A stretch of 64,000 nucleotides of DNA from contig NIVC01003590.1 of the NCBI GenBank assembly GCA_002269645.1, forward strand, positions 25,281-89,280. Direction: 5' to 3'. This document shows positions 1 through 64,000 of the stretch, piece after piece. This DNA comes from Macrostomum lignano (taxonomy: Eukaryota). A program made the translations under genes and the position numbers. How positions within the stretch are numbered: the first letter of the stretch is position 1; the number at the start of each line of letters is the position of its first letter. Under the pieces are notes generated by a model. It was not told where the DNA came from, ran no database searches, and saw nothing but the letters and a program-made list of their open reading frames with translations.

Positions 1-376
1 TAGTCTGACTGACAGAGGCCGGGGAGAGGGGATAGTCTGACTGACAGAGGCTGGGGAGAGGGGATAGTCTGACTGACAGAGGCTGGGGAGAGGGGATAGT
101 CTGACTGACAGAGGCTGGGGAGGGGATAGTCTGACTGACAGAGGCTGGGGAGAGGGGATAGTCTGACTGACAGAGGCGGGGAGAGGGGATAGTCTGACTG
201 ACAGAGGCGGGGAGAGGGGATAGTCTGACTGACAGGCGGGGAGAGGGGATAGTCTGACTGACAGAGGCGGGGAGAGGGGATAGTCTGACTGACAGAGGCG
301 GGGAGAGGGGATAGTCTGACTGACAGAGGCGGGGAGAGGGGATAGTCTGACTGACAGAGGCGGGGAGAGGGGATAG
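1..376. repeat. Minisatellite, ~31-bp unit (GGGATAGTCTGACTGACAGAGGCGGGGAGAG)
   Basis: About 12 tandem copies, running off the window start. Confidence 0.95.
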
Positions 377-1239
377 TGTGAAATCTACCCACAGAATTCT
401 CATCCAGCCTTTCCAAGCAAATATTTATCATCGAAAGAAGATACTCAAGCCCAGACTCTCCGCTCCATCTGGCAGGATGAAGACATCAGCTTCCGCCACA
501 AGTGGCAATCAAAATGGAGGCCGCCGTTGCACAAGCGCAGAAGTTCTCGGGTAAACAGAGCCGTCTTCCTCCGCTGCAGACTCCACCCAGAATCCCACAG
601 GCTTAGATGAGGCACAAGAAAAAAGCTGGGTGGAGCCCGGCTTATCCATCATCATCCCTCAATTCTGCACTCGCTTATTTCCAGCCCCATCCAGATTCGC
701 CGTGCGCAATATCCAGCTGGCATAAAAGCAATGGAAGAAGGCAGTAAAAAACACGCCACAGCCCCAGCCTCCCTGTTGCTATCCAGTTGCCATGCGCGGA
801 GGCTGCATGTGTTCCTCATCTTCGATCCTCGTCCACTTAGCCGGGAATGGGCCAGCATTCGGTGGCGAGAGAAGGTCAGGAATTCGGTGCGTAGCAAATG
901 GCCCGGCCGCCCCCCTCAAAAATGCAGCCGCCAGTCCTCGGGGGAAAGAGGCGTAAAAGCGCGCCGATTCAAATCAGATTACAGCCATCGGTTTCGGGGA
1001 TAATATCGTCGCATTTTTTTCTGAGTGCCGCCGCAATGCGCAAGCGGCTTCGCTTTGTAATTTTTAATTAGATTGCGGCCTGACATCATTTAAAGCGGCG
1101 CTTTTATGATCCCCGCTTCACTGGACACTGATTCGGGCACGCAAAATGCCCGGTCCGCTGGGAGCTTCTGCCTCACATTCCGGCTTGGTATTTGGGGTCC
1201 AGGGTGCTCAGAGTCCGACTCAGAGCTCGGACTCGGCTT

Positions 1240-1765
1240 GGAGATTTGAGTTTGGAATGTGCAATTTCCGGCTTGGAATGTACCGGTTTAGAATGTGGAG
1301 CTTCCGGTTTGGAATTTATATGCAATTTTTTTCGATTGTTTTGAATGTGCGATTCCGGATTTGGAAGTTCCTGGTTGGGAATGTGAAGTTTCAGCTTTGG
1401 AATGTGCAGTTCCTGGTTGGGAATGTGAAGTTTCAGCTTTGGAATGTGAAGTTTCAGCTTTGGAATGTGCAGTTCCTGGTTGGGAATGTGAAGTTTCAGC
1501 TTTGGAATGTGCAGTTCCTGGTTGGGAATGTGAAGTTTCAGATTTGGAATGTGCAGTTTCAGGTTTGGAATGTACAGTTTCGGGTTTTGGAATGTGCAGT
1601 TCCAGGTGTGGAATGTGCAGTTTCAGGTTTGGAATGTGCATTTACAGGTTTGGAATGTGCAGTTTCAGGTTTGGAATGTGCAGCTTCGGGTTTGGAATGT
1701 GGAGCCTCCGGTTTGGAATGTGAATTTTCGGGTTCGGAATGTACAGTTTCGAGTTTGGAATTAGC
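1240..1765. repeat. Degenerate ~21-bp minisatellite (GGAATGTGCAGTTTCAGGTTT)
   Basis: Tandem GGAATGT-anchored units; explains the overlapping repetitive ORFs at 1146-1772. Confidence 0.9.
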
Positions 1766-2609
1766 AAAATAGCAAAAACTAAAACTAAAACGGAAAATGT
1801 TTTTTAAGATACAAATGTGAGTGTAAATAATATTGAGATAGTATGATATAATTTAATAAAGTTTTAATCTTTAAATTTATTTAAATATCTGTATTTGACG
1901 GCCATAGCCTCTATCAGATAGCATTACTGAGATAATATAAAGAGTAATAACAACACAGTAATAATAATACTACTCGGACTGCAGTCAGTACTGCGGTGCT
2001 AACACAGACCAATGACAACACAACGCTCATCTGCATAACGCAAGCAGCCAGCGCCGCGACAGCACACGATTGGGCGGGGCTCAAAGGTGCTCAGAAGATG
2101 ACTAGATAAGGTTGAACAGCGGATCACGTGACCGAAGCTGAACTGCCGGTGCAGGGAAAGACGAAAGCGACAGGAGAAGTCAGACAAACAGAAGAGGACA
2201 GTTGAAGCACAGAGGGGCGGCTTGCCGGGTGGAGCCTGAGGGCTGCAGAGTTACACAATACTTTTATTCCCACTACTGAGCTGATTCAATTGAAATTGAA
2301 TGAAGCGAATTTCTGTAAGACAAAATCTGCGTGCCCTACTTGAAGTAGTCAGCAGTGATGAGTTAAATCAGACGCGAATTAGGGCGAAAAATAAAAACAA
2401 AATCTTTAACAAATGATCGCACGATGAAGTGCGGATTTTTCCTACTGGGAGATCAGCTGGACCAGGTGCTAAAAGCTTTGTTGCTGGGTATTATAGCAAC
2501 TGGGAGGCAAAGGGGATAGCGGGAAAACCAAAGGGGGAGATGGAGATGTAGAGTTATAGAAACTGAGAGGTAGATAGTGACTGGTAAACAGAGAAGGGAT
2601 TTTGGCGGA

Positions 2610-3030
2610 GACAGGGGTAGACAGAGGAGGGTAGAAAGTGGGTATAGGCAGAGAGGTAGACATGTAGGGGTAGAGAGAGGAGGGTAGACTGTGGGTAGAC
2701 AGAGGAGGGTAGACAGAGGAGGGTAGACAGAAAAGGGTAGACAGAGGAGGGTAGACAGAGGAGGGTAGACTGGGGGTAGACAGAGGAGGGTAGACTGTGG
2801 GGTAGACAGGAGGGTAGACAGAGGAGGGTAGACAGAAAAGGGTAGACAGAGGAGGGTAGACAGAGGAGGGTAGACTGGGGGTAGACAGAGGAGGGTAGAC
2901 AGTGGGGTAGACAGGAGGGTTGACAGTGGGGGCAGACAGAGAGGTAGTCAGTGAGAGGTAGGCAATAGGGTAGACAGTGAGAGTTAGACAGTAAGGGGTA
3001 GACAATCGACGGTAGACAGTGAGAGATACA
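2610..3030. repeat. Purine-rich low-complexity repeat (GGGTAGACAGAGGA-type)
   Basis: Tandem GGGTAGACAG motifs. Confidence 0.85.
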
Positions 3031-3119
3031 GGGGAGAAAAGGGGAAGAAGGTGAAGCGCAGAAACAGGAAGTCCCTAAGCTATGCGGGTGTGCATTTATA
3101 CATAAAAAATGTTAGAAGT

Positions 3120-4992
3120 TCAAAGCCGATCGGCGCTCTGCGCCTTGCCGAACTGCGCGACCCCGGCGGCATCGGCAGAGGCGGAGACTGCGGGCGGCGG
3201 CACTGCAAACAGCGGCCTGGGCCGGCTAAGCGAGAAGTAGGGCAGCTGGGGCGGCGGCTGCGCTTGAGGCTGAGGAGAGGCCGGCCGGAACTGATGAAGC
3301 TGCGGAGGCTGCAGGCCCGGGCTGCCGCAGTGGCGGGGGAGGCTCGGACATGAAGATCCGGACGGATGAAAGCTGCCACCGCCGGCACCGGCTTGGGGAA
3401 ACGGCGGAAGCAGCTGGCGTTGCTGCTGCTGGGGATGCTGCGGGTAGGCAACCGAAAGCCTCATCATCGGCTCCAGCTCCGGCGCCGCCCCGGCGGTGCT
3501 GCCAGCCAAAGTTGCCGCCGGAGCCGCCGCTGCAGCTGTCACGGCGTCGTCGGCCGACCAGGCCACGCGGTTGGCGCCGTCGCTGCCGACGCAAGCGCCG
3601 ATGGCCGGGGAGCGCGAGCGGACAGGGCCGGCCGAGGAGCGCCGGCCGGGCGCCGCTTGCTGCTGCTGGAGACGCAGCTGCTGGGCGATCGTGTTCTGAA
3701 TGTCCTCTGGTGATGAGGTCGCGGGAAGCTCGAGAATTGAGCACCGACTAAAACTGCCAAGCAATAAAGCAGCACCCAAAGCTCTCGCGCAACTCACCAA
3801 TCTGTTTGTCAACGCCGGAGCTGCTCGAAGTCTGCAGCGCAACAGACGGCGGCAGCAGAGACTGCGGCGGCGGGAGAGGCGGCGGCAGCAATGGCGGACA
3901 GTCGGCATCGGGACGGGCTGACCTGCAGGTGGCGGCGAGGTCAAGGGCCAGGTCCAGCTCAGCATCCGTGAGGAAGTTCACGCCGAGCTCGATTTCAGCG
4001 TCCGGCTCTTCAATGAGCGGCAGCTCGGGTGGCTCATCGGTCTGGCAGGCCTGCGTGACGCATTGGGGAGGTGATTGGGGATTGAAGGGCGATTCTTGAT
4101 GAGATTGAAGGGCGATTCTTGATGAGATTGAAGGGCGATTCTTGATGAGATTGAAGGGCGATTCTTGATGAGATTGAAGGGCGATTCTTGATGAGATTGA
4201 AGGGCGATTCTTGATGAGATTGAAGGGCGATTCTTGATGAGATTGAAGGGCGATTCTTGATGAGATTGAAGGGCGATTCTTAAGGGGATTGAAGGCGATT
4301 CTTGAGGGATTGGAGGGCGATTTTTGAGGGGATTGAAGACCAATTCTTAATGAGATTGAAGGGCGATTATTGAGGTGATTGAAGGCGATTCTTGAGGGAA
4401 TTGAAGGGCGATTCTTGAGGGACTGAAGGGCGATTCTTGAAGGGAATTGAAGGCCGATTCTTGAGGGGATTGAAGGCGATTCTTGAGAGGATTGAAGGCC
4501 GATTCTTGAAGGGACGGCACTGCGATTCTGATGCTCCATCTTTAAAGCACGGGCTTCATCACAGCTCAGCCAGCCTCCCAGCCTCACCTTCTCCTCGGCG
4601 GTCGCTGAGGCCGCCATCGCCGAAGCCGCGGCAGCCGCTGCCTGCAGCAGCCGCCAGCAGACCTGCCAGGACTCCGCTGCTCCATGGGCAGTCAAGGACG
4701 CATCGCCGTTGCCATTAGCAACCGAATCGCCCGCCTCGACAAAGCCGTTTCCAGCCAGATTGGCTTGAGCATCACTACTGTGACTCGGGTTGGAGCCCGG
4801 ACACTGCGGCAGCTGGGCCAGCGCCTCGGACAGACGGGCGGCCAGTTGGGACCGGCCATCAGCGACGGCCCCAGTGGCAGCCAGCGGTGGCAGGGAGGCC
4901 AGCAGGGAGCAGCAGGCGGTCAGGTAGGTCCGGGTGCAGTCTGTCAAGCTGCGCAGGGCGGCGGCCTGCTCAGCAGCGAGAGCTGAGGCCAT
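3120..4992 (-). CDS. Putative spliced gene, unknown Ala/Pro/Gln-rich protein
   Basis: GC-rich coding-like blocks (ATG 4992, MASALAAEQ...; candidate donor GAGAAG|GTGAGG at 4588; candidate acceptor CGCAG| at 4050; stop 3120) separated by a minisatellite-filled intron; no recognisable domain, exon structure uncertain. Confidence 0.4.
4075..4510. repeat. 23-bp minisatellite (GAGATTGAAGGGCGATTCTTGAT), probably intronic
   Basis: Tandem copies between two GC-rich coding-like blocks. Confidence 0.9.
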
Positions 4993-6554
4993 CCCGATGC
5001 AGCAGGGAGGAGTCTGGGAGCAGGCAGCAAAATGACTGGAGGCTGGATGAGAAGGTTGCAGGCTGCAGCAATGCTAGCTGTGGGAGATAGAATATGCATA
5101 TTGTTATTGCAGTGAAAACATTGTTCGATTACTTGAAGTCTTACAAGCTCAAGCTGATTATATTAATTAGTTGATGCCTCTGATTGCCTTTGATAATTTG
5201 ATAATTTGATAATAAGGCTCAATTTGGCTTAAAATGTGTCTTGCATTGTGTAAACATTCTTACCAAAAGTAAATGTCTAAATGCTATGTAGATATTGAAA
5301 ATAATACCAATAAAACTATATTTCATTAATTTACTTGAATGCTAAATAAAAATATAAATAAAATGTTTATTTTTCTGATCATTATAACATTTTAGAGCAT
5401 TTTATATGTATGGCACATATATACATACATGCGCAACCTTGGGAATTCACCTGGCCATTTCTATTGGCAACACACACATGTAAGTTGCTATTGGCTAGGA
5501 GCAGTCACGTGACTACTATTCTGTGACTACTAGACCTAAGCCTGATTAAGCCACTAATTCTACACTTTTGAACTTGTTGTAATGGGACTGACATTGGAAA
5601 GCTGCAAATAGTCTATGGCCAAAACATTTAAACATTTTGTGACTTGAAAAAGGTCTATGGTCTAGTCCAAATGTCTATGGTCTTTAACAACTTAACAAAT
5701 AACAAATAAATAGAAATAAAGTCTTAAATTTATTAGCTATAGTACTTAACTACTATAGCTAGGCCTAACTTCAATGTCATGGCTAGATGCCTTCTTGCAT
5801 CATTGTTTATTGTTCCTCCTGCACAAGTGCAGCCAGCATTGGTTCTATGTGATATAGAAATAACCATGCAAGACCTTGCTGTGATGACAGCTACAACATG
5901 TGACCTAATTAACTGGCTAGCAACCTACTAACTTGCATGTATGTAATAACTATTTCCTAAGCCTAATACTTATTTCCTAATGGTAGAATTAGGGTCTCTC
6001 TAAAACATGCACTGTATCACTTTGAACTGCTACACATTATAACATTTTTTATCAATGCAGTATTTGATTGCAGAAAAAACTAATTGTTGTAAGAGTAATG
6101 CAATAAATAACTTTAGATAATATTTTAAATATTATTATTATAAATAGAAAGCCAAAAATCAACATGTGGTTTTTTCAACACGTTTCGCACATCAAGGTGC
6201 TCTAAGCGGGTTCCTGAGCCTGTTTGGTCTAAAGGCCTATTTTGACAGTTCTCTGATTATGTAAGCAAGTTTGCATGACATGGTGTAGCATTTGCTGGTG
6301 CACATTCCTGCTCATTTATATTATCCATATTGATTCTGCTTGCTAGTCACCTGTTATCCCTCCTAGCATTAGGACTTTAGCCACTCGCAATACTTAGCTA
6401 GCTGGGGCTGGTACGTATGCAGTATGCTCGTAGGAGTGGCCAAGTGGCGGCCTGAATGCTTTTATAGATGGAGATCAGCATTCAGTTTCAGAGGATACAT
6501 GTAGAAGTGGAGCTAGAATAGCAATAAAGGCCGAATTAACTATAGATGCTAAAA

Positions 6555-6790
6555 AGTCGCCTGCACACTAGAATCAGGGAGCATTGGCTCAAACCGTCGG
6601 CCATCCAATGATCCAAACCCAAATTTTGGAATGTAACAGATGCTCTAATTGTACACCTGAAGAACGTTTTAAAATAATCGATCAATGCCCATCTGATCGC
6701 AAGCTCAAGATCTTAAAGGCCTTGTACATAAAAAACCAGTCGCCCACCCTTAATATGCAACTCCAACACAGTGGTGCAGGCCATGTCCTC
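6555..6790 (+). mobile_element. Decayed Penelope-like retroelement, C-terminal part of GIY-YIG endonuclease
   Basis: SRLHTRIREHWLKPSAIQ* followed, after a frameshift, by FKIIDQCPSDRKLKILKALYIKNQSPTLNMQ; matches the R.L..R..EH and F.I.......L.ILEALYI....P.LN.Q pattern of PLE endonucleases (recalled family pattern). Confidence 0.6.
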
Positions 6791-6936
6791 CATGTATTCT
6801 GAGCTGAGTGAGAGAGCATTGACCTTGTTGTAACTAACCAGTGCTCATTCAATTATATTTTGTTTTCTACCTATTGGTCTTCGCCCCGCCCTACGGACTA
6901 TCAACCTCCAACTACTTTGTACATACAAAATACGGC

Positions 6937-7035
6937 TATCCTGTAGTTTCGCACGTTAAATTATTACCCCCACCACCCTTGAATAGAGGGCGAAATAATT
7001 CCGTAAAATAATTTAACGTGCGAAACTACAGGATA
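6937..7035. repeat. Perfect 29-bp inverted repeat with 41-nt spacer (MITE-like or hairpin)
   Basis: TATCCTGTAGTTTCGCACGTTAAATTATT (6937-6965) is the exact reverse complement of 7007-7035. Confidence 0.9.
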
Positions 7036-7121
7036 CCCCAAAATACTTACCAGCTACATACGTTCATTGACAAATAATTTATAAATTCGCTTACTCAAAC
7101 CTTTTGTTTCAAACAATATAT

Positions 7122-7153
7122 CTGACGATGCACTTTGGTGTGCAAAACGCGTC
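7122..7153 (+). ncRNA. Degenerate minimal type-I hammerhead ribozyme motif (Penelope-associated)
   Basis: CTGACGA-TGCAC-tttggt-GTGCA-AAAC-GC-GTC: catalytic box 1, 5-bp stem II, palindromic ACGCGT stem III and GUC site; G of GAAA missing and stem I weak. Confidence 0.45.
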
Positions 7154-7907
7154 GAAAAAACCACATATTAATTTTCGGCTTTCTATTTATTTTACTTGCC
7201 AAGCGAGCCAACCTGATTTTATTAGTTTTCATATTCTTGTTTTCATTCATTATCAAATTACTATTAATATGACTTATTTTTCACTCCATTTTATATTTAA
7301 AAGTAAAAAAACTAAATTTAATAAAAACTTAAAGCTTAACAGAAAACGCATTTTGAAATGTCTTCAGTTAAAGTCCAATTTGTTTTAATGTGTAGCGCTG
7401 CAGGGCCGGTGCGGGGCGTGTTTTAGGTAGACTCGGTGTAATTATTGTTTAAAGAAAAATAGCTTGCATGCAATGATATCACGCTAAAAGCGTAAAGCTA
7501 GCAGCATTTAGTGACAATACTCCGCTTTGGGTTGAATCCACCTAGCTCTAGCATGCTTCACGCGTAGGCCTTGGTTGAATCAATCGATTGAATCCAAATG
7601 ATGTACATGCTAAGACGGGTAGACTGCACACTCAAAATACGTAGCTCATTTTTTACTTTCGATCTTCGCTTTGTTTATTTTAAAAGCTAACTTAACTTTG
7701 TGTTCCCTTTATTCATTATACTTTGTACAGCAGTTGTGTGATTTGATAGCTCATTTGATAGCGATTGTGAATGAGCTTTTGAGTGGAACGCAGTTCATTG
7801 TGCATGTAATGTACACGATACGATGTTGATTTTGAAATCCGAGTAAACATGCAAACTCAAACTCAACGCAATGGATGACAAAATGACAATGGATCGCTCC
7901 CCCCTCA

Positions 7908-7985
7908 TGTCGCCGAACTGACTGTCGCCGAATTGACTTGTCGCCGAATTGGCTGTCGCCGAGTCAACCTGTCGCCGAATTAACT
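7908..7985. repeat. Five spaced TGTCGCCGA motifs (possible transposon subterminal array)
   Basis: Motif recurs every 14-15 nt with variable spacers. Confidence 0.6.
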
Positions 7986-10039
7986 GGTTCACCTTGGTGT
8001 CACGAATTAATTGGTCACGTCAGTTTCTAAGAAATGGCGCGATGAGTCCTTGGAATCGAATTGTATTGTACTACAAAGCAAATCCACACAGAATTGGTGC
8101 GTGGGTACCAGTCGTTTCGGTGACAAGTTGCTTTGGTGATAGACACACTTCATTTTTTATGAAAAATTAAAGATTTCATGAGTTATACTGTATAGTGTAG
8201 GCCCTCTATATCTCTATACTTAGCTGTAACAGGAATATATTTAGGCCCCTATACTATAAGAATATCATCACATCCATTGAATTAGTCTATGAACACCTGA
8301 TTTATCAAGGAAGGTTTTATACTATTTTCTTGTGGTATTCAATCTTGTTCTTAGCAATTTATAAAATCAACATGTTTATTTTATTATATTCCAAGGGCAA
8401 GCCACCACAAGGGGCTAAAAGAAACATGTTGATTTGCATTAGTATTCAGTTTTAAAATTTAAATAGGCTTGATTATTTTGACTTTTAACGATATTAGTTT
8501 AGTTTTATTAGGTTATATACCATATTGCAAAAAGTATAGGCCCAACATCTAGTATAGGCCTAGCTATACTAGAAAACACCAACTTAAAAGATAAGACTGG
8601 CAACTAAAATTAAGACACATCAAGCAAAGAGTTGAAAATAGATAGATAAAAAAAGAAAAGAGAAGAAAGATATAAATAGAGAGTTAATCAACTAGGCAAT
8701 AAGGGAGAAAGAGGAATAACAAGATTTAACTAGACAAAAAAAAAGAAAATAGTAGGGGTCAGATGTGATCACAATTGTGATCACGATTTCATGAATTCAC
8801 GACCATTTTTTTCATGATTGTTATTTCTTTGAAACCCATTCATGACAGTCGTGAATTTCTGCTTTGGGCCTTTTTATATTACCAATTCCAGAATCAGAAT
8901 CAGTTCGGAATTCCAAGAAAAACAGTAGTATAACTATTAAACTCTGTTAATATTTGACTGCCTTAACAACCTAACTTAGCACAATTTTTCACTTTCTTTT
9001 TAGCAATTGTCATTCAATAATAAAAACTTTATAGCATGTATCTCCCTCTAGTTATGGAGACAAAAAAGTTATACTTCACAAATTGGTTCTGGTTCTGGAA
9101 CCAGAGCAAGCAATATGAAAAAGCCCTTTATTACATTTTTATTAGAAGTATAACTTTTCTACTTGGTTTACCAAAATATGTGAACACAAATGTGTAAAAG
9201 AGTAATAAATTTTTAATTTGTTGACTTGACAGCATTACCAAGTAGTTATTATCAATTTATAAATATTTCTTTTCTTGTTTTGTTATTTTCAACACTTGTA
9301 ACTTACAAGCTCAAAATACATGTATGCAAATATAAATTCACGATCATGCCTGACTTTGAAAATTCCATGAAATTTCACGCCCAACCAAAATTTTCTGCTC
9401 GTCCAACCTCTAAAAAATAGTAAACAGAGACAAGTGAAGGTAAATAGAAGAAAGTTGCAACAATAATAAAAGTGTTTTATCTAAGTCTAGGTACTCTTTA
9501 AAGCCATTATTATAGGCAGGTATAATTCCATTTCAATGCATATTAGTTCCTATACACACATATATATATACACAATTACTATATGAAACTTTTTAATTTT
9601 AAAGCAATTACAATTTTTAATAAGAATATTAGTATTATATTTTAAATAGTCATTTTTATATAAAAACAAAATAATTTCATACTTGAGTATAATAATTGCT
9701 AAGTTAACAATATTTCTATAATAACAAACTATTAGATACTATAATAACTATAATACTATAATATCAAGAAAAGTGGCAACACTTGCATTTGGCTTTCTAC
9801 GAGTATATGCAGACCCACTAAATCAGTTATCTTCATCATAGTTTACCAACTCTGGGCTGCCTAAGACTTGGAATTATTTAGAAAGAAAAATCAATTTAGG
9901 ACTTAAGGAAAACTCCTAAAGTCAAATCTAGTATATGTGCATAGTGAGCAAGAGAGAAAAAAGACACTTCAGCCCTAAGCCAGACCAATTAGTTAATAAG
10001 TTAGGCTTTCCTCTTGCCTGCTTGTGTCTGACTTTGACC

Positions 10040-10575
10040 TTCTCTCCTTACTGCTCTCTCATTGGCTGAGCTAGATTGGGCCCTGTCCCCTAGACTCAGT
10101 TTCATCCATCTTAGACCTCTCCTTACTGCTCTCTCATTGGCTGAGCTAGATTGGGCCCTGTCCCCTAGACTCAGTTTCATCCATCTTAGACCTCTCCTTA
10201 CTGCTCTCTCATTGGCTGAGCTAGATTGGGCCCTGTCCCCTAGACTCAGTTTCATCCATCTTAGACCTCTCCTTACTGCTCTCTCATTGGCTGAGCTAGA
10301 TTGGGCCCTGTCCCCTATACTGAGTTTCGTCCATCTTAGACCTCTCCATACTGCTCTCTCATTGGCTGAGCTAGATTGGGCCCTGTCCCCTAGGCCTAGA
10401 CTGAGTTTCGTCCATCTTAGACCTCTCCATACTGCTCTCTCATTGGCTGAGCTAGATTGGGCCCTGTCCCCTAGACTGAGTTTCGTCCATCTTAGACCTC
10501 TCCATACTGCTCTCTCATTGGCTGAGCTATATTAGGCCTGTCTGCCCCCCTCCTAGGCTGAGTTTTGTCCATCTT
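10040..10575. repeat. 75-bp tandem repeat, ~7 copies, upstream of the ZDHHC gene
   Basis: CTGAGCTAGATTGGGCCCTGTCCCCTAG...CTCTCTCATTGG units. Confidence 0.95.
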
Positions 10576-10781
10576 AGACTTCTCTCCTATTGGCTGTGGC
10601 ATTGCGCAGACAAACTACTGAAGGAATTGCAGTCACAAGTGAATAGAATGGCTTATATTTTGACTTTTGATTACTTAATTTTTGATAAAGTACTTCTTGG
10701 TTTTCAACGTTTGTGTCAATTCGGCACCCTCAAAATACTTAGATGATTAGGTACCCATTGATTTGCCTTGTCAGCTGCTCG

Positions 10782-13700
10782 ATGCTGCAGTCAGCGGACA
10801 GACCGGCGGCCGACGGCAGCGCCACGGCGATTGTTCCGCTGCCCGATGAGCTGCCGCTTGAGCTACAGAGTCATTCGGGTGAGCCGCAGATCGTGGTCAA
10901 GATGGCCTCTGGCAGGTCCGGCGTCGCCCATCTGCAGCAGCCGCCGCGCACTGCCCGCCTGTGCTGGCAGCCCTGCAGCAGGCTGTGCGGCATCCAGCAG
11001 TTCTGGTTCGTTCAAGACGCCTGCGGCATAACCTGCGCCGCCTTCACCTGGCTGCTGCTGCTGTTCGCGGAGGCCGTACTGCTGTTCGTTGTGCTCATCC
11101 CCGCGCCATCTCTGGCCTTCAAAATTGTCGGCGCCATCGTGTACCACTGCCTGGCCTTCATGGCCGGCTGCTCGCATGTCCGAGCTGTGCTCACCGACCC
11201 TGTGAGACTCCTCATCCTTGCTGTAGTCTTCTGGCCATAAGTTTGAGATCTCAAAAATCTCCAGTTTGAGAGTGATATCTCAAAATCTACTCTGGTTTGA
11301 GTGATACCTCACAGTCTACTCCAGTTTGAGTGTGATATCTCACAGTCTACTCCAGTTTGAGTGATATCTCACAGTCTACTCCAGTTTGAGTGATATCTCA
11401 CAGTCTACTCCAGTTTGAGTGTGATATCTCACAGTCTACTCCAGTTTGAGTTTAAGATCTCACAATCTACTCCAGTTTGAGTTTGAGATCTCACAGTATA
11501 CTCCAGTTTGAGTGTGATATCTCACAGTCTACTCCAGTTTGAGTTTAAGATCTCACAATCTACTCCAGTTTGAGTGTGATATCTCACAGTCTACTCCAGT
11601 TTGAGTTTGAGATCTCACAATCTACTCCAGTTTGAGTGTCAGATCTCACGATCTTCTCCAGTTTGAGTGTGAGATATCAATTCCCTCCCAGCAACCGGAG
11701 CCCCGCCCCGCACCCAACCCGCATGCCCAGGGCACGGTGCCCCTCAACAACGACACTAAGGAGAATCTGCTGCGTCTGGCACCGGCAGCGGGCGACGGCC
11801 AGCAGGAGCGGGTGGTGTACCGGTGCCCCCGCTGCAGCTGCATCAAGCCGGAGCGCGCCCACCACTGCAGCATCTGCCGGCGCTGCGTCCGCCGCATGGA
11901 CCACCACTGCCCTTGGGTGAACAACTGCGTTGGCGAGGGCAATCAGAAATTCTTCATTCTATTCACCGTGAGTCAGCATGCAATATCATCTCACGGATGT
12001 TTGGTAGCAGCTGGACAGGAAAATTAGGTCCCACATTACCACCTATTACAATAGTAGCTTCAGTCAAGGACTACGTAGATACGAGTAACATCTGAACTGA
12101 AAACTCGGTTTTCATCAAATTTTCGTTTCAATCAAGGACTCCTGTAGAGTGATATCGGGACTAGGGTAAATTAAAGCCACTTTTTTAGTATTTTGGATGA
12201 ACCATAGACCTGGAAACTATCCATGGACTCTTGCATGTATCAGACATCTGGACTGGAAGAAATTTTGTTGCTTTCATTTTCCAGGGCTACATCGCGTTGA
12301 CCAGCTTCTTTGCAATCTACCTGTGCATTCACGAGTTCATCATCTGCATTGGCACCGAGTGGCAGGGTGAATAGATGCATATAGTGCTACTGACAGTAGC
12401 TCAGACACCCGACCTAATTAATGAGCTTTCCCATCCGCAGCCTGCCAGAACGGGCCGCAGCCCCCTGTGAGCACCCTGCTGCTGTTTGCTCTGGTCATCA
12501 CCGGCCTCGTGTTCGGGCTGTTCACTGTGGTCATGGCCTGCTCACAGCTCGTGTCCATTGTGTCCGACACTACGGTGAGGCATTGAGGCTGGGAACCTGA
12601 CCCCTTGAAACCGAGACAGTGACAAGAATCGCTAAACAGTCATTGCAAACAGCTCTAGGGACTCTAGAAACTGTGGGGCGACTGTTGAGTCACCAGCGTC
12701 ACGTGAGTTGCAGAATCGTAAAAGAGTGGCGAAAGAGTCTTCCAAGAATCCTTGTGTTGGCGCTCAACTGTCGTCGTCGTTTGAGTCGTCTAGAGTCACT
12801 TCTTTCCTCTTTTACCTGTGTTACCTGCAATGAGTCTGAGACGCTTCTTGCCCTGGGTACCGTTTTCACCGGGTGAGGGTGGGGACACAGTGAGAACCGC
12901 TGTAGGACCAGCAGCTGCAGACAGTGAGGACCCGCTGTAGGACCAGCAGTTGCAGACAGTGAGGACCCGCTGTAGGACCAGCAGTTGCAGACAGTGAGGA
13001 CCCGCTGTAGGACCAGCAGCTGCAGACAGTGAGGACCCGCTGTAGGACCAGCAGTTGCAGACAGTGAGGACCCGCTGTAGGACCAGCAGTTGCAGACAGT
13101 GAGGACCCGCTGTAGGACCAGCAGCTGCAGACAGTGAGGACCCGCTGTAGGACCAGCAGTTGCAGACAGTGAGGACCCGCTGTAGGACCAGCAGCTGCAG
13201 ACAGTGAGGACCCGCTGTAGGACCAGCAGTTGCAGACAGTGAGGACCCGCTGTAGGACCAGCAGTTGCAGACAGTGAGGACCCGCTGTAGGACCAGCAGC
13301 TGCAGACACTGAGGACCCGCTGTAGGACCAGCAGTTGCAGACAGTGAGGACCCGCTGTAGGACCAGCAGCTGCAGACACTGAGGACCCGCTGTAGGACCA
13401 GCAGTTGCAAACACTGAGGACCCGCTGTAGGACCAGCAGCTGCAGACAGTGAGGACCCGCTGTAGGACCAGCAGCTGCAGACACTGAGGACCCGCTGTAG
13501 GACCAGCAGTTGCAGACACTGAGGACCCGCTGTAGGACCAGCAGTTGCAGACAGTGAGGACCCGCTGTAGGACCAGCAGCTGCAGACACTGAGGACCCGC
13601 TGTAGGACCAGCAGCTGCAGACACTGAGAACCCGCTGTAGGACCAGCAGCTGCAGACACTGAGGACCCGCTGTAGGACCAGCAGTTGCAGACAGTGAGGA

Positions 13701-14691
13701 CCCGCTGTAGGACCAGCAGCTGCAGACACTGAGGACCCGCTGTAGGACCAGCAGCTGCAGACACTGAGGACCCGCTGTAGGACCAGCAGCTGCAGACAGT
13801 GAGGACCCGCTGTAGGACCAGCAGCTGCAGACACTGAGGACCCGCTGTAGGACCAGCAGTTGCAGACAGTGAGAACCCGCTGTAGGACCAGCAGCTGCAG
13901 ACACTGAGGACCCGCTGTAGGACCAGCAGCTGCAGACACTGAGGACCCGCTGTAGGACCAGCAGTTGCAGACAGTGAGGACCCGCTGTAGGACCAGCAGC
14001 TGCAGACACTGAGGACCCGCTGTAGGACCAGCAGCTGCAGACAGTGAGGACCCGCTGTAGGACCAGCAGTTGCAGACAGTGAGGACCGCTGTAGGACCAG
14101 CTGCTGCAGACACTGAGGACCCGCTGTAGCACCAGCAGTTGCAGACAGTGAGGACCCACTGTAGGACCAGCAGCTGCAGACAGTGAGGACCCGCTGTAGG
14201 ACCAGCAGTTGCAGACAGTGAGGACCGCTGTAGGACCAGCAGCTGCAGACAGTGAGGACCCGCTGTAGGACCAGCTGCTGCAGACACTGAGGACCCGCTG
14301 TAGGACCAGCAGTTGCAGACTGAGGACCGCTGTAGGACCAGCAGCTGCAGACCCGCTGGATGACCAGCAGACACTCATCCATGGCCCCATCAGCTTAGTT
14401 ATATATTGTGCAGGGGGTTCTTCAGGAGTCCCAAACTAATGCGGAATCGAACCACCCACCACCGCACCGCAGGGCATCGAGCAGATCAAAGGCGAGCGCC
14501 GAGGCGACGCAGAGGCTGGCGGAGGCGGCGGGTCGCGGCTGTCAGGACTGCAGCGGGTGTTCGGCAGCCCGCCGTCCTGGCGCTGGTTGAGTCCCTTCCA
14601 CTCGCCTAAGCCCCCAGCCGAGCAGCAGCAGCAGCAGCAGCTGACCTCCCAGCCGGCCGCGGTGAACAATTTTGACAATGACAATGTCTGA
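10782..14691 (+). CDS. ZDHHC3: DHHC palmitoyltransferase, ZDHHC3/7-like, 5 coding exons (10782-11201, 11731-11967, 12285-12366, 12441-12574, 14473-14691)
   Basis: Intact CRD ([42 protein letters not shown]), TDP|GTVP and DTT|GIEQIK across phase-consistent GT-AG junctions, four TM segments, AATAAA near 14774. Confidence 0.92.
11240..11670. repeat. ~30-bp intronic minisatellite (CTCACAGTCTACTCCAGTTTGAGTGTGATAT)
   Basis: Fills most of ZDHHC intron 1. Confidence 0.9.
12895..14360. repeat. 35-bp intronic minisatellite (GAGGACCCGCTGTAGGACCAGCAG(C/T)TGCAGACA(G/C)T), ~41 copies
   Basis: Fills ZDHHC intron 4; explains the three 500-aa minus-strand ORFs. Confidence 0.95.
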
Positions 14692-15235
14692 GCAGTCACA
14701 ATATTTTGTCTAAAGATCGATATTTTTGCCCGTCTGCCAAATCGATAGTTTATTATTCATAATAATAATACATAATAAATAGTAATGTAGTTGTCTTGTT
14801 AAATTTGTGTATTTATTTGTGAACAGTTTTTCATATATGATATTGTTATTGCATGTATTAATCTCCTGTTCTCAGCGCCGTATTATATATTTATTATTTA
14901 TTATTTACCTGTGTTCCTCGGACCAGAAAATCGTTAAAACAAAACACAAAAATCGTGTCAATAAACAGAGATTTACGCTTTCAAAATTTTGTCAATAACA
15001 ATGAAAAATATTCAATTTTATAGCTTTTGAACTGGCTAGCAGATTAGATATTTACCCGACTATGAAATTCGAGTTCCTTTATTTTTGGCAATCAGTTTGC
15101 AATGCATGAATTTGGGAATTAAAAATCAATTTAAATCAATTAAATCTGGCGTCTTGATTTACTGATTACTTGAATCGGCGCCCGGTCAGTAGTGCATATC
15201 GAGTATGTACATCATTATTTATTATCTTGCCGCGC

Positions 15236-18200
15236 CTACGTGCTGAAGCTGGGATTCTCCAGGCCGGTGTCCAGCTGGATCTGCACCCGCGGGGCGCTGC
15301 TGCTCTCCAGGTTCACCGCGTCTGTGGACTTCGACCAGTTGGCGTTGGTGAAGCCGCTCTCGGCGCCGTCTACGGACTTCGGCCCGGTACGCCTCCGGTA
15401 GATGATCACCGCCGCCACCACGCCTGCGAGCAGCAGGAGGAAGGCCAGCACCGCAATGGCCACCAGCACGTCGTTCCTCAGGTCTGGCGAGTGGGTGGCA
15501 GTGACGTTTTGAATTCAATTCAATGGGCACAGTGGGGTAGAAATGGATAGGAAGAGTGGGGTAGGAATGGATAGGCAGAGTGGGGTAGGAATGGATAGGC
15601 AGAGTGGGGTAGAAATGGGTAGGCAGAGTGGAGTAGGAATGGATAGGCAGAGTGGGGTAGAAATGGGTAGGCAGAGTGGGGTAGGAATGGATTGGCACAG
15701 TGGGATAGGAATGGATTGGCACAGTGGGGTAGGAATGGATAGGCAGAGTGGGATAGGAATGGATTGGCGCAGTGGGATAGGAATGAATAAGCAGAGTGGG
15801 ATAGGAATGGATTGGCACAGTGGGGTAGGAATGGATAGGCAGAGTGGGGTAGGAATGGATAAGGAAGGCGGCGCAGAGGGATGGAGACGGCAACTATCAA
15901 GAAGAAGCCTGCGCTTCACAAACCAGCAATGATGCGACCGCTTTCGACTCCTGGCTTCGTGGTGGACGCCGGCGCCGTGGTGCGGGTGGAGGTGGTGCTC
16001 CGAGTTGGCTGCGCCGTGTGCGGCGGCGCCCGAGTCGTGGTGGTGGAGATCCCGTGCGGGGAGTCGTGGTGGAGCCCACGGTGGCGGGCAGCTTGGGCAT
16101 CTTGCAGATGTAGGAGTTCCTCTTGTTGCAATAGTGATCATTCCACTTCAGGTTTAGGTGGTACATCTCCACACAGTTCTCGTTGGGCGTGTTTGACGGC
16201 TCGCCGCCGTTCCAGTACGTGTAGCCCACCGGGCTGTTGTCCGTCCACTCGAAGCTGCTGTCCCGGCCGCGCAGCAGGCCGATCCAGTAGTCCCTGCGGG
16301 TACTTTCATCCTGAGCCTTGCTGCGCACGAGCCTGGCAACGAAGTCCTGCTCGCCCTGGCTCAGGATGCTCACCAGGCTGCTGCGGTACCGCTTGCTGCA
16401 CTCGTACATCGCCTCGGAGGCCTGCTTGGACTCGGTGCTGTTGCCCACGTAGTAGCAGCTGCTGCCGAATGGCGAGAACTCGTCCGGGCACACGCCCGGC
16501 AGCTGGGGCACCGTGGTCGGCACCGGGCCGAGGCTCTGCCTGCAGACAAAGTTCAGCCTGTCGTCGCAGTCGCCGGCGAACCAGCTGCCAGTGTAGTCCA
16601 TGAACACGCAGCTCTTCTTGCCGCCGCCGTCCGGCTGGCCGCGGCCCCAGTTCGCGAACGTCAGCGGCCACTTGTCGCTCCAGGCGAACTGGCCGCTGCC
16701 CAGCTCGTCGGCCAGGCCGATCCAAGTCGACTCCCGGCCGATCGACTCGGTTTTGAAGTGCACGAAGTTCTGCTCCCACAGGTCGTGGATTGAGGCCAGC
16801 TGGCCGCCCATGGAGCTGCAGGTGGCCACGGCGCCGGTCCAGGTGGCCGGGGTGGTGACGAACTGGAAGCAGGCTTGCTCGTAGGCGTGCCAGCCGGGCC
16901 TGCAGGCGACCATGGTCGGCGGCACCCAGTCGGTGACGAGCTCCGGGTGCTTGTAGGTCATGCAGACGTAGCCGGTCTTCTTGGTGCACCGCTGGTCGTT
17001 CCACTTGCCTGCTCGGTACTTTTCTGTGTACATCTCCACGCATTGCTCCTGCACATGGTTTTAGGCAGAGTTAAGCAAAGCTGGTCGCGGTTAGTTACCC
17101 CTAAAACAACCTATTTAGGCTGAGCTATAAGTTCACCACGCTGGGCTTCGGTAGAAATGCAGGGTGGGAACTGCGACCCTGACAGTCTCAACGTGTCTCA
17201 AATAATTGCTAAAGTACAATTAGCACTTGTATTGACAGAAGGGGTTGCAGCCTAATAGTTAGGGCAGGGGGTCGGCAAACTCGGGCCCGCGGGCCGGCCT
17301 CGGGATCCATGAAGCTTCACAATAGCAATCTGGCCCGCTCAAGGTTTGTCTCTTCTTAGCTCTCCTCTTTCATCTTCCCTCTCACCTCTCTCCCCACGCC
17401 TCCCCTTCTCTTATCTCTCATCTCCACTCTCCTCTCTTATCTCCCTCTCTCTCCACTATTCTTCCCTTTTCTCCTTTATTCCCTCTCTCCTCTCCTCTCC
17501 TCGCTCTGGCCCGCAGGGTCAGAGCGTCCGACTCAGGACTGAAAATTCGGGGGTTCGATTCTCGATCCACTAGGAACAACTTGCGTCCTTGAGCAAGACA
17601 CCTTACTCTGCATTGCTTCAGTTCACCCAGCTGTAAAATGGGTGCCAGCATTAGCTGGGGTAATTAAGGGTGTGTGTGGTGACCCCCTTCCCTCAGTCCT
17701 TGGAGCTGTCGATTGCAAGATCTTAGTTTAACTAAAACTTGTTATTATTGAAAGACTAGCGAGGCGCACCCAAACGCTGCTGGGCTCCGCGTGATCCCAG
17801 TTGGTGTAGGAAACCTCGGAGTTGTCGTGCCAGAGGTACAGGTTCTGGAAGCTCCTGGTGTACAGTCCGATCCACAGCGCCTGGTCGGTCTTGGTTTTCA
17901 TTGCAGCCAGGGCAGCTGCGGGTTGGGAAAGTTTGGCAGGAGTTGCTCACAGGCCTCACAGACCTGACTGAAGCCATCTGCAATGAGTCTCACCCTGCTC
18001 ATACTCGCTGGAGATGGACGCCAGGTAGCTTCTCGTTCCCGTGTCCACCTTCTCGCACTTCTCTCGGGCCTCAGCCCAGGTGGACGCGTCGTCCTCGTTG
18101 AAGCGGAAGCACTTGTTGCCGACGGTGTAGAAGCCCTTGGGACACCGGCCCGGCATGGGGGTCGCCGGCGGCAGCGTCCTGCTGGTGTCGTTGGACCGCT

Positions 18201-21200
18201 TGCAGATGTAGCGCAGGACGATGCCGCACTGGTCGTCGTTCCAGAGGCCCGAGTTGGAGATGATGGAGCCGCAGTGCTCAGCGCCGCCCCAGTTGTTGGG
18301 CTCGCCGTCATTCCAGTGCAGCAGGTTCACCCCGCTGCCGTCGCTCCAGCGGTAGCCCTCGTTCTGGCCGAGCTCGTTCAGGCCGATCCAGTAGGCCGCG
18401 CTGGTGATGTGCAGCTTGCTGATCAGGCCCGTCAGGAAGTCGTTCTCCTCGAAGCTGTGGATGCTTACCAGGTCGCCTCCGTGCTCCCGGCAGGTCTTCA
18501 AGCTCTGGTGCCAGGTGAGCAGCTGGGACGAGATCAGGTAGCACGACTCGTTGAAGTACTTCCAGCCGTCTCCACAGTCCGGCGCGTCCGGAGGCGTTGT
18601 GGGCTCCGGAGTGGTGCCGTTGGGATAAATTCCTTTTGGCGTCTCGCACAGCCAGTTGGTGGCCACGCTGCAGCCCTGGAGCGTCCACTTCAAGTCGTTG
18701 GGGTTGATCACCGCGCAGTTCTGGTTGTTGCCGATGTTCTCCGGCTCCTCGCCGCCGCGCCAGTTGAAGTAGGAGACCGCCTTGCCGTCCGCCCAGACGA
18801 AGCCCTGGTTGGAGTCGCGCCTGTTCAGCCCGATCCAGAAGGCGTAGAAGCCGCGCACCGTCTCGCGCAGCTTGGCGTTGGCCTCCTCGCTATTGATGGA
18901 GGCGAGGTCGCCGGCCAGCAGTTTGCACTGGGCGCGGGCCTCGGACCAGGACAGCCGGCCGGTGGACGAGCTGGCGCTGAAGGCCTTGTAGCAGGTGTTG
19001 TCGGCCTCCACCCAGCCTGGCGCGCAGTAGCCCGGGTTGTAGGTGGGAGCCAAGGTGGTGCGGCCCGGCTGCCGCGCCTGGCAGATGAAGTTCGTGTAGC
19101 GGGTCTCCTGGGACTGGCTCATCTGCCACTGCCCGGACTCTGCTGACATGGAGGCTCGGTAGCCCTGCAGGGGGACGCCAGGCTTCCAGTAGGTGAACCA
19201 GACCCGCCGGCCGTCGTCCCAGCGGAAGGTGTTGCCGGACCGGGTCAGGCCGATCCAGAAGTCGGTGCGGGCGCCGGTCTGGCTGATGCGCATGAAGAAG
19301 TGGTCCTGCACCGCCTTGCTGACGATGGTGGCCAGCGTGCCGCCGAGGTCTGCGCAGCGGGACTGCGCCTCCGCCGCGGTCAGCGCCGCGGTCCCGGTCT
19401 CGAACTTCAGGCAGTAGCCATCATGGACATCGTCGTAGTTGTCGCAGCCGTAGGGGCGCGTGATCGGCTCCGTGACCTGCACGGCAATCTGGCGCTGCTT
19501 GCAGATGAATCTGTTCAAGGCTGTGCAGCCCAGGTCGTTCCAGTCTCCGTTCTGGAATGCAAATGATGAAGAAGCGCTGCTGAGAAGGCTCAGATGCAGC
19601 CAAGTGTTGCTCTCGCATGCAGCGACGCAAATTTTCGTATGGAAATGTCAAATCGGTGCCGCTGCCTCCTGACTAAAACTGACCGACCAACTATAGAATG
19701 TCAGCAGCTAACTGATAATGTCAGTGTTTATGTCAGCAGCTAACTGATAATGTCAGTGTTTATGACAGCAGCTAACTGATAATGTCAGTGTTTATGTCAG
19801 CAGCTAACTGATAATGTCAGTGTTTATGTCAGCAGCTAACTGATAATGTCAGTGTTTATGTCAGCAGCTAACTGATAATGTCAGTAGTTATGTCAGCAGC
19901 TAACTGATAATGTCAGTGTTTATGTCAGCAGCTAACTGATAATGTCAGTAGTTATGTCAGCAGCTAACTGATAATGTCAGTGTTTATGTCAGCAGCTAAC
20001 TGATAATGTCAGTGTTTATGTCAGCAGCTAACTGATAATGTCAGTAGTTATGTCAGCAGCTAACTGATAATGTCAGTGTTTATGTCAGCAGCTAACTGAT
20101 AATGTCAGTGTTTATGTCAGCAGCTAACTGACTATGCCAGTGTTTATGTCAGCAGCTAACTGATAATGTCAGTGTTTATGTCAGCAGACTCACCCAGCCA
20201 TCGCGGTTGACGGACTCCACGCAGTCCTCGCCGCTCCGATGGTTGTTCGGCTCGTTGATGTACCAGCTCGTGAAGCGGGGTGACGACCCGTCCGTCCACT
20301 GGAAGAACATCGTGCGCTGCATCGCCACCGTGTCGTACAGGCCGATCCAGAAGCTGACTGCGGGGTTGCGGTGGGACAGTTCGGAATTATGGTTATGGCT
20401 ATAACTGGCGCCACCTGACACCCAAAGCTGAGCCCTACTCACAGTCCCCCTGCTTGCGGGCCAGCTCCAGCAGGAAGGTGTGCTCAGCCGGGCTGTTCAC
20501 CGAAGCCAAGTTGCCGCCCTGCACTCGGCAGGTCTGCTGGGCGACCTCCTGCATCACCTCGTCGTTCTCGGCGCCGAACACTTTGTAGCACATGTTCTCG
20601 AAGCCCGTGTAGCCGCTGCGGCAGCCGCGGTACTGCCCGTTCGGCACCGAGATTGTCGTCGCCGGCCTCGACGTGGTGGTCGGCGCGTTGCCGTACTTCT
20701 TGCAGATCGAGGCGAACCTTTTCTCGCAGAAGGCGTCGTTCCAGTAGGCGGAGTCGGGGTAGATCGACACGCAGTTCTCCTCCGGCGTGTTCGGCTCGCC
20801 CACCGCCCAGTTCAGGAAGATGGCCGGCTCGCCGTCGTCCCAAACCCAGCGGCCCTCCATCGCGCGATCGTTGAATCCCGACCAGAAGCTGACGATGTCG
20901 GGGTTGGCAGCGACCACCTCCTGCATCCTGCTGGCGATGTAGGACTTTTCCTGGAGGCCGGGTGCGTTAGGGTTGCTATGGGTTTGCATGTTGCTGAGTT
21001 CCGGGATGTGGGTGTTGCTATGGGCTTGGATGTCGCTGAGTTCCGGGATGTGGGTGCTGCTATGGGCTTGGATGTTGTTGAGTTTCGGGATGTGGGTGCT
21101 GCTATGGGCTTAGATGTCGCTGAGTTCCGGGATGTGGGTGTTGCTATGGGCTTGGATGTCGCTGAGTTCCGGGATGTGGGTGCTGCTATGGGCTTGGATG

Positions 21201-24200
21201 TCGCTGAGTTCCGGGATGTGGGTGCTGCTATGGGCTTAGATGTCGCTGAGTTCCGGGATGTGGGTATTGCTATGGGTTTGGATGTTGTTGAGTTTCGGGA
21301 TGTGGGTGCTGCTATGGGCTTAGATGTCGCTGAGTTCCGGGATGTGGGTGTTGCTATAGGCTTAGGTGTTGCTGAGTTCCCCCGTGAAAAGTGCTGAAAG
21401 TGCTCAATCTCAGTTCTTCCCAGTTACCGTGGGAGACACGATGCTGAGCAGCTTGCCGCCCTGGTACTCGCACTGGTGCTTGGCGTCCACCCACACCATC
21501 GGCTCGGGGTTGAACAGGTAGCAGTAGTTGGACAGCAGGTCTCTGGTCCAGAACGGGCCGCAGAACGGGTCCCAGTTTAGTGAAGTAGTCGGAGGCAGAG
21601 TCGGCAGGGTGCCTCCAATGTCTGCGGAAATTGGTGGAAAAGCGGCTGCTTTTAATTGGTGCAGCGCTGCAGCTCTCATCAGAGCCTCGTAGCAGCACTA
21701 AATAGGCGAATTCCAAGTGAGTTTTTCTGGACGTCAGTGGGGCATTTTCAGTGAAGTAGTGAAGTTGAAGTCTTTGGATTGGGTCAGTTAGTAGTCCTTG
21801 GAGTGCTTCATTTAGTAATTTTTGGATTGGATTAGTTAGTAGTCCTTGGGTTGGGCCAGTTAGTAGTCCTTGAAGTGGGTCAGTTAGTAGTCCTTGGGTT
21901 GGGCCAGTTAGTAGTCCTTGAAGTGGGTCAGTTAGTAGTCCTTGGAGTGGGTCAGTTAGTAGTCCTTGGAGCGGGCCAGTTAGTAGTCCTTAGAGTGGGT
22001 CAGTTATTAGTCCTTTGAGTGGGTCAGTTATTAGTCCTTGGAGTGGGTCAGTTAGTAGTCCTTGAAGTGGGTCAGTTAGTAGTCCTTGGAGTGGGTCAGT
22101 TAGTAGTCCTTGGAGTGGGTCAGTTAGTAGTCCTTGGAGTGGGTCAGTTAGTAGTCCTTGGAGTGGGTCAGTTAGTAGTCCTTGAAGTGGGTCAGTTAGC
22201 AATCGTTGGGCTGGGTCAGTTAGTAGTCCTTGGAGTGGGTCAGTTAGTAGTCCTTGGAGTGGGTCAGTTAGTAGTCCTTGGAGTGGGTCAGTTAGTAGTC
22301 CTTGGAGTGGGTCAGGTAGCAATCGTTGGAGTGGGTCAGCACGCAGTCCTTGAGCTCGCAGCAGTCACTCACAGGCCTTCTTCTTGCAGATGTAGGGCAG
22401 CCGGTACACGCAGCGGATGTCGTTCCACTTGCCCGACAGGTACATCTCGGCGCAGTTCTCCTCGCCCTCGAGGTTGTTCGGTTCGCCTTCGTTCCAGTTG
22501 TTGTAGTCCATGGGCGTCTCGTCCACCGTCCACATCCATCTCCGGTCCTCGCTAGTCCTGGTGTGCAAACCAATCCAGAAGTCGTGGTCTTGCAGTTGTC
22601 CTTGAATGAACTCCTGCTCGCCGCGAGACCGGATGTCGATGAGGTCGGCCGAGTGGTCGTTGCGGCAGTTGCCGCGGGCGGTCAGCCAGTCCGCGTACTT
22701 GATCTCCAGCTTGTAGCAGCTGGGGCCGTGCAGCATCCAGCCGTCATCGCAGCTGAACCGGGCTGCGGGCGAGGGATGGCATCGATATCATCAATCTCAT
22801 CAGCCTCATCAATCTCATCAGCCTCATCAACCTCATAAACCTCATCAACCCTATCAACCTCATCAACCTCATCAACCTCATCAATCTCATTAAACTCATC
22901 AACCTCATCAACCTCATCAACCTCATCAATCTCATCAACCTCATCAATCTCATCAACCTCATCAATCTCATCAATCTCATCAATCCTATCAACCTCATCA
23001 ACCTCATCAATCTCATCAACCTCATCAACCTCATCAATCCTATCAACCTCATCAACCTCATCAACCTCATCAACCTCATCAATCTCATTAAACTCATCAA
23101 TCTCATCAATCTTATCAACCTCATCAATCTCATCAACTTCATCAATCTCATCAACCTCATCAACCTCATCAACCTCATCAATCTCATCAATCTCATAGAC
23201 TCCGGAAATTTCATTGGATCATGAGAAAGATCATTTAGAAGTAGTAATTAACCATTTGAGGTCACTGGTCACAAGCCAGTCACAATCCAGTCACAAGCCA
23301 GTCACAAGCCAGTCACAATCCATTCACAAGCCAGTCACAATCCAGTCACAAGCCAGTCTCCAGCCAGTCACAAGCCAGTCACGAGCCAGTCACGAGCCAG
23401 TCACAAGCCAGTCACAAGCCAGTCACAAGCCAGTCACAAGCCAGTCACAAGCCAGTCTCCAGCCAGTCTCCAGCCAGTCACAAGCCAGTCACAAGCCAGT
23501 CACAAGCCAGTCACAATCCAGTCACAAGCCAGTCACAAGCCAGTCTCCAGCCAGTCACAAGCCAGTCTCCAGCCAGTCTCCAGCCAGTCTCCAGCCAGTC
23601 ACAAGCCAGTCACAAGCCAGTCACAAGCCAGTCACAAGCCAGTCACAAGCCAGTCACAAGCCAGTCACAAGCCAGTCACAAGCCAGTCACAAGCCAGTCA
23701 CAAGCCAGTCTCCAGCCAGTCACAATCCAGTCACAAGCCAGTCTCCAGCCAGTCACAAGCCAGTCTCCAGCCAGTCACAAGCCAGTCTCCAGCCAGTCAC
23801 AAGCCAGTCACAAGCCAGTCACAAGCCAGTCACAAGCCAGTCACAAGCCAGTCACAAGCCAGTCACAAGCCAGTCACAAGCCAGTCACAAGCCAGTCACA
23901 AGCCAGTCACAATCCAGTCACAATCCAGTCACAAGCCAGTCACAAGCCAGTCTCCAGCCAGTCTCCAGCCAGTCACAAGCCAGTCACAAGCCAGTCACAA
24001 GCCAGTCACAAGCCAGTCACAAGCCAGTCACAAGCCAGTCTCCAGCCAGTCACAAGCCAGTCTCCAGCCAGTCACAAGCCAGTCACATGCTACTCACGCG
24101 GCTCAGGCGTGGGCACCTCCGGCACTTTGCCCAGCGGAATTTCGCACACGAAGCCGCCCATCTCGACCGGGTCGGCCGCCTGCCACTGGCCGGCCTCGCT

Positions 24201-27200
24201 GGACGCCACGATCCGAATGGCGTTGGCCCTGTCCGGCCGCAGGTCCGGCTGTCCGTCCGCCCAGTTCTGAAAGTACTTGGTGTACTCTCCGCCCGTGGTC
24301 CAAGCGAGTTTGTCTTTGTTTGTTGCGCCTGAGTGATTTTGGGAAATCATTAATTCCTTCATACGCTGGTAAAGTGAGCAGCTAAGTGGTGAGTCCCTGA
24401 GTTCGATTCTGTGGCTCGCCTGCGCTAGCGGTAGTGCTTTGAGAACGAGCTATCAAAAAATTGACTTACGAGTCATGCCAATCCAAAGGAACTCCACGCC
24501 CTGATTCTGAAAGTCAATCTTGTACTTGTTGATGAAGTCCTGGATGTGCTTTCTGAAATGAGGAATGCGGACAGCAACTCTGTACGAGAATTGGCCCGAG
24601 TACATTCCTGACCAGGGGCGTCGCCATGGATTTTGTGGTGGGGGACAAAGCCAAGAATTCAAGATGTACATGACTAAATTCCTACATTTCCATTATTTTG
24701 AGAATCGGTGTTGTCAGTGCTCATTGTGGCGCCGTAGGCACTCATTTTAGCGCCGCAGGCACTCATTTTGGCGCCGTAGGCACTCATTTTAGCGCCGCAG
24801 GCACTCATTTTGGCGCCGCAGGTACTCATTTTAGCGCCGCAGGCACTCATTTTGGCGCCGTAGGCACTCATTTTAGCGCCGTAGGCACTCATTTTGGCGC
24901 CGTAGGCACTCATTTTAGCGCCGCAGGCACTCATTTTGGCGCCGCAGGTACTCATTTTAGCGCCGCAGGCACTCATTTTGGCGCCACAGGCACTAATTTC
25001 ATTTTGGCGCCAAAGGCGCTATATTTTGGCGCCCAGGAGAAAAATTATTGAATACCAAAACGGGTCACAAGGTGGGGTAGAGGGGACAAAGCATTGGAAT
25101 GTTCCCCCATAGCTTTTACTGAGGGGGGGGGGACACATGTCCCCCCTGTCCCCCCCGGTAGCGGGGATTAGAAAGGCAGGGCACTGTGTACACCCTGTGT
25201 TCTCGCAACCGTCCTGAGAATAACTACTATAGTCTTGCACTGAAGCAGCTCACTGTTTAATCTGCAGAATGCTGGAATTGCGAGCCTTGCAGTACTGGCT
25301 GGCCTCGTCCCAGGACACCTTCTTGATGTACAGGTCGTAGCACATGTCGCGGTGCTGATACCAGCCCCTCGGGCAGCTGCCCACCGAGCGCTCGCACACG
25401 AAGCCGGACCGGCCCTCGGTGCAGGTCTGCGCCCGCCACGTGGTGCGGGTGACGTCTGTCCTGACTGTCTGCACGCACGTCTTGTCGATGATGTCGGGCG
25501 TGATGCTGGGCCGCGACCCGGTGCTCCAGGTCTCGTAGGTCAGGCTGGAGTCATCCACCCAGCGCCAGGCGTAGCCGTTGGGGTCGTCGGAGTCCGCGTA
25601 GGTCCTCAAGCCGATCCAGAAGTTCGCGCTGATGCCCTCGGACTTGCTGATGACATCGTGCACCGCCGTGTTGGTGTCCGCGTCCGGGATGACGGCGAGG
25701 TCCGACTCGTCCGCGTTGCACGTCGTCCTGTCGGTAGGGTTCAAGGTGAGGTGGACTGCTAGGCTGCACTGATAACCTGTTCTGTGGATAACCTGTTCTG
25801 TGGATAACCTGTTCTGTGGATAACCTGTTCTGTGGATAACCTGTTCTGCGGATAACCTGTTCTGTGGATAACCTGTTCTGTGGATAACCTGTTCTGTGGA
25901 TAACCTGTTCTGTGGATAACCTGATCTGTGGATAACCTGTTCTGTGGATAACCTGTTCTGCGGATAACCTGTTCTGTGGATAACCTGTTCTGTGGATAAT
26001 CTGTTCTGTGGATAACCTGATCTGTGGATAACCTGTTCTGTGGATAACCTGATCTGTGGATAACCTGTTCTGTGGATAACCTAGAGCTACAGAGAGGGGC
26101 GCCAGCTACAGAGGGGCGCCAGCTACAGAGGGGCGCCAGCTACAGAGGGGCGCCAGCTACAGAGGCGGCGCCAGCTACAGAGGGGCGCCAGCTACAGAGG
26201 CGGCGCCAGCTACAGAGGGGCGCCAGCTACAGAGGGGGCGCCAGCTACAAAGGAGGCGCTAGGCGCTAATTAGAGAGGAGGCGCCAGCTACAAAGGAGGC
26301 GCTAGGCGCTAATTAGAGAGGAGGCGCCAGCTACAAAGGAGGCGCTAGGCGCTAATTAGAGAGGAGGCGCCAGCTACAAAGGAGGCGCTAGGCGCCAGCT
26401 ACAGACGTGGCGCTAGGCGCCAGCTACAAAGGAGGCGCTAGGCGCTAATTAGAGAGGAGGCGCCAGCTACAGAGGAGGCGCTAGGCGCTAATTAGAGAGG
26501 AGGCGCCAGCTACAAAGGAGGCGCTAGGCGCCAGCTACAAAAGAGGCGCTTGGCGCTGATTAGAGAGGAGGCGCCAGCTACCGAAATATTTCATGCTCTC
26601 AAATCATATGAAGCCAAGCTTCGCAGCTGTCCCCCTCTGTCCCCCACGCAGCTGTCCCCCCTGCCTGCTTTCTTATTTCGGCCATCAGAAACTTTCCCAG
26701 CTGTCCCGACCCCCCCCCCCCCCCCAGTCCCGGAGCCCCTCAGCAAGCGGTCTCACCGAGCCGTCTCCCAGTTCTGGCCCTCTTCTCCAGTCTTAAAATT
26801 GTGCACCTTGTAGCACCTGTTGTTCTGGTACATCCAGCCATTGTCCGTGTCGCAAGTTGTCACTTCCTCTGTGTGGTAGAATGGGGTCTGGTAGAATGGG
26901 GTCTGGTAGAATGGGGTCTGGTAGAATGGGGTCTGGTAGAATGGAGCCTGGTAGAATGGAGTCTGGTAGAATGGGGTAGGTAGAATGGGGTAGGGTAGAA
27001 TGGGGTAGGTAGAATGGGATCTGGTACTCGTAGAAGGAAAAGCAATTCCAAGTTTTGGTTTGAAACCGGCCAGAGAACTCACGTTTTAACTTTTTGCAGA
27101 CATATTTGTACTTGAGACTGCAGTCTTTGGGCCATACCAAGAGGAAGGAGCTTCCTCTGAACTCCCAGATTGACATGCAGTTTCCGGGTGTCGAGTTGCT

Positions 27201-28559
27201 GACTCCGCCAGTGATGGGATATTTCCTGAAATTATGACCATCTTGATTGCTGATAATGCGTTTTGTTTCAAAGTAAACCAGTGGTTCGGATACGCCGTCT
27301 CTGCGACTCACAGCAGGTTTTTCTGATAGATTTTTCCCGGCTGCTCATTGCCCGTGTGGCCGTCGTCCCACTGCCAGAGCGACTCCATTGAGGAGCGAGT
27401 GAGCCCGAACCACCAGTACTTCTTGTCACCGGAGGAGCCGTAGGAGTTGATGATGCCTGCCACATAGTTCTAGAAAGCAGAGCAGCGGGGCGTGCACAGG
27501 TCTATAGCGGGCTACTTTTGAAGGTCGAGAGGTAGGTAGGTTTTGACGGTCGGCAGGTAATGAGGTCAGGAACAGGTAATGAGGTCAGGAACAGGTAATG
27601 AGGTCAGGAACAGGTAATGAGGTCAGGAACAGGTAATGAGGTCAGGAACAGGTAATGAGGTCAGGAACAGGTAATGAGGTCAGGAACAGGTAATGAGGTC
27701 AGGAACAGGTAATGAGGTCAGGAACAGGTAATGAGGTCAGGAACAGGTAATGAGGTCAGGAACAGGTAATGAGGTCAGGAACAGGTAATGAGGTCAGGAA
27801 CAGGTAATGAGGTCAGGAACAGGTAATGAGGTCAGGAACAGGTAATGAGGTCAGGAACAGGTAATGAGGTCAGGAACAGGTAATGAGGTCAGGAACAGGT
27901 AATGAGGTCAGGAACAGGTAATGAGGTCAGGAACAGGTAATGAGGTCAGGAACAGGTAATGAGGTCAGGAACAGGTAATGAGGTCAGGAACAGGTAATGA
28001 GGTCAGGAACAGGTAATGAGGTCAGGAACAGGTAATGAGGTCAGGAACAGGTAATGAGGTCAGGAACAGGTAATGAGGTCAGGAACAGGTAATGAGGTCA
28101 GGAACAGGTAATGAGGTCAGGAACAGGGCAGGTAATGAGATCAGGAACAGGGCAGGTAATGAGATCAGGAACAGGGCAGGTAATGAGGTCAGGAACAGGG
28201 CAGGTAATGATTAATGGGAATGTAAACAAGGCCGCCAAGTCCTGACCCTTTCATCCTCGTCAGTAACGGACAGCAGCGAGGCGTGCTGCAGCTCGCAGGC
28301 CTTCTTGGCGTCCGCCCAGGTGCGATAATTGGCCTCGCTGTCGGACATCTGGTAGCAGAAGTTGCTGTTCTGCCGGTTGATCCAGCCAGCCGGGCACTTG
28401 CCGTCTATCTGGGCACCTGGAGATGTTGGAGAATCTGTGAGAACTCTGAGCTAAGATAGAAGTTAATTAGGCAGCTCAAAGCTTACCTGTCTGGCCAGCC
28501 AGAGCCATCAGAGCCAGCAGGCAGCAGCTCAGCGCTGATGCCACAGTCAGCAGCCGCAT
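15236..28559 (-). CDS. Mannose-receptor-like type-I membrane protein with 12 C-type lectin domains, 16 exons
   Basis: Signal peptide MRLLTVASALSCCLLALMALAG; exons 28559-28487, 28416-28247, 27469-27312, ~27250-27083, 26868-26757, 25727-25254, 24552-24470, 24328-24098, 22762-22373, 21621-21428, 20950-20443, 20357-20194, 19551-17994, 17915-17770, 17048-~15920, 15483-15236; WIGL/EPN/QPD/WND motifs; S/T stalk, TM (VLVAIAVLAFLLLLAGVVAAVIIY), tail with GLENPSF; one apparent frameshift at ~16052. Confidence 0.9.
15530..15865. repeat. 24-bp intronic minisatellite (GTGGGGTAGGAATGGATAGGCAGA)
   Basis: Last intron of the lectin receptor. Confidence 0.9.
17265..17342 (+). mobile_element. Possible hAT/Charlie-type transposon terminus
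   Basis: CAGGGGGTCGGCAAACTCGGGCCCGCGGGCC resembles the CAGGGG..CAAACT..GGCCCGCGGGCC ends of hAT MITEs; no second end found. Confidence 0.35.
17506..17720 (+). mobile_element. tRNA-derived SINE with CORE/Meta-like central domain
   Basis: A-box-like GGTCAGAGCG, B box GGTTCGATTC (17552-17561), then GTCCTTGAGCAAGACACCTTAC...CTTCAGTTCACCCAGCTGTAAAATGGG, similar to the CORE (MIR-type) consensus. Confidence 0.7.
19695..20186. repeat. 32-bp intronic minisatellite (CTAACTGATAATGTCAGTGTTTATGTCAGCAG)
   Basis: Abuts the donor at 20193. Confidence 0.95.
20975..21380. repeat. 42-bp intronic minisatellite
   Basis: GGGATGTGGGTGCTGCTATGGGCTTGGATGTCGCTGAGTTCC units. Confidence 0.9.
21778..22340. repeat. 24-bp intronic minisatellite (GGGTCAGTTAGTAGTCCTTGGAGT)
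   Basis: Tandem copies. Confidence 0.95.
22790..23195. repeat. 9-bp intronic repeat (ATCAA(C/T)CTC)
   Basis: Tandem copies; source of the MRL-repeat ORF. Confidence 0.95.
23268..24088. repeat. 11-bp intronic repeat (AGCCAGTCACA)
   Basis: About 75 tandem copies. Confidence 0.95.
24612..25165. mobile_element. MITE-like insertion with internal 21-bp repeat (GCACTCATTTT(G/A)GCGCCG(T/C)AG, 24715-25030)
   Basis: Starts CAGGGGCGTCGCCA..GGGGGACA and ends GGGGGGGACACATGTCCCCCCTGTCCCCCCC; termini imperfect. Confidence 0.4.
25770..26580. repeat. Two adjacent intronic minisatellites: 16-bp TGGATAACCTGTTCTG (25770-26080) and ~17-bp AGCTACAGAGGGGCGCC with variants (26085-26580)
   Basis: Tandem copies. 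Confidence 0.9.
26872..27025. repeat. 15-bp intronic repeat (TGGTAGAATGGGGTC)
   Basis: Abuts the acceptor at 26869. Confidence 0.85.
27555..28210. repeat. 19-bp intronic minisatellite (GGTAATGAGGTCAGGAACA), ~34 copies
   Basis: Almost invariant copies. Confidence 0.95.
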
Positions 28560-29074
28560 GTGAGCAGTTATGAGCAGAGGGGCAGCGTGAACGAACAATT
28601 AGAAAAAAATTGAGCTGAAATCTTTCTCAATTCCCGAGAAAACTGATGTGTGAGTCTTTTCAAATAGGGCTCAGCCACCAAGTTGTGCCAGTCCAGCTGA
28701 GCACCCGCCGCTCTCTGAGGAGCTTATCTCAGACACCAGCCCAGCACACCGAGGCCGGCTGTTGAGCAGGGGGTGCTCATAGATAAGGAAACTTTTTGTC
28801 GAAAAAACCCTTTCTCCAACTCTGTAGGGGTCAGTCAGGTTTTTCAACTCCACGAGGTGCCTCGGAGATCAGCGAGTTGGCGTTGAAGAGAAATTTTGGC
28901 AATTCAAGTGACTTTGCCGATATGGTGGCTAAGATAAGCAGGGTCTGCTGCCAACCTCACCGCAGCTGTGCTGGTGCAGGTTGTTAACCAGTTGGACTTG
29001 CCCTGCAGATATATGTAGGTTCACGCAGTTTCAATTTTTAATAACTATACTCATAGCTCAGTGCGGCTCAAGGG

Positions 29075-29700
29075 TCCATGCAGGGCCAGCTGAAGGATCT
29101 ATGTAGGGTCAGCTGAAGGATCTATGCAGGGTCAGCTGAAGGATCTATGCAGGGTCAGCTGAAGGATCTATGCAGGGTCAGCTGAAAGATCTATGCAGGG
29201 TCAGCTGAAGGATCTACGCAGGGTCAGCTGAAGAATCTTTGCAGGGTCAGCTGAAGGATCTTTGCAGGGTCAGCTGAAGGATCTATGCAGGGTCAGCTGA
29301 AAGATCTATGCAGGGTCAGCTGAAGGATCTATGCAGGGTCAGCTGAAAGATCTATGCAGGGTCAGCTGAAGGATCTATGCAGGGTCAGCTGAAGGATCTT
29401 TGCAGGGTCAGCTGAAGGATCTTTGCAGGGTCAGCTGAAGGATCTATGTAGGGTCAGCTGAAGGATCTATGCAGGGTCAGCTGAAAGATCTATGCAGGGT
29501 CAGCTGAAGGATCTATGCAGGGTCAGCTGAAGGATCTTTGCAGGGTCAGCTGAAGGATCTATGCAGGGTCAGCTGAAGGGTCCATGCAGGGCCAGCTGAA
29601 GGATCTATGCAGGGTCAGCTGAAGGATCTTTGCAGGGTCAGCTGAAGGATCTATGCAGGGTCAGCTGAAGGATCTTTGCAGGGTCAGCTGAAGGATTTCT
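29075..29700. repeat. 23-bp minisatellite (CAGCTGAAGGATCTATGCAGGGT)
   Basis: About 27 tandem copies. Confidence 0.95.
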
Positions 29701-29744
29701 GCATGCTGGGTGATCGACTTTGGCAACGCCAACTGGAGCAAGAA

Positions 29745-30045
29745 AGATGCCACCAAACCAATGTGCTCACCAATCTGCCACAACAGTGTGCTCACCAATC
29801 TGTAACCCCAACAGTGAGCTCACAATCTACATGTACCACCACACCAGTGCGCTCACCAATCTGCCACACCAGTGTGCTCACCAATCTGCCACCACACCAA
29901 TGTGCTCACCAATCTGCCACCACACCAGTGTGCTCACCAATCTGCCACCAAACCAGTGTGCTCACCAATCTGCCACCACACCAGTGTGCTCACCAATCTG
30001 CCACCAAACCAGTGTGCTCACCAATCTGCCACCACACCAGTGACC
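29745..30045. repeat. ~28-bp minisatellite (CACCAATCTGCCACCACACCAGTGTGCT)
   Basis: Tandem copies. Confidence 0.9.
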
Positions 30046-30717
30046 TCAGTCGGCCTCACAATTTCGAATGCCTTTGGCTCACGTTTCAGAACATGAGCTG
30101 TTTTTCTCAAAGAAATAAACAAGTTAGAATGGCTCAACCGCGGAAATTTGGCATACTAATAACTAACAACAAAGTGTTTTTGTGACACAATGTGTTCCAG
30201 AGAATGCATTGCTATATTTGGCTAACACTGAAGAGATGCTATGTATGCTGCAGTGTGAGAGTTATTGGCAAAGTGTATCACAGAACATCATTTCAACATG
30301 CCTAACTGCACAGATTCAAAGGCAAACTACACTACTATGAGTAGCCAAGCGGAAATTTTTTGAAATTCGTTGAGTTGACGCTTAGAATGAGTAATATTTT
30401 CCCAACTGACCAGATGCCTCAAATCCCCAATATTGACTTTGAGTAAAGTAAAAAATTCAAGCTGTCAGCCACCATTTGAGCTGGAAATTGCTTTCAACTA
30501 CTTTTTTGGCACCCAAAATCTGCCTGGAATCAAAACAGGTACAAAATAAAGAAAAGCTGACTAAAAACAACAATATACTACTTAAATAAGACAGTAGAAC
30601 AGTAGAATAGAGAGCTAGGGGGCTGTTAGTTTTGACACAAAGTCGAAGGGCCTGAGCTGACAGCTAAGAGTGCAAGGCTGGTCGTGAATGTGAATTAGAA
30701 GCAAGTAACAGAGGCAA

Positions 30718-31065
30718 CAGGGTCACTCTTAGTGGGTCAGCGGGGTCACCCTTAGTGGGTCAGCGGGGTCACTCTTGGTGGGTCAACAGGGTCACTTTTA
30801 GTGGGTCAGAGGGGTCACTTTTGAAGGGTCAACAGGGTCATCTTACTGGGTCAACAGGGTCACCCTTAGTGGGTCACCGGGTCACTCTTAGTGGTTCAAC
30901 AGGGTCACTTTTAGTGGGTCAATGAAGTCACTTTTGTGGGTGAAAAGGGTCACTGTTAGTGGGTCAGATGGGTCACTCTTCGTGGGTCAACAGGGTCACT
31001 CTTAGTGGGTCAACAGGGTCACTATTAGTGGGTCAACAGGGTCAGTTAGAGTCAACAGTGTCAGT
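30718..31065. repeat. Degenerate 23-bp minisatellite (GGGTCACTCTTAGTGGGTCAACA)
   Basis: Tandem copies just 3' of the PIGB stop. Confidence 0.85.
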
Positions 31066-31105
31066 TGGTGGGTCAGCTGCTTCAATCCAAGCGGGTCAGC
31101 CGCGG

Positions 31106-34100
31106 TCAGACCCAGTCGCTTCGGCAGAACAGCAGCAGGTAGTGGCTCCGCCGGCCGTCCTCAAAGTGCGAGTTGAAGAACTTTTTGCGCAGGGTGAAGC
31201 CGCGAGTCTCCAGCAGGCCGCGCAGGCGGGGCAGCAGCGAGTCGAACAGCAGGATGTGCGACGGCCGCCGCTCGGTGTCCAGCAGGCGGGAGGCGAAGCC
31301 GGCGGGGTCGCTGTAGAAGGCCTCCTGCTCCTCGACGTAGCCCGGCTGGTCCCGCCAGTTGGGCGAGCAGTCCAGAGTCCGAGTGCTGACGTTGCTATGG
31401 AGATGGGAATAGAGCGGAGTGGAGTGACAGGGCGCCAGGAACAGAAAGTGCAGGTCGGGATCCAGGTGCGCGGGGACACCGGTCCTGGTGAGGCGCAGCT
31501 CCGCGTCCTTGCCCAGGTGGTTCACCGCGTCCAGAGGCCCGCGCTGGTGGATGAGGCAGAAGTACAAGGCGGCTGGGATGCCCAGGCAGCAAAGGCAGGC
31601 AACAGCGGCTTTGCGCAGGGCGGGGCCGAGCTCGCTGAGGCAGAGGCCGCACTGGTGCATCATCAGCGGCAGCAGCGGGAACACGAAGCGGAACTCCTTG
31701 TGGGCCAGGAAGCTGCGGGGTGGGGCGGAGCGTGGCTGTACAGGACATTGAAATCTGTACAAGATATTGAATCTGTACAAGATATTGAATCTGTACAATA
31801 TATTCCAATATGTACAAGATATTGAATCTGTACAAGATATTCCAATATGTACAAGATATTGAATCTGTACAAGATATTGAATCTGTACAAGATATTGAAT
31901 CTGTACAAGATATTGAATCTGTCGAGACATAGAAATCTGTAACTGATATTGCAATATGTACAAGATATTGCAATGTGTACAAGATGTAGAATCTGTACAA
32001 AATTCAATTTTGTACAGAATGTTCTACAAAGAATTACACTCTGTACAAGATATTAAAAACTGTACAAAATATCGATATTACAAGATATTACAAGATATTA
32101 GAAGCTGTAGATGTGGAATCTGTACAAGATTTTCCAAACTTTACAAGATATTACGTCATTCAGCTGTACAATGTCATCTACAATATGCAAACAAACAGTA
32201 AACAGTGGGAATGTACAAAAGCACCAGCAGACCCACCTGTACACATACAGCGTCCAGATCACCAGCAGGGTCAGCGCGGTTTCTACACGCCGCCTCTGCC
32301 TCCAGCTCTGATAGCTGGCGTACAGGTACAGCGGCAGGTGCGGGCCCAGGATGGCCGGTATTCCTGAAATTTCATTTGGTAATAAAATAATCATTCTTGC
32401 AAAACGCGCACCAGCTACTTTAAATTAAATCGAAAGTAGCTATCGAAAACCAGCTACTTTCTCGATGAATTCCCATAAATCTCGATGATTTCCCATAAAT
32501 CTTGATGATTTCCCATAAATCTTGATGATTTCCCATAAATCTTGATGATTTCCCATAAATCTTGATGATTTCCCATAAATCTTGATGATTTCCCATAAAT
32601 CTTGATGATTTCCCATAAATCTTGATGATTTCCCATAAATCTTGATGATTTCCCATAAATCTTGATGATTTCCCATAAATCTTGATGATTTCCAATTAAC
32701 CTCTATGATTTCTCATAAATCCTGGTGAGATGCCAGGCCGCTCACCCTGCGTGATGTACCAGTGCCACGGGTGCACCCCATAGAACGAGCCGATGTCGCT
32801 CAGCAGATTGTAGTGCAGAAAGTTGAGCTGGGACAGGGTCCAGCGGCCATAGTAGTGTTTGTCAGCCAGGCCGCTCACCGCCAGCACCAGCAGGCCAGTG
32901 GCGCCATAGAGCGCCAACACGCGCCCCAGCCGACGCCGACTCCGCGCCGCGTGCCACAGGCAGAGCATCAGCCAGGGCACCGCCGAGGTCGGCCGGAGTG
33001 CGCAAGCGGCGGCGACCGCCAGGGCGAATTTCCACTGGGCCTTGCGGCTCTGCGCCTCGGGCCACGGGTAATAGTACAGGCCCACTGTGGTCAGCAGCCA
33101 CTCCACGCAGTTCGACAGCGTCCGAGGCGCGGTGTACAGGGTGAACCAGTTCAGCAGCTGGCAGATCAGCGCCCACTGGGCAGCCCGCTGACCGGCCACT
33201 CGCCGGCTGAAGCGGTACAGGTAGAAATCCGCCACGGCGGCCAGGCAGGCCTGCAGCAGCCGCGGCAGCTTCGCCACGGCCAGCCGGCTGTCCGCTCCGG
33301 CCAGCTGCAGCAGCTTGAACAGCAGGGCGAAGGCGCCCGGGTACAGCGGGCTGCGCAGCCCCGCCTGCCACTCCCAGGTCAGGTGGCCGTAGCCGAAGGC
33401 CGACCTGCAGTTTGGGGGGGTGCTCGACACTGTCACTCTGGCAACCTGACATATTGTCATTCTGGCACACTGTCACTCTGACATACTGTCGATCTGGCAC
33501 ACTGTCACTCTGACACGCTGTCACTCTGGCACACTGTCACTCTGGCAAACTGTCACTCTGACACACTGGCATACTATTTACTCTGGCACACTGGCATACT
33601 ATTTACTCTGACACACTGGCATACTATTTACTCTGGCACACTGGCATACTGTCACTCTGGAAACCTGGCATACTGTCATTCTGGCACACTGTCACTCTGA
33701 CACACTGTCACTCTGGCACACTGTCACTCTGACACATTGTCACTCTGGCACACTGTCACTCTGACACACTGTCACTCTGGCACACTGTCACTCTGGCACA
33801 CTGTCACTCTGGTTCACAGTCACTCTACCGCCCGCATACCAACCTGTGCGCCACCTCCACAGACTGCCAGAACTCGTCGGGCACAAAGTGCGTGTGCAGC
33901 AGCAGGGCGTTGGCGCAGCGGAACGCCACCAGCGACAGGAACAGGCCGCGCTCGGTCAGCAGCGACCGCCGCAGCGGCTCGGGCCCGACAGTCTCCGACG
34001 GCTCGATGGCTGCGTCCCGGTCCTCCTTAGTGGCCTCCGGGCCCCACCACAGCCGGCCGAGCAGAGACTCTCCGGCGCCGGCCTGCTGGCCGGATCGGCG

Positions 34101-34205
34101 CGAGCGCTGCGCCCGACTGGCGCGGCTGCGCACGTAGGCGCTGGCGTGGCTGCAGCGACCGGCGGAGGCGGCCGCGGACAGCGAATTGCCGCCGCCACCG
34201 CTCAT
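31106..34205 (-). CDS. PIGB: GPI mannosyltransferase 3, 4 exons (34205-33844, 33404-32746, 32363-32237, 31712-31106)
   Basis: PDEFWQSVEVAHR|SAFGYGHLTWEW, LRSPLYP, RTLSNCVE, RPTS, HPWHWYITQG, HKEFRF, HQRG, PCHSTPLYSHLH; junction phases consistent. Confidence 0.93.
31745..33830. repeat. PIGB intronic minisatellites: 18-bp ACAAGATATTGAATCTGT (31745-32160), 20-bp TTGATGATTTCCCATAAATC (32470-32730), 16-bp CTCTGGCACACTGTCA (33425-33830)
   Basis: A different unit in each intron. Confidence 0.9.
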
Positions 34206-34239
34206 GACCGGCCGGCTGGGCTGCAATGGTAGACAAGGT

Positions 34240-34790
34240 AGATAAATTGGTAGATATAGTAGACAGATTAGTAGATACGACAGATGAATTGGTAGATATG
34301 GTGGACGGATTAGTAGATATGGTGGATGAATTGGTAGATATGGTAGACAGATTGCTAGAGATGGTGGACGGACTGGTAGATTTGCAGAATTTTGTGCAAT
34401 AAGTGGTAGATAGATATAGTAGACAGATAAGTAGATACGACAGATGAATTGGTAGATATGGTGGACAGATTGGTAGATATGGTGGATGAATTGGTAGATA
34501 TGGTGGATGAATTGGTAGATATGGTGGATGAATTGGTAGATATGGTGGATGAATTGGTAGATATGGTGGATGAATTGGTAGATATGGTGGATGAATTGGT
34601 AGATATGGTGAATGAATTGGTAGATATGGTGGATGAATTGGTAGATATAGTGGATGAATTGGTAGATATAGTGGATGAATTGGTAGATATGGTGGATGAA
34701 TTGGTAGATATGGTGGATGAATTGGTAGATATGGTAGACAGATTGCTAGAGATGGTGGACGGACTGGTAGATTTGCAGAATTTGCAGAAT
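34240..34790. repeat. 21-bp minisatellite (GGTAGATATGGTGGATGAATT) immediately 5' of PIGB
   Basis: Tandem copies. Confidence 0.9.
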
Positions 34791-35345
34791 CTGTAAATAG
34801 AAAAAGTAAAGTAGATAAATTAAATAGTAGGCAAAATAGTAGACAAAGTAGACAAAAATGGTAGACAGTTTATCTGTATGTATTACGCCAGAACATGCCA
34901 GACAAATTCTGTTACAAGTGAAATCCCATATCCCAGCCCCGGCAACAGCAGGGAACGAGAGATGAACAAGCCGGGTGCAGCAGCCAAGTCCGGTCAGGGG
35001 CGCCCAGGACCTCTGCTGCTGCACGATTTCGGATTGGAAAGACATTCACAAAAAATTATTGAAAAATTGAAATAAAACTCAGAAAATGACGGCCTCAGAT
35101 CTGAAAATGAGCCTGGAGAGCCATCGGGTCTGGATAAAACGGGCGCAATGCCAAGCTCTACTAATACATAAAATATCTTCTCGATGGTAAAAATGGGTCA
35201 GGGACTCTGCAAAGGAATTTAAGAAGCTCAGGGTGCGTCTTTTGCTGTCGCTATGCGGGCAGCAGACCAAAAATCGATATAAATTTAGTCACGAACTCAA
35301 AGCTCGCAGAGCTCATAGAATTGTTAGTCTTGCGCAATTGGCGGT

Positions 35346-38300
35346 TCACAGGTGGGCGGCGGCAGGCGGCAGCGGCCAGCAGATTTTCTCGCCAACTTTG
35401 ATGGTGCGGAACTCCGCCACGTTCTGCCGCCTCTGCCTCGCCTCCTCCATGGCTTCGCGAAGGTCCTCTGGCGGCTGCAGCAGGCCCTGGGGGTGTGGGT
35501 TGGACACTTCCTATGGTGCAGTTATGGCAGAGCATCCTATACCCTAGTAACCCCGAACCCAAGCAACCCCACATCCTAGCAGACCCACACCCCGACAACC
35601 CCACACCCTAGCAACTCCACACACTAGCAACACCACACCCTAGCAACCCCACACCCTAGCAACCCAACACCCTGCAACCCCACACCCTGGCAACCCCACA
35701 CCCTAGCAACCCAACACCCTAGCAACCCAACACCCTGGCAACCCCACACCCTAGCAACCCCACACCCTAGCAATCCAACACCCTAGCAACCCAACACCCT
35801 AGCAACCCAACACCCTAGCAATCCAACACCCTAGCAACCCCACACCCTAGCAACCCCACACCCTAGCAATCCAACACCCTAGCAACCCAACACCCTAGCA
35901 ACCCCACACCCTAGCAACCCGACACTCTAGCAATCCAACACACTAACAAACCCACACCCTAGCAACCCCACACCCTAGCAACCCCACACCCTAGCAGCCC
36001 CACACCCTAGCAACCCCACACCCTAGCAACTCCACACCCTAGCAACCCCACACCCTAGCAACCCCACACCCTAGCAACCCCACACCCTAGCAACCCCACA
36101 CCCTAGCAGCCCCACACCCTAGCAACCCCACACCCTAGCAACTCCACACACTAGCAACACCACACCCTAGCAACCCCACACCCTAGCAACCCAACACCCT
36201 GCAACCCCACACCCTGGCAACCCCACACCCTAGCAACCCAACACCCTAGCAACCCAACACACTAACAAACCAACACCCTAGCAACTCCACACCCTAGCAA
36301 CTCGACACCCTAGCAACCCCACACCCTAGCAACCCCACACCCTAGCAACCCCACACCCTAGCAACCCCACACCCTAGCAACCCCACACCCTAGCAACCCT
36401 ACACCCTAGCAACCCCACACCCTAGCAACCCAACACCTCGACAACCCCACACCCTGTCAACCCCACACCCTAGCAACCCAACACCCTAGCAACCCAACAC
36501 ACTAACAAACCAACACCCTAGCAACCCCACACCCTGGCAACCCCACACCCTAGCAACCCCACACCCTAGCAACCCCACACCCTAGCAACCCCACACCCTA
36601 GCAGCCCCACACCCTAGCAACCCCACACCCTAGCAACTCCACACACTAGCAACACCACACCCTAGCAACCCCACACCCTAGCAACCCCACACCCTAGCTA
36701 CCCCACACCCTAGCAACCCCACACCCTAGCAGCCCCACACCCTAGCAACCCCACACCCTGCAACCCCACACCCTGGCAACCCCACACCCTAGCAACCCAA
36801 CACCCTAGCAACCCAACACACTAACAAACCAACACCCTAGCAACTCCACACCCTAGCAACTCCACACCCTAGCAACCGCACACCCTAGCAACCCCACACC
36901 CTAGCAACCCCACACACTAACAAACCAACACCCTAGCAACCCCACATCCTGGCAAACACACACTTTGGCAACCCCACACCCTAGCAGCTCACAAGTGCGC
37001 AATGCCGCTCACCTCTCGAGTTGTCATCCTGAAGGCGCCCCAGTGGATGCCCACAGACAGTTTGCTGCGGACCTCCTGGTGGATGATCACCGCCTCACTG
37101 GGACACGCGTGCTGCACTGAGAAAACTTCTCTGTAGAAAGAGATTAATGGCAGAAAAATGAGCTGTGTCAATGGAATTACAGCACACCGAGAGAACCCGG
37201 TTGTCACTCACCGGGGCTCATAGCAGCCAATTGGAATGGCGGACAGGCTGAAAGGCCCGAAATTCTGGCCTAAAAAGGTCAAATCGATCAGCTGCTCTGA
37301 TTCACTTTAATAACCATCTAAATTGCCTTCTATTCAGAATTGAATAAATATCAAATATGAAATCCGCTCAGTCCTTAGCAACCGCACGCACACAGGGAGT
37401 ACATCTGCCTGACATTCTCACCGTCAAGCTGCAGTGAGCACGTCAATCTGTGCACCAGGGGATCCAACTTCAAGAGCACAAATCGCACGAGTCGCAGGCC
37501 AACTTCCCTACACAAGCAACTCCACACACTGGCAACACCACACACTAGCAACCCCACACCCTAGCAACCCCACACACTAGCAACGCCACACCCTAGCAAC
37601 GCCACACCCTAGCAACGCCACACCCTAGCAACGCCACACCCTAGCAACCCCACACACTAGCAACCCCACTCCTAGAAACCCCACACACTAGCAACCCACA
37701 CCCTGGCAACCCCACACCCTGGCAACCCCACACCCTAGAAACTCCACACACTAGCAACCCCACACCCTAGAAACCCCACACACTAGAAACCCCACACCCT
37801 AAAAACCCCACACACTAGCAACGCCACACCCTAGCAACGCCACACCCTAGCAACCCCACACCTTAGCAACCCCACACATTAGAAACCCCACTCCTAGAAA
37901 CCCCACACCCTAGAAACCCCACACACTAGAAACCCCAACACCCTAGCAACCCCACACACTAGCAATCCCACACCCTAGAAACCCCACACACTAGCAATCC
38001 CACACACTAGCAACCCCACACACTAGCAACTCCACACACTAGCAACCCCACTCCTAGAAACCCCACACACTAGCAACCCCACACACTAGCAACCCCACAC
38101 ACTAGAAACCCCACACCCTAGAAACCCCACACCCTAGAAACCCCACACACTAGCAACGCCACACCCTAGCAACGCCACACCCTAGCAACCCCACACACTA
38201 GCAACTCCACACACTAGCAACCCCACTCCTAGAAACCCCACACACTAGCAACCACACACTCTAGCAACCCTACACCCTAGAAACCCCACACACTAGCAAC

Positions 38301-39563
38301 CCCACAACCTAGAACCCCACACACTAGAAACCCACACACTAAAAACCCCACACCCTAGAAACCCCACACCCTAGAAACCCCACACCTTAGATTGGCCTAG
38401 AAAACCCCACACCCGAGAAACCCCACACACTAGAAACCCCACACCCAAGAAACCCCACACCTTAGAAACCCCACACCCAAGAAACCCCACACCCTAGAAA
38501 CCCCACACCCTAAAAACCCCAAACCCTAGAAACCCCACACCCTAGAAACCCCACACCCTAGAAACCCCACACCCTAGAAAACCCACACACTAGAAACCCC
38601 ACACCCTAGAAACCCCACACACTGGAAACCCTACACCCTAGAAACCCCACACACTAGCAACCACACACAAAACCGGGCCAAATTGTGCTCAGGCCCCAGG
38701 TTAACGCGACTCAGGGCTCCGCAAGTCTCACCCCAGAGGCTTGAATTTCTTAGGCAATTTTTCTATAATTCTGACAGCAAAGTTCTCAGATCCAGCAGCT
38801 CACCGATGTCCTTGAAAATCCTGTCCTGATAGCCGGTGTCGCCAGCAAAGAACGCACTGTGCTGTCCGAACTGCAGCACGAAGCTGCCCCACAGACTGCA
38901 GTTTCTGTCCATGGCCCCGCGCCCACTCCAGTGACTGGCGGGCGTGAAAGTCACGCTGAGACCTTTGACAGTCTCCTCAGCTGCCTGCCACCACTTCAGT
39001 TCCTGGATATCTTTAAAGCCAAACTTTTGCATAATCATCCTGTCTCCAGCCGGCACAAAACATTGAATGTTTGGCATCTTTTTTGCCAGCTCCTTCAGGG
39101 TTTTCTCGTCCATGTGGTCCATGTGGTTGTGGCTGATGCACAGTGCGTGAATCTCGGGGAGGTCGCCCACCTGGCAGGCGGACGGGATGTGCCTGCTGGA
39201 CCCGGTGAACCTTGTTGGCCCAATGAAGTTGCTGAAGTTCGGATCGCACAGAACTCGCACTGTGCTGTTGTCCCCTGCAGGGCTGTCACCATAGAAGGTG
39301 AAGAGGCAGGAGGCGTGGCCCAGCCAGGTGAGCCACACTGTGTTCGGTTCGAAAGTGGGGAACTCGCACCCGTTTTTCACCTGATGCTCAGAGAATTCTG
39401 TGGGCGCTCCGTGTCTCTTGAATGGGTTGGAGGCTACAAATAAAGAGTAGCCAAGAACACTAGGCAGCTGGAAATCCCAGGGACAGCTGTAGGTCACACC
39501 ATTGCCAAACTTCCAAGGTGTCTCCTTTGCATGCAGCAGACCATCATTCTCTGCAGATGCCAT
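35346..39563 (-). CDS. NAPEPLD: NAPE-PLD-like metallo-beta-lactamase-fold hydrolase, 4 exons (39563-38804, 37269-37212, 37130-37013, 35486-35346)
   Basis: TWLGHAS, CDPNFS, ISHNHMDH (HxHxDH), PASHWSGR, FFAGDTGY, GPFSLSAIPIGCYEPR, IHWGAF, PPEDL; start codon uncertain (an acceptor-like CTGCAG lies just downstream of it). Confidence 0.88.
35550..36988. repeat. 16-bp minisatellite (CCCCACACCCTAGCAA), ~90 copies
   Basis: Last intron of the NAPE-PLD-like gene. Confidence 0.95.
37525..38668. repeat. 16-bp minisatellite of the same family (CCCCACAC(A/C)CTAG(C/A)AA)
   Basis: First intron of the NAPE-PLD-like gene. Confidence 0.95.
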
Positions 39564-40376
39564 TTCCAAAGCAGAAGTGCCAAGCAATAAAAATTATCAA
39601 ACAGTATATACTATAGATTCATGTTTGTGGCAAATTTTATTTTAAATTTTATTCACTAATTCCCTACAAAATAATATAATTCCTAAATATAGTCACAATT
39701 GTCCTTTAGATCATTTAATATTCTATATGGCAAATAATATTCCTATTCCCTATTGGAATAAATGTTAAAAACCCACGGATGCGCACTTTAGAAAAGAGTC
39801 AAACTATTTTACTGCGCTTTAAGATTATAAGAGATGTTCCAAAAGATCTGCAGTTTCATCAAAATCAAAATTCACAAACTTTCCAAAATCAAAATTGAAA
39901 TTTCCCAAAATCATAATTCAGAAAAACAAAGTTTAGTATGATCAACACTCACTTTTTTACTTTCAATTTACTGCTTAAGCAAAAAGTAATACATGTATAT
40001 GTAGTAGAAAGTAGTTGATTTTTAGCAACTTTTTAGACACTACCAAAATTTTCACTTCTAATTTTTTTTCAAAATTGAAATTTGCTCTAAAAAATTCAAA
40101 TTTTGGAAAATTGAAATTGAATTTTCGGAATATCTCTAAGCTTAATAAATTACAAGTGTATAAGCCCCTTCAACAGAGGTATTATACCCATTTCCATGTA
40201 TATGTATTTGCTAGAGCAGCAGCCAGTAAGAAAGGGCAGCGCGCGCACAGGGGCTGTGCCTGTGCACACGCTGCGCTTTAGAAAAATTTCAAAAGTGCGC
40301 CGGACACCATCCATGGTTTTACAACTTTTTCTTATAGGGTTCCCATTGACTCAAAGATTTTCCTATTTAGTCAACA

Positions 40377-40520
40377 GGGGCTTAGCCAGGGGGGACATTA
40401 GGGACATGTCCCCCCTAGAAGAATTTTTATTACCTTTGTATTTTGCTTTTATCCTTAACATTGGAGATTGTTTGAGGTCATTTGCCCCCCCCCTGACATG
40501 AATCCTAGCTACATGCCTAT
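40377..40520. mobile_element. Short MITE-like element with imperfect termini
   Basis: CAGGGGCTTAGCCAGGGGGGACA... and ...CCCCCCCTGACATGAATCCTAGCTACATGCCT. Confidence 0.3.
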
Positions 40521-42805
40521 TAGTCAATAAGTATATTTCATTTTGTCTAAAGTCTCCTGCCTTATCAATACTTTTACAAATAGGAAGTATCCCCTACAAT
40601 GTCAAGGAATCCCCAAAATATTCAAGAAATATATGCAATAGTTTATAAATCCTTTAAATAGTTGATAAAGTAAGATGCTTACAAGGTCTTTAACAGTTGC
40701 TACCTTAGCAAAATTGCCTCTGTAAGCCTTGACATCTAAGCAATTCCCCGAATAAGCCTTGCTATCTTAGTAATTCCCCCCTCAAAGCCATACTCTAGAT
40801 CATATAGTATATACCCAGAAAATTGGGCATGCATTGGCCTTGCACTCCAAAAGCAAAAAGGTCATTTATTGTTGCAATACTGGCATAGATTTGAGAGTAT
40901 GGGTATGCACCTAAATTTTTTATGGCGTACATTTGTAACCTTGCAATTTTTTGTTTGGGTATGCACCTAGTGTGATTTGGACTATGGCCTCAGAGTTGAT
41001 CTTTAGCAATTCTCCCAATAAGTCTTAACATCTTAGCAATCTCCTATGCAAGCTTGAATGATGCAAGTTTGAGAAAAATCAGTTGAATAAATTCTTTTAA
41101 AATGGATTACATACAGAGAAACTTTTGGGATTTAGTTATATTTATATTTATATAGATCGATTTTTTAGACTTTAATACTTAATAGCTACTAATAATATAT
41201 AGCAATAGGCCCTAGATATCTTAGATCATATTATATCATCTAAAACAAAAACCTCTCATACCAAAAACAGTTTTGATTGTATAGCCTGCACAACAAACAT
41301 AATTTATAATTTATTAGATTTTTATCGAGATTTTGACCATATCCCATTTAAAGATTTACAATATAGGCCTAGTCAATATTTTATCATTAATTAGGCCTAA
41401 TTTCATTTAGACTAAGAAATGATATTGATAGGCATCCAATTTCCAGTTAGGCTCATTATTAAAATTTGAGAGACATTCCAGTTCTTTTTACATTCGGAAA
41501 TAAAATACTCGATGATTAAATACTGATTATAATTTATAAATTAAATTATATAGGGGCCAATTTAGTTATTTCCACTTTCAGAGAAGAAACTCTACTACTA
41601 TCCAATAACTAAACTAAAATATTTTGCTTGAATTGGTAAAAAAACAATGCAGAATAAAGAATCGGTGAACACAAAGTAGGAATTTATTAAACGGAGAACT
41701 TCCTTTTTGCGAATGCAACTTTCTAACTTAGTTCCTTTTAACTAAATTATCTCAAGTTCGAAGAAAAAATTCTTTTAATTCTGCGCTGCTGACAGTATCA
41801 TGTTAACGTAAATTACGAAAAAAGTTTTACACAAAAAAGGGTTTTTGGTTAGGATTCTCGCTTTATTGAACAACTTGAATATAGACTTAAACTTAAAGAG
41901 AACAAAAACGATTGGTACATTTATTAATTTAAAGTGGGTTTTTTATTATTATTTGACTGCAATAATTACCAAGACCGATTTCAGACTCCACACTAGAATA
42001 TATATATATATTTATGCATTTATAATTATCAGGTATTGTAGCTCACAAAGAGACGTTGAAGATTAGCATAAAAGACTAGAATATATATGCTTAAATTTTT
42101 CGCCGGTGCATTACGATGCATTAGCCATCCTTCAGGCTAACAGTCTATTTAAAAAACGATCAGAATTCAGACATGATATTTCATATCCAACCTTTCGGAA
42201 TATTTGGTTATGCTCCGGAATATTCGGAGCGTTGGGGTCTGAGGACAAAGCTATATATGCTTTAATCCCTTACTGAGGTGTCTTATGGTCTCCTGGCCAG
42301 TGTACATGGCTGCTAAAAATAAACATAACGTAAGGAACGCGTGCAGAAATGACGCTAGAAAATAAAGAAGCGGAGGCATGAGTGAATTCAGATAGGTCAC
42401 CCCCGCGGAGTCTGGTAGGCAAGAATTTAAAACAAACTATTGCACAACAAAAACTAATAGCGTGCAAATTTAGTGTGCGTGTAGAAAAACGAAGAAATTA
42501 AGTGCATGATGCGGCTTGGTTGTGATCACGCATATATATATATATATATATATGCGTACATACATGTACGTGTCTACCAGGTTGTTTCGTGAACATTATT
42601 ATGGTTGTGGGGATTTTGTAGTCTTTTTGTGAGTACCTTAAAGCAGTTCTGCACGAGCGGAGGGTGCTGGGGAAAGAGATGGCGGAGGGAGCCGCACTGG
42701 AACAACGGCCGCGTCCCTCAGCTTGACACCTGAGCCAGCCCCGACAGGGGAGCCGTATAAATGATCTAAATTAAGTAGCGAGGCTCTACAGCGCTCAGAT
42801 TGAAT

Positions 42806-45800
42806 TCAGCCGCCAGAAAATTCTTTCAGCATAACATCGGCAGCCTTCTTAGCCACCGCCACCACCAGCTCGTGCGGTCCACAGTCGGGCACCGACGGCA
42901 GGACGCTGGCGTCGACAATTCGCAGTCCTTGAATGCCCGGTGGGCTGAAAAATCGGTGATAGGCTTCTATAATTAAACACCCAAGAATTTACACATGCGA
43001 AATTCGCTAAGAAAACGTATAGTCCCAGTCTTCAAGAGTCGTTTGCTAAAATCAAATTGGTGCGAAAATCTATTTTTAGTGACTAGAGTGAAACGTCTGT
43101 GGTTTGAAAAGCTGAGAAAATTAATGGCGTTTCATCCTTTTCTATTAGGGCAGTTGGGCCCTGCGATTCCCGGAGTTCAGCATTTTTCTGGTTGCATGAC
43201 GCTGGCCCTTCATTCTTCAATACACGTATCTCACACTTAGCCGCGCTCATGGCATGGACTACTCAAAGTAGATTAGTTCAATTTGAGTAGCCCTTGACTC
43301 ATGGATTAAAAAATCTTAGGACTGCAGATATCAGCATCCTCTATAAGTTTTGGCTTTGAGCGACACTCAGTGAGCTAAGCATTCTAGCGATTCTCCCCAT
43401 GAGTTTTTTATAGTTGACAGGTCCGATATTATATCGTTGAATGGGAATCCTAAACCTAACACTATTTGGCCTGACTTCAGCTCAAGCTTCAAATTCTCAC
43501 CACAAATTACTTTTTTACTCGCAACACAGGCTTCGAAACACTGACGACCTGACCAACAGAAAATACAATTTCTTTGAGCTTAGTAGCGAGCCGCGAGACT
43601 TGAGCTCTACAGCCTACAGGCTTCCACAACGAATTTCTCACAATCAGCTCCGGCGCCATGGAGCTGTAGAATCAGCGAGCCCGGGGAAAGAAGATCACCC
43701 CCTCCAATCAGACCGTCAAGCGGCTATCAACACCCTGAGCGCAGAATCACCCGCTCGCGTGCATGTACAGTCCTCGGCTGCATCGCCCCCAACAATGTGT
43801 CCAACAAAGTGAAGGGATCCATGGGCACTCGGGCCATCCGGGGTTGAGAATTCGGAGCGCTTCATCCGTGAATGCCCCGCCTTTACTCAAGACAGGCTCA
43901 CCTACCTCGGCCCAAACCCGGACCTCTCCGACGTTTTCAGGCCCGAGAATCTCTGCCAGCTCGTCCGCTACCTAAGGGCTACTGGGCGAGCGACAGTCCA
44001 CCTCCTGGACTCTCCCTGCACGACACCGCAAGCACCAGCTGCCCGTGGTTGCCAGGGGTTAGCGGAATGGGTGGGGACGCCTCCGCGCTGTATCCGCATG
44101 CCCGGAACCTCTGCAGTTGAGATAAGTACGTCAAGAGCTGAGAGACACGTCGCCCACCATTTGATGGCGAGCAACGTAGCGTTTGATTTGGAACCGGCGC
44201 AACTGACAATGTCATTCATTCGCCTTCAGCGTTGCTCATGGCTTCGGCTATGGTTACAAGTATAAGGATGGTAATCAACCGATATTTAGGGACTATCGTA
44301 GGGACTATTAGGAATAGGACTTAGGTTTAGGTTAGGGAATTAGCGAATTGCATTGTTATCAGAGCGTGGTGGAGTGTAGCAGTTGTGGAAAGCTGCACTC
44401 TCACAAAAAGCCACAAGCGCTCGAGGTCGGTCGCAGGGTTGTCAATCCACAAGAACTTTGAGTTCTTTGAGGCTTTAACTCTCAGCCTGTCGCAGGTAGT
44501 CCAGCTCATCCAGTGTTGGACAATTGAATTGAAGCGAGGAGAAGCTGCTCACCAAGTGCAGGCAAGCTCACAAACTCTCATTGATTGGCTCAGTTTCATC
44601 AGGGGCATCTGTGCTCATGGTGCTCGGAGTGGTAGAACGTGGCCAATAAAATTTTTCTCAAACTTGTTCATCGACAAACCACATTTTGGAAGTACAAAAG
44701 ATGATCATGGCGTGAACGACCGCAGTGAGCAGCTCACATTGCGGCACTCACCGAAACTTGCCATCCAGAACTCCGCCCTGCGCCTTCGGCTTCATCGGCA
44801 CCGAGGCTGCATAATGATAGCTGCTGACTGCCGACCACCTGATGGAGCAGTCCAGCTGCCTGTCGCTCAGTTGATCGCCGTCGCCGCCTCCGCCGCAAAT
44901 CGCCGACATCGGCAGGTGGACGCGAAGCCGCCAGTTCGCGAGGCCTGGCGCGGTCCGCAGCCACCCGGCCAGCCGCCTGACCGAATTCCGCAGCCGCGCC
45001 ACGTCCGTCGGGCGGCTCAGGTAGGCCGGGTCTGGCCGCCGTCCGGCCCGCGCAGCTCCGCGGCTGCCTGGCCGCGCCAGCGTTAGCACCATCAGGAAGC
45101 CGTCGCGGTCGCCGGCCGGCCGCAGGCTGCTGACGAATTGGCGCCACGCCGCCGGACGGAAATTCGACGACCGGCGAAGCACCGGATTGTCCAGCTGGCT
45201 GCTGGCCAGCACGTACACCAGGGTGTCCGGCGGCATCCGGCCAGTCAGGATGATGGCGCCCGAGGTGGAGAGAAGGCCTGCAAAAGCGTGGGGGAGCTGC
45301 AGCAGCAATGCGCTCTTTTGGACCGGCAGAGCATCGGGATCTGCAATTTAGGGCGCTTCATGTGCACCGTCACATCCGCTTTCCAGAGTCGTGGGACTTC
45401 TTCACCCCTCTCCATCCACCCTCTCTGTCGTGCCGTGTAGTTGGCAAAATTGCTAGATGTATTTCACTTAGCAAACAGCCTATTTAATGATAACATGAGC
45501 GGGGGTTGATAGATCAATAACGAAAGGGGTCACGTGATGACAAATACTACGTACATGAAATCTAAGGGGTAGAGCCAGACAGGCCAAAGAGAGCAAGAGA
45601 GAAAGTGTGCATGTTGCCGGTGCACGTACATGATGACTAGTTAGTTAGTCACTGCAGTGCCTAGAGCTCAGCGCTCCGGCACCACAGTCTCAAAACCCTC
45701 TCCCCATTCACCCTCTCTAGTCCCCCCCATTCACCCTCTCTAGTCCAATCTCCATTTACCCTCTCTAGTCCCCCTCCCCATCCACCCTCTCTAGTCCCCA

Positions 45801-48800
45801 TTCACCCTCTCAAGTCCCCCTCCCCATTCACCAACCTTCGCCGCTCCGCCAGAAGCGCCACAGCTCGCGGAGACTCAGGAGGCTCCGCAGGCCGAACCTG
45901 CCGGACTCGAAGCGATGCGAGGACACGAACACCGAGTAGATGGGGTGGTCCTGAAGGCCTCGGCCGGGCAGCCATAGGCCGGAGTTGGCCAGGATCTGCG
46001 GGGTGGCCAGAGCCCCGGCCGCCAGAGCCACCTCGCCGCCCTCAGGTTTCAGCAGAAACTCCCGACCGATTACCGACGACCCGCGCTTAACGGCCTTGAC
46101 GCCCAAGCTGCGATTGTCCCGCGAAAGCAGAACCTGCAGATGCAAGCTTGCGTTGTTATTGATTATTATTTGACTGCTCAACCCCCTGACTCAAACCCCC
46201 TGCCTCAAACCCCCTGCCTCAAACCCCCTGCCTCAAACCCCCTGCCTCAAACCCCCTGCCTCAAACCCCCTGCCTCAAACCCCCTGCCTCAAGCCCCCAA
46301 TTATCAGTGCAGCTAATCATCAGAGCCCTCAATTATCAGTGCAGCTAATTATCAGAGCCCTCAATTATCAGTGCAGCTAATTATCAGAGCCCTCAATTAT
46401 CAGTGCAGCTAATTATCAGAGCCCTCAATTATCAGCGCAGCTAATCATCAGAGCCTTCAATTATCAGTGCAGCTAATTATCAGAGCCCTCAATTATCAGT
46501 GCAGCTAATTATCAGAGCCCTCAACTATCAGTGCAGCTAATTATCAGTGAGTGCAGCTAATCATCAGAGCCCTCAACTATCAGTGCAGCTAATTATCAGT
46601 GAGTGCAGCTAATCATCAGAGCCCTCAACTATCAGTGCATCTAATCATCAGAGCCCTCAACCTTCTCTACTCGCAGGCCAGTCAGCAGCTGAAGTGAAGA
46701 GTCTCGGTGCCTGAAGGCCGCAGTCCCCTCGGACCTCAGCTGATCGCAGGGGGTCAACCTTAGTCCGTTCTTTGTTCTCACTGCAACAGAAACTGCTTCC
46801 ATGGTTGAATGGTTCTTCTTTTTACTTATTCGAGACAAATGCGTGCCAGCAGCAACTCACAAATCGGGGGGCTCAGTCTGAACGCGAATTTCGCAGCTGG
46901 CGCGGCCTCTGTCAGAAGTTGCGACAGCTGGTCCTGCGGACTCCTGCTGGACAGGCGGAGCCGGCCAAAGTGGCGGACCTCTTCTGCGGGGTTGAGTGGC
47001 AAGGCGGATGGGAGTCGGGTGTGGGGAATCGGATGGGAGTCAGGTGTGGGGAATCGGATGGGAGTCAGGTGTGGGGAATCGGATGGGAGTCGGGTGTGGG
47101 GAATCGGATGGGAGTCAGGTGTGGGGAATCGGATGGGAGTCGGATGTGGGGAATCGGATGGGAGTCAGGTGTGGGGAATTGGATGGGAGTCAGGTGTGGG
47201 GAATCGGATGGGAGTCGGATGTGGGGAATCTGATGGGAGTCAGGTGTGGGGAATCGGATGGGAGTCAGGTGTGGGGAATCGGATGGGAGTCAGGTGTGCG
47301 GAATCGGATGGGAGTCAGGTGTGGGGAATTGGATGGGAGTCGGATGTGGGGAATCTGATGGGAGTCAGGTGTGGGGAATCGGATGGGAGTCAGGTGTGGG
47401 GAATCGGATGGGAGTCAGGTGTGCGGAATCGGATGAGAGTCAGGTGTGGGGAATCGGATGGGAGTCAGGTGTGGGGAATCGGATGGGAGTCAGGTGTGCG
47501 GAATCGGATGGGAGTCAGGTGTGGGGAATCGGATTGGAATCAGGTGTGAAAGTGGCTGACCGTGCATGAGGCGCAGCAGGTGGCTGGCATTCCAGAACTC
47601 CGGGCCGTGAAGGGCCTGCCAGGCCCTCAGCCGGTCGCACTCGCCCGGCCCGCTCACCAGGAGGGCGTTCACGCGACTCGAACCACCGACGCCCAAGCCG
47701 GCGTGCAGTACGAACGACTTCAGGGGCAAAGCTCTTCTTCCACAACTGTTGCTTAAATGCATACTTAGAGCTAAATCCCAGAAACCATCTCTGATGGCGA
47801 CACCGAAGCAGATATGAACCCATCCCTGAAGCAGATGTGAAGCCATCCCTGAAACATATGTGAAGCCATCCCTGAAACATATGTGAAGCCATCCCTGAAA
47901 CATATGTGAAGCCATCCCTGAAACATATGTGAAGCCATCCCTGAAGCAGATCTGAAGTCATCCCTGAAGCAGATCTGAAGTCATCCCTGAAGCAGATCTG
48001 AAGCCACCCTTGAAGCAGAGCTGACGCCATCCCTGAAGAAGATCTGAAGCCATCCTGAGGCAATTGCTGAGGCCACTCACCTGATTCCGCATGGCCAGCC
48101 CCGCCCGTCTCTGCGGTGTCGATCTGAACTTCCAGACGCCGCCCCAGCCCGGCAGCAGCGCCAGAGGCCCCAGCGCGGGCCAACGGGCGAGCAGCCGTGC
48201 CAGCGGGCCGTCCGCCGCGTCGCCGGCTTCCAACAGGGCGACCGCCAGTGGCCGCGGCGACTCGGTGAGAAGTCGGCGAGCCAGGGCGCAGCCGGAGGCG
48301 CCCCCGCCAGCTTTGAAGGCAAAAGGAGCCGCATGAAAATTCCCCGATGGGACCGACGGAACTTCAAGTAAAATTTGGGACAGGACTGGTTGAGGTGTCG
48401 GACAGGACTGGTTGAGGTGTGGGACAGGACTGGTTGAAGTGTGGGACAGGACTGGTTGAGGTGTGGGAAAGGACTGGTTGAGGTGTGGGACAGGACTGGT
48501 TGAGGTGTGGGACAGGACTGGTTGAGGTGTGGGAAAGGACTGGTTGAGGTGTGGGACAGGACTGGTTGAGGTGTGGGACAGGACTGGTTGAGGTGTGGGA
48601 CAGGACTGGTTGAGGTGTGGGAAAGGACTGGTTGAGGTGTGGGACAGGACTGGTTGAGGTGTGGGACAGGACTGGTTGAGGTGTGGGACAGGACTGGTTG
48701 AGGTGTCAGACAGGACTGGTTGAGGTGTCAGACAGGACTGGTTGAGGTGTCGGACAGGACTGGTTGAGGTGTGGGACAGGACTGGTTGAAGTGTGGGACA

Positions 48801-49489
48801 GGGCTGATTGAGGTGTGGGACAGGGCTGATCGAGGTGTGAGACAGGGCTAATTTGAGGTGTGGGACAGGGCTGATTGAGGTGTGGGACAGGACTGGTTGA
48901 GGTGTGGGACAGGGCTGATCGAGGTGTGGGACAGGGCTGATCGAGGTGTGGGACAGGGCTGATTGAGGTATGGGACAGGACTGATTGAGGTGTGGGACAG
49001 GACTGATTGAGGTGTGGGACAGGACTGATTGAGGTGTGGGACAGGGCTGATCGAGGTGTGGGACAGGGCTGATCGAGGTATGGGACAGGACTGATTGAGG
49101 TGTGGGACAGGACTGATTGAGGTGTGGGACAGGACTGATTGAGGTGTGGGACAGGACTGATTGAGGTGTGGGACAGGACTGATTGAGGTGTGGGACAGGG
49201 CTGATCTGATGATGAGGTGGGACAGGACTGATTGAGGTGTGGGACAGGACTGATTGAGGTGTGGGACAGGACCAGGACTGATTGAGGTGTGGGACAGGAC
49301 TGATTGAGGTGTGGGACAGGACTGATTGAGGTGTGGGACAGGAGTTGCGCCAGCAGCTGCCTCACCAATGATGACGTCAAACCTGGCAGCCGTGGGTGCC
49401 GGTGGAGTCCCCAGCGGCCAGAGCAGGGGTCCCAGCAGAGCGCTGGCCAGAAGCAGCAGCCCAGAAAGCTGCAGAGCGCAGGGACTCAT
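42806..49489 (-). CDS. Divergent GMC oxidoreductase (glucose/choline dehydrogenase family), 8 exons (49489-49366, 48310-48081, 47717-47561, 46983-46861, 46780-46662, 46133-45836, 45277-44752, 42944-42806)
   Basis: Signal-like N-terminus, FDVII|[14 protein letters not shown] (GxGxxG), [66 protein letters not shown]. Confidence 0.85.
43680..44000 (+). mobile_element. Decayed 3' end of a non-LTR retrotransposon ORF2, antisense within the last GMC intron
   Basis: RQAAINTL...[10 protein letters not shown]...[32 protein letters not shown]...[13 protein letters not shown] resembles the CP.C..ET.EHFL.ECP.F...R...L.....L..FL..TGR tail of LINE ORF2 proteins. Confidence 0.5.
46185..49340. repeat. GMC intronic minisatellites: 13-bp (46185-46295), ~31-bp (46300-46660), 25-bp (47005-47545), 23-bp (47805-48060), 22-bp (48380-49340)
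   Basis: A different unit in each intron. Confidence 0.9.
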
Positions 49490-49794
49490 GGCAAATCCGA
49501 ATTTTTGCCCCAAACTTTCATGCACGATATTTGAGACTGAGAAGGCCAGCCCAAAATGTTTCAGGCAACGCCCATAAGCTGGCTGCTCACGTGAGGGGAA
49601 TCTTCGATTATTCGGTAGGCACATCTCCACCTTTTCTCCCTCTTCCTGGGGGGGGGGGCAGCAGAGCAGCTCAGCGACCTCTCTCGCCGAAGTACTCGGG
49701 TTCGACTCCGTACTTACTTGGGCTCAGTAATTTGGGGATCATGCGAGTCACACGAGGGCCGCGACCCCCAAAGGCACTGAGAGCGTTCATGCCT

Positions 49795-50025
49795 GACGAT
49801 GTGTTGGGGCCGCTGTTCACCCTGTGTGATCGCGTGCCTACTGTACGTATCTGTGCTCCTGGGGCCGCTGTTCACCCTGTGTGATCGCGCACCTACTGTA
49901 CGTATCTGTGCTCCTGGGCCGCTGTTCACCCTGTGTGATCGCGTGCCTACTGTACGTATCTGTGCTCCTGGGGCCGCTGTTCACCCTGTGTGATCGCGTA
50001 CCTACTGTACGCATCTGTGCTCCTG
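49795..50025. repeat. ~59-bp tandem repeat, ~4 copies
   Basis: GGGCCGCTGTTCACCCTGTGTGATCGCG..CCTACTGTACGTATCTGTGCTCCT units. Confidence 0.9.
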
Positions 50026-50307
50026 CTCAGGGGTCAGCAGAATGAGCACGACTGCTGGCCGCAGGTTGACTGTCGCCTGGAGTTGCAGCTCCACATGAGA
50101 GTCGCGTGAACTGCGCTTAAATTCTTTACACTGATTCAACTATCTGCTAAAAATTCTAAGAAAACTATTTTTAGCCAACCGGGCCCATACTACTTATAGT
50201 AGGCCCTGGAAGCAGTAAACATTTTCAGCAATAAAATACTCCGGCATTCGCAGGCTAACTTCCAGACCAGGTGCTTTTAAGTGTCCTTGATGCATCTTAG
50301 TAGCCAA

Positions 50308-50830
50308 CCTGTGTCTCTGTGACTCCTGCGTGTCCCTGCGTCTGTCCCTGTGTCTCCTGCGTGTCCCTGCGTCTGTCCCTGTGTCTCCTGCGTGTCCCTG
50401 CGTCTGTCCCTGTGTCTCCTGCGTGTCCCTGCGTCTGTCCCTGTGTCTCCTGCGTGTCTCTGCGTCTGTCCCTGTGTCTCCTGCGTGTCCCTGTGTCTCC
50501 TGCGTGTCTCTGCGTCTGTCCCTGTGTCTCCTGCGTGTCCCTGCGTCTGTCCCTGTGTCTCCTGCGTGTCCCTGCGTCTGTCCCTGTGTCTCCTGCGTGT
50601 CTCTGCGTCTGTCCCTGTGTCTCCCGCATATCCTGCGTCTCCTGCATATCCCTCTGTCTCCCGCATATCCCTGTGTCTCCTGCATATCCCTGTGTCTCCC
50701 GCATATCCCTGCGTCTCCCGCATATCCCTGCGTCTCCCGCATATCCCTGTGTCTCCTGCATATCCCTGTGCCTCCCGCATATCCTTGTGTCTCCTGCATA
50801 TCCCTGTGTCTCCTGCATATCCCTGTCTCC
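50308..50830. repeat. Pyrimidine-rich composite minisatellite (CCCTGCGTCTGTCCCTGTGTCTCCTGCGTGT, then GCATATCCCTG variants)
   Basis: Tandem copies. Confidence 0.9.
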
Positions 50831-51320
50831 TGTATCAAAAGAAAACAAAGAAAAAATCATGTTTTGAATAAAAGTATAGCATTATTATTAGTATACGAGC
50901 CGTAGCCGATATTATTATTTGAAAAGCCCAACGCTCAATCAGTGATGGCACGTTCTATTCCATAGGATGGTAGCGTTTTAATTTTCTCGGGCAAATTTTA
51001 ATCTGAGCGCTAATAAGAGGAATGGATTTAAATCGAGGGGCTTATTTGCTTGATTTTGTTTATAATAGTTGTCAGGAAAATTTAAGGAAAAGTTGGCCTT
51101 CACCCGGCAGAGTTTAGTCTCGCATTGTTTTAGTCAAAATTGTACCAGCTGCTCACCTGAAAGAAAACAAAAAGGTATAAGACGCTTATAAGAACATATG
51201 CGAAATTGCTCTTAAATCCTTGATCATTTCATCCCTCACTAATAATAAATATATAGCCTTATAACCTTACGTGAGTTATAGTTGAAGCGTCACTCATACT
51301 AAGTAGCTGGAGTTTCTGGC

Positions 51321-54300
51321 TTAATTCTTAGTTTCCGTGACGACCGGGCCAGTGCTGGTCTCCGTGACGACCGGGCCAGTGCTGGTCTCCGTGACGACCG
51401 GGTCAGTGCTGGTCTCCGTGACGACCGGGCCAGTGCTGGTCTCCGTGACGACCGGGTCAGTGCTGGTCTCCGTGACGACCGGGCCAGTGCTGGTCTCCGT
51501 GACGACCGGGCCAGTGCTGGTCTCCGTCCACGAAGTCGACCCATCTGGATGGACAGTCTTAACCGTTTCTGAAATGAGAGGTCAGCAAAACATTTTTGCA
51601 GCAAAAAAGGTTCATGCACGTACGAGCGTACTACATGTGGCAAAGTTTTCGCTCACTGGTTCTTCCTCCAGAGTGACTGGATGTTGTGCTCGAAGATCCG
51701 CCTGCGAAACCGGAGAAATAATTTAAACATAAGCATGTCTAAACATAAAACCGCAAAACTAAGCTTTCAGTCGTTGAATTTCGTGGAAACTCAAGATACT
51801 CACTTCCAACTTTCACCGTCTTCCAACCCGACCAACCAGCGCTGCTCTTCTTTATGCCCGCACGCCCAGCTTTGCTCACGACTCCACCATCTAAAGTATT
51901 TGCAATTAGATATTATAGTTGTAAGAACAACTTTACCAAAAATATGAAATCAAACAAAACTAAAACGCCTGAGCAATATACTCTTAACAGGCTACAGAAC
52001 ACTCACCGGTCGTCTCCGAGATGAGTGTCTTGTATTCCCAGTTGTAGAGCTGATTCTGCTGCTCGACGATGTCATTAAAAACGTTACTTGTCTTAATGAC
52101 CTTCGACTGGAGACGCGATGTGACGCGCGTCAAACCCGATCGCAAAAGCGACCTACTCCGTTTTACCAGCCTCTTAAACTTCGGATTCGAGAGCTTTAAC
52201 TTCTTCTTAAGAGCCAAAACTTTCATAGTCAGCCGCTGCTGCAGTGCCTTAATCTTCAAAAGAGGAATCTTTCTTCGAGTGCTGAGAACCCTTTTAGCTA
52301 CCCGTTCAACTTGCGTCTTCTTTAATGTTCGCCTGCCAACAATTCCACGCACTGCGGAGCGAACTCTCAATCTTGGTTGGACCTTCATAATACGCTTAAC
52401 AGTCCCTCGAATATGCAATCGCGTCTTAACTGAATTTTTCTTTAAACGCAAAATTCTACGAACGCGACTCAACGATTTCACACGTCTATTCAAGCCTCTT
52501 CTCCGTTTGTAAACACGACGAGACAGACGCGGCAAAACAACCCTATGACCTGCAATATTGACCACTCGTCGGCTTACGATACGTCGCTTACTCACTCGTC
52601 GGCGTCGGCGGCGGACTACTTTTCGGCGGACCACGCGCTTGCGGATCACTCGTCGGCAGATGCGCTTGATCACACGTTTTGTCACGCGTCGTCCCTTAAT
52701 GACTCGGCGTCGGATGATGCGCTTGATCACGCGTCGTATCTTGCGTCGGCCCTTAGTCACTCGTTTGCGGACGACTCGTCGGATGATGCGCTTGACCTTG
52801 CGGACGCTGCGTTTAATGCGTTTAACGATACGTCGCTTACTCACTCGTCGGCGTCGGCGGCGGACTACTTTTCGGCGGACCACGCGCTTGCGGATCACTC
52901 GTCGGCAGATGCGCTTGATCACACGTTTTGTCACGCGTCGTCCCTTAATGACTCGGCGTCGGATGATGCGCTTGATCACGCGTCGTATCTTGCGTCGGCC
53001 CTTAGTCACTCGTTTGCGGACGACTCGTCGGATGATGCGCTTGACCTTGCGGACGCTGCGTTTAATGCGTTTAACGATACGTCGCTTACTCACTCGTCGG
53101 CGTCGGCGGCGGACTACTTTTCGGCGGACCACGCGCTTGCGGATCACTCGTCGGCAGATGCGCTTGATCACACGTTTTGTCACGCGTCGTCCCTTAATGA
53201 CTCGGCGTCGGATGATGCGCTTGATCACGCGTCGTATCTTGCGTCGGCCCTTAGTCACTCGTTTGCGGACGACTCGTCGGATGATGCGCTTGACCTTGCG
53301 GACGCTGCGTTTAATGCGTTTAACGATACGTCGCTTACTCACTCGTCGGCGTCGGCGGCGGACTACTTTTCGGCGGACCACGCGCTTGCGGATCACTCGT
53401 CGGCAGATGCGCTTGATCACACGTTTTGTCACGCGTCGTCCCTTAATGACTCGGCGTCGGATGATGCGCTTGATCACGCGTCGTATCTTGCGTCGGCCCT
53501 TAGTCACTCGTTTGCGGACGACTCGTCGGATGATGCGCTTGACCTTGCGGACGCTGCGTTTAATGCGTTTAACGATACGTCGCTTACTCACTCGTCGGCG
53601 TCGGCGGCGGACTACTTTTCGGCGGACCACGCGCTTGCGGATCACTCGTCGGCAGATGCGCTTGATCACACGTTTTGTCACGCGTCGTCCCTTAATGACT
53701 CGGCGTCGGATGATGCGCTTGATCACGCGTCGTATCTTGCGTCGGCCCTTAGTCACTCGTTTGCGGACGACTCGTCGGATGATGCGCTTGACCTTGCGGA
53801 CGCTGCGTTTAATGCGTTTAACGATACGTCGCTTACTCACTCGTCGGCGTCGGCGGCGGACTACTTTTCGGCGGACCACGCGCTTGCGGATCACTCGTCG
53901 GCAGATGCGCTTGATCACACGTTTTGTCACGCGTCGTCCCTTAATGACTCGGCGTCGGATGATGCGCTTGATCACGCGTCGTATCTTGCGTCGGCCCTTA
54001 GTCACTCGTTTGCGGACGACTCGTCGGATGATGCGCTTGACCTTGCGGACGCTGCGTTTAATGCGTTTAACGATACGTCGCTTACTCACTCGTCGGCGTC
54101 GGCGGCGGACTACTTTTCGGCGGACCACGCGCTTGCGGATCACTCGTCGGCAGATGCGCTTGATCACACGTTTTGTCACGCGTCGTCCCTTAATGACTCG
54201 GCGTCGGATGATGCGCTTGATCACGCGTCGTATCTTGCGTCGGCCCTTAGTCACTCGTTTGCGGACGACTCGTCGGATGATGCGCTTGACCTTGCGGACG

Positions 54301-57300
54301 CTGCGTTTAATGCGTTTAACGATACGTCGCTTACTCACTCGTCGGCGTCGGCGGCGGACTACTTTTCGGCGGACCACGCGCTTGCGGATCACTCGTCGGC
54401 AGATGCGCTTGATCACACGTTTTGTCACGCGTCGTCCCTTAATGACTCGGCGTCGGATGATGCGCTTGATCACGCGTCGTATCTTGCGTCGGCCCTTAGT
54501 CACTCGTTTGCGGACGACTCGTCGGATGATGCGCTTGACCTTGCGGACGCTGCGTTTAATGCGTTTAACGATACGTCGCTTACTCACTCGTCGGCGTCGG
54601 CGGCGGACTACTTTTCGGCGGACCACGCGCTTGCGGATCACTCGTCGGCAGATGCGCTTGATCACACGTTTTGTCACGCGTCGTCCCTTAATGACTCGGC
54701 GTCGGATGATGCGCTTGATCACGCGTCGTATCTTGCGTCGGCCCTTAGTCACTCGTTTGCGGACGACTCGTCGGATGATGCGCTTGACCTTGCGGACGCT
54801 GCGTTTAATGCGTTTAACGATACGTCGCTTACTCACTCGTCGGCGTCGGCGGCGGACTACTTTTCGGCGGACCACGCGCTTGCGGATCACTCGTCGGCAG
54901 ATGCGCTTGATCACACGTTTTGTCACGCGTCGTCCCTTAATGACTCGGCGTCGGATGATGCGCTTGATCACGCGTCGTATCTTGCGTCGGCCCTTAGTCA
55001 CTCGTTTGCGGACGACTCGTCGGATGATGCGCTTGACCTTGCGGACGCTGCGTTTAATGCGTTTAACGATACGTCGCTTACTCACTCGTCGGCGTCGGCG
55101 GCGGACTACTTTTCGGCGGACCACGCGCTTGCGGATCACTCGTCGGCAGATGCGCTTGATCACACGTTTTGTCACGCGTCGTCCCTTAATGACTCGGCGT
55201 CGGATGATGCGCTTGATCACGCGTCGTATCTTGCGTCGGCCCTTAGTCACTCGTTTGCGGACGACTCGTCGGATGATGCGCTTGACCTTGCGGACGCTGC
55301 GTTTAATGCGTTTAACGATACGTCGCTTACTCACTCGTCGGCGTCGGCGGCGGACTACTTTTCGGCGGACCACGCGCTTGCGGATCACTCGTCGGCAGAT
55401 GCGCTTGATCACACGTTTTGTCACGCGTCGTCCCTTAATGACTCGGCGTCGGATGATGCGCTTGATCACGCGTCGTATCTTGCGTCGGCCCTTAGTCACT
55501 CGTTTGCGGACGACTCGTCGGATGATGCGCTTGACCTTGCGGACGCTGCGTTTAATGCGTTTAACGATACGTCGCTTACTCACTCGTCGGCGTCGGCGGC
55601 GGACTACTTTTCGGCGGACCACGCGCTTGCGGATCACTCGTCGGCAGATGCGCTTGATCACACGTTTTGTCACGCGTCGTCCCTTAATGACTCGGCGTCG
55701 GATGATGCGCTTGATCACGCGTCGTATCTTGCGTCGGCCCTTAGTCACTCGTTTGCGGACGACTCGTCGGATGATGCGCTTGACCTTGCGGACGCTGCGT
55801 TTAATGCGTTTAACGATACGTCGCTTACTCACTCGTCGGCGTCGGCGGCGGACTACTTTTCGGCGGACCACGCGCTTGCGGATCACTCGTCGGCAGATGC
55901 GCTTGATCACACGTTTTGTCACGCGTCGTCCCTTAATGACTCGGCGTCGGATGATGCGCTTGATCACGCGTCGTATCTTGCGTCGGCCCTTAGTCACTCG
56001 TTTGCGGACGACTCGTCGGATGATGCGCTTGACCTTGCGGACGCTGCGTTTAATGCGTTTAACGATACGTCGCTTACTCACTCGTCGGCGTCGGCGGCGG
56101 ACTACTTTTCGGCGGACCACGCGCTTGCGGATCACTCGTCGGCAGATGCGCTTGATCACACGTTTTGTCACGCGTCGTCCCTTAATGACTCGGCGTCGGA
56201 TGATGCGCTTGATCACGCGTCGTATCTTGCGTCGGCCCTTAGTCACTCGTTTGCGGACGACTCGTCGGATGATGCGCTTGACCTTGCGGACGCTGCGTTT
56301 AATGCGTTTAACGATACGTCGCTTACTCACTCGTCGGCGTCGGCGGCGGACTACTTTTCGGCGGACCACGCGCTTGCGGATCACTCGTCGGCAGATGCGC
56401 TTGATCACACGTTTTGTCACGCGTCGTCCCTTAATGACTCGGCGTCGGATGATGCGCTTGATCACGCGTCGTATCTTGCGTCGGCCCTTAGTCACTCGTT
56501 TGCGGACGACTCGTCGGATGATGCGCTTGACCTTGCGGACGCTGCGTTTAATGCGTTTAACGATACGTCGCTTACTCACTCGTCGGCGTCGGCGGCGGAC
56601 TACTTTTCGGCGGACCACGCGCTTGCGGATCACTCGTCGGCAGATGCGCTTGATCACACGTTTTGTCACGCGTCGTCCCTTAATGACTCGGCGTCGGATG
56701 ATGCGCTTGATCACGCGTCGTATCTTGCGTCGGCCCTTAGTCACTCGTTTGCGGACGACTCGTCGGATGATGCGCTTGACCTTGCGGACGCTGCGTTTAA
56801 TGCGTTTAACGATACGTCGCTTACTCACTCGTCGGCGTCGGCGGCGGACTACTTTTCGGCGGACCACGCGCTTGCGGATCACTCGTCGGCAGATGCGCTT
56901 GATCACACGTTTTGTCACGCGTCGTCCCTTAATGACTCGGCGTCGGATGATGCGCTTGATCACGCGTCGTATCTTGCGTCGGCCCTTAGTCACTCGTTTG
57001 CGGACGACTCGTCGGATGATGCGCTTGACCTTGCGGACGCTGCGTTTAATGCGTTTAACGATACGTCGCTTACTCACTCGTCGGCGTCGGCGGCGGACTA
57101 CTTTTCGGCGGACCACGCGCTTGCGGATCACTCGTCGGCAGATGCGCTTGATCACACGTTTTGTCACGCGTCGTCCCTTAATGACTCGGCGTCGGATGAT
57201 GCGCTTGATCACGCGTCGTATCTTGCGTCGGCCCTTAGTCACTCGTTTGCGGACGACTCGTCGGATGATGCGCTTGACCTTGCGGACGCTGCGTTTAATG

Positions 57301-60300
57301 CGTTTAACGATACGTCGCTTACTCACTCGTCGGCGTCGGCGGCGGACTACTTTTCGGCGGACCACGCGCTTGCGGATCACTCGTCGGCAGATGCGCTTGA
57401 TCACACGTTTTGTCACGCGTCGTCCCTTAATGACTCGGCGTCGGATGATGCGCTTGATCACGCGTCGTATCTTGCGTCGGCCCTTAGTCACTCGTTTGCG
57501 GACGACTCGTCGGATGATGCGCTTGACCTTGCGGACGCTGCGTTTAATGCGTTTAACGATACGTCGCTTACTCACTCGTCGGCGTCGGCGGCGGACTACT
57601 TTTCGGCGGACCACGCGCTTGCGGATCACTCGTCGGCAGATGCGCTTGATCACACGTTTTGTCACGCGTCGTCCCTTAATGACTCGGCGTCGGATGATGC
57701 GCTTGATCACGCGTCGTATCTTGCGTCGGCCCTTAGTCACTCGTTTGCGGACGACTCGTCGGATGATGCGCTTGACCTTGCGGACGCTGCGTTTAATGCG
57801 TTTAACGATACGTCGCTTACTCACTCGTCGGCGTCGGCGGCGGACTACTTTTCGGCGGACCACGCGCTTGCGGATCACTCGTCGGCAGATGCGCTTGATC
57901 ACACGTTTTGTCACGCGTCGTCCCTTAATGACTCGGCGTCGGATGATGCGCTTGATCACGCGTCGTATCTTGCGTCGGCCCTTAGTCACTCGTTTGCGGA
58001 CGACTCGTCGGATGATGCGCTTGACCTTGCGGACGCTGCGTTTAATGCGTTTAACGATACGTCGCTTACTCACTCGTCGGCGTCGGCGGCGGACTACTTT
58101 TCGGCGGACCACGCGCTTGCGGATCACTCGTCGGCAGATGCGCTTGATCACACGTTTTGTCACGCGTCGTCCCTTAATGACTCGGCGTCGGATGATGCGC
58201 TTGATCACGCGTCGTATCTTGCGTCGGCCCTTAGTCACTCGTTTGCGGACGACTCGTCGGATGATGCGCTTGACCTTGCGGACGCTGCGTTTAATGCGTT
58301 TAACGATACGTCGCTTACTCACTCGTCGGCGTCGGCGGCGGACTACTTTTCGGCGGACCACGCGCTTGCGGATCACTCGTCGGCAGATGCGCTTGATCAC
58401 ACGTTTTGTCACGCGTCGTCCCTTAATGACTCGGCGTCGGATGATGCGCTTGATCACGCGTCGTATCTTGCGTCGGCCCTTAGTCACTCGTTTGCGGACG
58501 ACTCGTCGGATGATGCGCTTGACCTTGCGGACGCTGCGTTTAATGCGTTTAACGATACGTCGCTTACTCACTCGTCGGCGTCGGCGGCGGACTACTTTTC
58601 GGCGGACCACGCGCTTGCGGATCACTCGTCGGCAGATGCGCTTGATCACACGTTTTGTCACGCGTCGTCCCTTAATGACTCGGCGTCGGATGATGCGCTT
58701 GATCACGCGTCGTATCTTGCGTCGGCCCTTAGTCACTCGTTTGCGGACGACTCGTCGGATGATGCGCTTGACCTTGCGGACGCTGCGTTTAATGCGTTTA
58801 ACGATACGTCGCTTACTCACTCGTCGGCGTCGGCGGCGGACTACTTTTCGGCGGACCACGCGCTTGCGGATCACTCGTCGGCAGATGCGCTTGATCACAC
58901 GTTTTGTCACGCGTCGTCCCTTAATGACTCGGCGTCGGATGATGCGCTTGATCACGCGTCGTATCTTGCGTCGGCCCTTAGTCACTCGTTTGCGGACGAC
59001 TCGTCGGATGATGCGCTTGACCTTGCGGACGCTGCGTTTAATGCGTTTAACGATACGTCGCTTACTCACTCGTCGGCGTCGGCGGCGGACTACTTTTCGG
59101 CGGACCACGCGCTTGCGGATCACTCGTCGGCAGATGCGCTTGATCACACGTTTTGTCACGCGTCGTCCCTTAATGACTCGGCGTCGGATGATGCGCTTGA
59201 TCACGCGTCGTATCTTGCGTCGGCCCTTAGTCACTCGTTTGCGGACGACTCGTCGGATGATGCGCTTGACCTTGCGGACGCTGCGTTTAATGCGTTTAAC
59301 GATACGTCGCTTACTCACTCGTCGGCGTCGGCGGCGGACTACTTTTCGGCGGACCACGCGCTTGCGGATCACTCGTCGGCAGATGCGCTTGATCACACGT
59401 TTTGTCACGCGTCGTCCCTTAATGACTCGGCGTCGGATGATGCGCTTGATCACGCGTCGTATCTGCGTCGGCCCTTAGTCACTCGTTTGCGGACGACTCG
59501 TCGGATGATGCGCTTGACCTTGCGGACGCTGCGTTTAATGCGTTTAACGATACGTCGCTTACTCACTCGTCGGCGTCGGCGGCGGACTACTTTTCGGCGG
59601 ACCACGCGCTTGCGGATCACTCGTCGGCAGATGCGCTTGATCACACGTTTTGTCACGCGTCGTCCCTTAATGACTCGGCGTCGGATGATGCGCTTGATCA
59701 CGCGTCGTATCTGCGTCGGCCCTTAGTCACTCGTTTGCGGACGACTCGTCGGATGATGCGCTTGACCTTGCGGACGCTGCGTTTAATGCGTTTAACGATA
59801 CGTCGCTTACTCACTCGTCGGCGTCGGCGGCGGACTACTTTTCGGCGGACCACGCGCTTGCGGATCACTCGTCGGCAGATGCGCTTGATCACACGTTTTG
59901 TCACGCGTCGTCCCTTAATGACTCGGCGTCGGATGATGCGCTTGATCACGCGTCGTATCTTGCGTCGGCCTTAGTCACTCGTTTGCGGACGACTCGTCGG
60001 ATGATGCGCTTGACCTTGCGGACGCTGCGTTTAATGCGTTTAACGATACGTCGCTTACTCACTCGTCGGCGTCGGCGGCGGACTACTTTTCGGCGGACCA
60101 CGCGCTTGCGGATCACTCGTCGGCAGATGCGCTTGATCACACGTTTTGTCACGCGTCGTCCCTTAATGACTCGGCGTCGGATGATGCGCTTGATCACGCG
60201 TCGTATCTTGCGTCGGCCCTTAGTCACTCGTTTGCGGACGACTCGTCGGATGATGCGCTTGACCTTGCGGACGCTGCGTTTAATGCGTTTAACGATACGT

Positions 60301-63300
60301 CGCTTACTCACTCGTCGGCGTCGGCGGCGGACTACTTTTCGGCGGACCACGCGCTTGCGGATCACTCGTCGGCAGATGCGCTTGATCACACGTTTTGTCA
60401 CGCGTCGTCCCTTAATGACTCGGCGTCGGATGATGCGCTTGATCACGCGTCGTATCTTGCGTCGGCCCTTAGTCACTCGTTTGCGGACGACTCGTCGGAT
60501 GATGCGCTTGACCTTGCGGACGCTGCGTTTAATGCGTTTAACGATACGTCGCTTACTCACTCGTCGGCGTCGGCGGCGGACTACTTTTCGGCGGACCACG
60601 CGCTTGCGGATCACTCGTCGGCAGATGCGCTTGATCACACGTTTTGTCACGCGTCGTCCCTTAATGACTCGGCGTCGGATGATGCGCTTGATCACGCGTC
60701 GTATCTGGCGTCGGCCCTTAGTCACTCGTTTGCGGACGACTCGTCGGATGATGCGCTTGACCTTGCGGACGCTGCGTTTAATGCGTTTAACGATACGTCG
60801 CTTACTCACTCGTCGGCGTCGGCGGCGGACTACTTTTCGGCGGACCACGCGCTTGCGGATCACTCGTCGGCAGATGCGCTTGATCACACGTTTTGTCACG
60901 CGTCGTCCCTTAATGACTCGGCGTCGGATGATGCGCTTGATCACGCGTCGTATCTGGCGTCGGCCCTTAGTCACTCGTTTGCGGACGACTCGTCGGATGA
61001 TGCGCTTGACCTTGCGGACGCTGCGTTTAATGCGTTTAACGATACGTCGCTTACTCACTCGTCGGCGTCGGCGGCGGACTACTTTTCGGCGGACCACGCG
61101 CTTGCGGATCACTCGTCGGCAGATGCGCTTGATCACACGTTTTGTCACGCGTCGTCCCTTAATGACTCGGCGTCGGATGATGCGCTTGATCACGCGTCGT
61201 ATCTGCGTCGGCCCTTAGTCACTCGTTTGCGGACGACTCGTCGGATGATGCGCTTGACCTTGCGGACGCTGCGTTTAATGCGTTTAACGATACGTCGCTT
61301 ACTCACTCGTCGGCGTCGGCGGCGGACTACTTTTCGGCGGACCACGCGCTTGCGGATCACTCGTCGGCAGATGCGCTTGATCACACGTTTTGTCACGCGT
61401 CGTCCCTTAATGACTCGGCGTCGGATGATGCGCTTGATCACGCGTCGTATCTGCGTCGGCCCTTAGTCACTCGTTTGCGGACGACTCGTCGGATGATGCG
61501 CTTGACCTTGCGGACGCTGCGTTTAATGCGTTTAACGATACGTCGCTTACTCACTCGTCGGCGTCGGCGGCGGACTACTTTTCGGCGGACCACGCGCTTG
61601 CGGATCACTCGTCGGCAGATGCGCTTGATCACACGTTTTGTCACGCGTCGTCCCTTAATGACTCGGCGTCGGATGATGCGCTTGATCACGCGTCGTATCT
61701 GGCGTCGGCCCTTAGTCACTCGTTTGCGGACGACTCGTCGGATGATGCGCTTGACCTTGCGGACGCTGCGTTTAATGCGTTTAACGATACGTCGCTTACT
61801 CACTCGTCGGCGTCGGCGGCGGACTACTTTTCGGCGGACCACGCGCTTGCGGATCACTCGTCGGCAGATGCGCTTGATCACACGTTTTGTCACGCGTCGT
61901 CCCTTAATGACTCGGCGTCGGATGATGCGCTTGATCACGCGTCGTATCTTGGCGTCGGCCCTTAGTCACTCGTTTGCGGACGACTCGTCGGATGATGCGC
62001 TTGACCTTGCGGACGCTGCGTTTAATGCGTTTAACGATACGTCGCTTACTCACTCGTCGGCGTCGGCGGCGGACTACTTTTCGGCGGACCACGCGCTTGC
62101 GGATCACTCGTCGGCAGATGCGCTTGATCACACGTTTTGTCACGCGTCGTCCCTTAATGACTCGGCGTCGGATGATGCGCTTGATCACGCGTCGTATCTT
62201 GCGTCGGCCCTTAGTCACTCGTTTGCGGACGACTCGTCGGATGATGCGCTTGACCTTGCGGACGCTGCGTTTAATGCGTTTAACGATACGTCGCTTACTC
62301 ACTCGTCGGCGTCGGCGGCGGACTACTTTTCGGCGGGCGCGACACGCGCTTGCGGATCACTCGTCGGCAGATGCGCTTGATCACACGTTTTGTCACGCGT
62401 CGTCCCTTAATGACTCGGCGTCGGATGATGCGCTTGATCACGCGTCGTATCTTGCGTCGGCCCTTAGTCACTCGTTTGCGGACGACTCGTCGGATGATGC
62501 GCTTGACCTTGCGGACGCTGCGTTTAATGCGTTTAACGATACGTCGCTTACTCACTCGTCGGCGTCGGCGGCGGACTACTTTTCGGCGGACCACGCGCTT
62601 GCGGATCACTCGTCGGCAGATGCGCTTGATCACACGTTTTGTCACGCGTCGTCCCTTAATGACTCGGCGTCGGATGATGCGCTTGATCACGCGTCGTATC
62701 TGCGTCGGCCTTAGTCACTCGTTTGCGGACGACTCGTCGGATGATGCGCTTGACCTTGCGGACGCTGCGTTTAATGCGTTTAACGATACGTCGCTTACTC
62801 ACTCGTCGGCGTCGGCGGCGGACTACTTTTCGGCGGACCACGCGCTTGCGGATCACTCGTCGGCAGATGCGCTTGATCACACGTTTTGTCACGCGTCGTC
62901 CCTTAATGACTCGGCGTCGGATGATGCGCTTGATCACGCGTCGTATCTTGCGTCGGCCCTTAGTCACTCGTTTGCGGACGACTCGTCGGATGATGCGCTT
63001 GACCTTGCGGACGCTGCGTTTAATGCGTTTAACGATACGTCGCTTACTCACTCGTCGGCGTCGGCGGCGGACTACTTTTCGGCGGACCACGCGCTTGCGG
63101 ATCACTCGTCGGCAGATGCGCTTGATCACACGTTTTGTCACGCGTCGTCCCTTAATGACTCGGCGTCGGATGATGCGCTTGATCACGCGTCGTATCTTGC
63201 GTCGGCCCTTAGTCACTCGTTTGCGGACGACTCGTCGGATGATGCGCTTGACCTTGCGGACGCTGCGTTTAATGCGTTTAACGATACGTCGCTTACTCAC

Positions 63301-64000
63301 TCGTCGGCGTCGGCGGCGGACTACTTTTCGGCGGACCACGCGCTTGCGGATCACTCGTCGGCAGATGCGCTTGATCACACGTTTTGTCACGCGTCGTCCC
63401 TTAATGACTCGGCGTCGGATGATGCGCTTGATCACGCGTCGTATCTGCGTCGGCCCTTAGTCACTCGTTTGCGGACGACTCGTCGGATGATGCGCTTGAC
63501 CTTGCGGACGCTGCGTTTAATGCGTTTAACGATACGTCGCTTACTCACTCGTCGGCGTCGGCGGCGGACTACTTTTCGGCGGACCACGCGCTTGCGGATC
63601 ACTCGTCGGCAGATGCGCTTGATCACACGTTTTGTCACGCGTCGTCCCTTAATGACTCGGCGTCGGATGATGCGCTTGATCACGCGTCGTATCTGCGTCG
63701 GCCCTTAGTCACTCGTTTGCGGACGACTCGTCGGATGATGCGCTTGACCTTGCGGACGCTGCGTTTAATGCGTTTAACGATACGTCGCTTACTCACTCGT
63801 CGGCGTCGGCGGCGGACTACTTTTCGGCGGACCACGCGCTTGCGGATCACTCGTCGGCAGATGCGCTTGATCACACGTTTTGTCACGCGTCGTCCCTTAA
63901 TGACTCGGCGTCGGATGATGCGCTTGATCACGCGTCGTATCTGCGTCGGCCCTTAGTCACTCGTTTGCGGACGACTCGTCGGATGATGCGCTTGACCTTG
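51321..64000 (-). CDS. 3' part of a giant polycationic repeat protein (>4,000 aa visible, 5' end outside the window); exons >64000-52007, 51701-51657, 51568-51321
   Basis: R/K/V/I frame continues ~190 aa into unique sequence, then phase-1 donor ACC G|GTGAGT, acceptor TTTCGCAG|, 45-nt symmetric exon GGSSSTTSSHSGGRT, donor A|GTGAGC, acceptor TCATTTCAG|, final exon KTVKTVHPDGSTSW(TETST[G/D]PVV)7TETKN*; indels appear above 59460. Confidence 0.75.
51335..51527 (-). repeat. 27-bp coding minisatellite encoding TETST(G/D)PVV, ~7 copies
   Basis: Unit length is a multiple of 3 and in frame with the spliced last exon. Confidence 0.85.
52575..64000 (-). repeat. 249-bp tandem array, ~46 copies, encoding an 83-aa unit
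   Basis: GATACGTCGC at 52578 recurs at 52827; identical translations in three frames up to ~59450 imply nucleotide-identical copies. Confidence 0.98.

What the first reader, a model, noticed from the sequence alone, without database searches (positions are those of the whole stretch)
51321..52007. Hidden spliced C-terminus shows the giant repeat is a real gene and gives it a Thr/Ser-rich, weakly acidic tail
The ORF track ends at ...ISETTGECSVAC*, but GTGAGT at 52006 is a donor. Two further exons join with consistent phase-1 junctions: GGSSSTTSSHSGGRT, then KTVKTVHPDGSTSW(TETST[G/D]PVV)7TETKN*. Consensus sites, a 45-nt symmetric exon, an 88-nt intron and an in-frame 27-bp coding repeat are unlikely together by chance. 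The mucin-like tail is a candidate O-glycosylation region and is opposite in charge to the core, suggesting a secreted material (inference).
Basis: partly seen in the sequence, partly recalled or inferred. Interest (0 to 1): 0.7.

Follow-up and report, generated by a model that had tools for sequence, protein, structure and literature searches.

The report
Spliced tail of giant flatworm polycation gene
The region holds the real, spliced 3' end of an unannotated, flatworm-specific (Macrostomum lignano) gene.

Summary
The only related protein found in the public databases searched is Macrostomum lignano UniProt A0A1I8JLP0 (99% identical over exon A). It confirms splicing here but uses another chain. 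It also leaves the TETSTGPVV repeat through a weak donor to a micro-exon (51156-51130, VSSWYNFD*). All exon combinations keep the frame. Better evidence that the repeat is coding comes from elsewhere. A 189-codon unique ORF follows the array in the same frame (1/20000 shuffles open). That unique stretch resembles the array beyond composition. The repeat length is a multiple of three. The unit has alpha-helical amphipathic periodicity (+48 charge per 83 aa). Caveats: there is no ATG inside the array, upstream units carry frameshifting 1-bp indels that are possibly assembly artefacts, and the N-terminus lies off the window. No homologues or domains were found. The closest analogue is the Lys/Arg-rich regions of adhesion protein Mlig-ap1. 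The secreted-polycation role is an inference.

The parts
52576..64000 (-). 249-bp (83-codon) tandem array of at least 45.9 copies that runs off the window end. The unit is VIKRIIRRRVIKGRRVTKRVIKRICRRVIRKRVVRRKVVRRRRRRVSKRRIVKRIKRSVRKVKRIIRRVVRKRVTKGRRKIRR. The frame is open and continuous from 59453 down. The units starting at 59453 down to 52979 are 100% identical. Units above 59453 carry 1-bp indels that switch the frame.
52007..52575 (-). Unique, non-repeated end of exon A: 189 codons plus the first base of a split codon. It is a basic/hydrophobic degenerate version of the repeat pattern. The first in-frame ATG is at 52388 (MKVQPRL...).
   Evidence: 0 stops in the coding frame against 14, 15, 4, 4 and 15 in the other five frames; 1/20000 shuffles open. 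Similarity to the array is z=3.3 with 0/1000 shuffles reaching it. 99% identical to P0001.
51891..52006 (-). Intron 1 (116 nt, GC 0.30). Donor CCG|GTGAGT, acceptor tactttag|AT.
51804..51890 (-). Exon B, 87 nt, phase 1/1, encoding (D)GGVVSKAGRAGIKKSSAGWSGWKTVKVG.
   Evidence: Donor score 8.1, acceptor score 1.1. GC 0.56.
51702..51803 (-). Intron 2 (102 nt, GC 0.36). If exon C is skipped, it is part of a 235-nt intron (51803..51569).
51657..51701 (-). It has good sites but is absent from the database model. It is a candidate constitutive or cassette exon.
   Evidence: Acceptor 9.7, donor 6.0. Comparable in-phase exons occur at 0.059/kb background. GC 0.53.
51569..51656 (-). Intron 3 (88 nt, GC 0.43).
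51321..51568 (-). Exon D coding part: KTVKTVHPDGSTSW + 7 x TETST[G/D]PVV + TETKN, stop TAA at 51323..51321. It contains the 27-bp x 7.2 repeat at 51334..51527.
   Evidence: Acceptor score 7.5. The start of the exon is used by P0001.
51130..51156 (-). Micro-exon E (GTG AGC AGC TGG TAC AAT TTT GAC TAA = VSSWYNFD*) behind a very strong acceptor ttttgttttctttcag. It is the coding terminal exon in P0001, reached from the weak donor CCG|GTCGTC inside the repeat. Alternatively it is a 3'-UTR exon reached from the donor at 51270.
   Evidence: Acceptor score 12.0. Repeat donors -0.8. Donor CAC|GTAAGG at 51270 scores 7.4.

Best explanation
[quoted passage not shown] Region 51130-52007 (minus strand) is the spliced 3' end of a lineage-specific protein-coding gene.

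Gene layout:
- The large upstream exon holds a 249-bp tandem array of at least 46 units (more than 3,800 residues inside the window).
- That exon continues in the same frame through 189 unique codons.
- It then joins small phase-1/1 exons: B (87 nt), probably C (45 nt), and D. The protein ends in a Thr/Ser/Gly-rich tail with seven TETST[G/D]PVV units.

Protein properties (shown):
- Each 83-residue repeat is 41% Arg, 17% Lys and 34% Val+Ile.
- Each unit carries +48 net charge and one Cys.
- Hydrophobic residues recur about every 3.6-3.8 positions, so each unit encodes cationic amphipathic helices.

Mechanism (inferred):
- Such a chain can only compact when its charge is neutralised. I expect it to act as a giant polycation that binds and condenses polyanions such as sulfated or acidic glycans.
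- The most likely setting is a stored or secreted material, similar to the Lys/Arg-rich regions of the M. lignano adhesion protein Mlig-ap1.
- The Thr/Ser/Pro tail would be a short, possibly O-glycosylated end piece.

Shown: the sequence features, splice-site quality, the coding signature of the unique stretch and of the repeat, and the use of the exon A donor, exon B and the exon D acceptor by an independent gene model.
Inferred: translation of the whole array, inclusion of exon C, the TETKN* end, secretion, glycosylation and polyanion binding.

The confidence given (0.7) is for the core claim: a real spliced gene whose ORF is continuous with the array. The secreted-polycation role on its own I put at about 0.35.
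For: - Organism and independent model: the only hit in 5.8 billion proteins and in 1.84 billion representatives is M. lignano UniRef A0A1I8JLP0. It maps to the window as 52388..52008 + 51890..51805 + 51568..~51504 + 51156..51133, with 1 mismatch.
- Coding signature: the unique 189 codons have 0 stops, against 14, 15, 4, 4 and 15 in the other frames, and 1/20000 shuffles are open.
- Only one of the three minus-strand frames of the unit is open, and it is the one continuous with the unique ORF.
- The plus-strand ORFs stop within about 30 nt of the array edge.
- The unit (249), its sub-repeat (57) and the tail repeat (27) are all multiples of 3. Most of the ~60 other minisatellites in the window are not.
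- Hydrophobic periodicity peaks at 95-100 degrees; 1/2000 shuffles reach it.
- The unique region resembles the array beyond composition: z=3.3, 0/1000 shuffles.
- Splice sites and the exon/intron GC contrast fit the model.
- The AlphaFold single-sequence model is mostly helical but low confidence, pLDDT 50.
- Precedent in the same species: Mlig-ap1 has more than 3,600 aa of Lys/Arg-rich repeats with pI above 14. Its partner Mlig-ap2 carries Gal-beta(1-3)-GalNAc, so mucin-type O-glycans exist in this animal (PMC6410801).
- Absence from annotation is expected. Transcripts overlapping repeat annotations were excluded from the Mlig_3_7 gene set (PMC5730564).
Against: - There is no in-frame ATG anywhere in the repeat unit. 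The first Met is at 52388, exactly where the database model starts.
- Units above 59453 carry 12 frame-shifting indel events (ten 1-bp deletions, one 1-bp insertion and one 4-bp insertion) in 10 of the 18 units there, so a continuous ORF over the whole array is not shown.
- The N-terminus, and therefore any signal peptide, lies beyond the window.
- The database model skips exon C and splices out the TETSTGPVV repeat.
- No transcript-derived protein covering any junction was found.
- No homologue, no Pfam domain and no literature string match were found.
- The tail and C-terminal peptide strings were not found in the held, truncated mass-spectrometry supplements of the adhesion paper.
- The composition (R/V/K/I, 2% Gly) differs from the Gly/Arg/Lys-rich regions of Mlig-ap1 (PMC8621496).
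- Very Arg-rich proteins are often nuclear rather than secreted.
Confidence: 0.7

Rival explanations
1. A small gene sits next to a satellite. The real gene starts at the ATG at 52388 and encodes only about 185-250 residues, as in UniProt A0A1I8JLP0. The 249-bp array upstream is untranslated (5' flank or UTR), and its open frame is a by-product of a CG-rich unit.
For: - The unit has no Met codon, and the first ATG coincides with the start of the database model.
- Three of the six frames of the unit are open.
- The window is full of non-coding minisatellites.
- Frameshifts occur in the upstream units.
Against: - The single open minus-strand frame is exactly the one continuous with the downstream ORF. 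The 62 unique codons between the array and the ATG are also open.
- The stretch before the Met already resembles the array more than its shuffles do (20/1000), and the whole unique region does so at 0/1000.
- The unit shows helical amphipathic periodicity (1/2000).
- The period is a multiple of 3.
- A database model starting at the first ATG after a repeat is what a truncated contig or repeat masking would produce.
Confidence: 0.15
2. The gene and the array are real, but the protein does not carry the TETSTGPVV tail. A donor inside the first repeat unit (CCG|GTCGTC) is spliced to micro-exon E, giving ...HPDGSTSWTETSTGPVSSWYNFD*. This would be either the main isoform or an alternative one.
For: - This is the structure of the only database model.
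- Acceptor E is the strongest site in the region, score 12.0.
Against: - The repeat donors score -0.8, far below the other donors at 6.0-11.0.
- A good donor at 51270 (7.4), downstream of the TAA, could pair with the same acceptor. That would make E a 3'-UTR exon that an annotation pipeline wrongly linked to the coding sequence.
- The evidence basis of the database model could not be checked.
Confidence: 0.25
3. The locus is a decaying pseudogene or a mis-assembled locus. The array once coded, but upstream frameshifts have now broken it, or the perfectly identical units are an assembly or polishing construct.
For: - There are 12 frame-shifting indel events in the 18 units above 59453.
- The consecutive units below that point show zero differences. 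Such uniformity is unusual and is typical of consensus homogenisation in PacBio-based assemblies (assembly history in PMC5730564).
Against: - Eight of the ten 1-bp deletions fall at unit position 238. Other units carry an A>C substitution at that same position, and the remaining two deletions fall in a GGG run. This is the pattern expected from consensus errors at a polymorphic site or homopolymer rather than from independent decay.
- The unique ORF, the splice sites and the near-identical second copy (P0001) are all intact.
Confidence: 0.1
4. The protein is intracellular and binds nucleic acids or filaments. It could be a giant protamine-like or filaggrin-like polycation, for example for sperm chromatin or granule condensation, rather than a secreted material. 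A variant of this idea is a polyprotein cut at its R-x-K/R-R sites into many cationic amphipathic peptides.
For: - The unit is 41% Arg, with RRRRRR clusters separated by V/S/K, which resembles protamines (the protamine composition is from my general knowledge).
- There are four R-x-[KR]-R motifs per unit.
- No signal peptide is visible because the N-terminus is off the window.
Against: - Its size (more than 3,800 aa) is far beyond any known sperm basic protein.
- A Thr/Ser/Pro-rich repeat tail and phase-1 mini-exons are more typical of extracellular proteins (general knowledge; weak evidence).
- The same species has a precedent for a secreted Lys/Arg-rich giant protein.
Confidence: 0.15
5. There is no gene at all. 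The array is a satellite, the downstream ORF and splice sites are chance, and the UniProt entry is a spurious ab initio call.
For: - The genome is about 15% simple and tandem repeats (PMC5730564).
- No homologues exist outside this species.
- The UniProt name 'N-acetylmuramoyl-L-alanine amidase' has no support from any domain match here.
Against: - 1/20000 shuffles give the 189-codon ORF.
- GC rises sharply in each predicted exon.
- Exon-C-like exons are expected at about 0.03 per region of this size.
- A second genomic copy keeps every exon, with 1 amino-acid change in 185.
Confidence: 0.03

Closest known systems
Mlig-ap1, Macrostomum lignano adhesion protein 1 (Wunderer et al. 2019, PMC6410801; GenBank MH586844)
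   Same: - Same species.
- It is a giant protein (5,407 aa) of which two thirds is tandemly repeated, extremely basic Lys/Arg-rich sequence (pI above 14).
- It had no homologues outside the lineage when described.
- Its repeats are hard to assemble and to detect by tryptic mass spectrometry.
- Its proposed role is charge-based interaction with negatively charged sugars.
   Different: - The Mlig-ap1 repeats are described as Gly/Arg/Lys-rich, and its antibody peptide is SRKPRRKNRKSRKP. The unit here is Arg/Val/Lys/Ile with 2% Gly, no Pro or Asn, and a helical amphipathic pattern.
- Mlig-ap1 has a C-type lectin/vWD/EGF core. No domain is seen in the part of this gene inside the window.
- No sequence match to any NCBI or UniRef protein was returned for the unit or the C-terminus other than A0A1I8JLP0.
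- The Mlig-ap1 sequence itself was not available for a direct alignment.
Mucin-type Pro/Thr/Ser tandem-repeat regions (for example the central repeats of Mlig-ap2, which carry Gal-beta(1-3)-GalNAc)
   Same: The tail has a short in-frame tandem repeat rich in Thr/Ser with one Pro per 9 residues (TETSTGPVV x 7). Four of every 9 residues are hydroxylated.
   Different: - It covers only 68 residues.
- It has Glu/Asp in every unit.
- It may be partly spliced out.
- Secretion is not shown, and there are no flanking Cys-rich domains.
Profilaggrin / trichohyalin-type giant cationic repeat proteins
   Same: These also have many near-identical tandem units encoded in one huge exon, a strongly basic product that condenses an anionic partner, and copy-number-variable arrays (general knowledge).
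   Different: They are vertebrate epidermal proteins with an N-terminal S100 domain, and they are His/Arg/Ser/Gly-rich or Arg/Glu-rich. There is no sequence relation, and the N-terminus here is unknown.
Protamines and protamine-like sperm nuclear basic proteins
   Same: They also have more than 40% Arg, with Arg clusters separated by Val/Ser (general knowledge).
   Different: They are tens to a few hundred residues long, not thousands. They lack an Ile/Val amphipathic pattern, and there are no expression data for this gene.

Membership tests
Mlig-ap1-type flatworm adhesion protein | Detectable sequence homology to Mlig-ap1 or ap1-like proteins | tested here: not met
   Searches with the repeat unit and with the C-terminus returned only A0A1I8JLP0. 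This is an indirect test: I could not confirm that MH586844 is in the database, and HMMER bias filters penalise low-complexity queries.
Mlig-ap1-type flatworm adhesion protein | Gly/Arg/Lys-rich low-complexity repeat regions | tested here: not met
   The unit is R 41%, V 19%, K 17%, I 14.5%, G 2.4%. Mlig-ap1 regions are described as 'GRK' (PMC8621496). Only the extreme basicity is shared.
Mlig-ap1-type flatworm adhesion protein | Core of C-type lectin, vWD/C8/TIL and EGF domains | tested here: inconclusive
   No Pfam domain was found in the last 450 residues, but the 5' part of the gene lies beyond window position 64000.
Mlig-ap1-type flatworm adhesion protein | Expression in adhesive gland cells, presence in footprints, and a non-adhesive RNAi phenotype | not testable with these tools
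   The tail and C-terminal peptide strings TETST, HPDGSTSW and NWEYK, and the unit strings VIKR and RRVIK, were absent from the held, truncated supplements of PMC6410801. This is weak negative evidence.
Mucin-like O-glycosylated PTS repeat | Tandem repeats dominated by Thr/Ser/Pro | tested here: met
   TETSTGPVV x 7: Thr+Ser 44% and Pro 11% of each unit. The stretch is very short (68 aa) and contains acidic residues.
Mucin-like O-glycosylated PTS repeat | The protein enters the secretory pathway (signal peptide) and is glycosylated | not testable with these tools
   The N-terminus is outside the window, and there are no glycoproteomic data.
Protein-coding tandem repeat (as opposed to a non-coding satellite) | Period a multiple of 3, and a single sense frame open and continuous with the flanking unique coding sequence | tested here: met
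   249 = 83 x 3. One of three minus-strand frames is open, and it is continuous with the 189-codon unique ORF.
Protein-coding tandem repeat (as opposed to a non-coding satellite) | Uninterrupted frame over the whole array, with a start codon | tested here: not met
   The frame is broken by 12 indel events above 59453. There is no ATG in the unit, and the start of the array is outside the window. The indel pattern suggests assembly error, but this is unproven.
Protein-coding tandem repeat (as opposed to a non-coding satellite) | Transcript or peptide evidence | not testable with these tools
   No RNA-seq or proteome access. One database gene model covers only the unique 3' part.
Protamine-like sperm basic protein | Small size (under about 300 aa), Arg-rich, expressed in the testis | tested here: not met
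   Arg-rich: yes. Size: at least 2,489 aa in one open frame. Expression is unknown.

The most novel reading that the evidence does not exclude
This would be a previously undescribed, species-restricted giant polycation of more than 3,800 residues. It is built from perfectly homogenised 83-residue cationic amphipathic-helix units, each with +48 charge and one Cys. It would be a new component of a flatworm secreted material (adhesive, rhabdite or mucus matrix) working by charge-driven condensation with polyanionic glycans. Alternatively it would be a polyprotein processed at its R-x-K/R-R sites into dozens of identical antimicrobial-like peptides.
Probability: 0.15. Interest if true: 0.65.

Novelty: new member of a known kind. 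Interest (0 to 1): 0.4.

Why it matters
Giant repeat genes are routinely lost from annotation. The Mlig_3_7 gene set explicitly dropped transcripts overlapping repeats, and the only database entry for this locus is a 185-aa stub with a name that no domain match here supports.

If the array is translated, M. lignano has a second giant polycationic protein besides Mlig-ap1. The function of the Mlig-ap1 Lys/Arg regions is still called enigmatic by the authors who study them (PMC8621496). A second, compositionally different example with amphipathic helices and one Cys per unit would give a comparison point for charge-based reversible adhesion and for biomimetic coacervate design.

For the scan itself, this case shows that in-phase mini-exons can be read from raw sequence, but also that a plausible chain can miss an exon.

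Tried and rejected
- Rfam scan of the whole window: no RNA family.
- Protein search with two repeat units: 2,228 word-sharing candidates, none significant.
- Focused search with the junction-spanning 122-aa peptide, to catch transcript-derived ORFs: only P0001.
- Exhaustive HMMER search of 1.84 billion representatives with the unique 189 aa: only P0001.
- Lookup of the contig encoding P0001: not on record. Its cluster has a single UniRef member, so no paralogous locus could be compared.
- Pfam on the last 450 residues: nothing below E=3.8.
- AlphaFold2 single-sequence model of two units plus the unique region: pLDDT 49.7, helical segments. This is too poor for a fold search, so none was run.
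The contiguous ORF piece was used instead.
- Supplements of the adhesion paper: the Mlig-ap1 sequence is present only as an image. No match to the unit or tail strings was found.
- Full-text search for the peptide strings and for the accession: 0 papers.
- The ML2 genome paper (PMC4603488) is not held, so the evidence basis of the UniProt model could not be checked.
- I considered the plus strand as the coding strand and rejected it. Its two long ORFs end within about 30 nt of the array edge, and the unique flank has 4, 4 and 15 stops in the three plus-strand frames.
- I considered that this locus is Mlig-ap1 itself and rejected it on composition and the lack of any hit.
Full report
**What is in the sequence.**
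- On the minus strand, a 249-bp tandem array occupies 52576..64000. It has 45.9 copies at 99% identity and runs off the window.
- One minus-strand frame of the unit is open. The other two frames carry about 5-7 stops per unit.
- The unit encodes VIKRIIRRRVIKGRRVTKRVIKRICRRVIRKRVVRRKVVRRRRRRVSKRRIVKRIKRSVRKVKRIIRRVVRKRVTKGRRKIRR.
- From 59453 downwards the frame is continuous for 2,489 codons. It leaves the array at 52575 and ends ...ISETTGECSVAC* at 51984.

Each one is present:
- The exon ends ACC G at 52007, followed by GTGAGT.
- Acceptor tttcgcag|G opens a 45-nt exon at 51701..51657, which is followed by GTGAGC.
- An 88-nt intron follows.
- Acceptor tcatttcag|A at 51568 opens KTVKTVHPDGSTSW, seven TETST[G/D]PVV units, TETKN and TAA (51323..51321).
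- The 27-bp repeat is reported at 51334..51527.

**Is it more than chance?** I scored sites with a generic metazoan splice-site weight matrix that I wrote myself. It is not a flatworm-trained model.
- Donor scores are A 11.0, B 8.1 and C 6.0.
- Acceptor scores are C 9.7, D 7.5 and E 12.0.
- In-phase, stop-free exons with sites as good as the 45-nt exon occur at 0.059 per kb on either strand of window 1-51000. That gives about 0.03 expected in the 438 nt between the exon A donor and the exon D acceptor.
- GC is 0.53-0.64 in the predicted exons and 0.30-0.43 in the predicted introns.
- The open frame of the 27-bp repeat is not informative. It is open in all three minus-strand frames and in one plus-strand frame.

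Inside its first 'intron' lies an 87-nt exon at 51890..51804.
- Its acceptor is tactttag|AT and its donor is GAA|GTGAGT.
- It is phase 1/1 and encodes (D)GGVVSKAGRAGIKKSSAGWSGWKTVKVG.
- Every internal exon is phase 1/1, so all combinations (A+B+C+D, A+C+D, A+B+D, A+D) give the same tail frame.

**Independent evidence and organism.**
- A search of 5.8 billion proteins with the spliced C-terminus gave one hit: UniRef A0A1I8JLP0 of Macrostomum lignano, 185 aa (P0001).
- An exhaustive HMMER search of 1.84 billion representatives with the unique 189 residues gave the same single hit, at 99% identity.
- A focused junction query also gave only this hit.
- Mapped back to the window, P0001 is 52388..52008 (1 mismatch in 127 aa) + 51890..51805 + 51568..~51504 + 51156..51133.
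- The window is therefore M. lignano or a very close relative. Its load of about 60 different minisatellites fits a genome in which simple and tandem repeats make up 15% (PMC5730564).
- The model confirms the exon A donor, exon B and the exon D acceptor. It does not contain exon C.
- It leaves the first TETSTGPVV unit at CCG|GTCGTC and joins a micro-exon behind the acceptor ttttgttttctttcag, ending VSSWYNFD*.
- That internal donor scores -0.8, while a good donor at 51270 (CAC|GTAAGG, 7.4) lies downstream of the TAA.
- I therefore think exon E is more likely a 3'-UTR exon that the annotation linked to the coding sequence. This is inference, because I could not see how the model was built; the ML2 paper is not held.

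**Does this show that the giant repeat is a gene?**
- Spliced exons prove only that the unique 3' part is genic.
- The unit contains no Met codon. The first ATG in the frame is at 52388, exactly where P0001 starts.
- The stronger arguments are these:
  1. The 189 unique codons after the array are stop-free in the array's frame, against 14, 15, 4, 4 and 15 stops in the other five frames. Only 1 of 20,000 shuffles is open.
  2. The 62 codons before the first ATG are included in that open stretch.
  3. The unique stretch resembles the array more than composition-matched shuffles do (z=3.3, 0/1000). This looks like old repeat units that diverged while staying coding.
  4. The hydrophobic residues of the unit recur at 95-100 degrees per residue, the alpha-helical amphipathic signature (1/2000 shuffles).
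  5. The repeat lengths 249, 57 and 27 are all multiples of three, unlike most other arrays in the window.
  6. The plus-strand ORFs end within about 30 nt of the array edge.
- The counter-evidence is the state of the upstream units:
  - Units above 59453 carry ten 1-bp deletions, one 1-bp insertion and one 4-bp insertion, and these switch the frame.
  - Eight of the deletions are at unit position 238, the same position where other units show A>C. The other two deletions fall in a GGG run.
  - This pattern, together with the run of perfectly identical units below 59453, is what consensus polishing of a long-read assembly produces in repeats. M. lignano assemblies were PacBio-based and Pilon-polished. 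This is inference, not proof.

**What the protein would be.**
- Each unit is R 41%, V 19%, K 17% and I 14.5%, with one Cys and net charge +48.
- The unique part carries +54 over 189 aa.
- The post-exon-A tail is T/S/G/V-rich and overall about neutral (net -2). Only the final 68 residues are acidic (net -9).
- AlphaFold2 without an alignment predicts helices at low confidence (pLDDT 49.7).
- No Pfam domain is present.

**Mechanism (inferred).**
- The protein would be a polycation that cannot fold alone. It forms amphipathic helices and condenses when it meets polyanions.
- The one Cys per unit could allow cross-linking.
- The nearest precedent is in the same animal. Mlig-ap1 has more than 3,600 residues of Lys/Arg-rich repeats with pI above 14, and these are proposed to interact with negatively charged sugars in the adhesive. 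Its partner Mlig-ap2 is O-glycosylated (PMC6410801).
- Those repeats are Gly/Arg/Lys-rich (PMC8621496), whereas the unit here has 2% Gly, and no sequence match was found. So this gene works like Mlig-ap1 at most; it is not shown to be a member of that family.
- An intracellular, protamine-like or filaggrin-like role, or a polyprotein role, cannot be excluded without the N-terminus.

**Verdict.**
The gene and its splicing are real, but the exon chain is incomplete and the terminal structure is ambiguous.
- The 'secreted, O-glycosylated' reading is a reasonable but untested inference.
- The gene is an orphan, and its annotation is only a stub.
- Interest is moderate.

Noticed in passing
window 15897-20989, minus strand: Three long ORFs (15897..17054, 17956..19518, 20435..20989) encode at least seven C-type lectin domains (Pfam Lectin_C, E 1e-17 to 4e-60). 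They look like exons of a mannose-receptor-like multi-lectin gene, separated by introns that carry minisatellites.
   Followed up: partly
window 32696-33460 and 38763-39587, minus strand: One ORF encodes an Alg9-like mannosyltransferase (Glyco_transf_22, E 1e-61). Another encodes a metallo-beta-lactamase-fold protein (Lactamase_B_2, E 7e-20, HNHMDH motif). These are ordinary housekeeping-type neighbours lying between the lectin gene and the repeat gene.
   Followed up: partly
window 1-50900: About 60 distinct minisatellite arrays are present, with periods of 8-143 bp and lengths of 0.1-3 kb. One is a 3.1-kb array of a 16-bp unit at 35541-38668. They fill much of the non-coding space, and many give long spurious ORFs in several frames.
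   Followed up: no
window 52979-59453: The consecutive 249-bp units here are 100% identical. All variation in the array is confined to the units above 59453 and concentrates at unit positions 238 and 228. This reflects either very recent homogenisation or an assembly or polishing artefact.
   Followed up: partly
window 51151-51158, minus strand: The strongest acceptor in the region (…tttcag|) is immediately followed by a strong donor-like GTGAGC (score 11.6). The same AG|GT could therefore serve as an acceptor or as a donor, and the 3'-UTR structure is ambiguous.
   Followed up: no
UniProt A0A1I8JLP0 (P0001): The database name 'N-acetylmuramoyl-L-alanine amidase' has no support from any domain match found here. 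It looks like a spurious automatic name for a low-complexity protein.
   Followed up: partly

Follow-up and report, generated by a model that had tools for sequence, protein, structure and literature searches.

Does the long tandem repeat at the end of this stretch of the Macrostomum lignano genome encode a protein and, if so, what might such a protein do? The window (the whole stretch analysed, 64,000 nucleotides) closes with a tandem array of a 249-bp (83-codon) unit at 52576..64000 on the minus strand, for which Tandem Repeats Finder reports 45.9 copies with 99% matches. The array fills 11.4 kb of the window and runs off its end at position 64000. Copies 1-27 (52576-59298) are 100% identical, and copies 28-46 contain 13 indel events and one recurrent substitution. 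No DNA copy of the 249-bp unit was found elsewhere in the window, and Rfam and tRNA scans of the window returned no matches.

Translated on the minus strand, the unit has 83 residues (34 Arg, 14 Lys, 16 Val, 12 Ile, 2 Gly, 2 Thr, 2 Ser, and a single Cys) and a net charge of +48, an exact match to the unit sequence and composition quoted in an earlier reading of this DNA, referred to here as the sequence-only reading. Lys and Arg make up 58% of the unit, Val and Ile 34%, and Gly 2.4%; acidic residues, aromatic residues, and Met are all absent. Four R-x-[KR]-R motifs occur per unit, and pairs of Val/Ile are interleaved with Arg/Lys. The hydrophobic periodicity of the unit peaks at 78 degrees (4.6 residues). 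An amphipathic alpha-helix would give 100 degrees and a beta-strand 160-180 degrees; since neither fits, no structural model is claimed. An AlphaFold2 prediction of two units (pLDDT 51) is uninformative.

A query with the tail that adjoins the array matches UniRef A0A1I8JLP0 (Macrostomum lignano, 185 aa) with an E-value of 1e-93 and 184/185 identical residues. This protein maps to four exons on the minus strand (52388..52008, 51890..51805, 51568..51504, and 51156..51133), and the introns between them have GT[AG]AG donors, AG acceptors, and compatible phases. The existing annotation begins at a Met located 62 codons downstream of the array, and the array is left out. The period of 249 is 83 x 3, and an open frame leads out of the array, across the unique tail, and into A0A1I8JLP0; this frame, continuous with the annotated protein, is the array's sole open minus frame. 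The unique bridge from the array to the annotated Met (52389..52575, minus strand, 62 codons) is open in the array frame, contains 32% Val, Ile, and Leu, and has zero acidic residues. The remainder of the large exon (52007..52388, minus strand) starts at the A0A1I8JLP0 Met (MKVQPRL...), matches the protein at 126/127 aa, is predicted to be helical, and ends in phase 1 at a GTGAGT donor at 52006.

Further downstream on the minus strand, exon B (DGGVVSKAGRAGIKKSSAGWSGWKTVKVG; 51804..51890) has phase 1-1, an AG acceptor, and a GTGAGT donor, and equals the gene model. A candidate cassette exon C (SGSSSTTSSHSGGRT; 51657..51701) also has phase 1-1 and canonical splice sites and is missing from the UniProt model. 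Exon D (51321..51568) encodes KTVKTVHPDGSTSW followed by seven 27-bp repeats (TETSTGPVV; 51334-51527), and its leading 22 aa agree with the gene model. In a read-through model this exon ends in TETKN with a stop codon at 51323..51321; the UniProt model instead uses an alternative last exon (VSSWYNFD and a stop; 51130..51156), which lies after the acceptor TTTCAG. Along this one frame the content of Lys and Arg steps down from 58% in the unit to 39% in the bridge, then to 28% in the segment that begins with the Met (52007..52388), and to 8% at the C-terminus. The C-terminal segment, which includes the seven TETSTGPVV repeats, is 46% Ser/Thr/Pro, a mucin-like composition that hints at secretion. 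The minus-strand gene structure proposed in the sequence-only reading is backed by canonical GT-AG introns and by an independent gene model; the unique segment (~52007-52575) and the 27-bp repeat lie where that reading had placed them, and the coordinate at which it began, 51321, is the end of the stop codon of the read-through model.

The uninterrupted minus-strand frame (59474..51987) has 2,496 codons, spans 27.7 units, and would carry a charge of about +1,330. Reading upstream from the tail, the first frame-breaking indel is at 59463 (minus strand) and sets the 5' limit of this frame, with others at 59711, 59968, and beyond; upstream of the break, copies 28-46 are split into open pieces of 139-422 codons. 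Because these copies are out of frame and the unit is free of Met, the visible uninterrupted frame has no start codon. A protein of about 46 units of 83 aa, with a charge above +2,000, had been proposed earlier: the 45.9 copies of 83 codons are present, but a single open frame across them is absent in the assembly, and the charge would stand only if the indels of copies 28-46 are errors. The indel at 59463 sits in a hotspot at plus-strand unit positions 166/167, where 10 of the 13 events occur; two others are losses in a C homopolymer. On the minus strand the hotspot takes the states CGC-AAG-ATA, CGC-CAG-ATA, CGC-AG-ATA, and CGC-CAAG-ATA, and this set (AAG/CAG/AG/CAAG) looks like the output expected of a consensus caller from a mixed A/C column. 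Most of the frameshifts in copies 28-46 thus look like consensus errors at this one A/C site. Copies 1-27, which are free of indels, adjoin unique anchor sequence. PacBio data underlie the published assemblies of M. lignano, of which Mlig_3_7 received Pilon polishing (PMC5730564).

The length of an open frame is weak evidence for coding here, because openness is set by a single 83-codon unit and because other frames of the array, and another minisatellite, are also open. For instance, two plus-strand frames are open across the array (2,309 and 2,426 codons), and each minus frame of a minisatellite of 42 copies of 35 bp at 12887-14352 contains an ORF, with lengths of 502-563 aa. When the unit is shuffled with its dinucleotides preserved, any one minus frame stays open in 5-8% of cases and plus frames in 16-22%; the real unit has 3/6 frames open, and at least three are open in 2% of shuffles. 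The evidence that matters is the in-frame junction of the array with a real gene, not ORF length. In addition, judged by synonymous codons, the array's minus frame fits the other genes of the window best of the six frames, with a score of +0.07; the two open plus frames score -0.33 and -0.51. The preferred codons AAG, GTG/GTC, and ATC agree between the array frame and the window's genes, and 15/15 of the strongest offsets in the unit's internal self-similarity are multiples of 3. On balance, the array is about as likely as not, or marginally more likely, to be coding.

That the unit belongs to no recognisable family, as the sequence-only reading had held, agrees with the searches. A two-unit query has no match at E<=0.001 among 5.8 billion proteins, and none of the M. 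lignano proteins (NCBI, UniRef) in the searched database has the unit. An exhaustive HMMER search of 1.84 billion representatives with A0A1I8JLP0 retrieves only the protein itself, neither search yielding an orthologue, and Pfam finds no domain in the unit, the tail, or A0A1I8JLP0, with sub-threshold noise only. At the protein level, the unit resembles solely the adjacent tail. The idea that the tail consists of degenerate in-register copies of the array was rejected, as the in-register nucleotide identity of 31% equals background. The structure model of A0A1I8JLP0 predicts long helices and a small sheet (pTM 0.26). A literature search returned nothing specific on A0A1I8JLP0, on Macrostomum satellites, or on arginine-rich Macrostomum proteins.

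The main alternative is that the array is untranslated. It would then be a minisatellite-like expansion, possibly derived from the gene's 5' coding part, that now sits in an intron, a trans-splicing outron, or a 5' UTR, or else is a decaying pseudo-exon; the gene would yield no more than A0A1I8JLP0, a basic helical protein with a small size of about 185-250 aa. This reading has a real, though minority, chance of being right. The annotated model starts at Met 52388, the unit itself lacks Met and is absent from database proteins, and all 13 indel events in copies 28-46 break the frame; however, the hotspot states resemble a consensus artefact, and gene callers routinely cut models at unassembled or masked repeats and resume at the first Met. 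Trans-splicing affects 39% of M. lignano genes, and 15% of the genome consists of simple and tandem repeats (PMC5730564). Dozens of minisatellites lie in introns within the window, and some of them have 100% identical copies and are open in multiple frames; the array shares with them its near-identical tandem copies. Unlike them, it has a larger unit and a greater length (249 bp and at least 11.4 kb, against units of 8-143 bp and at most 3.1 kb in the other arrays of the window), its period is divisible by 3, and its frame continues into an adjacent annotated exon of matching residue character. Selection gives the coding reading no help: within the array there is no signal of purifying selection because the copies are identical, and the diverged internal sub-repeats of the unit, which differ at the three codon positions by 3/5/4, 4/5/4, 5/3/4, and 3/1/3, show no third-position excess in these small counts. 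On the other hand, several features speak against an untranslated array: the frame shared with the gene, the same residue character grading across the 62 unique codons that precede the Met, the period and all strong internal offsets in multiples of three, and the best codon usage of six frames in the gene's own frame. Should the array prove untranslated, it would be a cautionary case, in which an in-frame ORF of 2,496 codons is non-coding in a genome where minisatellites routinely yield long ORFs.

The reading favored here, at slightly less than even confidence, is that the locus encodes a giant polycation specific to the lineage, which probably binds polyanions after secretion or while stored in granules. 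The array would be the repeat-expanded 5' part of a large exon. The gene to which this exon belongs, a lineage-specific orphan on the minus strand, is annotated only at its 3' end, as A0A1I8JLP0. The predicted product would have four parts: (i) a run of Arg/Lys/Val/Ile units of 83 aa, no fewer than 28 and probably over 46, each with a charge of +48; (ii) some 190 aa of basic, helical sequence free of repeats; (iii) a small beta segment; and (iv) a tail of Thr/Ser/Pro-rich nonapeptide repeats. Such a protein would be a very large multivalent polycation acting via its charge, and could bind and condense polyanions within a secretory granule or a secreted matrix, for example glycans that are sulfated or acidic, or a protein partner of acidic character. 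The paired Val/Ile residues and the one Cys per unit may add hydrophobic and disulfide cohesion. A like mode of action is presumed for the adhesive protein Mlig-ap1, in its Gly/Arg/Lys flanks. The specific function of a secreted polyanion binder is rather doubtful.

Mlig-ap1 is the nearest known comparison; the sequence-only reading had pointed to macrostomid flatworms through ap1, and the match of the tail to M. lignano agrees with it. Its K/R-rich regions A-C exceed 3,600 aa with a calculated pI above 14; heparin blocks it, a negatively charged releasing factor is postulated, and electrostatic binding to polyanions is proposed (Wunderer et al., 2019, PMC6410801). As the sequence-only reading had stated, the repeats of Mlig-ap1 differ in composition from the present unit, being rich in Gly/Arg/Lys (PMC6410801; PMC8621496) and of low complexity (PMC8621496), with SRKPRRKNRKSRKP as the antibody peptide (PMC6410801; PMC8621496). 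The two share the species and the design of a giant tandem-repeat polycation, and Mlig-ap1, too, is restricted in its relatives, with no homologues outside flatworms. In contrast to the Gly/Arg/Lys repeats of Mlig-ap1, the array unit contains just 2 Gly residues next to 34% Val/Ile, and its period, at 83 aa, is long. Mlig-ap1 has a core of C-lectin, vWD, C8, TIL, and EGF domains, whereas the visible part of the array gene, whose 5' end lies outside the window, shows no such core; its C-terminus also differs, as TETSTGPVV repeats come after a basic helical segment. Identity with Mlig-ap1 was rejected on the composition given in its published description and on the database searches, in which the unit had no match at E<=0.001 and the tail matched A0A1I8JLP0 alone.

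A second comparison is ap3, known from Theama mediterranea (Tmed-ap3) and Minona ileanae (Mile-ap3), which is secreted by adhesive glands and is hard to assemble from short reads (PMC9229212). Tmed-ap3 has 3,700 aa and a pI of 13.24; the ap3 motif reads GRKHS, 88% of Tmed-ap3 consists of Lys, Arg, Gly, His, and Ser, and an aliphatic component is absent (PMC9229212). Like ap3, which is a stand-alone protein of low complexity, the predicted protein would be a giant polycation made almost entirely of basic repeat. In contrast to ap3, the array unit is rich in aliphatic Val/Ile; for ap3, moreover, expression is known and, in Tmed-ap3, a signal peptide has been demonstrated. The unit falls outside the GRK composition that defines the polycationic regions of ap1 and ap3. 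Mlig-ap1, and Tmed-ap3 in another flatworm, serve as precedents suggesting that M. lignano can make such proteins. It is possible, though somewhat less probable than the favored reading as a whole, that the locus represents a second, unrelated class of giant polycation in M. lignano, with more than 3,800 residues, a charge above +2,200, and a lineage-specific gene that combines extreme charge with aliphatic cohesion.

A translated array could also act inside the cell, as a polycation of the nucleus or of sperm, where it would condense DNA or RNA in a protamine-like manner, perhaps once cleaved to smaller peptides. Protamines are Arg-rich proteins with cross-linking Cys. The unit is similarly Arg-rich and acidic-free, and its Cys recalls the one used by some protamines for cross-linking; protamines, moreover, neutralise the charge of a polyanion. 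The 58% of Lys and Arg with one Cys per unit would suit this role, the four R-x-[KR]-R motifs per unit are potential processing sites, and a signal peptide is not visible, with the N-terminus beyond window position 64000. However, protamines range from tens to a few hundred residues, and a chain of more than 2,500-3,800 aa (the array frame alone is 2,496 codons) would exceed them and protamine-like proteins by orders of magnitude. The 34% of Val/Ile is atypical of protamines, no histone H1-type or other domain was found by Pfam, and the Ser/Thr/Pro-rich C-terminal repeat appears extracellular; an intracellular role is improbable.

A hyper-acidic, Ser/Ala/Asp-rich repeat protein read from the plus strand, for which an ATG at 52545 lies 30 bp ahead of the array in a frame open from 52446 to 59723, is very improbable and was rejected on codon usage (a fit of -0.33, with Leu always CTT by eye, a codon rare in the window's genes) and on gene structure, as its start would lie inside a coding exon of a minus-strand gene with canonical introns and an independent model. 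Moreover, K/R-rich coding sequence is prone to open frames on its antisense strand, here through the low A content of the array's plus strand.

If the array is translated as favored here, the product would rank among the most positively charged giant, and most densely charged large, natural polypeptides known. It would be a natural block polymer that joins extreme cationic charge to beta-branched aliphatic residues, a design that bears on coacervate and adhesive biomaterials and on how cells synthesize and store polybasic chains. It would also be a distinct solution compared to the Gly/Arg/Lys adhesive flanks, and a sign of a secretory, adhesive, or defensive system that is so far uncharacterised. 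Giant polycations would then have evolved at least twice in M. lignano, and the roles of the two (adhesion, release, granule packing, or defence) could be compared by RNAi in a tractable model.

The annotation appears to shrink a multi-kilobase coding repeat to a mis-named protein of 185 aa, and other repeat-rich genes of M. lignano may be similarly cut. The UniRef name of A0A1I8JLP0, N-acetylmuramoyl-L-alanine amidase, appears spurious, as Pfam finds no amidase domain in it; its only Pfam match is a sub-threshold one to Rubicon-homology (E 0.08).

A tandem repeat with a 249-bp unit, present in 45.9 copies at 99% identity (Tandem Repeats Finder), occupies positions 52576-64000, where it is truncated by the window edge. 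Translated in one minus-strand frame, the unit gives 83 amino acids (34 Arg, 14 Lys, 16 Val, 12 Ile, 2 Gly, 2 Thr, 2 Ser and 1 Cys; net charge +48), which reproduces the unit quoted in the sequence-only reading. All 15 of the strongest self-similarity offsets inside the unit are divisible by 3, among them that of a 57-bp (19-codon) sub-repeat. No DNA copies of the unit lie elsewhere in the window, and protein-level likeness within the window is confined to the adjoining tail, the unique minus-strand sequence downstream of the array. Copies 1-27, numbered from the tail side (52576-59298), are base-for-base identical. In copies 28-46 there is a recurrent change at plus-strand unit positions 166/167, along with a single C missing from a CCC run (twice) and one complex +4 change.

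A database query consisting of the last partial unit, the unique tail and the spliced downstream exons matched UniRef A0A1I8JLP0, a 185-aa Macrostomum lignano protein (E 1e-93). When this protein was compared with the window (tblastn), 184 of its 185 residues were identical over four minus-strand exons (52388..52008, 51890..51805, 51568..51504, and 51156..51133); judging by sequence identity, the tail locus is the A0A1I8JLP0 gene or a near-identical duplicate. Its UniRef name, N-acetylmuramoyl-L-alanine amidase, has no domain support (Pfam) and was apparently given in error to a basic orphan protein. The minus-strand introns have GT[AG]AG donors and AG acceptors, and the exons designated B and C are both phase 1-1. 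Exon C, a 45-bp candidate cassette exon (SGSSSTTSSHSGGRT; 51701..51657, minus strand) with canonical splice sites, is not in the existing gene model. That model exits a 27-bp repeat early via a weak GTCGTC donor and joins a final exon that encodes VSSWYNFD; the read-through alternative instead gives seven TETSTGPVV units, ending in TETKN with a stop at 51323..51321.

Several features argue that the array is translated together with this gene. Its period is 83 × 3, and its sole open minus frame is that of the annotated protein, remaining open throughout the 62 unique codons (52389..52575) up to the annotated Met. Along this frame the amino-acid character shifts by degrees, with no abrupt step: Lys and Arg fall from 58% in the unit to 39% in the 62-codon bridge, 28% after the Met and 8% in the C-terminal exons, and Val, Ile and Leu from 34% to 32, 29, and 17%, respectively, with Ser/Thr/Pro at 46% in the C-terminal exons. 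The array minus frame also has the highest synonymous-codon fit to the window's other genes (+0.07, vs. -0.33 and -0.51 for the open plus frames) and agrees with them in preferred Lys, Val, and Ile codons.

The length of the open frame counts for less than it appears, and the coding case must use other evidence such as this. The uninterrupted minus frame runs from 59474 to 51987 (2,496 codons, or 27.7 units plus ~195 unique codons); upstream of 59474, indels break it into pieces of 139-422 codons. Of the ~46-unit protein proposed from sequence alone, the array itself therefore stands (45.9 copies), but not the single open frame, which is intact for 27.7 units. Two plus-strand frames are also open across the array (2,309 and 2,426 codons). 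Whether the whole array is open depends on a single unit, and in dinucleotide-preserving shuffles of that unit any one minus frame lacks stops in 5-8% of cases, with at least three frames open in 2%. Tandem arrays are numerous in the window (124 TRF rows, many of them overlapping). One, a 35 bp × 42 array at 12887-14352, is open in every minus frame, with ORFs of 502-563 aa, showing that a long ORF over a tandem array comes cheaply in the M. lignano genome.

The main rival explanation is that the array has decayed or is left out of the mature mRNA, the product being the small basic helical protein only. The array is indeed left out of the A0A1I8JLP0 gene model, the unit is absent from every database protein searched, and the visible array frame has no start, since the unit lacks Met. 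Also counted against coding are the identical copies, which are uninformative about selection, and the diverged sub-repeats in the unit, which have no third-position excess. The rival also draws on the frameshifts in copies 28-46, where 10 of 13 indel events fall at a single site. On the minus strand the reference at this site is CGC-AAG-ATA, with CGC-CAG-ATA in three copies, CGC-AG-ATA in eight and CGC-CAAG-ATA in one; two further events are one-base losses in the C run. Deletion, substitution and insertion at one nucleotide are unlikely to be independent true mutations, and these states match the output of a consensus caller from a column with A and C mixed. The perfect copies adjoin unique flank, where long reads can anchor. 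Published M. lignano assemblies derive from PacBio data, Mlig_3_7 being Pilon-polished, and 15% of the genome is simple and tandem repeats (PMC5730564). We infer that the frameshifts are probably an artefact. A hyper-acidic Ser/Ala/Asp-rich repeat ORF on the plus strand (52545-59726), where the antisense is open in two frames, one with an ATG that precedes the array by 30 bp, was judged an antisense by-product on codon usage.

Protein database searches found no similarity for the unit or the tail protein, bar the tail's match to A0A1I8JLP0, and no Pfam domain, in keeping with the earlier failure to recognize a family. That reading had also set the unit apart from protamines, as far smaller and not Val/Ile-rich, and from ap1, as compositionally different, and both distinctions are borne out. 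The array product is unlike protamines in both size and composition, and identity with Mlig-ap1 was rejected because the K/R regions of the latter differ in composition, being Gly/Arg/Lys low-complexity sequence (antibody peptide SRKPRRKNRKSRKP; PMC6410801, PMC8621496). It is likewise unlike the GRKHS-rich ap3 proteins (PMC9229212). No annotation treats the array as coding sequence, nor does the literature searched describe it as such; giant K/R-rich repeat proteins in flatworms are already known as a general kind, with a precedent in the same species. Mlig-ap1 and Tmed-ap3 are secreted polycations of thousands of residues, from M. lignano and another flatworm, that act in the way proposed below (PMC6410801, PMC9229212). 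A coding array is a worthwhile lead and cheap to test; the array may be translated, and its frame is broken in the assembly.

Given this precedent and the C-terminal composition, the favoured reading of the array product is a giant secreted polycation that would bind polyanions, with secretion, tissue and partner all inferred. Such a lineage-specific protein would act through multivalent charge contacts with polyanions, either in a secreted matrix or in a secretory granule. Its Val/Ile pairs and the single Cys of each unit would add cohesion, and the C-terminus would form a mucin-like Thr/Ser/Pro tail. In the unit, Val/Ile pairs are spaced by two or three basic residues, and the hydrophobic periodicity has its maximum at 4.6 residues, a spacing that suits neither a strand nor an amphipathic helix. 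An AlphaFold2 model of two units, made without an alignment, was uninformative (pLDDT 51). In the corresponding model of A0A1I8JLP0, residues 8-127 form long helices (pLDDT ~55-88, with the best values in the second half); a disordered linker and a small sheet of three strands are also predicted.

In having GC-rich exons and introns full of minisatellites, the window's other genes are consistent with an animal genome. An apparent mannose-receptor-like, multi-exon gene with multiple C-type lectin domains lies on the minus strand at 15897-27311 (Pfam Lectin_C, E 1e-14 to 1e-60), its introns filled by minisatellites. A minus-strand exon at 38763-39587 encodes a NAPE-PLD-like MBL-fold hydrolase, whose best database relative, M. 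lignano BOX15_Mlig028902g3, is only 41% identical; this paralogue therefore seems, on sequence comparison, to be absent from the database's M. lignano protein sets. Further ORFs encode a DHHC palmitoyltransferase domain (10743-12027, plus strand), an ALG9-family mannosyltransferase domain (Glyco_transf_22; 32696-33460, minus strand) and a GMC-oxidoreductase C-terminal-like segment (44748-45308, minus strand); the first and last of these ranges also take in an unscanned neighbouring ORF. Positions 1-51000 are dense in minisatellites (units mostly 9-75 bp, arrays 0.2-3.1 kb), which occur both within GC-rich exons and between them. Repeat identity is 95-100% in several, as in a 19 bp × 30 array at 27554-28127 (100%), and a 16 bp × 193 array at 35541-38668 has a strong strand skew.
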